Shown one piece after another: positions 1 to 64,000 of a stretch of DNA of 64,000 nt. A model generated the notes under the pieces. The model made no database searches and was not told where the DNA came from. It saw nothing but the letters and a program-made list of their open reading frames with translations. Source of the stretch: Ascidiella aspersa (taxonomy: Eukaryota); assembly GCA_963924565.1 (NCBI GenBank), contig OZ004611.1:29264001-29328000 (forward strand), given 5' to 3'. The translations under genes were made by a program, and so were the position numbers. Numbering within the stretch: position 1 is the stretch's first letter; every line of letters starts with the position of its first letter.

Positions 1-13666: not shown

Positions 13667-15595
13667 AATTAGACCACAGGCCCGCAAATGTAAAGACCCT
13701 CAAAAATAAAATAAAAAACGTGTTATTTAATATTTGTTTGCGTGTTACTGAGCCACAAAAAGATTAAACTGGAAATGTAGGGTTTCAGGGATTTTAGATA
13801 CTTAACATTTAATTCCGATACCCGATAATTTGGACTAAAAGCATGCGGCCCAATACCAACTGACGTTATACCTATGGTCACACAAATAAAATAGGAAAAT
13901 TGGAACATTTAAAGTTATTTTTCTTGGTTATTGCGTCAAAATTTCATATTAATTTTTTGATCGGATCGGTATTGACAACACCTGAGTACCGATACTACCA
14001 CTCGATATCGGGTATCGGCTCCCATCGGATAATATCGGACATCCTTAGTGGTTATCAAAGCCACAGACGTTTATTGGGATTTACTCGATTGAAAATTTTA
14101 GTTATTTCTTAATGGTTCCTTTCAACGTTTGGATTTACTACAAAGTTATGAATTTAAACATCGCCAAAAACTACCTTACCTTCAAAGGAACAGGATCTTA
14201 TTCCACTTCAGTCTTGATTCCAGGGTCTTCTCATTCCAGCTCCCACGAAGAATCTTCGAGAAAAAAATTAGTTCAGGCATGTTGTCGAAATATTCCACAG
14301 AATAGTCAAGACATAATGAATAGTGATATAACATGCAAATTGTAGGGCTTTCCAGAAAACGAAATGAAACCAATAGACTGGTGCTACTTGGCATTGTATC
14401 CAACATAAACGGTCGTCTTGCAAACATTTTTAAAACGCCCGACGCTCCGATTACCTAATTGCCTTGAAGGCAATAAACTAGCGCCATGTTTTTAGCGTTC
14501 TGTTTTTTGGTTGTTTGTCAAGCTGCTAGATTATTGGGGGAACATTCGCTTGCCCAAATAGCTTTTTCTAAAAAAAAAAAAAGTTAGATTACTCTATTAT
14601 ATAAACGAAGTGTTTGCGCTTGTGATAAAAATCTTTGCCCGACGAAAGACTCGCAACTTCCATAGAAACTATCGCAGATTTTTCACTTTATAGTATGAAC
14701 CCTGATTGAATTAACTCCACTCTACCTGAGATTCTGTATAAATAGGTTGCGCAGTGACTACATAATATTGCGACATTTAACCTGCAATGCATCACGACTA
14801 AAATTAACCTAAAATCAAGTTTTCCTTGAATCACGGCTACACGCTCGTACTAATCTGAAACAACCTTTTTTCAGATTGATTCATCCCACATTTCCTCAGG
14901 AGATTTTGCCGCCAATCAAATTACATTCCAAGGCGTTTCAGTGGTAACCGGCTTTAAGTAAAACAAACTTTTTGCTTATTTAAATTGGGTGATGTTATTC
15001 AAAATGTTACGATAGGTTGCAAAACGTTTACAGGTAAGGTTTTATGGGGTTCTGAACAAAATAATACCAAGTGTAGCCTTATCAAGCATTACTCCATTTA
15101 ACCCAGTATTAAGTCAATGACTTGATCAAGTGTATTTATTCACTTTTTTCAATTTAAGCATTTTGGTCAAACTGACTTGAATTTGATATATTTTTTAAAT
15201 TGGTTGATATATTCTTATAATACTGACGTATGTGCTTGCGATCAAGACGCACAAAACCACACATTGTGTTTCAACATGTGATAGAAAATACATATGCGTG
15301 TAGTTCTTATGGCAAATTCGGAACTGGATAAACTTATTTCGGGGATGGAAAAATATATTCCGCTGGCAACTATAAAATAAAGTTTACACAGTATACGTTG
15401 GTTTGTTCTCTCCAATGTAGTACGTTTAAACCAGACCTACTATCGATTAACAAAATTTTGATCAAGTACTTTAAAGTCCCGCGGTGAATATGGCAATCTT
15501 GATCAGGCCTGGTTTCGTACACGGGTCTCCGTTTCAAATGCACACGAAGCTCACGAAATGTAAGTGCAATCACAGGTTTGTGCAATTCCGTAAAC

Positions 15596-15930
15596 AAGTG
15601 GTTCCCAAACTGTGGGCCATGGCCAAGTAGTGGGCCATGAGACCATAGTTCTATTTGAAAATATTGCAACTACTCATTTTTTACGAAAATAGTTGTTGGC
15701 ATAAACTGTGCGTACTAGGTGTTTAACTTCAACAGACTGATCAGAAATTTAATAAAGTTAAATTTGTTGTTAGACAAATGGTTACATGGAATAAAAATGT
15801 TTATAATATTGGAAAACTTTTGTTAATCAATATGCACTAGTCATAACTAGAGGTGAAAAAAACGATGGGCCACCATCTGTTTTGTAAAAAAAACAAATGG
15901 CAACGGAATAAAATAGTTTGGGAACCACTG
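15596..15930. mobile_element. hAT-type MITE
   Basis: AGTGGTTCCCAAAC / GTTTGGGAACCACTG ends with TSD CCGTAAAC/CCGTAAAT. Relatives at about 38413-38690 and 53739-54045. Confidence 0.8.
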
Positions 15931-16793
15931 CCGTAAATAAAGCCACATTACCTCGTGTCAGCACGTTTGTACCTCAATGGCTTTGCGTATGTTGCGTGCC
16001 CTCACACGGCCGGTGTACAATGCTGTTCTGATAAACAACGCTATTTTGGCTAGCTCCAAATGCACCCGTTTGACCGCTAAGTGCATTGCTATAATTTCGC
16101 TGCTTTTCATTTTGACTTTAAATTGATATACAGGGCGCCGAAATAAAAAGCTCTCACTTTCGATTTGCAAATGCCGTTACCATGTACCAGTATTCAGGAA
16201 TTCATCCGGAGAACATTTTTAGGTTTTAAGTTTTATCAGTTGGACGCTTAGAAGATTTAGAATAAAAAAATAATGTGATGATTTTTCATGAGTCAAAAGT
16301 TGCAAAGGCCAAAAACAGTTAACAGTTAAGCTGCTGGGCTGCCGCTGAGCCAATAGCAAAAGGATCGTGATGTAAATAAATTTAGATAAGTTTTCTATAA
16401 ATCATATATATTATCCACAAGTATGTATAACAAAGGTCTGATTCGCTCGTGTATTTACAACATTTTATTATTATAAAATTAAGGTATTTATTGTAAACAG
16501 TTTAGATTGCTACCTGTTGTTTTTTTGTTATTTTTTAGTTGGATTATTGCTCCTAATCCGACGAGTTTACCAAATCTAATGGTTTACCGTTTCATTGTTA
16601 TATTAGTGGTTTGATTTGGGCAACTGATGACTGGGACTGGGACTTGCTTTGTAATTTTTTGAAAAGACTGGACTTACACCCAAGTATTTTACAAAAAATG
16701 TGACTTAAGCCATTTCAAAATGACTTGCTTACAACACTTTCAGAAACCCTGAAGGACGAAGGTACTCCAATTATAGATAAAATTAATTGAGAA

Positions 16794-19700
16794 ATGTTGC
16801 GCTGGGCGGCGATTGCATTACTCTTCTGTCTGTTGGGCCATGAGTGCGCGACAGCAAACTGGCATAGGCGGGATGCATATGAGTACTGGATCGACACAAC
16901 GCCTCACAACTTCGAAGGCGCCAAACTGGCCTGTGAGCGAATGAATGCGTCCCTGGCCAAAGTTGATTCGTGGGCCGTTGACAAATTTGTGACGCGCTTT
17001 ACAGGTGAGTGCTGAGTTCTCGTCAGGGCTGCGAAAAAAGGACTGGCGAGTCTGGCTGCGTGGTCGGAGCCAGACTCAAAACTCTGTGACGCAGTCAGTT
17101 TATTTGAACAGAAACTGACTCGGGGCAAGAGTAAAACTGTACAACACTACCGGAGTCCCAAGTCCGACGTGCTGCATATGAGCAACATAGAAATGCTTCT
17201 GTTTATTAAATATACTTTTTTTAGCGTCTTTACTGGTGGTTCGTTGTTTTAAGTTGTTCAGATTTTATTGTGAACGCGCAATGCCACTCTTTTTTATGAC
17301 AGGCTACATATAAAATACATGTTTTGTTTTCGGCTATGCTGCGTTTCTCGATATTTCGCCAAAACACCAACCTAGCAGCAAAATCGACCGTTTTTCACTT
17401 GGCGTTGAACGCCTATTCAAGTAACAAATCGCCAAATGTAAAGTAGGTTCAAGTAAAACTTGACAATTATGCAAAAGTTGTTATGCATTTTGTGGTAGCA
17501 CTGGTCATATCGATGCCAATCCAATACCAAACTAATCCTAGATATTTAAACATGGATTGCAGCTCAACCCAACGTTTGATAACGTACAAGACTTTTTTAA
17601 ACATATTCAATATCAATCAAAATAAAAAATTTTGAGAGTAAAGAGGTCATAGTACTGGAGGAATAAAGGGCGTTTTGAGACAACATACAACTAAAATAAA
17701 GCAGATTTAGAGTTAAACTTTGAATACAATTCAGGTCGTATGAAAGCTGTCAAAAAAGTTAATGTGTTTGCACTTACTAAGAGTTACACATCCTACATAA
17801 AATATGGCGACTTTGTGATTTTCTTCAGGGAAGACCATTGGATATTTCATTGGTCTGAGGCGATACCAGGACTACACGTTCAAGTGGCTCAACGGAGATC
17901 TTGCGTTGTATTCAAATTGGGGAAGAGCCCAGCCGAATATTAGCTACCAGGGACTTGACGAGCAATGTGTGGTGGTAGTTTTCAGGCCAGATGGCTTCGA
18001 ATGGCACGACCAGCTTTGCAGCAAGCCAGCTGGCAGAATTTGTCAAAGACCCTACGGTAACGTTGGTTTTTTGTCAGTAATTTTCAGAGAAAAATGAATA
18101 ATGCTAATAGTTTTACTGTCTAGGCCTGCTGCAAAACTGCCAGTATTTAGGCATGTTGCAAAACTGCCAGTTGCTGGCCTTATTACATGGTACTTGACTT
18201 AGGTAGACGGTTTAGCCTTGGTTTCGAAATTAATTTAGACCAGTTTGTTTTACACTTGGGTTGGTTAAATTATTTTGTAAAATGATTTGTTCAAAACTTT
18301 TACGATTTATTTATTGCAATGTGTCTATAATAATAGGTTTGGTGCCCAAAATTTGCGTTTATTTATTCATGTATTTTGTCACTTGTGAGCAGGGCTGCGG
18401 AGTCGAAGTCGGACTCGGGACTCGGGACTCCGGTGTATTTTTTTGGCCGGAGTCGGACTCGGGTTGTTTTTAACCGACTCCGCAGCCCTGCTTATGAGTG
18501 CCGTGTATAAGCGAACACACATGAGCATGCAGGTAAAAGACACTCACTTATGCATTGCCAATAAAACCTTAGAACTGTTTGTTTCCAAAGCTAAAAAGGC
18601 CTTTTTTTAGGGCGTAAAACATTAAAATGGAAGGTATATCGATATAGGCTACTGTGTTAGGTACATGCATTGTTGATGGCTATTTTGGACAAACTCGGCT
18701 GGCACAACAGTCGTGCATTTAAACTTTATTGGGTAGTTTTTATGACACAGATGGACCTTTTTAGCTGTTGAAACAGCTTGCATAAAATCGACATCAGGTA
18801 TGCTACTACTATACTGAACACTTCTGTTAGATTGCTTTTTCCCGGCCAATTCCAATTTACTCGATTTTCATTTATTCAGGTATGAAAGAACCGACACAGA
18901 AAAGCAGCGACATTGAGCAGCTAATTCAAATTACAGACGGTATAAGCATATTTTAAAATGACTTAAGTCCCAGTCAAGTTAATTGCAAAAAAGTCCAAGC
19001 TAATAAAAGTCATTTTAAATAAATAACAATTTAAGTCCCAGTCAAGTCACTATTAGAGCAAGTCAATTTAAAGTTAAGTCCTTGTCATAAATATTAACGT
19101 TAAACTATTAAAGGGTAAACTAGTCCTATTATGATTTGTTAGTGAAAAATGGTTAAAGAAAACACTTCGTTTCAGCACAAGTCATTTGTCTGAAAGAGTT
19201 AAGTCAAGTTAAGTCATTTTGTCAAAAATCCTTAAGTCAAGTCATCTAAAAACTGTGACTTAAGTCATTACAACCCTGTGTATAAGCTTTACTAACATTA
19301 CCATTAGAACTTTGAAATAGCATTACCTATATGAAACGAGCACTATAGATTTTAATTTTTCATATTAAATGCATGCAATTATAAAAGCAATTTGGGAGTT
19401 CAATAAAGTAACTGAACCATGAGTTATATACGTTCAGATACTATGTTAATTACCACTTCTAAAGTCTTACTGACGAACGATAACGGTACACGTATTATAA
19501 GTAGGCCTACAACTGCTAGTGTCTTCGAATAGTGTTCAATGGAATTAGTTTGCCTCCTAAATACTTTGTAAACCGATTTTCTTGTTTTTATAGGTCCTAA
19601 AATCGGTATGATCGAGGAAAACAAACCACATAACATTGGGAAGATCGTTCCATACGCTCCAATAAGAATCGGTAATTCTGCTTTATCAACTTGGCCAGTG

Positions 19701-22012
19701 GTTCTGCAACTATGCCTAATGTTATTATGTCTAAAATAAGGTTATTTTGTATCTACAACCTTTAAAAAAGTAAACTAATTTATGGTAACCTAATGTTAAA
19801 GTTTAAATACATATATTTACTTTTCTTGTAAGGTCCAGAAATTCGCACAGCTGCGAAGAAACCTAGGATGCAAATCACAACGATGGAGAGCGGTAAAATG
19901 AACAAGAGTAATCTGTTTCATTGTATAGAGCCCATTGGTGCTTAACTATTCTTTCCTGGCCGCGACCTAACTGATCCCCTGTACTATCGCTAGGTACAAA
20001 TTAAGTGGTTTATCAAGAAGCCATGGGAAAATATGTCAAGGAAAATATGTCACTAGATAAAAAATAATGAAAAAAAAAAAAAAAGATAAAAGTTACTAAT
20101 ATTTAAGTAACGTATTTTTTATGGGTTCACAACAACTTATAAATGAATGACTTTGCTCGAGGGAAAGGCAAAAAAACAATTTCTTCAATTTGTCTTCATT
20201 GCCGGCATTTACCCATATGGGCCTTTTTCACATTCAGTTTGCCAGATCTACGTGGTTAATGCTTGTAAATTTATGCACATACAGGGCTGCTAAATAGCCT
20301 ATGGGCAAGAATCCGGACTTCGACGGAGTTTTTTCGTATTTTTGGCTGGAGTCGATTTGATTTGTAGGGCGGAATCTGTTTCGTGAGTCGTGCTCGAGTT
20401 GTTTTAAACCGACTCCGCAGCCCTAAATAACAGTTGCAAGGTTAACCAATGGACATTTACCCAACCTTTTAACCAGTATCCAACCACAAGAAGCCGCTTG
20501 AAAAGACATGTCCGAACTTGGTTGCCGTGGTTTGGATTTTGTCGCTGCTACTTTTCATATCTATCTGCTTCAATATTGGATTCGTCTGCACCAAAAATTC
20601 GTACGTTCTTGTGTATATATGATACAGTACCGGTACCTAAAAGTTTGAGGCTTGTATTTGCTAGGGTAACTTTAAGTAAGACTGATGTTTTGCTTCCGTG
20701 CCTAAAGGTTAAAGACTTGAGTGTTTACCGTTTCATATTGTAGTTCTAGAATCTATATCATGATTTCCAATTCCTCGAACAACTCAAGTAAAAAATAACA
20801 TAAAAGCAACATGTTGCAAGCAAATTCTTTTATGCTCAAAGATTGGGATAAATAACGCAATTTTTTAATAATTGCTTAATTAAAACAATTCATTTTAACC
20901 CTAGTCATTTGTCCAAAAGACTTAAGTCAAGTCAAGTCATTTGCCCAAAAGACTTAAGTCAAGTCAAGTCATTTGCCCAAAAGACTTAAGTCAAGTCAAG
21001 TCATTTTGCCCAAAAGACTTAAGTCAAGTCATTTAAAAACAGTGACTTAAGTCATTACAACACTGGGTCAAAGTCTAAATCTCGTTTTGTAGGTCAACTC
21101 CGGGTGAAAAGTACGAAAAGGACAAAGATGAAGTTTCAGGAAGAGTATGGTCTACCAGCAAAAAAGATTCCCAGAGGAGTACAAAAGGTTAGGATAAAAG
21201 TTTTGTTGGATCAAGGATGGTCAACATTTAGGTTCAATTTTTTTTGTTTACTTCTAATACAAGTTTTTATATACTTTCAGTTTAAAGTACTATCAGGGTT
21301 GCACAAGTCATTTTAAAGTCTCAGTCCAGTCATTTGTGAAATAATTTAAGTCCAGAGCAAGTGAATTCCTCCTCCTTGTCATAAAAGAATTAAACGATAA
21401 ACTAATAAAATTTTTAAACTTATTCAATTGTGAGCAACAACCTAATTAAAAAACAACAACAAAAGTACTTAAGTCAAAGTTAAGTCGTTTAAAAATAATA
21501 AACCTAGCCTAACTTAAGTACACTTAAGTGATGTCATTGACTTAAGTAATTACTTGAGTGTTGTAATTTGAGATTATTTGGTAAATGAATCGTTTGAATC
21601 GTATGGACAAATTAGCATTTTGAGAAATGCGATACTTAACAAAGTGTCATTTCTGAATATGCTTGATAACTTTATCACAAACACCATACAAGTAAAGCAA
21701 GGTCGTTCCCATACGATTTTAATGATTTCGAACGCCGAATGAATATCTCTCCCCGTAGATCACTCTTGTTTTTGTTAGCGCCAAAACGATAGTTGTTTGA
21801 ACATTTTCTTACTTTTTAAAGCTGAAGCACAGGGTAAGATGAGTGACAACGAAATAGCTTACGACAGCTTCGACCCTTGGAGCTCCGTTCAGGGAAAAGG
21901 ACGGAAAACAAGTGAGCACAAGGCTGACAATTCAACTTCATTGCCTGGAATGATGGATAGACCCGGAACCTTTCAACCGAATTTTGCAAACTTCGACAAT
22001 GCCTTCGTTTAA
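16794..22012 (+). CDS. Type-I transmembrane C-type lectin domain protein (348 aa, 8 exons)
   Basis: Exons 16794-17004, 17829-18056, 18880-18939, 19594-19671, 19833-19892, 20477-20600, 21093-21187 and 21822-22012 are phase-consistent (1047 nt). Signal peptide MLRWAAIALLFCLLG; CTLD (F.GAKLAC...LAKV, YFIGL, YSNW...QPN, EQCV, WHDQLC, ICQ); stalk; TM segment LVAVVWILSLLLFISICFNIGFVC; cytoplasmic tail. Confidence 0.88.
18390..18490. mobile_element. Short GGAGTC-repeat MITE
   Basis: TIRs CAGGGCTGCGGAGTCG / CGACTCCGCAGCCCTG with TSD CTTGTGAG/CTTATGAG. Relatives at about 17025-17170, 20282-20425 and 34415-34488. Confidence 0.85.
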
Positions 22013-23373
22013 TGTGTTAAGTGATCAAACAAAAACACACCTAAATTTCTCGAATTTTCTAAAGGGTTTTTTAACTTGATAAAGTGGTTTTAACTTTATT
22101 AAACAAAAAAGTTCTTTGCGTGTTTGGATTTGTTACGTCAATGAAGTGTTTTTGTGGCGTACGGTAGTTCTGTAATGGTTAGAAACGTTGTGCTATTTGT
22201 ATTTCACGGATTCTATAACAAAAATTGTTCCACTGCCACAAGCCGTTTTTATCACACCAAGCGCTTTAAGTAATTTTAATTACTATTTCTGGTACCGGTA
22301 CACAATAGCGCCATTAGTAAGGCTAATTTTGCTTGAGACATAGCTTGTTTTATCACAATGTAGGCCAAGGCTAAAACCTTGTCAGTTACTATAAACTTTT
22401 ATGCGAACTTCGAATTTAGTGTCATGTTTGTAGTGTTAATGATGAACAGCAAAAAAGCGAAACCTAATGACGTTTCTAATGTGTCTTATGGGCTATTTTG
22501 ATAGAATCTTATTTTTGCGCAAAGGTACCGGTAAATCAAAGTTTTGTCAGACCAAATGATAGGTTATTTTGCTTCATGCACATCGATAACATCCTTGAAA
22601 TGTAAGTTTTGCTTCAAAGTGTCACCTCGCCAACGAAAAACTTTGACAAAATAAAGAATCGTGTAGTGTTCTCAAGGTTACTTTTTTATGACCCCCCACC
22701 CCCGTTGGTTAGCGTTATAATGCCTCGCCAATAGCGCCTAACAAAAAACGTAAGAACCTGCCAATTTAAGACGCACAAACTGAAAAGGTTTGTCGAGAAG
22801 ACAACTCTGGCAAAAATATTAGATATTTACGGAGTGATGAAATAGGAAGTAGTGTTTTGGTTAGGTAAGAAGTAATATTGTAGTGCAGTTTAAGCCTTTC
22901 TCTGACGGGTTGAGGTCTCATTTCACTGAAGATTATATTCCAACTTAATTTAAGGCCTGTCTTTCGCCTTATTTTGACTATGTTTTTTTTCGAAAATAAT
23001 GGTGTTCTAATTCTGATTTCACTTAGTCAAACTAAAATTTTTTAAGCGCATAAACAGAAGGCCGGGCTTTATATTTCTCCACCGATGCTTTTTTTGAAGC
23101 GTTTAAAATACGCTTTTCCAGCAAAACAAATTGTCGAAACTTAATCCGTTTTTCACGCTGAAGAGTTAGCTCTGCAGCGTTTTTCGGCCAAACCGAAAAA
23201 AGTTCTATGCGAACGTATGTATCCATATGCACACTTGTGGGTTTAGCTTACGTACCGGATGGCACGCGCTCCAAAATGGATGCAATTAAGTGCATTGGCG
23301 TCCTGGTTTAGCGGATGTGAAGAAAACAGAGACTTGCCACTTTGTGTATGTTTACTGTTTAAATGGATTAAAA

Positions 23374-24002
23374 CAGAGGCGTGCAACATACGGCCCGCGA
23401 GACCTATTTACGTGGCCCGCACAGACTTCGTCAAGTATCCCTTTGTTTTGTTTTTAAATTTTCACTGTTTAAGAAGTTATTTGTAACGGAATCATTGGCA
23501 TTTATCAATTTGTATTACGTCACACTCTCCGAACCTCGATTATTGCGTCATAGTCTGAATTGTAGTAAAACTGCCTTGTTTTGCTTGCAAAAAGAAAGGT
23601 TGATAATGAAAGCTGGAAATTCAACAAGCAAGATGTAGTTTGCCTGCTTTGTCAAAACGTTATATCAGTAGTAAAAGAGTATAATTTCTAAGGGACACTA
23701 TAGTTAAAAACACTCTAATTATGATAGCGTTGTAGGTCAATTGCGGGTTGACAAAATGCTGCAATTGAAAAATTCTTTGAGCAAACAACAAGAGGTATTT
23801 CATTGTTATAAGAAAGACGTTGAGCTTGTTACAAAACTGGGCTATAAGTTATCGAAAGCAATTGCCGAAAAAGGAAAGCCTGTTCAAGACAAAATTCAGG
23901 AATCAGCTCACAGATGAGCACTTGTTAAGTGAACTTCGAGTTGGCACTTCTGCCAAAACTAACAAGATCTCTGGTGAGAGAAGATATCACACATCTCATT
24001 AA
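23374..24002 (+). mobile_element. Internally deleted, decayed hAT transposon (Buster/SPIN/GTF2IRD2-EPM2AIP1-like transposase remnant)
   Basis: 5' TIR-like CAGAGGCGTGCAAC..CGGCCCGCG. Frameshifted translation CLLCQNVISVVKEYN..HY..KHSNY...G.LR.DK..QLK..L..QQ..F...VTKLGYKLSKAIAEKGKP is fused to the C-terminal KFRNQLTDEHLLSELRVGTS. It is absent from the duplicate copy at about 25849. Confidence 0.8.
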
Positions 24003-24083
24003 TCGCTTAATGAGGCTTAATTAAATCGCTTAATGAGTCAGAATGAAAATAGCTGAAAAATGTATTTAAAGTACACTGACTTA

Positions 24084-25480
24084 ACACATCTTAAAGCTGG
24101 ACATAAATAAATTCCAAAAACATTCAAAAACTTTTCGAGATTTTTTTCTGAAGACATTTTAATACGTAAATCAATTTAAGGACATTCAAAGAACCCTGTA
24201 GTAGTTAGATGAGCTATATATAACATATATATATTATATATGTTAGTGATGTAGTTTTTTGTTTTGTAAAACTCTAAAAATCCTTTTCAAAACAAAACCA
24301 GACACAGAAAATACAACTCTCTATCTCTATTTTTTAGAATCTATTTACAATATATTCGCTTTAATCTCTTGTATGGCACGTCAAAGAAAAAGCCTTGGCG
24401 TATTGCACGAATCACAAAAAAACAGCTACACAAATGACAGTAATTCATGAATCTCGTAAGGCGCTCAAGATAACAGTGAAAAAACTGGAAGGACTAGAAC
24501 TTCCAACAGTTACATCGGCGTTATTGTTAAAAGTATACGAAAGCAGATTGAAATCTAATTTCACGCAAAGAGACACTTCTACGAAGAGTTAATTTAAGCC
24601 AATTAAAACATTAATCTGAATAATGTCGAAAGTGTTCTTTGCACTTTGAAACTTTAAACTATAGTTTCAATATTATCGTTTTTTTGCAATAACGTTGTGC
24701 TTATTTGTTTCAGAATGGAAGAACTAAAAAATTTAAAAGGCACAAACATAAATATCGTTATTTGGGATTGATACTATATGGCCTTATTTCATTTGAGGAT
24801 AAGGATGTCGTTACTTGTTTAAACGACGTACGGCTTTATTTCTAAATCGAGAAGAGATTTTTTCATGCAACTAATGTGCACAAGTCAAATAAATTTGAAC
24901 AGAAAAAAAGAGTGCTCCATTTTTAAATTAGTTTAGCTAATTAACAGGTCCTAAGCTGTACAATTAAACAGCAATCAGTAACATTAACGTATTTTCAGTT
25001 CGCGGTAGCTACACTAACAATAGAGAACCAGGCAAAATTCGACGAACTTAAAAAATTCCACTCCGCAAAATAAATCCCGGTAGTTTTTACTAGCCAGGGA
25101 TTTGTTTTCTAATACAAATTTTTTAATGTTTGTGCTGTTTATAAAGGCATAGATTGGCAGTGGATGTTGTAAAATTTATCTTGCACATGGAAGGGCAAGC
25201 GCAAAACCCCCAAAGATCGGGGTAGTTTTGCTAATTTACGAAATCTGCTCGAAAATGGGAAAAGTAAGCCGCCAAACGCCGAACTTGACTCATCAAGAAG
25301 GCAAAATACGTGTTTATCCATGGAATAAATGGCCAAACCGACTAGAACCGTTCAAGTCCCGCGTTTCAAAAGAAAAACTAACTGGGTAGCTGAAACCCAA
25401 AAACTTAAAGCAATCCTTGACGTCAAAATTTGGCAAAGAAGAGAAAAAAAAAGTATCTCCGCGTAAAACGTCCCCAAATT
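24084..25480. repeat. Copy A of a local duplication of about 1.4 kb
   Basis: Colinear with 26173-27928. The identical 65-aa spurious ORF appears at 25139 and at 27586. Confidence 0.93.
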
Positions 25481-25502
25481 AATACAGACGGTGGGACCTC
25501 TA

Positions 25503-27928
25503 CAAAGTCATTACAACACTGGGTCAAAGTCTAAATCTCGTTTTGTAGGTCAACTCCGGATGAAAAGTACGAAAAGGACAAAGAACGCTTTTCCAGCAAA
25601 ACAAATTGTCGAAACTTAATCCGTTTTTCACGCTGAAGAGTTAGCTCTGCGGCGTTTTTCGGCCTAACCGAAAAAAGGTTCTATGCGAACTTATGTCTCC
25701 ATATGCACACTTGTGGGTATCGCTTACGTACCGGATGGCACTCGCTCCAAAATGGATGCAATTAAGCGCTTAAGCGTCCTGGTTCAGCAGATGTGAAGAA
25801 AACAGAGACTTGCCACTTTGTGTATGTTTACTGTTTAAATGGATTAAAAGAAGTTCGCGCAGTGATTGAAAAAAAATCGGGGGAGTTTTAAGGTGGTTTT
25901 GGCTGGAAAAAAACGTCTGGGTATGGTATTTTGCCACCAAAGCTGTCTTACAGTTTGGGGGAAAGGCGTAAAAATATTTATTACGAAAAGACTTGTAAAA
26001 GGCAGCGTCTTTTACTAACTTAATTGCATGGTAAAGCAAACAAAATCAAAAGGCTTTGAAATCTTCCAAATTGGACGTTTTTTTAATTTAATTTTAAAAC
26101 TAAACAGTAAAATTGCCACGGTCAAAACAATTAAAAACAGCTAAAAAACATTATTTTATCCGCACTTAATTAACACATACCTTTAAGCTGGACACTAAAA
26201 TAAATTCCAAGAACATTTAAAAACTTTTCAAGATTTTTTTTCAAGAAATGTATGGACATTTTAATACGTCAATCAATTCCTTTAAAGAACCCTGTAGTAT
26301 AGTGGTCGGCAATCGCCGGTACGCGGACCGGTACCGGTCAGTAGCAGGGTTTCCAGATAACATTTTGATCAAAACCCGATTTTTTATTGTAAAATCCAAC
26401 TCCTCGTACTTACAATATATCGAAAACGGGCCATACATAATGTTTTTTGATGTTCAAGCGTGCTCACCCTGAAGTGCAATAGACTTAAATCATGCAAACA
26501 ATGTTGATGTTCAGACAGAAAAATTTCGAAAAAACGCACGCATTTTAATTGGGACATTGAAAAAAGTGTCGCCGGTCCGCGACAAAATTTCTGTTATAAA
26601 CCGGTCCGCAGTGTAAAAAAGGTTGCCGACCCCTGCTGTAGTAGTTCGATGAGCTATATATATATTATATTTGTTAGTGATGTAGTTTAAAAATCCTTTT
26701 CAAAACAAAAACATACACAGAAAATACAAACAACTCTCTATCTCTATTTTTTAGAATCTATTTACAATTTTCGCTTTAATCTCTTGTATGGCACGTCAAA
26801 GAAAAATCCTTTGCGTATTGCACGAATCACAAAAAAACAGCTACACAAATGACAGTAATTCATGAATCTCGTAAGGCGCTCAAGATAACAGTGAAAAAAC
26901 TGAAAGGACTAGAACTTCCAACAGTTACATCGACGTTATTGTTAAAAATATACGAAAGCAGATTAAAATCTAATTTCACGCAAAGAGACACGTCTACGAA
27001 GAGTTAATTTAAGCCAAATAAAACATTAATCTGAATAATGTAGAAAGTCTTCTTTGCACTTTGAAACTTTAAACTAGTTTAAAGGTTATCGTTTTTACAC
27101 TAACGTTGTGCTTATATTTCAAAATGGAAGAACTAAAAAATTTAATAGACAGAAACATAAATAGCGTTATTTGGGATTGATATTGCCTTATTTCATTTGA
27201 GGATAAGGATTCAGGTCCAACAATATACATCAGGCTTCAAAAATGGGCAACGTTACTTGTTTGAAAGACCTACGGCTTTATTTCTAAATCGAGAAGAGCC
27301 TTTTTTTATGCAATTAATGTGCTCAAGTCAAATAAATTTGAACAGAAAAAAGAGTGATCCATTTTTAAATTAGTTTAGCTAATTAACAGATCCTAAGCTG
27401 TACAATTAAACAGCGCTAGAATCAGTAACATTAACGTATTTTCAGTTCGCGGTAGCTACACTAACAATAGAGAACCAGGCAAAATTCGACGAACTTAAAA
27501 AATTCCACTCCGCAAAATAAATCCCGGTAGTTTTTACTAGCCAAGTATTTGTTTTCTAATACAAATTTTTTAATGTTTGTGCTGTTTATAAAGGCATAGA
27601 TTGGCAGTGGATGTTGTAAAATTTATCTTGCACATGGAAGGGCAAGCGCAAAACCCCCAAAGATCGGGGTAGTTTTGCTAATTTACGAAATCTGCTCGAA
27701 AATGGGAAAAGTAAGCCGCCAAACGCCGAACTTGACTCATCAAGAAGGCAAAATACGTGTTTATCCATGGAATAAATGGCCAAACCGACTAGAACCGTTC
27801 AAGTCCCGCGTTTCAAAAGAAAAACTAACTGGGTAGCTGAAACCCAAAAACTTAAAGCAATCCTTGACGTCAAAATTTGGCAAAGAAGAGAAAAAAAAAA
27901 GTATCTCCGCGTAAAACGTCCCCAAATT
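25503..27928. repeat. Copy B: a mosaic duplicate of 21049-21128, 23110-23373 and 24084-25480
   Basis: 25503-25583 matches the lectin intron and the start of exon 7; 25585-25849 matches 23110-23373; 26173-27928 matches copy A apart from a MITE insertion. Confidence 0.9.
26300..26635. mobile_element. hAT-type MITE with an 8-bp TSD and a visible empty site
   Basis: TIRs TAGTGGTCGGCAA / TTGCCGACCCCTG, flanked by CTGTAGTA at 26292-26299 and 26636-26643. Copy A has a single CTGTAGTA at about 24196. Confidence 0.93.
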
Positions 27929-28138
27929 AGCTCGCACAATTTGAGCTCCGCCACTCAGAAATACAGAAAACAGTGAGTTAAGAACGAAAACTGAAAAACC
28001 CTGATGACAACATTTGGCTGAAAAAAAAAAATCAAACAAACAAAAAGTTTGTTTCCTACTCGTAAAATTGCGTCTGAACCCGGAAAAAAAGAGTGGAGGG
28101 TAAAGCTTAGAAGAGCTGTATTCTTGTCGGGCGTAATC

Positions 28139-31100
28139 TTAGATAGCGGTGAAGAGTGCCTGGATGTTCTCGCGTCTAAGGCGGAAGTGCTGACGGAGGA
28201 AGAGCTCCAAGTAGTCCTGGAGGCAGGAGTCGTCCTTCTCGCAAATCCGGGTCCAAGCCGGCATCACGCGTTCCCGTTGCTTCTCCGTTACGTTGCTCAC
28301 GATCTTTGAGAAGTTTAAAGGCTCTGAAGAGGACTTATCTTTGCTCATCAACTCCGGAATCCGGTAGTGGCGGATCATTTCCAGGATGTTGGAATAAGTC
28401 TCCTTGTTCATCTGCGTCTCGCCAAGAAGGTCTTCATCAATTAGCTGCTCCATAGCCTCCCTCTCCTCTTTGGTCGCATTGAGGTCCATGTCTTCCGATT
28501 CCTCTTGGAATCGTTGTAGATCAAATTTGCTTTCATCATCTTCCTCTACTCCTTCTGCTTCTTCTTCTCCTTGTTCTTTGTCGTCTTGATCCTGTGGATC
28601 CTGTGGTGGTTTGCCTGTCAATTCATCTCTGTACATCTAAAGAAACAGTCGAAGTTTGGAGTTTAAAACCAAACCGAAGTGATCTTATAAAGACTGTTTA
28701 TAAAAACAGACAAAAAACAGAAAATATTTTCTCAAAATTTTACAGAAATATACATTTCGTCTGATAAATAGACATCGCTATTTTCTGTACAAAAAGAAAA
28801 CATGTATAAAATGCCGAAGTAATAACGATTTCTCTGCGTACTGGACCCGATCAAAAACCTGCAATTTTTTAGCAAAAATACAGTTGTATTTTTATAAAGT
28901 AACAGGTAAATATTTCTTTTTAAAATCTTAAAGTATGTTTTTGCAACTTTTTGGTTTAACACGCGAGTAATTTTGTATTAACCTACAAAGAGCTATTGAC
29001 GAGGCTGCTGCATAATGTCCAGATTAGTAACATATTTCTTGGTGTCAACCCGAAACAAAAACCTGCAATTTTCCAGCAAAAATACGGTAGTAATTTTATT
29101 CAAGTCACAGGGCTTTCGCCCCACTAAAAACGTCGAGTTTTGAATACTGTTGGAAGAAGTTGGTTAAAAATCGAAAAATATGAGTTGTAGTAGTGACAAA
29201 TTTGGAAAATTTGCATATTTTCGAGTGGAGGTCGGTTCGGGAACTCGTGTTCTACACGAGTTTAGCAATGTATTAGGTTCGGGAACTCATATTCTGCACG
29301 AGTTTAGCAATGTATTAGGTTCGGGAACTCGTATTCTGCACGAGTTTAGCAATGTATTAGGTTCGGGAACTCGTATTCTGCACGAGTTTAGCAATGTATT
29401 AGGTTCGGGAACTCGTATTCTGCACGAGTTTAGCAATGTATTCGGTTCGGGAACTCGTATTCTGCACGAGTTTAGCAATGTATTAGGTTCGGGAACTCGT
29501 ATTCTGCACGAGTTTAGCAATGTATTAGGTTCGGGAACTCGTATTTTGCACGAGTTTAGCAATGTATTAGGTTCGGGAACTCGTATTCTGCACGAGTTTA
29601 GCAATGTATTAGGTTCGGGAACTCGTATTCTGCACGAGTTTAGCAATGTATTAGGTTCGGGAACTCGTATTCTGCACGAGTTTAGCAATGTATTCGGTTC
29701 GGGAACTCGTATTCTGCACGAGTTTAGCAATGTATTAGGTTCGGGAACTCGTATTCTGCACGAGTTTAGCAATGTATTAGGTTCGGGAACTCGTATTCTG
29801 CACGAGTTTAGCAATGTATTAGGTTCGGGAACTCGTATTCTGCACGAGTTTAGCAATGTATTAGGTTCGGGAACTCGTGTTCTGCACGAGTTTAGCAATT
29901 TATTAGGTTCGGGAACTCGTGTTCTGCACGAGTTTAGCAATTTATTACTACTCGGTGCGAGTAACGCATTTTTGTTATCACTCTGATGAGTCAAATAAAG
30001 ATGTTTTGCGTTTGGCAAATGATTTGGTCTTTTATTTTTCGAAATTTTTGTTCGTATTTTTTTTTTGAGGCGTTTAGTGAAAACAATATCAAATACGTCG
30101 TGACAATGACTAACCGAGCGAAAGTAGGAAATTAAAACGTGCAAACGTTACAATTTGGAGTTTTACCTGACGGTTGGGAATTTAGTTACCTCCGATTGGC
30201 ATTTTACAACTTCCAGGATCATTTACCATTAAAGTCATAAAACGTAGTGTTAAATCACAATCTATTGCTAAAATTGTAGTGCTAGTAGTTCAATTTCGGA
30301 TCAGAAGTTTTACGCAATCCAATATAGGGTTTAGTAGGCAGAAGTGATTTGGCGTTTTTGGCGTAATTGCGGTATTCTGTGATCTAAGGAAAGTTTTGAT
30401 AGTACCAATACACCAATTTGCATTGAGTATCAGCTTCGATCCGATATAAATGACGTCACTGAACATCGTAATTTACAACGTCGCATCTACGTCGTAAAGT
30501 GTCGACGCTTTTACGTGGAAATAACGTTAGGTTGCAACGTCTTATTGACCAAACTTAAACCAAAAATCTACGGCGCTGCGACGTCAAATTGTTAGCTGGG
30601 ATATAGCTTATATAAAAACGAAACTGGGCATCCCTAATTTTGGAAAAAAACTAGTAAACAAGATATCCACCAAATTTCGTCAAAAAACAAAAAATATTCC
30701 AACTATATCGGCCGAATTACCTAAATACACTTATAAAGCATATTAGTTAGTGAGAAAAAATCCTCAAAACAAACAAATACCTGTGGTATTGACGGCCCGG
30801 GATCGCGCATCTTAACGTAGTCAAGCTCGGCCTGAACGGCCTTGGTCTGAAGGTGGCTAAGCACTGTGGTGATTTTCTGCTGCGCCTCAAATAACGCCGG
30901 GTTCTGCACCACGCTCCTGTAAAGGAAAAACCCTGTTAGAAAACACATCAAAAACGAACCAATGTCGCGTTTAATGTTTGTTGGAATAAATGAATGTAAT
31001 GTATATATTTTTTTGCAATAAAAAATATTTTTCACACTATTATTTTTTTATATAAAAATCATTCTGGTTGCTTACTTAAGGGACTATTTCTTATTTTGTT

Positions 31101-34100
31101 TTTGAAACAAAATTTGTAGGTAAACTTTGCCAGCACTACAAAAATAAATAACTTAAGAGTTTTCTTTTTCGTGTTAAATTGACTAGTCAAAGTTAAAAAA
31201 CATGGTTAACCAAATCTTACTTTAGCAACATACAAATATTTAAAATAAAATTGGTTTTTGAAGCTAAAAAATGCGCCGAGCGAAAAAAAGGATTTATGCT
31301 TACTGGAATCTTTTTCACAAGTCAAAGTAACTGCCCGGTTACTTTTGGTAAACTTAATTTGGACTCTAGCCATATAAGACCAAAATAGAATAACACCTAT
31401 GTCGAAATAAAACGCAGTTCGGATGAAGACCAAAATGACTAAAATCTAATAGTTGTAACACCGTCTACATCGGATTAAGGTTTATGTCTTATTCAGACGA
31501 TTAAGTTCGTATTGTGTCGTGTATATTACTGCGTATTTGGCTTTAGTATGTCGTTGGTCTTAATACTATTATATTATAGATTTTGATTTAGGTATTATTG
31601 CTTTTTTTAGGTCTTATTATGTGTTCCCCTTCGATTTCAAGTAACATTAAAACGAACTTATACCAAACGTTTTCCTACAAACTGTAGTATTAGAAAAACC
31701 TCCGTAAATTCCTTGCTCAACATGACTCATAATAATTGAATTGAGTTTATTAAAGCTTATGTCTTATGTTTTGTTCGATAACAAAAAGTTCAGCGAACAG
31801 AATTGAGTGGCCAAAAGCTGGAGTTTAGTATGTCGTTGGTCTTAATACTATGGTATCATATAATTTTTAAGCCTTATGTCAGTTATTCTTAACCGGGGTA
31901 TCATCTATAATGCTCAAGGGTGCCGAGAGATATTTGGCAATCTTTAAGAATCTGACTTTTGTTTAACTCTTACAACTTTTTGTGCAAGATTGGAGTGGAA
32001 TAAATCCAATTAAAACTTCCTACGTGGCGTAGAGTTGACATGTGTTGTTCCAGTTTAGTTTATTTTAACATTTTGGTAAACTACCTACGAAAAAATCGTG
32101 TGGGTGTGCCGCAATCTATTTAATATTTCTGAGGCGTGCTGCAAGCCATAAAACAGGGGTCGGCAACCTACGGCCCGCCGATGTAATTCATCCGGCCCGC
32201 TGCCTCTTTGACAAATTAGACACGAGTCTATTTCACATACTTTTCAACTATTTTAACTACGTAATTGCGAAAAATGTTTGCACTTCGCGCGAATGTTCAT
32301 TATACGTCCGGTTTGTTTGCGTTTTGATGCTGCCTTAGATCAGCGATTCTTTACCGTTGCGCCTTGGAAGGCTGCCAAGTGCGTAGCGCAAAATGGAAAA
32401 AAACTATTAAAAAATATTGCATTAACATTTTTCAACATTTTTCTATTTTCGGCAAAGTTATAAAAACTTGCAAAAAATGTAAAAGAAATACAGGTATACC
32501 AAAACAAAATCGCGCTCGCTTTGCTTGCCAGGTGCGACTTGACTTGAAAGTTGAAACAGTTAACAAACACCGAGCTAGATTAACTTTAAATGTTATCGTG
32601 TTCCCTCAAAGTAATTTTAGTACACTTTTCATTAGCTTTGCGTCAACACTTTACTGCCTCTGTAAATGTAATTAAACACGTCTTTAAGTGCAAGAAATTT
32701 TCGAGGCCCGCCTGATTCACAGTTGTTCTAGCATTCTAAAAACACAATTCTTAGTTATCATTTTGTGCGGCCCGCAGAAATCTTTTTAAGTTTGGTTTTG
32801 CCCGCGACTAGAAAAAGGTTGCCGACCCCTAGCTTCCATAAAAAGTTGAGAACCACTGCCTTAGGCATTGTTGCTTTTCAGGTCTTATTGTGTTCCCCTT
32901 TAATTTCAAGGAACATTAAAACGCACTTATATACCTGACGCTTTCCTGCAAATTGAAGTAACTGTGTCTCGATTCTTCGCTGTGCGTCTTCAGCAGGGCC
33001 ATGCGCTTGGTGAAGGACAATTTGACCGCGAAAGTGTACCGGGGGCCGCTGTATGAGGGGGCAGGGGGGTGCGCCGAATGGGGGAAAGTCCCGTTGAAAA
33101 TAACGGCGCGACCGTACATGGGTACCACCTCTGCCACGTAGTCGTTCTCGGGAGAGTCGTGATTCAGTTCCATGAAGGCAGTCTCGCCTAGAAAAAGTTG
33201 AATTTTCGGTTGGAAATTCGTGTGGTATGCTCCGCATTAAAAGCGCTCCGTCGTTTTCTTCTTGAATTTGGTTAGACTTGGTTTCATTTTGATATTTGGC
33301 TGTGACTTGTCCGAAAATAGCAAATGAGTGTAATAAAAACTCGGAAATTAGCAACCTTAGTTAATTAAAAAAGCATGATAACTTCTACTGTAACTTATTT
33401 GTGTCTTTTTCAAATCTAATGAAATTACGCTAGGGCGACATCTATGGCCAAATGCGACAAGAGCTTTATTACCATTTTAGGGTGTTATCGCATTGGATTG
33501 GAAACTACAAAGTGACAACCTATGGCTAAAAAAGCCCGGTATGCTCCAACCTTCCCGAGATATTCGAAATAATGGCCTTTGGCTGTACGGAGTGCCGATG
33601 TTTTTGGCGAGTTTTATTTCGTCCGGGCAAGTGCTTATTGGAACACTCGACAAAACTGCTGTACACTCGTTTTAGAGCAGCGGCCACCAAAATTTCCGCA
33701 TAAAGGGCCGGATAACTGAAATGCTTTGCCATCGGAGGTCGGATAACTGATAGGATTTACGATCGCGGGTCGGGTATAAAAATTGTCGGAACTTTATTAA
33801 CTTGTATTTAAAAAGTCGAGTCGATCGTTATAATCTAAACCAGGGATGTCCAACCTGCGGCCTGCCTGATATTTACGTATCCCATCACTTATTCTCACTG
33901 TCAGTAGCCTTTAATAAAAATAATTGTTTCGACTATCAGCGTGTAGAACGCGCAGTATTTGATGTAAGCCTAATCTAATGTTTTTTTCTAAGACTATAAT
34001 CGAGTCTAATGTCGCATTTCAACATCCATCGACCACTTTGTGCACCATTATTGCTAAGCAAGATGGGTGTTTTTCTAAATATGTGTGTTTTGGTGACCGT

Positions 34101-37100
34101 CTTAAGGAAATATATCAGCCCAAACAAGTAAAAACTCCAATTTTCCCCATAATAAATAAATCAATAAAGTCGAGATTACTTGCATATTTGCGGACGAGTT
34201 CTCTCGAAGAGCGGGTGTTTATAAGTTAAGTTGTTTTTTATGACGTCACGATATGTGTAACTTGACGTCACCCCTTTGATTTGAGAGGTTTTGCGGCCTA
34301 TAGAAATTTTTTAAGTGGTAATGCGGCCATTCTGCTAAAAGGTTAGACATCGCTGATCCAGAATCTAAATTAATACGTTTCGGTACTCTGGACTCTGGTA
34401 GTTTTACATGGTCTTACTCGAGTTCCGAGTCCGACTCCGGAAAAACAAACCGACTTCGTCGAGTTCCGAGTCCGACTCCGCAGCCCTGTACAAAACCATA
34501 AGTTTCATAATAAATACCATAGTCAGCGGCGGTCCAGTTCGGAGATAAGTAGAGAAGGAAGGTGACTTCTTTTTCATTGTCGTGGCTAGTGTCCAGGTGA
34601 AATCGAGTGTGATCCGAACTACGAATGAGATTGCAGGCAACATCGTAAGGGTACCACGAGTCAAATCCTGCATATTCACCATAAAAAATCTGTTTAACTG
34701 AGTGTTAAGTTGTGCCTTAGTGTCTAATTGTCTGTCAGTGTGTTTGTCTGAGTGTGCGAGTTAGCGTGCGACTCACCTGTGACGTAGTCTGCCATCTGGC
34801 TAATAACAGGCCAGAAGCGGCTCTTGACGAAATTGTCGACGTTGAAGCCGGCGATCCACTGAACATTATCGCTGGACATGTCGAGCGAGTCGTCGTAGAA
34901 ATACTTGCCGTACTTCACCGAGTGAGTTCGAAGGGCGTCCAGGTCTGCTTTGCTAAAGAGTTTGTCGAAAACGGCGACCTAAGTGTAAAAAATATATAAA
35001 ATTAAGGAATGCAGGGAATTATTCAATGAAACATGCACACATATGTGTGTTAATAACTGAGATCTAGCCCTTCTGAAGCTGCTTTTTGACAAACGACTAC
35101 GACTTACGTATAATTAGTACACCGAAAGCCATTGCAGACCAACAGGACCAAGATCAACAGATTCGGTGAGTCTGCAATGGCTTTCGGTGTGCAGCCAGCG
35201 AATTAGGTTTTTTTACGTTTTTGTATAAATGAGTATTAGGGATTCGCTATTCGGATGTTTTTGTAAATAGCAAGTTTATTTAGTTTAACGCCACAGCCAA
35301 TAAAGTAAGTTAACTGATTAAACCACATTAATATCTAACCACATGTAATGTTGTTTAATCGCTTAATTTTTTTCTGTTGCCTGAGTAAAAAACTCGTGCC
35401 AAAAAATTATTAACTATATATATTTATTGGCAAATCAAGAAATGACAGTGCATGTATTTTATACAGACAACATATATATTGGTCGATTTATTTGAGAAAC
35501 GGTTTTCACATTTTACAGTGCAATTTGACGATTTTTGACATTGACGTGTTATTGTTATTATCGTTCAAGTAAATACGGTCTTTATTCCTATGTTGAAATC
35601 AAACAAAAGCAATACTGAAGCGACAACTTTAGATTATAAAGGTCATTTTCTGTTGATAAAACAGGATTCCACCGGAATGATTAGTTTTTTCAACATACGG
35701 ACTTCGTCCATTTCTTATTTAATTTAGGACGAATTAGAAAAATCAAGTTGTAACACACCCAATTTTAAATTTCTGTTTTGAAAAAAGAACTTCTGGTTTT
35801 AAGCTGTAACAAACAGTAAAGATTTAACTAATTAACTAATTTGAAACAATAATGTTTCCTGTGCAATAGATTACAATGACTGCTAAATTCCTTACAAAAA
35901 GCCTTAAAATTAAAATCCTTTATATTTTTCTATTATTCTGAAAAACACTTTTGAAAATTGATTTTATTTATACCAAAAACTTCTTACTTTATACATTGCA
36001 AAACGGGGGTGTATTTTGCAAGCCATCCATTTCGCATGATATATTTACAAACTTGTATGATCATTACTTTCCGTATATTATGTGTTTGTGGTACACATTA
36101 CATAACTTCTTAAATATGTGATATATATACATTACAGGTCTTTCTAGGTAGTTACTAAATCTAAGTGGACACTATTTGTTGCCAATGGACCTAAACCTAA
36201 TATTAGTGCAAGTAATAAACCTATACGCTTTAAGAAAAACAACTTACAAAGTCTCCGGCCTTGTTATGTCTACGTAAAGTGAGATGGTGGTCCAAATCGA
36301 CTTTTCCAACTTTGTCCACATTGTCTGAGCACACGAATTCATTGAAGTAAGAGTCCTAAATCAGAAAAAATGAAGACTTAAATGCCCTGTTCTGTTTAAG
36401 TTTTGAAAAGTCCTTTAATTGTACACCATTTTGCTCACATGGCACAAGTAAAAATTTAAGCAGACTTAGCAAAGTAAAAAAATTAACTCAAATATACCTA
36501 TCTTTTTAAATATCTATTTATATATCTATACACAAGTTTAGCTAACTAGAAAGAGTACAATGCAAGTAAAATATTTAAAGAAAAAAAACTGTGTCACTTT
36601 TTATGTGTGCTATTCTTTTTTTCTACAACTTGAAAGTTTTACATTTGGTTTTTAATTATTTACATAAAAATGCAGAAAAATAAGATATTATATATATATA
36701 ACCTTTAATAACAGTTTCAGAGCTACTAAGTCATAGCAATTTTCACCAAAATACCTTTAAATTTTCCAACAAGTCAAAGAAGTGAGTCCGCTTTTTGTAC
36801 ACAACATCCTGTTGCCAGTGAAACTGGGAGAAAATCATATACTGTCCGGCCAGTGTTGTAATGCTGGGGGGTCTGACAATATACGGAATGGCAGAGTCCC
36901 AAACGACTGTGCGGCCAAATTTTGGGAAAATGGCACCGAAAATGTCTAAGTTGTCGTCGTTTTCGTAAAACAGAATTTCGCCGTAGCTGTTTTTGAGCCA
37001 GAGTGTGTTGGTGAAGGTCACAGTGGAATAACCTTCGATCGTCGTCGCTGAAGCATTGCTGTTGCTGTATAACTGAGGGGTATCCCCACGACGTGCTATG

Positions 37101-39461
37101 GCTGAGTAAATCTCTGTCATTTTAAAATCCCTGTATGACAAAAATGTAATTGTTTTATTTTAAGTTGCACATAATTAAGTAAATTCATGCACTTCAACTC
37201 ACTTCATTTCTATTTTACTACACAAAGTACAATTTAAAAAAAGGACATGCATTTTACACTTAAGAGTCACAATTTTACAAATCAATTTTTTAAGGGGCTT
37301 CATAGATTTGAATCTGCGTGTAAACAATATTTGGTTTTAAAACATTTAAACTTAACAAAAATAAGTTTATTTTTATTTAAACAGAATAAGTAACTAGAGT
37401 AACTAATGCAGATTTTTTCAAAGAAGTTTGCAAACAAGATTTTTGATCATTATCATTTCATTAAATAGTCTGAATTAAAAAAATCAAATCTTCACACATA
37501 TTAGTTTATATCACAGTCACACATGTACTTTTATATATGGGGGTAAAACAAACCTTTTTTTGGTTTCATTGTCTGCCTTGCTCACTGCAGAATCCACTAA
37601 AGTTTTTAGAATGGAGCCCATTCGTGTGCTAGAGTAAAGGGTCGGGTTCTGCCAGGACTTCCACGGAATGCCATTGCCACCGTCAAACTTACCGTCACTG
37701 TCAACCACATACTTGTCAAAGAGTACATAGCGCCAGTTGTCGTTTGCACTGAAGTAGATGCGATTTAGTGACAGCAGACTGTAGGAGATGACATCATCAA
37801 AAACGTAAACCTGAAAAACATCAGAGCTTTAGAACATATTTTACCTGCAAGCATCACAGTTTAAAAAAATGCATAAATTTATTATTATTTGTAGCAGTTT
37901 TTTTATAGTTAAAGAATGCATAAATTTATTATTATTTGTAGCAGTTTTTTTATAGTTAAAACATGCATAAATTAATTATTAGTTGTAGCAGTTTTTTTAT
38001 AGTTAAAGAATGCATACATTTATTATTATTTGTAGCAGTTTGGTTCAAACACAATCAGCATTGTTTATTGGAGAGATTTCAAAACTTTTATCACATTTCA
38101 CCTAAGGTTTTTTACTGTATTTCCATATACCTTTATCGAAAAATTCACTACAGGGCTTAAAATAATTCTGGTGAACTATTAAACATAACTAATTTATAAT
38201 TTTGTTGTTTTTTGGAGCGATTAACGATTTTATGGTGTGTAGCCTGCTAACAACATGTGCCCAAGTTAGTAGTTCCTAACCTTGTTCAGTTTACGGCACC
38301 CCATATAGTTTGTGTCATCTTCTTAAGTTGCATTTTCGCTAAGTGGTTTACTGTGATGTTACAATAAACAGAATTGAAACAATACACATCAATTGAGCAC
38401 AATGTATAAGTTAGTGGTTCCCAACCTTTTTTCTATATACAACATGTATTGTTTGCCACCCTTGGTCACATTTTTTGTTAAATAGTTTATTGGGATTTTA
38501 CCAAAATTAAAACAACACACATTAACTGTGGACAATGTAGGAACAAAAACTTAGTTTATAGCACTCAAGTCAAAATCTAAAATTTGTATAAAAAAAAATC
38601 CAATAGAGCAAGAGTTGAGATATAAAATAATTTGAAATGTCTCTTGCCACCCTTGAGTGTTAAAATTGGCAACCCGGTTGGGAACCACTGCCTTAAATAC
38701 TAACAACAGTGGCAGTCCGTGATAAAATACTTACATTATTGACCAAATATTTTACCAGGCCATTAACTATATGCATCTTAATGCGGATATTTTAGGTTAC
38801 ATATTGCGATACAGATGTTACAATTACAACCAACAATTTCTCTGAAAATAACAGGGTTACAATTAGACAGCAAACAATTGGAGCACAACAAACAAGTTAA
38901 AAACAGCCAAATTTTGAGAAAACAATGCGTCTACTTTGGGACCTTTTAAATATTTCAGTCTGCCACCTCTTTGCATTTATTAAAATTTGCAACACCCTAG
39001 GTTTAACAGTTTAAAATATAACATTTTATTTTGTTTGATTTGGCATGCATTTGCTAAAGTAATGTGCATTTTGACGGTTTTGTTTCACATTAAGTTTGCA
39101 GTCAGCATATCAAACAGAAGAATATACAAAATTATATGGACTTACTCGTGACCCTTTAAACTCTTTGCACGACCCCCAGCAGGGTCGCGATTCCCAATTT
39201 GTGAAGTCCTGGTCTACATTACATTTAACTAAGACACATCAATGGACAAATAACATCAACTGATATATATTATACATTAAAGAAGCTATTGCAAAAACAA
39301 CAAACCTTTCTTCCAGTTTTTGAAGTGTACACTTTGGTTAAATGACTTTGTGCGTATTCCGGGGTCAACATCTCTTTGGAGTAGTACTTGTTCTTGTCCA
39401 TCGTAACATCCTGTCCCAAAACAAGAGTGGCCACTAGGGCGCAGCATACTAATTTCAACAT
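28139..39461 (-). CDS. Signal-peptide protein with two tandem 2OG-Fe(II) oxygenase (prolyl-4-hydroxylase-like) domains and an acidic/helical C-terminus (711 aa, 9 exons)
   Basis: Exons 39461-39306, 37810-37554, 37130-36755, 36355-36248, 34978-34777, 34667-34518, 33187-32935, 30916-30781 and 28636-28139 are all GT-AG and phase-consistent (2136 nt). Domain 2 has TRFHLD...VTFLLYLSPNW...YGETAF...YGRAVIFNG.FPHSAHPP...PRYTFAVK (HxD...H...R). Domain 1 is a recognisable degenerate repeat of it. Confidence 0.9.
29234..29947. repeat. 42-bp minisatellite, 17 copies, in the last intron of the oxygenase gene
   Basis: Unit GGTTCGGGAACTCGTATTCTGCACGAGTTTAGCAATGTATTA, head to tail with no spacers. Each unit contains the palindrome AACTCGT-N7-ACGAGTT. 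Confidence 0.97.
31880..32858. mobile_element. Nested hAT-type MITEs (inner element 32154-32831)
   Basis: Outer ends CAGTTATTCTTAACC / GTTGAGAACCACTG. Inner ends CAGGGGTCGGCAACC / GGTTGCCGACCCCTA with CCATAAAA on both sides (the right copy offset by 4 nt). Confidence 0.75.
33841..34356. mobile_element. hAT-type MITE
   Basis: CAGGGATGTCCAACC / GGTTAGACATCGCTG ends with GCGGCC subterminal motifs. Confidence 0.7.
35119..35190. repeat. 72-nt hairpin (perfect 21-bp inverted repeat), probably a miniature MITE
   Basis: ACACCGAAAGCCATTGCAGAC / GTCTGCAATGGCTTTCGGTGT; a related sequence lies at about 54277-54333. Confidence 0.8.
37869..38042. repeat. Minisatellite of about 47 bp, roughly 3.7 copies
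   Basis: ATGCATAAATTTATTATTATTTGTAGCAGTTTTTTTATAGTTAAAGA is repeated in intron 1 of the oxygenase gene. Confidence 0.9.
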
Positions 39462-40007
39462 AACCTATTTTGCAGCTTGCCCTTTTGTAAGTAAATAACA
39501 AAAAAAAAGTTAATGGATTATGTATTGTCATGTATCAATAGGCCCAGACACTTTTATGACAACAACTTTTTTACAGAATTTTGAGACAAACGTCTAAATA
39601 AGTTTAAGTTTAATTTGATTGAGCCAAGTATTAATGTTTCTTCAATTGTAGTTTCTCCTGTAATGAATGAATAGTGCTCAGAACCAATCTTAATATTTTT
39701 TACCTAACAAAATTACTGCAGTCTGCTAACCAATCAAATTAAACAGGAACCAAATGTGGTAAAAAGTAGGTGCCATAAAATGTATTTACACAATTTTCTT
39801 GTTTTACAAGGCCTTAAAATCCATGCTTCAATTTTATACTTGTGTTGTGTAAGAATTTTATCAGAGCAAAAGACAAATAACACCATGTAGGGTAATTCTG
39901 TGTTGAGGATCAAATACTTAAATTTTTAGTTGACAATATGCAGTTAGTTACAATGCTTGCCCAGAAAGCTTTAAATTAAGAAGTATAGTCACTTGGGAAA
40001 CAATAGT

Positions 40008-40203
40008 GCGCTGGTCTAGAATCCTACCACAGCGTGAAAACAGTTTTTAAAGCAATGCACAATATTTGGGTTACAGTGTGGACTGTGGGTTAGTGTTTGG
40101 GTGAGTCAAGTATTACTGTTTAATAATATTGCTTCACCTACACAAACCCAAACCCGCACACAACCCAAATAATGTTCGTTGTGGTAGGACTCTAGACCAG
40201 CGC
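40008..40203. mobile_element. Foldback-type MITE
   Basis: GCGCTGGTCTAGAATCCTACCACA / TGTGGTAGGACTCTAGACCAGCGC termini with internal inverted GGGTT/AACCC repeats. Confidence 0.8.
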
Positions 40204-42832
40204 CGAACTTGAATATGTTGTCAAAACGTTGGATAACCATTATTAAGATTACGTTAGAAGCTATTTATTAGATTATAAATGTTAATTGTTAGCGTAACGT
40301 AATCAACTAAAATTAACAATAAGCATTCTTATAGAAAGTTAAACTTTGATAAAACACCTGCTTGCAAAACGACATACACCTAAATACAATGCGTTCAAAT
40401 CTGCCGCCAGTTTTTACCACTCTGTGTTAACATCAAATACTAATCGCTTACATTTTTCGTAATGTATTCATTCTTTGACAAAACCAAGAATAAAAAACGG
40501 CTAGCAACTAAAAACAAAAATGCGCAAGTACAAATAGTGAATTTAATTAAAATCATTTTTTGCCTTTCGACTTCAAAGTCCTACGAACAAACTCGGAAAA
40601 GTGCTAAATACGCAGTTACTTGACCAGACTGGCATAATGCATGGCTGACTGCAATCACGTAGTCAGTTCTCTACAGACTTCGGCATATGGAAGTAAAGGA
40701 TACTGGGAAGGCAGTCTGCTTTGCGAGCCGGAAAAGCAATACGGCTGGGCTATTCGCGCACGCGCGTTTCAGTAAAAAGCGTGATAAAACGCAGCCAGAA
40801 AATAACGCAATACACAATACGAAAACTCAATTGGCGTGTTTTATTTAGGGCGTGAGCCTAACAATGCAATTCCAGTAGCGCGACTGACCAGTTTTTACGA
40901 TTGTTAATTTAAGCCTGTAAGGCCTTTTCAAACAACTTATACTTATATTATCTGAAATGCGAAATTAAGCCGTAACCCGTTCTGCAGGCCTACACAGCGG
41001 TAATCCACCAACTGAAACCCGAAACCATCAAAGCAGCCGTGGGGCGATGCTACACAGCCTTATACAATACTACTTAGGCCTACACTTTTTTATGTCGCAC
41101 AATCATTTTATTGGCAGATTATTAACTTTTGCGCAGCACGTCTTGAATTTTAGTTGACGTTATCATTACGTCGACAAAGTAAAACTAGCTTGACGAGCAG
41201 TTTCTTTTTATCCAAAAAGAAACCCAGATCAAGGTCACGTGATGCATAAGCAACATAGCAAAAACACAGCTTTGAAGAATCGAAAATAGGGCCATAAAAA
41301 TGCGGAAGAAACAGAGACACCTAAACAGTTTGTAATCAGATTGCATAACCTGAAACGAGCATATAAGGATGTCTATGAATTTATCTAACCAGGTAGGCTT
41401 AATTGATTGGATCAAATGAGACTCTCGAATACCAAATCCAGCTTATTGTATCATAGTTTACGAACTCGGTTAAACAAAGGCTCTAACTTTAATGTAGGCC
41501 TAGTAAAAAAACCTAAACAAAATCAGGTTGTATGCGTCTGGTTTGAATATCCACATTGTAAGGCTATCACACATCAGTAGACGGCAACAGCAAACCTGTT
41601 GAGTAAAATGCTTAGGCTACCCTTATCATTTCAAAAAAGTTTCGTCAACCATAGACCTTGCATTGTTGGACGAAACAGCAGAAGAACCATTCCGAGACTT
41701 CACATTTAAAATACCGAAGGTTTTGCGAACACTGCTACGTACAGTAGAAGTGCAGTTTAACAGGCGAGCACTTATTTTGAAGAGTTGAAGTTTTTTAGTC
41801 GTATTTGCGTTCGACTAAAAAAGTCGCAGCCTAATTGTCATCTCATAACGTGGTGTCATTTTGGAATCGCCCAGTTTACAGAACTGCTTTCGGAATTATT
41901 GGTACAAAATACAGCTGAGTTTATTGAAAAAGGTGACGAATTGTAGGAGAGGTTGCATAGCCGATAAAAAATTGTACAAACAGCAATAACCTGCATTAAA
42001 TATATTTCGTAGAGAACGTAATGAAATCTGTTTTACGTCGTGGGCAGGCGCGGAACTACGATTTTTATTTGGCGAGGCAATGGAATTTTTTCATTACGTA
42101 ACGTCTTACAAATTAACCTGAAGCACTCGGTGGAAATATGTGTCACACAAAAACATATCCACACGGTTCATTAATTTTAAGTTTTAAGGTTTTGCGTTCA
42201 GTGTAAAAGCTACATGACAAAGATATTATCGATTCGTGCAAAACGAAAAACGCCCATAGGCCTATCTGACTTCCATTTTCAAGGGTTCGATGCGACGACC
42301 ACGGGTTTGGCTAAAACGTTCTTATCAAAATAGGCTAATAAAGACATCCTATAGTAAGAAAACTTCTATTCGCCCGTAGCGCTTACATTTTTTGCATTTA
42401 GCCTACCAAGTTGAAATAGACAAAATACAGTTTGGAGAAGCCATGGCCACGTTCGCCCGCTCTAGCACCCCTAAAAAGATGATAACTTTATGCGGCGAAC
42501 TATAGTTGAAAACCACAGCTGCCACAAAAACAACTCATATAGTCATGTCGATAGAATAAACTCCATTACTATAGCAGAAACAACACTATTCTTTAAAGAA
42601 TCGGTGTATTTTTATGCTGGTGAAAAGAGATTGTGAATCACTGCTCAGGTGTAACAAGTTACATTTACAGTAATTAAATCGTTTCAATGCTACAAGAATT
42701 GGACTTCCTCTGTTTGAACTATGCCAGTGTAAAGCATTCGTTCTTCAGTGGTCGACTGGCTACTTGATGATAAGCGCTGATGTAAAACATGGTGCAGGCT
42801 TGGTCACTGTTTATCTTATGAGGTTCACCTCA

Positions 42833-42846
42833 GGCGTATAAAAGGC
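42833..42846 (+). promoter_or_regulatory. TATA box of LU-CCP-VWA copy 1
   Basis: GGCGTATAAAAG about 140 nt upstream of the ATG; the same motif lies upstream of copy 3. Confidence 0.55.
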
Positions 42847-42976
42847 ATTACGCTGCACTTTCATCAACGAAAGGTCAGCATTTTGTACGTGAAATCGGCA
42901 TAAACATTTTTACAGTTTTAGATTGCGATGCAATTGCTGTAGTTTCACATAGATTTGTTGAGCCTTTAAGAACAAT

Positions 42977-45900
42977 ATGGCTATGAAACTTATTTCTATT
43001 TCGTATTTGTTTAGTGGTATTTTCTCAGTTATATTCTTTAAAAGTGGTAAGTAATCGTGCGTTTAAATTTAAAGTAAGTCATTTAATAGTCAAAGCATAA
43101 TGACTGAAGGTTTTAGTAGAAGAGAAGTTAATCTTTCCTTGACGTTACCAATATGTTTTAATTTACTTCCAACATGGTGAAGAAAGCACATGTTTTCTTT
43201 CACATTTTTAAAAATAAGAATTATTAAAAACGTTGACAAAATGAAACCTATCCTTCGTATGGGTCTTTGATATTCATTATTAGCCAATAAAAACGTCTGA
43301 AACAAATGTTATTTTTAAACAAATTTAGAACTATAGTACACTTGCACGTTGTTATACATCAGAAAACGAGTAATCTCATTTTGTAACATTATTATGGCCT
43401 TACAACTTCTCATAAGCTTAAACCCAAATTGTGTTTTACAATAATCTTTATTCCCGACCGATAATAATGGCACAAAACTGACAAATTCATTTTCTCAGGC
43501 TCATGCACTAAATGTTGGGAATGTGTTAACACGGCGAATATTGAGGAATGTTTAGATTCTGGAAATCTAATTTCATGCCAGGACTCCGAGGTATTTGTTT
43601 TTTCAAAGATCTGAGAAATATCATGTTGGCATTTCTGAACGTATAACTTCCTAGACTAGACAATCCACTTTGTAAACTTCTTTACATGACCAACCTAACA
43701 CCATGAAAATAAATTGTCTAGAATTAAAATAATTTGAAATAAAATTTCGTGTTTTTTTATCTACATTGTCATAGTATTACCAGACACGAAATAAAAAAAG
43801 CCAAGTGCGCAGTAATATTAAATACGAAATAAGACTTAACTTTTGTCGGAACGTTACCTAAACCTGTCGGAAAACAAACTTTTCGGAAAAATCCTAAAAT
43901 TTTTCGGAATAGGAAAATCCCCAAACAACCTGTTAAGTCAGGGCCGGGCAACTGCTCTAGTCGAATGTCCCGATATGGGAAAATAAGGTAGTCTATGTGG
44001 CGGACCGGATTCCTGAATCTATACATTAATCGTGCATTGGTCTACCTATACAAGAAATAAATCTTATTTAATTCAAACTTTAAGTTTAATGCACACAGAC
44101 CAAAAGAGTATTCAATGAGCTTAATAACGTATTGTACTTCAATAGCCGCTTAAGTAGTTGGGCAGTGCGGCAAACTGTGGACGCGGGCCACATTATCATT
44201 TAAGACCGTAAATTGTCTGCGGTCCACTCAAAATCGCAGGCCGGGTCCGGACTTAAATTAATGTGTCTTACAAAATACTTTAATGGATAACTGTATATTG
44301 TATCTTCCGTTCACGTTAGGTGTGCTCTACTGAGGTTCGCAAAGACATTGACAACATTAGAATTTGGAAAGGATGCAAACAGAGAAAGGCCTGCGAAAAT
44401 CAACGACTGCAGGTGATAGTGGTTCAGCTTACCTCCCCTGTATATAATATTGCTATTGTAATTATGTTAAATAGTATATAACTATGATACTCCCAGAACT
44501 GGGAGAGAGCCCCTTACACTTGCAACAACGACCAACCAAACTCCCACTGCTGGTGCTGCTGCGACAGCGACTCGTGCAATGTCAACGAAACATGCGAAGG
44601 TATACTGAAATGTTTTTTTAAATCCACCTTTTTCCAACAATTTTAAACATTTATTCATTAAATGTCGTTTAACGGATGTTAACATAACTGCTGATTTTCT
44701 AACACCAAAATGATTTATTTAGATAAACGTCTTTAGTTTTAATAAGAGTTGGAGAATATAGTTGTACATTTAATTAATAGTTTTATGTATTTTTATTTGC
44801 TTCTTTGCAGCGCTCAAGGACCCCAGGGTTGGCGTTTAGTGGCTATACCTATTTGCCGCAAAACTTTCAAAATTTCAAGGAACATCTTATGCTTTAGATG
44901 GCTTTTACTTTGTAGTGACAGCTAGAGAATGCCCGATGCCATCGCTTCAGTTCAATCACGGGCTGATAAATTGTTCAAACTCTAACCACTTGGGGTCGCT
45001 GTGCAGCTACCAATGTACTGAGAAAGATTATCATGAGAAGCCTCTGAACAAGCAAAATCGACTGTGTCTGGGAAATGGAAAGTGGAGTGAAAAGAAACCT
45101 TGTTGTGTCAGTAAGTGTCCCTGTTGAGCAGCTGGGCTACTAGCACCATAGTTTTATTAGCAGTGTTTTAAGTGCACTTAAATAACTGTTTTCAAATTAA
45201 ATGACTTGGATTTGACTGGCTCACTTAAACTCGACTTGTTATTTTTTCAAAAAGACTTATTTAGACTCACAACACTATTTTTTAACGCCACGACACTACA
45301 TATATATAGAGCTAAGGGTTAAAAAAGATACATACAAAAACATCTTTGTTAGTCACATTAAGGAGGTATTATATTGGTTATCAGATGAGACCTAAAAAGT
45401 AATACCAGTATATATTTGGTGTCTATCTTATATCGGATTTCGCACGCCTGTATGAAATTGCAACCGATTTAGAAAAAATACCACTACCATTTACTACTGC
45501 ACAATATTTAAAGCAAATAAGTACATATGTCTGAGTTCATCGACTTGGTTTGTAAGACTTTTATAGAACAATTACAGTTACAGAACAACGAGTTTTTAGC
45601 CGTATGTCCACCAAACAAAGCACATTATTTTGTACTTTTTTAACCTTTTTTGCAGGGCCGTGCCCTCCTTATGTGCCGCTAGATCTGGTTGGAGTTGGTC
45701 ACTTCACCAATGAGGAAAACTTAAAAAGCAGATTTGGAGGTCTGGCTCCACTTTTCGGGTAACCTACCCTTTATTCTTATGATTTTACGCCTTATTATTC
45801 CTATGAATGTGAGATTTTAGATCTGAAACTTGAGTAGTTATCCTAGCACAATCTAAGACGACCAGAGAAGTTTTTAATAGACGTACGGAATCATTAAATC

Positions 45901-48272
45901 AATTTAGAATTTTCATTAATCCTGGACTGGCTTAGGTTTCAAATGAAGGTACATGATGGACTATGATAAGTCGTTAATCAACTGATACTATATAGTCGGT
46001 CGTTGAATGAAATTAACGTTGATCAGAAGCACAACTTGAGAAACGCTGGTTCACAATTCTTGTACACCTACGTATGAAATTCATTAGAGGCAGAATATTT
46101 TTACATCGGTGAAATTCCTTGGCAAAATTACTATTAGGGTTAACTGTAAATGTTATTGGTTTTATATCCGTTAACGAGTAAAAAAAGTAACTGGGTCGCG
46201 GCACGAAAATATCAATATCCGGAATTATATTTGCTGTACCGATATATAAACGCACAGGTGGATTATTGTCTATCGAAGGTTTAGTCGCTAACAAAGTTAA
46301 CGAAACCTTAGAAAAGGGAAAACATTTTGTATGATGTTTTCAATTTAAGAAATATTTTACACTGGTTATAAGCCGCAAGATTGGTAGGTATTAACGTTAT
46401 TATAATGTCAGAACGCCAACTCAAACTTATTTATCCATATATAGTTTATCTTTCTACTGTATAAAACTATATGGTTCCGTAGCATATCCCGATAAAATCA
46501 TTGGTCAAAATAATATTTTTGTTAAACGTCAAATAACACAAATGCCGGGTAATTATCAACACTTGAAAACCATTCATTTAGCCGGGTTTATTTTCGATCA
46601 GAAATCTCGCCAGGGGCGAGGATTACTTTCAACTGTACTTAGTTTATTTCGACGAGGAGGTTTACCACGTTCAGCTTCCCGAGGACACAACGGTGATTGG
46701 ACCGTACCGACAATTAGGCAAGTGATCACAACGAGTTGCTATGACATTCTGTTTTTGTTTACACTGCTCATAAAACAGGGTTCCGCACGCGCGCGTGATT
46801 GTTTGCGTGTTTGTTTGTGTGTTTTTGTAGGTTTTCTGTGTTTGTGTGTGCCTTTTTGGTGTGTGTCTGTTTCTGTCATTGTTGTTGTTAAACTATACTG
46901 TAATAGCAATCGTAAATTCGACAATAATCCCATTTACCAATTATCAAATGCATAAACATCAATGTAACACAAACACTCAATCCCCCAACTCCCACCCTTC
47001 ACGAAAAACTGCTGTTTTTTCTGAAAGTGTTGAGTCAGGTCTAGCATGTTCCCCCTGTACGTCAAAGCAGATTGTAATATTTCGGCGACAAACTTTACAT
47101 TCCCGTGTGATAAGACACAAAAGATTGATGTTTGCTAAACAAACCCTGTGCAGTTTATGCAACGAAGGTAATTTTTCTGTTCTAGCCAACAACACGGTCA
47201 ACAGTGGCGCTGCGCTTAGGCACGTTTACAACAACATACTTGGTCGCATGCGTCGAAGGGGTTCACAGAGTGACATTATCCTCTTGGCAGTTGAGAAAGA
47301 ATCAGACGACGATGTTGTATCTGCCGCTGCTGCGCTCAAAAGAGAAGGAGTCACGGTAACTAAACGAAAAATAAAATAAATAAACCAAAAACATCTTGAC
47401 CGTAATATTTTTAAATTTTTTTTGTCGAAAAATTTCAACCAAGGAAATAGATTCAAAAATTGTAGCGTAAATTTTTTAACGATTGAAAACACATACAGAG
47501 CAGAAAACTATAGGTAGGCTATTGAGAACACAGCTTTTGACTCTTGTTCTAAAGAGTTAAATTGTTTTCAGTTTCCACGGTCACAATTTGTTTGGAAATG
47601 TTGATCAGTACCGCGTCACAGGTAAATTTTTCGTTAGCAGTCTTTCATAGCTAACCCGAAAATCCATTTTAGGACAAAAAATTATAACGGACATACTGCA
47701 TTTTTTAATTCCTTCTAACGTCTTTTACACAAACTTTTCGCTAAATTCACCCCGACACACATTCACACACAATACAACTTTGAATAACCCTGCTATGCTG
47801 AAAACGCCTTGTTGTCTATGTCGGTTTAAATTTACCGCTTAAAAAAAAAATAACGATGATTATATTGTGCTTACTTTGACATATGTTTATTAGGTTTACC
47901 TTTATTGAATGATAACAATTTCAAAGTTTTGAATTTTTTGTTTGGCCGGCGATTGTCAATCCTTTAATTATCCAGTCCTTGAAAGCCAATTCTTACAGGT
48001 ATTCGGTCCCTTGGGAAAAAACAGTTTGATGATCCCTGCTGTAGAACCACAATTCGCAGTAAGGTAAATTTGGTTATTGTTTGTAGATTGTTTACGCTTT
48101 CTATCAACTTGCTGGCCACAAAGTGAACATGGATGAAGCGAGAGCAGTGGCCACCTCAGAAGATCACATTATTGTCGTTGGAGGAGAAAAAGAAGTGGAT
48201 TTTCTGCAAATGTTCAAAAATTACTTTGCTCTGGCCTGCGATTACCCTTGTCCGAATTCTGATGAGAACTGA
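42977..48272 (+). CDS. Secreted Ly6/uPAR-like Cys-rich + CCP/sushi + VWA-like protein, copy 1 (375 aa, 9 exons, intact)
   Basis: Exons 42977-43046, 43499-43590, 44320-44412, 44497-44599, 44916-45110, 45656-45758, 46602-46717 (GC donor), 47186-47355 and 48087-48272. Motifs: signal peptide; CWEC...C...CSTE...KGCKQ..AC...CWCCC...CN (three-finger-like); CP...HG..C..SNHLGSLC.Y.C...CLGNGKWSEKKPCC (CCP); LDLV..., NSGAALRHV...SDDDV..AA..LK..GV, ARAVATSEDHI (VWA). Confidence 0.88.
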
Positions 48273-49446
48273 GCTTGAATTTTTTGTCTGCTGAAAGACA
48301 AGCTGTAATTTAAGCGAATGGTGTTAATTCTATGCTTGTTAAGTTTAAAATATATGTAAATCAGTCAAAAACCCTATGTTCATCTTTCACTAATTTCCAA
48401 CGGTTGTCTGTATGACATGTTTTCAAATACCGGTCATACACTTTTCGTTTTGTACAGTAGGTGATTATCACACAGTAAACATGTAATAAATCAAATTTAA
48501 ATGTTTGTCAAATTGAGTGTTACAAGCTGGATTGAATGGGCCAAATAAAAATTGCTTTTAAGTGTGGCGTAAACTAAGGGCTATGTTTTATTGGTCCGAG
48601 TAATGCGCACCACTATTGTTAGCTTAAGTGCATTTAAACCTGCATAAACAAGAAGATTTTTTACCCAGTTTATTTGCCCAAGTATAGAGACCCTCAGTAA
48701 ATGCGATGTTGTTGGGTAAGTGACAAGCTTAAACATTAGCAAGTTTTGTCTATATTAGTTTCAATTGTAAAGTTTGGTTTTGCAAACCATACTTTTCAAT
48801 AAACTTAGCAAGGACCAAAACCAGTGCTTCCTAATCTTTTTGGCCTGGCGATCTATTCTTTTCTATTTTATGGAGGTGGAGCGAACCAAGTGATAACCTA
48901 ATACTAATAAACGAACTTCCACGTTCATATAGACGTAATCCCGTTAAGCTGTAACTCGATGTTGCATTGAATATGTGATAGTGGAAATAAATGTCGACCT
49001 CAAATTCCGGATCAGAACAAGAGAATACTTTAGTAAAGCAATTCAGGTCACACATTATTAATAAATCTTAAGAGATATACATTTCACCAGTAAAAGTTTT
49101 GTCAGTATATCTTAATTCGAGTGAATCTACATCTACCTTGCATAATTCATTCGAATTAAGATATACTGTTTTATTTGCGCTGACATAAGGGTTTAACCAA
49201 TTTGGACATCTACCTTGTCGATCATTCCTGAGAATAATTTTAAAACGGCCAAAGTAAAAACATGTCATGCTACTGGGTTTTGTAACGCTATCGCTCATGA
49301 TACAAAACCGCAAAATTGCATCCCGGGCGTATTGTAATATTGTGTTTATTTATTCTGTAGATCAAGTCGTTTTCCTCAAACTAAAAATTGAGGCGAGATT
49401 TGCTAGAAAGCGATTATTTTACGGGAAGTTTGCCAGTGCGTTTGCG

Positions 49447-52400
49447 ATGCAACTTATATGCATTTCGTTCTCTACAATAGGAATCTTACTGACGCTGGTT
49501 TTTCTAAAAAGCGGTGAGTTGACTTGCAATAATATGTTTCGATATTTTATAAATCTTTTAACAAAATGCCATCTTTGGTTGGGGCGTATTTCTGTGTAAA
49601 ATTTAGATTTTTTAGTTGATTGTTTGTAACGTGTCTTGTAAAACTTTTTGGCAGGCTCGTGCACGAAATGCTGGAAATGTACAAATGCAACAAATTCCGC
49701 GGAATGCATCACATCTGGAGATTTTGTGGAATGCAGCAACTGGCAGGTAAAACCACTCGAAAATGTCAGGCGTTGTGGTTTTCTTCCCTCTCAGTGGGTT
49801 CGAAATGGTTTTAGCCAAAGCAAACATGCTAATTTAGTTTTTAAATCGTAGATGAGAATAAAAAAGGTATTGCCTACAGTGTGTGTCTTTAGTTCTTCCT
49901 ATTCACCAAAGAGCCGGTCGTTCATGTTTAAAACTTAGAAGTTGGCTGGCTGTCTGACAGGTCAGAATTTCGTCAGCAAATTTTTAAAAATTAGATTTTG
50001 ATATCGCTCTATTTGTATTACCACTTAAAACTGTACTATATCGCCTTGAACTGGGTCAATACAATATAATTGTACACGTTTGGGCGATGATTACTCTGTA
50101 TGTATCTCTTTTATCCAGGTTTGTTCCACCGAAGTGCGCAAACGATACGACGAAATAAAAATATGGAAGGGATGCAAGCAGAGAGATCTTTTGAAAATCA
50201 AAGACTGCAGGTTCCTATATGACAATTGCAGAACTTCTTAAACATACATCTTAATTTACTTAAATTTTTTTTTCGTTTACTATTTAATGTTAACTTAGCC
50301 TGGGTTTTCGTACACCATAGAGATTGTGTTAACAATCAGCCCTTATAGTAAAAGTATTGGGACCCGTTAACACTGTAGTATATATACAAAGAGAATTGCT
50401 ATAAATGTCTATGTAAAAATAACACATAGGCTACAAGTCAATGCCTAAAGATGTTCAAGGAATTAAATAAGAAGATCGAGGAAAACATCAAAAGCTCACT
50501 GATATAACATAGCGATAATATAATTTTTTCCAGCTTTAGTACTGTTTGTCGTGGATACGAAATTTTGGGGCTGATCGTGGATTTTTGTTTGGGGAATAAA
50601 GGGACGTCTAAATGTGACGTCACACAATTGCGTTTTAACGTAACGTCATTGAGAAGATATCTTTAAAACACCACACAGTGCGGTTATTTTGTGGAAGTTT
50701 TAGTTTGGAATACACAAAAAAACGATCAATGCATTTGTAAGTTTACTTCTCCAACGCAGTACCTTCAACGGAATGTCCGATGCCATCGCTTAAACTGGAA
50801 CATGGCTACGGTACTTGTACAAACCCTAACCATTTGGGGTCGTTGTGTACCTACACATGCAACGAGACCGGTTACCAAGGTTTGCCACTCAATAAGCAAA
50901 GTCGCTTGTGCCTGGGGAGCGGAATGTGGAGTGAAAGAAACCTCGTTGTGTCAGTAAGTATAGCTTTGTTACTTCAGCGTATTATAAAAGAGCGCTGGAA
51001 ATGTAAGAATATTGATGACAAAACGGATAGCTCACTGTTCTAACATGAATAACGTAAAAAAAACTCTTCAAATCAGAGTATGAATTGGTTAATTTTAATG
51101 GTTGGCCAACAAAATGCCGTCTAGGAATTTATTTTATATAAAATAGTGAGCATTTAAGCGCTGCGAAATAGTTTTAAGTAATATTCTGCCAGGGTTTAAA
51201 CATTTGGGCCTCTACCCATTTCCTACATTCAATTCCTTGCGACCCTATAAGTTTAGCAGAATTGAAAAAAGCATTTTGTGATGCATTTGTCGAAGTAATG
51301 TTTGCTTTTAGGGTTTTATATTGCAAATGTATATTTATTAAACATCAAAAAGGACAGTTATTATATATAAAAGAACACAACGTACAACATGGTCGTGGAA
51401 CCCAGTTTGAGAAGCCCTGCTGTAGTGTATCGCGATTTATGCATTATTTTCAGGGCCCTGTCCACTATGTGCGCCTTTGGACCTTGCAGCCGTGGTTCAG
51501 TTCAACAGCGAAGAAAACTATCGAAATAGAGTTGAGAGCTTTAGCGTCGTTTTCCGGTAAAATGAAACACACATTATGCAAAAAGATTGCAAATTATCCA
51601 GTTACTAAAGGATATCTTCGCCAATCTGATAGTCACATGTCGTCACTTAGTATCGGATCTTACCTGTGTAGTTTTTGCTCATCTTATCGGATATTGTTAT
51701 TGAAATAAACGACGAAGTATAGTACATAGCTTGTTGTACTGAGCAATCTTTGTCAAACGGTACTTTGATTACAGAAATCTGTCCGCAGCGATGAATATAC
51801 CCAACAATATCGGGTTTACTTTTACGACAGAGTTTACGATGGCGAATTTATTGGTACAGATGGTACGGGTGGAGAATACCAGGCCCCAGGTATGGGATAC
51901 AATCTATTGTGGTATGTCAAGTATCTTTTTAAATTATAATCGTACTGTGTCGCGAAGTTAAACAAAGAAATAAAACCAGATTGTCGTAAAATATTTCTGG
52001 ATTTTTGCATGAACATTTAACTTGAGAGTCTTAAACTATAGTTGGTTTACCAGGAATCATCAAATAAAAGCGATATATTTGTTCAGTCTGTTTTAGGGAT
52101 GAAAACATACTATTTTGAGGATGTTGCTTAATTTGTGCATCATAAGGCGTAATGAATTTTTTTATCCATATGCACGATATCCGTAACTTTTAGATTTAGT
52201 ATCGACACATACCTTAAGCATGCTAAATTAAGTAATTGCCAGCCGCTTTCAACAGAACAGATGTTATCGCAAAATGCAATGCAAGAATAAAAATATAATC
52301 ATACATAAAACGTTTCCTATAAAGACAGTTCCCTTACAGTTAAAGAAAATCCATTTTGCATCAATTACGGACAGTTGGTTAAGAACCACTCTGGCGTTTA

Positions 52401-53689
52401 CCGAAGTAACTAAACTAAAAAAATGTCAACATGAAACATTATTTTAAATTCCTCTTTTAATGCTTTAAAAGTTAACAACACCGAAAGAATGATCTGGTCT
52501 TTATTTATTAGTAGAGAAAATAGTCCTTAAATCTTCCATATATGCAGCACATAGTACTTTTCAGTCATTTCAAAATGACTTGTTTACAACACTGCAAATC
52601 ACAAACATTATTGAGGCTTTAGGTTTATTACGTAAAGCTTTATATCTTCTCGCGTAAAGCAAGTCAGTTACGAACGAATGATTTTAAGCGCAAAAAACGT
52701 TTTTTCACATTTTAGAGAACGACACAGTCAACACGGGCGACGCGTTGGCCTACGTAAACAACTTCGTGTTTCCCAAATTCCATCGGCCCAGCCAGCTCAA
52801 TGACATCATCTTTCTGGGTGTCGAGCGAGAATCAGATGATGACGTCACGAAAGCAGTGGCCGAATTGAGAAAGAGCGGGGTCACGGTAAGATGGCTTTGT
52901 TTTTGGGTCTATTTAACTTGTAATAAAGACTTCTCATCTAACGTAAAGAAAGGATGTAGCAGATTTGCGCATAACAAAACTTAGCATTACGTAAATTAAG
53001 TATTTAAACAATTAGAATGATAATAATTCTAACACACATTATGTTTGTAAAGCACTCTAATTCACCTTTCATAAGTTAGGTTTATATATTTCAGTTACAT
53101 TATCAAAAAATGATGATAAAGTGCGTATCGTCGTGATCCTTTTTTAAGCTGTATTACAGATCGTTGCATAGTGTAGTCTACCTATTTAACTAATAAAATG
53201 AAGTATTGGCTGATCGTTGCATAGTGTAGTCTACCTATTTAACTAATAAAATGAAGTATTGTCTGATGCTCGTGGCATATCCATGCCGTTTTGTGTTTTC
53301 CTCAATTCCCAAAACACCTGAAAGACGAATCATCCAATAAAACCAGTGAACTTTAAGGCGCTGTTAAGTTTACAATTTTTTGATTACTTTTTTTTAAAAC
53401 AAACAATTATCATAGCTGTTTTTTTATTTATTTCATGCTAAGGAACAACGGTTTATAAATATGCTTACTGTTGCTGTCCAAACGAACACAAACTTTTTAC
53501 AAAGATATTCTACATCTTCTTCGAAAGCACCGAGCACAAAGTCAACATGGAAGAGGCGCGAGCTGTGGTAACTTCAGAAGATCACATTTTCGTTTTAAAA
53601 GGAAATTCAGAACTGAAGATGAAGAGACTGTATGACGAGCTTTCTCTATAGTCTGTAACTTCCCTTGTCCAAATGCTGATGAAGAATAA
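49447..53689 (+). pseudogene. LU-CCP-VWA paralog, copy 2 (frameshifted pseudogene)
   Basis: Homologous exons at 49447-49513, 49655-49746, 50119-50210, 50760-50953, 51454-51556, 51775-51889, 52716-52885 and 53505-53689. Exons 3, 5, 7 and 9 are each 1 nt shorter than in copies 1 and 3. Exon 4 survives only as a remnant (CVNNQP, about 50300-50360) without the CCC..CN part. Confidence 0.85.
53159..53266. repeat. Direct tandem duplication of about 54 bp
   Basis: GATCGTTGCATAGTGTAGTCTACCTATTTAACTAATAAAATGAAGTATTG occurs twice in tandem. Confidence 0.9.
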
Positions 53690-55260
53690 GGAAAAAGCTT
53701 TACCTAGCTAAAACACGAATGATGAAATGTAATCAACCCAGTGGTTCCCAAACTTTTTTGCTCGCGGCACACAAAAACTATCTTAAATATTTCGCGGCAC
53801 GCTTTTAACAGAACAACAATAGAGTCATTTTACAATCGCCCTTAACACACGACAAATATGTGTAAATGTCCTAATATGATTAATTTGTAATAGGAAGTGC
53901 GTATTTAAGTCTAAAATGCTTGCGTGTATGCCTATTGGTAATACAAATAACTTATTTTACCAAATTACAAAAAGTTACGCGGCATACTTGACAATCTTTC
54001 AAGGCACACTAGTGTGGCGCGTCACATACAGTTTGAGAATCACTGGTCTAACCAAACATTGCGGTGACCGTGTTTGCGTGCTTACTCCTAATACAACTTT
54101 TCACGCAAGCCAAACGCCTGCTTCAACATCAGGCCGTGTGCTCACATTTGAAGAGGGCGATCATTATTCTTAGAACAAACTATATGAGACCTGTATCGTC
54201 ACCGAATTAAGTCTTAATAACTGCACTTAAGTCATCGTAAAAAACACATCTTCAGGATAATACACAAATGGAGTATGACATTGAAATCAAAAGACACCGC
54301 AGACTTAACGAATCTGTCTTGATTTCGGTGTACGAATTCTACGTAAGCCGTAATCGTTAGACAAGCAGCAGCATCATAAAGGCTAGACTAGATGACACTT
54401 GTTGAATACATATGTGTGTGTGTGTCTTTCATGGACAAATGTAGTAGATTATAATAGCAAGAATAGCTAAAGATTTATTCGAATTAAGATTCTGATTATT
54501 CTCAGGAGGAAAATACATTATCATGAAACATCTAATGAAACACAACCCTTATTTATTTTTTCCAACGTTTCGGTTACTTATGCAGACTGTTTTCATCAGG
54601 GAATGCAACAAATGTTTGCGCCTGTGATTGAGGATAACCCTTTAGATGCATAAATTCTTGAGAAATCTATGATATGCGTAGATTTAATTAAGAAAGGCTA
54701 CATACGACTGAAAATAGTCCATGTAAATAGGTGTATTACGATAAAAATTAATGATTATCGATTAAATAATACCTCTAATAATTTTTTTGTATTTGCCAAA
54801 CGTGTATTATAAACCATGTTATGCAATGTGGTCCATCTCTTTTAAGCCACGTGAAATGCGAAGGAATGGGGAAAATATATGGAATTTACCCTGAAATGCG
54901 CGACCTACACTTCTTTCGATTGCTTTATATTATCAATTTATTGAAATATAATTTTCAAGACTCAATTTAAACAAAGTTTTTTTTTTTGCCCTTAGTCATA
55001 GGTATGATATGCTAACTGTTGGTTTTCTCACAAAAACAAACTATTTGAAGTTATTCTACATCTTTTTCGAAATCAAAGATATGGGAGAATCCTGGGAATT
55101 CACCCTGAGAGAGGACGATCTATGTAGGTCATAGAAAGATTAAAGAAAATAAGAATTAGCAGAGGAGTTATTTTGAGTAATGTTATTTCTGGAAGCAACA
55201 GTTGATATACGGCATAAATGTCAATCTTGCTGCATTAAACCTTCCCAGTAAACACCCTGG

Positions 55261-55273
55261 GGCGTATAAAAGC
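55261..55273 (+). promoter_or_regulatory. TATA box of LU-CCP-VWA copy 3
   Basis: GGCGTATAAAAG about 195 nt upstream of the ATG, identical 12-mer to copy 1. Confidence 0.55.
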
Positions 55274-55460
55274 GGGAATGTTAGCATTCATATCTGGTAA
55301 TACAGATTAAAGTGGCTTTACATGCCATCATACATCGCCTAAATGCAGACTCAGGATATAACACCTTTGCCAATGTGAGTTTACTATTCAGCAGTATAGC
55401 TGCCGCAGTTAGACTTTTTGGCCTGGACAATTTTATTCGGAGATTTATTTACAAATCGCC

Positions 55461-58400
55461 ATGCAACTTTTTACTATTTCATTCATTTCAAGTGCAATCC
55501 TGCTGTCCGTTTTATTTCCTTCAAGTGGTAAGTTATCCAAGCTTGTAAGAAACAGTGTTTTGAGCAAATTGTTTTATTGACTTTCTTGATATTTAGGACA
55601 CTTATGATCATTGTTGGTATAATGTTGTCTTTCCGCTGTTCCTCGATTGTTTTTTTTGTTAGTTTCTGTTTTTGTTATTTTTTTGTTTAGCTGTTGCCAC
55701 GTTAACTGTATTGTGTATTTATTTCTTGTTTTTGTTTTTGTTTGCAATATGGCCTTATGTGTCTACGTCTTGTTGTTTTGTACTTGTAGTTTAAACAAGT
55801 TTCTTAAATAAATTATAATGCTAATAGAACCACTATCGAGGGCCAGCTGACTTGATGCACCTAACGGTCTTTCGCTGCCCCCTGAAACTCCGTGTTTGTA
55901 TTGTTAGGTGTTAGTAACCAGCAAAATATAATTAAAACACACAATTGTCGTGTTGGCAACGATATTTTGCAACTAACACGTAACACGTATTATTATGCTT
56001 TTTTATTTTGCGTTCGATTTTCAGAATGAATACATTTATCTTAATGTTACTTTTCAGGTTCGTGCGTACAATGTTGGAAATGTGAGAACGTAACCAGCTT
56101 TACAGAATGTTCGGCTTCTGGAGAGCTAAAGGAATGTGGACACAAAGAGGTATGTTTTTGTTCGCTATAGGGATTAGTAACCTTTGGTATGTTCTTAACA
56201 TTTGCGCTTTGGGCATTCTGTTGTGTTTGTTTTGGTGTTGGACTCAAGTTCATTACACAAACAACTAAAGTGGATGTGTTGACCACACATATCCTGATTA
56301 TACGATGATCCCCGCTATTTGGGGATATTCTCACGCTACAAATACGATTAGGTTGAACGTCTGGAAAACTGAAGGCTAGGAAAACCTGTTCATTAATCCT
56401 TGTTGCTTTATTCAGGCTTGTTTTACCGAGATTCGGAGAGATGGAAACGACATGAAAATATGGAAGGGCTGTAAACAACTGGAGGCTTGTGAAAATCAAA
56501 GATCTCAGGTGCGTTGAGACAAACATATACGGTTTGTGAAATTGATTTTAATTTTGAATATAAATTTTATTTGAACAAAAAAACGACCTAAAAAAAGAAC
56601 GAAAAATATTGCTAATTACTATTTATGCCGGCAACCTTTAGCAACAAAACAGAGGCCGGGTTTAGTTTTGAATCTAACTTTTAGAGCTATGCATACAAAA
56701 AGTCGGACTTATTTTTATATAGGTGTCTTACTGAATATATAGCGCAAATTTAAACAATGCTAGCGTAGAGTTTCTGATATCAAGTTAGCTCACAAAAAGC
56801 GTCGGGCCGAAAATTTTTTTATTTTTTTGAGGTCGGGCCGAAAATGTTTTTGATTTTTCGTATTTTTTTGTACCAAGAATTGGAACAGAGAGCCTCACAC
56901 TTGCAACAACGACCAAGATATTTCACACTGCTGGTGCTGTTGTGACAACGATTCGTGCAATACAAACGAGACTTGCGAAAGTATTAATTTGTATTTTTTA
57001 GTGTCTAAATGTTTATACTTTAAAAAACATGTTTTTTTAATAAAAATGAGTAAAAATGCCAAATGTCTAAACGCAGATATACACCTTTTGCAACATTTGT
57101 TTTAAAAAGGTGTAAACTTTAAATTTACTCCGTTTTTTTGGGGGGTTAAAGTGTTTTATGTCTTTTACTCAAATTGCAGCCTACTTACAATAGTTTGCAT
57201 TCAATTACACAAAAATTTAAATTAGCCATTTTCAAGACTTTGACTGATATTAGTGATATTTTAATTGTTTTTTCATTAACCATAAGTGTTTTTATTTTTT
57301 AAATAAATAATTACCTAGAAATGACAAATTAACGTAAATGGGTGTATTCTTCATATAAAACTATGTATTATGTTTATCAAATCCAGTTGTGTCAGCGCAA
57401 TGCCCGACGCCATCGCTTCATTTGGACCACGGCGAAGTGAATTGTTCCAACCGTAACCAACTTGGATCGCTTTGCACGTACCGATGTACTGAGAGAGACT
57501 ACCACGGCTTGCCTCTAAAAAAGCTGAATCGCTTGTGTCTGGGCAACGGGAAATGGAGCGAAAAGAAACCGTGCTGCGTTCGTAAGTACGATTTTGACAC
57601 GTTAAATATATTATGGGATATAATATCATCGTAAATTACAAAATGACCAATTTCTTGTGAGAAATGCTTCAGAAAGTTCTGTAGTTTCATAATTACAGGG
57701 GATCCCTCTTTAACTGGAATGATTCATGGCCCAATAATTTTAAAGATTGTTTGAAACCAAAGCTCACACTGTGTATGGATGACTTCGTCGTAACTTGTTG
57801 TTCGCGGCAAAAAACTTTTATTTTCTGGCAATGAGAATATTTGTTTTGCGTTTTAAGATTTCTGGACTAATATAAATCGTTTCCACCGAAATGCAAAAGT
57901 TTTTTTTTCGAACTAAATTTTTTTATTTGCACATAACAGTCTAGGTGAGTATTTAATGCTTTACTTGCAAGACCAGCTACAAGTATATTATATGCTTATT
58001 ACATTATATCATAATACAATGATTTCGTAGACCGCCGCGACGCAAAAAACGTGTGTTTACACCTTCGTTTACATTAGTGGTTATCATACCGCTTTGTTGC
58101 GTAATAGACGTGATGATGATAGAAGTGAATTACTATTCGCACAAAACCGCTGATAAAGCACAGCAATAAGTAAACATATCGCACATGCTTGACCCTTTAT
58201 AAGTTATGCGATGAACCGGACAGTATTATAGAAGAACTAGCCCTTATTCTACTCTGTTATAGCTACAACTATTTTTTGAATTTACAGAACCTTGTCCTCC
58301 GTTTGTTCCGTTAGATCTGGTAGGACTCGCCCATTATAAAAGCAACGACAGCTTAAACAAAAGATTCACAGGCCTTGGTCCGCTGTTCAGGTAGTTTTCT

Positions 58401-61167
58401 CACAAAAGTGTATTTGTTAAAACCTAATCAAATCAAACAAACATTAAAATCATTTCTTTATAGAAAGCATTGTCCTAATTACGGGCCACAAGATGTTTTA
58501 TGGAAGTGCAAAGTGTTTGGCGCCTTTTTTGCTAATATACTTTAATTGTCGTTATGGTTGTTAACTGCTGCCAGAAAGTCAGTGTGTAATAAATTTAAAT
58601 GTACGTGATATATTCTATGTGGCCAAATTGTTAACTTGATGAACGATAGGGGGAAACCCGGTTTCTTTTATGTCTTACAGTCGGCTAAAGTTCGGTAAGG
58701 ATTTTTTCCAGAACTTTGTTGTGTATTTCAACGAAGAGGTTTATCACGTTTATTTGCCTGGTGATCCCGAAGTCGTTGGAATATTCCGCCCATCAGGTGA
58801 GTGCTACCATTAATCAAAGACCACCTTACTCTTTGTTACCAGGCAAAACTTTTAATTTAAAAAACAAAAATAATGAGTGAAAAACATAATACTGAGTGAA
58901 AAACAGTTTTCCTCCAATGCTTGATTAGAGTGGTTTTGGAATAGAAAACAAAATTAGAAGTAAAACTTTTTTCAAAAAATAAATTTCTCCAGAAGCTTGT
59001 GCTTTTAATTTAACAGTGGATTAAAACATCTGCTGAAATTCAAAAAACCGCTGTAACGCTTCGCTAATATCACACCGTATTGAACAATGTTTAAAATGCA
59101 CAATGTTTCATATTCACCAACAAAGATGTAATATTTAGAGATCACCATCAGTACTAATTTTAATTTTCAATTGCCAAAGTATTGGCTTTAAAAACACCTA
59201 AAAAATTATTATCAGGTATTCGAATATAATGAGAAGCAGCTCACATCCCTAATCAGACCAACATGTTACACGCCTAACACCAAACATGGAAGATAAAGTC
59301 TTTTCGAGATTGTGTTTTCATTCTTCAAAAGCAGTTTTTGTTAAATGCAAAGTTGATTGTTTTCAAAGCGTATGTTCGTTTTCGTTTCACTGTAAATCTT
59401 GATTTAACAAAGCAAATTTTCATCTGCCGATGCAAAATTGATTTTTCCAAAAGAATTTTTATTCTACAATGCAAAATTTCGCTTTCCAAAACAAACGTTT
59501 TATCTCTCAACGTGAATTCCATTTTCCAATAATTCTTTTGGTGTAATGTTTAGCTAACAACACGGCCAACACCGGCGCGGCCCTTCGCTACGTTCGCGAC
59601 AACATCCTGAGCCACCTTCACCGCAGAAGCGGGCACAGTGACGTTGTACTTGTATCTGTGGAGAAAGAGTCGGATGATGACGTCACTGAGATTGCGGCCG
59701 AGCTGAAAAGAAACGGAGCCACAGTGAGTGGTCTCATGAAATCGCCTGTGCTGTAATTCTGGACTCCAACCTTTAGACCGGGGTTTCTCAGCCTTTTGTT
59801 GCTATCCCTCAGAAATAATAAATAGATTGCGGAACCCCTACAAGATTTTTTCATAGGTAATTCACTATAATGTTGCAATAAACGGAAGTAGAACAACACA
59901 CATCAACTCTACACAACGTAGGAAGTTATAAATGGAGTTATTCCACTCTAAACTTACACAAAAATTGTAAAAGTTAATCAAACATCAGATTGTTAAAGAT
60001 TCTCAAATACCTCTCGGCGCCCTTGAGCATTAGAAATGGCACTCCGGTTAAGAACCACTACTTTAGACCGAAAATATAGATCAACATCAAGGTCGGAATG
60101 AAAAGTAGTTTGGGATGAGTCAAAAATAGCACTAATACATATTAGTTGTAATAACGTTTAAATCGGAATAAGTCTTAAGCTCGTTGGAAAACGAACTAAA
60201 TGACTAGTATCAGGTCTGTGCAACTTTTACCTAACCACAAATCCCACCCCTATATGTACATCACTAACTCCCCTAATAATTTCAACCCTAACCTAATTTA
60301 AAAATTGGACTGTGTCGACAATCCTTGGCACAGCCTTGATTTTGTAAGCAAAGTAAATTAAACGAACTGTGAAACATTTTGGAAACAAAATGTAAAACAA
60401 CAATACAATGCATTTGTATATAGTGAAGCTGTAATACAGCCTTCGAATCAGACAAATACTGTTTACCACTATTTATATTTTGGTAGGATAATGACTGTAG
60501 TTGGTCAAAATAAATGTCCAAGCTCAAACAGTTAGGGTAGATTTTTAAACGTTTCTAATAAATCGCTATTGTTTTCAAACACGATCAACGAAGAGCTACC
60601 TAATCCTGTATAGGCTTTGATAGTTATTCTACGTCTAACAGCAAATAAATTTTAAAAGGTGGAAAGATTATCTTAAATAACTCTGTTGCTGTGAAGTCGT
60701 TTGTTGCCAGCTATCATACAGTATATAAAATTGTTATACACTGAAATGAATTAACTTAAATAAATTCTGTTATTTATCTATTTTCTAAGTGGTAGGATTT
60801 TGTTGATTGCAGTGAAGATGCATTTTAACTCCTACAGTACGCGCTATAAATGATTTGTGTCTATTATTTTATTACACCATATATATTGAAATTATTACCA
60901 TCTGTTGGATAAACAATTTAGTGAGATTGGCGATCGCTTAAACAAAGTCATATTCCAATCATAACCAACAATTGACTTCAGATCATCTATGCGTTCTATC
61001 AAAGTGCCGAGTACAAAGTCAACATGGAAGAAGCAAGGGCAATAGCGTCATCGGAAGATCACATTCTTGTCGTTGGCGGAGAAAAGAAAGTGGACTTTGT
61101 GAAGCTTTTTAGCGATATTTTTGCCCTCGCTTGCAATTACCCTTGTCCTCATACTGACGAAGAATAA
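55461..61167 (+). CDS. Secreted LU-CCP-VWA-like protein, copy 3 (374 aa, 9 exons, intact)
   Basis: Exons 55461-55527, 56058-56149, 56416-56508, 56878-56980, 57387-57581, 58288-58390, 58681-58796, 59554-59723 and 60982-61167. Exons 2-9 match copy 1 in size and phase; the frame is open and ends ACNYPCPHTDEE*. Confidence 0.9.
59779..60060. mobile_element. hAT-type MITE
   Basis: CGGGGTTTCTCA / TAAGAACCACTA ends with a perfect TSD CTTTAGAC. Confidence 0.8.
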
Positions 61168-61829
61168 AACTTGCTTTTAGTGGTGAATTACAGCGAGACA
61201 AATCGATGCTTCACTTGCTGTCTAACTACAGCCAGCGGGTCAAATCCGGCACGTGAAGCAATTTATTCCTTATTTTTTATAAAACTGTTTTATTCCTTTA
61301 CGCTTTTTTCGTCATTTTGGAATATTTTATTGAAAGAATTATACATGCAAGGTTACTCACTTCCTTTATTCTTACCAGGTTGGCTAAACTCAAATATTTA
61401 TACTTATCTTTACAAATGAATCACACTTTATATTATTTGTAATTTTAAATTCTCTTTTTGGTCATGCCCGCCAAGACATTTTCGACTCTCGTGCGGCCCT
61501 TCGTTCAAAATCTCGTGCGGACCCTTTTGTTCTAATGTAATCTCAAAACGGCTGACCATTCTTATTACAGAGGGTGAAAAGGCGGTTAAATCGGGCTAGC
61601 CTCACAAAAATTAAACATAATTTTTTTATTTTCAGCAAGCTGAATTAATTAATGTTTTCCAAACTACCTATACTCTGTGTAAATCAGTTGTCTTGGAACT
61701 TTGCGGGCTGGTATCCTCCAAGAAAAATAAACTAATTCACGGCATACTTTTTTTTCAAAACCATACAATGGTATATAAAAGATCACCCGAATTACGAGAC
61801 GAGTTAGTTGTTGAATGATTGCCATAATA

Positions 61830-62074
61830 CATTGTTTTTCAACCGTGGCCTTCGGCCCCCCAGGGGGGCCACGAAGCAGTCTTCAAGGGGCCATAAGCTT
61901 GTCTTAGTTTACTAATAAGCCTGTTAAACTATTTTTTGTGGTTTTCGTTTCGTATTTGAAGACCTCTCTTATAATGTTATTTAAAGTGTTTCTCGAATTC
62001 GTGAGCAAGGGGGCAACGGAGTGTTTAGTGCTAATGAAAGGGCGCCACGACTCATAAAAGGTTGAGAACCTCTG
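61830..62074. mobile_element. hAT-type MITE
   Basis: CATTGTTTTTCAACC / GGTTGAGAACCTCTG ends with a perfect TSD CCATAATA. Confidence 0.82.
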
Positions 62075-62680
62075 CCATAATACAATCTTTTTCTAAGGAA
62101 TACTTTAGATTTACGTTTTCGTATGCTTGTCTATGTGCCACTTGTAATAAAAATACTGCAGCTTGTGTCTTTAAATTACAATAAGCCCACAGCATACAGC
62201 ATCTTTCGCAGTGTTGTAATGAATTAACTAAATTACTGGAGATTTGACTTAATTGTACTTAATTTACTGTTTTAAAATGATTCGATTTGACGTTAGTGTT
62301 TTGGCCATGATGACTTGACTTAACTTATGTCATTATACTAGATTACGTGAGTTAAAATGAAGTGTTTTTATTACTTTTTTAATAATATTTAATTATTTAT
62401 ATAAATTTAGACCCATCAAACATTTTGCTTGTTATATGTTGCGTTTTTGTTATTATTGGTTTAAAATATTTCTAATAGCCGAACTTGTTTATCAAATCAT
62501 TATTTAACTTGGCTGAAATAATTAAAATCCAGATTAGTATATTTTAGATATTAGGGTCAGTGTTGTAATACTATACCTAAAAAGCTGCAGAGCAGTACTC
62601 AGACTTACCCTCGTATTGCGCGGTCTTAAGGTAAAGGAGTAATATAATTTTAATGTGTTCGTTAAATAAAGCCAAATTAC

Positions 62681-63637
62681 CTTTCACCTCGGACCATAGC
62701 CTTTAACCCTTTTGTTGTAGCTTTCTTTGTCGTTGAATTGGAGAACAGCCACGAAATCCAGTGGGACATATAGTGGGCATTCCTCTGTTTTAAAGAAAGG
62801 TATAAATTACTAGTCTATGGAATTTTTAATTAATTAACGGTTTATGTAGGCGCTATGCCAAGCCATCTCCAGCAGATTTTCTTTAGCTGGTGTACGCGAA
62901 CCATTAAAGATTCAAGGCAAAAATAAGGGTTACTGGAAAGTAATAGAGGTTTCATGCGTCCTTTTACTATTATAAACACAGCGTTAAACTATAGACTGTT
63001 GAAAAAAACCTAAGATTTAGATAATATAGATGTGTCACTTTACTTAGTTATTGCCTAATGTAAAAGGTGATGCATTATATTAGGTACATTATATTTGGTG
63101 CCTAAACTTACTTGGTGTTCGGGTTATTATTTTATATCATAGAGAAAGGGGTTACTACTAAACCAAATCCATGTATTGTGTTTAAAACGAAGTGCGTTCA
63201 CTTTGTCGTTATACCATTTAACATTATGCACAACTTGTTTCGTGAGGTAAATTTACTTCTCGTTGTTTAATTAGATCTCGATTCAGAATTTGAAGTGCCT
63301 TATTGATGTCCGAAAATTTACAATGGCAGTCGCTTAGAACTGTTACAAAAACATTGACGAACTCTCAAGAATAAATGCTTGCGGTTTGTCTCTTTATAAT
63401 ACCAACATATCTATTTTTATTAGGAGTGCACTTACTGACACAACAAGGTTTCTTTTCACTCCACTCTCCATTCCCCAGACACATTTCATCTTGCTTGTTG
63501 GGGGGGTAAACCGTGGTAACCGGTCTCGTTTCATGTGTAGCTGCACAGCTGCACAGCGACCCCAATTGGTTAGCTTTGGAGCAAGTCACGTCGCCGTGAT
63601 CGATGGGGGGATATCATCGGACATTCTATAGCAGTAA
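62681..63637 (-). pseudogene. Inverted, truncated LU-CCP-VWA paralog, copy 4 (CCP exon and first VWA exon only in this window)
   Basis: Exon 63637-63436 (NQLGSLC...CLGNGEWSEKKPCCV) has indels, an 8-bp duplication and TGA in place of a Cys codon. Exon 62784-62681 (ECPLYVPLDFVAVLQFNDKESYNKR...) has a stop. No homologs of exons 7-9 were seen before 61167. Confidence 0.82.
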
Positions 63638-64000
63638 CTGAAATGAGAGTTAAGACAATCAGGTGGCAGTCTTACAACTGAAGAAAACCTTTCGTCGTGA
63701 CACCATATACAACAAGTAACCAAAATCAACATAGTGTAAACTGGGTAGAAGTAAAATCAAAACCTACGAGAAGAAAAAGTGATGCACAGCATTAAATAAA
63801 TTGAGACCACCATAACTTTGAATGTCCGAATAGAATATAATTTCAAAAGAGAAAACAAATTAAATGGTAACATTACAGAAATTTCGACCAACACAGTCTA
63901 ATTGAGCATATCAAAACGGACTTTAGGTGGATAATAGTGGACACGCAAAAATCAAATGTATTTAATTTCAGCAGCTCCGCAATTATAAATTAAAAAAACA

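Follow-up and report, generated by a model that had tools for sequence, protein, structure and literature searches.

A small tandem cluster of putatively secreted three-finger, sushi and VWA genes in Ascidiella aspersa and its relation to an ascidian LU-(CCP)n-VWA family

Results

Organization of the gene cluster

The window analysed here, a 64,000-nt stretch of the Ascidiella aspersa assembly, contains a small set of old duplicated genes, of which two are intact and two are broken (Table 1). After splicing by coordinates, copies 1 and 3 both give an open frame. Their nine exons measure 70/92/93/103/195/103/116/170/186 nt and 67/92/93/103/195/103/116/170/186 nt, respectively, in exact agreement with an earlier note made on this DNA, and both share the intron phases 1,0,0,1,1,2,1,0. 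GT-AG borders were found in 15 of their 16 introns and GC-AG in the other (copy 1, intron 7). Exon homology between copies was accepted where the alignment score exceeded the maximum obtained from shuffled exons; tblastn E-values went down to 1e-25 to 1e-27. The two proteins are 62% identical with 25/25 Cys at matching positions. Thus, the proposed fixed Cys scaffold is confirmed, but the divergence that was said to accompany it is only moderate (non-Cys identity 52% in LU, 69% in CCP and 61% in VWA). No indels occur in the 2253 nt of coding sequence of the two copies. In the hydropathy scan of copy 1 the peak lies at the N-terminus only, and no transmembrane or GPI-like stretch was found after it. 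Therefore, the product is probably a soluble protein of ~39 kDa that is secreted, as the earlier note had assumed. Alignment to homologs places the predicted signal-peptide cleavage just ahead of the x-x-Cys with which the LU domain begins.

Table 1. Coordinates of the gene copies, their domains and their remnants in the window.
Feature	Position	Strand	Remark
Copy 1, whole gene	42977..48272	+	intact, 9 exons, 375 aa
Copy 1, exons 1-5	42977-43046, 43499-43590, 44320-44412, 44497-44599, 44916-45110	+	
Copy 1, exons 6-9	45656-45758, 46602-46717, 47186-47355, 48087-48272	+	GC donor after 46717
Copy 1, exon 1, putative signal peptide	42977..43046	+	top hydropathy window N-terminal (KD19 1.79)
Copy 1, exons 2-4, predicted LU domain	43499..44599	+	Cys-rich, ends CxCCC-x4-CN; homolog alignment
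Copy 1, exon 5, single sushi/CCP	44916..45110	+	Pfam Sushi E 7.7e-7
Copy 1, exons 6-9, VWA	45656..48272	+	C-terminal C-x3-C; Pfam VWA on exon 8
Copy 2, whole gene	49447..53689	+	broken
Copy 2, exons 1-3	49447-49513, 49655-49746, 50119-50210	+	exon 4 absent
Copy 2, exons 5-9	50760-50953, 51454-51556, 51775-51889, 52716-52885, 53505-53689	+	
Exon-9 junction remnant	55007..55075	+	duplicates intron-8/exon-9 junction of copy 2
Copy 3, whole gene	55461..61167	+	intact, 9 exons, 374 aa
Copy 3, exons 1-5	55461-55527, 56058-56149, 56416-56508, 56878-56980, 57387-57581	+	
Copy 3, exons 6-9	58288-58390, 58681-58796, 59554-59723, 60982-61167	+	
Copy 4 remnant, exon 6 (VWA start)	62682..62784	-	tblastn E 1e-4
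Copy 4 remnant, exon 5 (CCP)	63436..63637	-	tblastn E 6e-14

The predicted three-finger head

Based on a profile of homologs and on the predicted fold of one of them, exons 2-4 encode a putative LU three-finger domain. Pfam gave no match on the six single LU exons of copies 1 and 3, nor on the LU domain of the Ciona homolog P0130 alone. A profile of 34 rows (28 homologous N-terminal domains and the six window LU exons) matched LYPD1 in the PDB with an E-value of 2.2e-8 and LYPD6/6B with ~1e-4. At E<=1, Toxin_TOLIP was matched by 21/34 of the alignment rows and UPAR_LY6_2 by 11/34 (best 4e-6), and the terminal CC-x4-CN motif of Ly6/uPAR proteins is present in exon 4 of both copies. All structures were predicted for P0130, which is 31% identical to copy 1 (43% between the LU domains). 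Its LU domain, folded alone, reached a pLDDT of 95.7 and resembled LYPD6B (VIA Z 10.9, rmsd 3.2, 86 aligned), Lynx1 (Z 9.9), GPIHBP1 (9.8) and LYPD1 (8.8); Foldseek returned LYPD1 as top match, in agreement with an LU fold. In the full-length model (pLDDT 79.6, pTM 0.65) the LU part is poorly resolved (pLDDT ~40-65). In the mature protein 14 Cys fall within the LU region, and the P0130 model shows helices in two of the loops. A three-finger toxin was considered and ruled out by the multidomain chain and by the nearest folds, LYPD and Lynx. The LU-only chain of a GPI-anchored Ly6 protein or of a free toxin of 60-80 aa was not encountered; the product is a multidomain protein of 375 aa with no hydrophobic C-terminus.

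A single CCP and a VWA domain with a substituted MIDAS

Pfam was applied to the window exons one by one. The Sushi model matched exon 5 of copy 3 (E 9.2e-7) as well as that of copy 1, with 29.6 and 29.9 bits, respectively, against a gathering cut-off of 20.7, and the best PDB sequence matches of the CCP are MASP-1, CD55 and C1s. The VWA model matched exon 8, above the cut-off of 23.8 bits in copy 3 (29 bits, E 1.5e-6) and below it in copy 1 (21.6 bits, E 2.7e-4). In both genes the stop codon follows immediately after VWA, and a C-terminal trypsin-like protease is absent. The proposed combination of LU, CCP and VWA without protease therefore stands, CCP and VWA through the window exons themselves and LU via homologs.

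The five MIDAS positions read H-T-E-V-E in copy 1 and H-K-N-A-E in copy 3 instead of D-S-S-T-D, and the canonical MIDAS (DxSxS...T...D) is lost in both predicted proteins. The full-length P0130 model first matched the VWA folds of collagen VI a3 N5 (E 6e-11) and VWF A3 (E 7e-11); C2 and factor B followed at ranks 22 and 26. The fold check thus recovered LU and VWA in the Ciona protein, while the complement-like character suggested for these genes is weakened by this ranking, by the single CCP and by the lack of MIDAS and protease. The window VWA lacks ~15-20 residues that homologs have after strand 3, so that its fold may differ from that of the P0130 stand-in. The idea of head-to-tail contacts was explored by complex prediction of the LU against the CCP-VWA part of P0130, which scored 0.00 in both runs and speaks neither for nor against such contacts.

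Two broken copies

Copy 2 had been noticed as frameshifted. We located four 1-nt deletions, one each in exons 3, 5, 7 and 9, but the damage goes beyond these. Exon 4 is absent, without a trace in a six-frame profile search that found only two exon-4 copies; it would carry seven Cys of the LU domain, and without it the phase is broken. Two of the 18 scorable Cys are lost by substitution (16/18 kept), and the first MIDAS position is Gln. Each of the four deletions falls within or next to a short homopolymer run, which leaves room for an assembly error. It is unlikely, in our view, that they are long-read consensus errors in a gene that is alive or was lost only very recently. Such a gene would fit the position of the lesions, the absence of stops in 335 readable codons, the intact splice sites (7/7 introns GT-AG) and the low dN/dS to the intact copies (0.16-0.19), but not the missing exon, the substituted Cys or the stop and larger indels that are also seen in copy 4. 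Furthermore, at the indel rate of copy 2 the chance of finding none in the 2253 nt of copies 1 and 3 is P ~1e-4. We therefore favour a real pseudogene. Copy 2 looks recently dead, and the gene losses look recent in comparison with the old duplications.

Copy 4 was described as inverted and truncated. It lies on the minus strand and is represented by exons 5 and 6 only, exons 7-9 not being found within the window; its 5' exons may lie past position 64000, since only 363 nt remain on that side and intron 4 is 316 nt long in copy 1 and 406 nt long in copy 3. Exon 5 carries three indels and one in-frame stop, and exon 6 has Gln at the first MIDAS position and a stop close to its end. A junction remnant between copies 2 and 3 is 79% identical to copy 2 over 71 nt (blastn E 7e-9). 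Upstream, between 39500 and 42900, no further remnants scored above shuffled controls.

Age of the duplicates and selection

Synonymous differences between the copies (pS ~0.70-0.72) are near saturation, with pN of 0.22-0.31. Pairwise dN/dS is 0.12 for copies 1-3, 0.16 for copies 1-2 and 0.19 for copies 2-3 (upper bounds 0.19-0.31); because dS is near saturation these values are rough, and selection at single sites is still possible. The duplicates are thus old and under purifying selection, with no diversifying signal among the paralogs, which argues against the rapid turnover that was proposed in the earlier note. Conservation is weakest in finger 1 (exon 2), with 13/30 identical residues versus 27/34 in exon 4 (Fisher p 0.004); over the eight exons taken together, heterogeneity falls short of significance (p 0.06). 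In a tree of 18 rows copies 1-3 group as a single clade (100/100), and copies 2 and 4 are broken, so tandem birth and death by pseudogene formation, as suggested before, are both seen in the array. As read from these comparisons, the duplications date far back and the surviving copies are constrained. In itself, the array is an ordinary old tandem cluster.

An ascidian family with a variable number of CCPs

Searched with the CCP exons, a set of 1.84 billion representatives gave 238 matches at E<=0.001, and full-length homologs with the layout SP-LU-CCP-VWA occur among the best 150 of these 238 that were listed. A word-indexed search with three CCP exons found no homolog among 35 candidates. 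From 172 homologs 60 were selected, and 35 of them have the architecture LU-(CCP)n-VWA, with n ranging from 1 to at least 24; the rest are fragments, lack LU, or have LU fused to EGF or VWA. The homologs that carry an organism name, a minority of the matches, are all from ascidians (Ciona intestinalis, C. savignyi, Phallusia mammillata, Clavelina lepadiformis and Styela clava). The architecture is ascidian-wide, not lineage-specific as had been supposed. Automatic names on the homologs are matrilin-3-like, MUP-4-like, P-/E-selectin-like and SVEP1-like, and the suggestion that ascidian relatives are annotated under 'selectin-like' names proved right. In an atlas search, the first match of the full-length query was a chordate 'P-selectin-like' cluster with 52 members (0.96), and with LU alone all leads were below 0.9.

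Across 48 VWA rows, the MIDAS is intact in 32, has His in place of the first Asp in nine and is otherwise degenerate in seven. All nine His rows, which include copies 1 and 3, are one-CCP proteins. They make up one side of a branch with a support of 100/99 in a careful tree of 41/48 rows, from which seven rows that were overlong or unusual (P0080, P0129, P0060, P0054, P0167, P0057, P0168) were left out, and the same group is found at 97 in a quick tree with all 48 rows. A rule that one CCP always means His was rejected: C. savignyi P0156 combines one CCP with DSSSS, and Clavelina P0164 has neither motif. The clade of copies 1-3 adjoins LU-less CCP-VWA proteins of Clavelina (support 97/94), and the stem leading to the window copies is long (1.3-3.9 changes per site in three trees). 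The seven one-CCP homologs used for comparison are 25-31% identical to the window copies, in line with the suggestion of a divergent subfamily without a close database member. By sequence, the window genes belong, as divergent members with a single CCP, to the His branch of an ascidian SP-LU-(CCP)1-24-VWA family. Both the variable CCP number and the His-for-Asp branch go beyond what the earlier note had described.

Discussion

In this study, a tandem cluster led to a family of ascidian proteins that is apparently undescribed in print. LU domains are seldom fused to other modules. No description of an LU-(CCP)n-VWA architecture was found in the literature searched, in which few subscription papers were covered, although Davidson & Swalla 2002 and Chambon 2007 may describe CCP-VWA members. 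A survey from 2026, which covers LU architectures across 387 genomes of invertebrates, includes, in its accessible part, no tunicate and the lancelet as sole chordate, and the same part of its text does not mention sushi or CCP; VWA appears in a figure legend, so some LU and VWA fusion is present in that survey (PMC13719153). The portions available of bioRxiv 10.1101/2025.05.20.655184 and of PMC10433773, including two supplementary files, contain nothing relevant on LU-CCP-VWA. Candidate relatives can be picked out from the accessible parts of several ascidian studies: Ci-Sushi (KH.C11.274, automatically named P-selectin) in tail regression (PMC8495957, PMC13225635), vwa1c in the papillae (PMC4109947) and, by name only, P-selectin, SVEP1 and matrilin genes in the anterior endostyle (PMC9953650) and like-named genes in the larval tail (PMC8495957). 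A family hidden in five ascidian species under selectin, matrilin and SVEP1 labels means that many 'P-selectin' calls in ascidian transcriptomes need re-reading. The main interest of the locus is this family and its short branch with a His MIDAS, more than the array. The one-CCP proteins of the His branch, at 39 kDa, would also be the easiest members to express and solve.

What these proteins do can be approached from their anatomy. Our leading reading, which we hold tentatively, is that copies 1 and 3 are non-catalytic, two-ended extracellular adaptors in a secreted matrix or mucus. The LYPD1/LYPD6-like three-finger head would bind one partner, and the single disulfide-stiffened CCP would serve as a short spacer. 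At the other end, the disulfide-closed VWA domain would bind a second partner by a route other than the canonical Mg/MIDAS mechanism, in the way that VWF A1 and A3 bind theirs. For copies 1 and 3 we infer secretion, disulfide pairing, two-ended binding and a matrix location. The window copies would then be the shortest form of a family whose members keep these two ends but place between 1 and at least 24 CCPs in the middle, and most likely the family bridges or coats components of secreted matrix such as mucus, tunic, larval or epithelial surfaces. The array would have arisen by old local duplications under purifying selection, followed by decay of two copies. It is tempting to speculate further that ends spaced by 1-24 CCPs act as a 'molecular ruler' for secreted nets, tunic or adhesive, and that the His branch has replaced the Mg site by a transition-metal site made of the invariant His, the retained Asp/Glu and a nearby acidic S-D-D-D stretch; we regard this extension as a long shot.

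LU, CCP and VWA are found just as often in immune proteins, and therefore anatomy by itself does not decide between a role in matrix and one in immunity. Immune families typically occur as tandem arrays that include pseudogenes. Factor B binds C3b through its MIDAS. A non-catalytic innate-immune bridging protein, either opsonin or decoy, is a rather doubtful alternative to the matrix adaptor. Its LU head would bind microbial or non-self surfaces and its CCP-VWA end haemocyte receptors or C3-like proteins. The order of CCP and VWA is that of factor B and C2, as given in the accessible part of PMC11312191, the closest CCPs in the PDB are those of complement proteases and CD55, and both the local expansion with two dead copies and the weak conservation of finger 1 would suit an immune role. 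However, the proteins have no protease, one CCP and no MIDAS, the complement folds rank far down the list, diversifying selection left no sign and the heterogeneity among the exons does not reach significance.

Gamete-recognition proteins commonly have a dN/dS of ~1 or higher, and the NxI loop motif has a role in LYPD6. In a further alternative, the product would be a secreted receptor modulator or recognition cue. Its LU would act, in the manner of LYPD1/LYPD6/Lynx or Bouncer, on a nicotinic receptor, a Wnt co-receptor, or a receptor for gametes or for larval settlement, and CCP-VWA would serve as matrix tether in place of a GPI anchor. This agrees with the closest LU relatives, both in sequence and in fold (LYPD1, LYPD6/6B, Lynx1), the lack of a GPI tail and the action of the candidate relatives Ci-Sushi and vwa1c in metamorphosis (accessible parts of PMC13225635 and PMC4109947), but it is improbable given an LU identity to LYPD1 of only ~25%, the absence of NxI from copies 1 and 3 and a dN/dS far from that usual in gamete recognition.

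The matrix-adaptor reading can be placed beside known systems. The closest are the ascidian relatives, namely Ciona intestinalis 'matrilin-3-like' P0130, C. savignyi H2ZPS8 (P0123), Phallusia 'MUP-4-like' P0152, Clavelina LOC143462271 (P0106, CCP-VWA only) and the 'P-/E-selectin-like' proteins of Clavelina and Styela. With them the window copies share domain order, Cys pattern, the CC-x2-PCPP linker and the C-terminal C-x3-C, and the short members also have His at the first MIDAS position. The window copies differ by Glu at the last MIDAS position, a shorter VWA, the low identity and the long stem, and they keep LU whereas their nearest Clavelina relatives are without it. LYPD1 (Lynx2), LYPD6/6B, Lynx1 and CD59 share the terminal Cys motif and the predicted three-finger fold with the window LU, which, unlike in Ly6/uPAR proteins, is not GPI-anchored, is fused to CCP and VWA, and has extra Cys and, in the P0130 model, two loop helices. 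Factor B and C2 are secreted, as the window proteins probably are, and have CCP directly followed by VWA, but the window copies lack serine protease and MIDAS, have one CCP and an N-terminal LU, and connect CCP to VWA by a Cys-locked linker of four residues. Oikosins, too, contain CCP and VWA, as far as the available part of PMC3390340 describes them. The VWA domains of VWF A3, collagen VI N5, matrilin and integrin I domains are the closest folds to the P0130 model, and an N-to-C disulfide probably closes the window VWA. In contrast to these proteins, the window copies have a single VWA in which His replaces the MIDAS Asp, and they are without collagen, EGF or coiled-coil parts. Selectins and SVEP1 share CCP modules with the window copies, and SVEP1 also VWA, which is the origin of the automatic names; C-type lectin, EGF, pentraxin, HYR and transmembrane parts are all missing from the window copies. 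The selectin, matrilin and SVEP1 labels on LU-(CCP)n-VWA proteins are therefore misleading.

Copies 2 and 4 of the array

Copy 4, the inverted remnant of exons 5 and 6, is far nearer to copies 1 and 2 than to copy 3 at the synonymous sites of its CCP exon (pS of 0.42 against copy 1 and 0.38 against copy 2, vs 0.73 against copy 3). In addition, exon 6 of copy 4 shares with that of copy 2 a Gln and the motif preceding it. It is possible that copy 4 arose by a later duplication or was altered by gene conversion. The last intron of the broken copy 2 contains a near-perfect tandem duplication of 53 bp. This duplication may have happened recently or may be an error of the assembly at this spot; it bears on the question of whether the lesions of copy 2 are artefacts.

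Genomic surroundings of the array

The array lies directly downstream of the position of a multi-exon gene on the reverse strand, in which three exons gave weak matches to 2OG-Fe(II) oxygenases (E 0.006-0.1). Its product is possibly a two-domain secreted enzyme resembling prolyl hydroxylases. The segmental duplication, comprising two pairs, is recent and local, and adjoins an acidic ORF.

Additional features of the window
Feature	Position	Strand	Remarks
C-type lectin gene, secreted	16794-18094	+	at least 2 exons; start resembling a signal peptide; matches to Lectin_C at E 5e-4 and 7e-7
Segmental duplication, pair 1	24196-25481 / 26636-27929		90-95% identity across both pairs
Segmental duplication, pair 2	23110-23373 / 25585-25849		90-95% identity across both pairs
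Acidic 165-aa ORF	28142-28636	-	no clear family
42-bp tandem repeat	29234-29947		17 copies; 98% matches; both strands open
Multi-exon gene	39464-32919	-	signal-peptide-like start
53-bp duplication, copy 2	53159-53267
CCP exon, copy 4	63637-63436	-

Related proteins

The Styela clava family members P0054, P0160 and P0168 are listed with an identical length of the longest contig (24,297,679), hinting that they are clustered on one chromosome. In P0054 and P0168 the MIDAS was lost independently of the His branch, the nine-member group with one CCP that includes copies 1 and 3. The family-type LU is a mobile module, since the homologs P0153, P0154, P0158 and P0162 combine it in one chain with ILEI/EGF, with EGF-CCP or with double-VWA modules.
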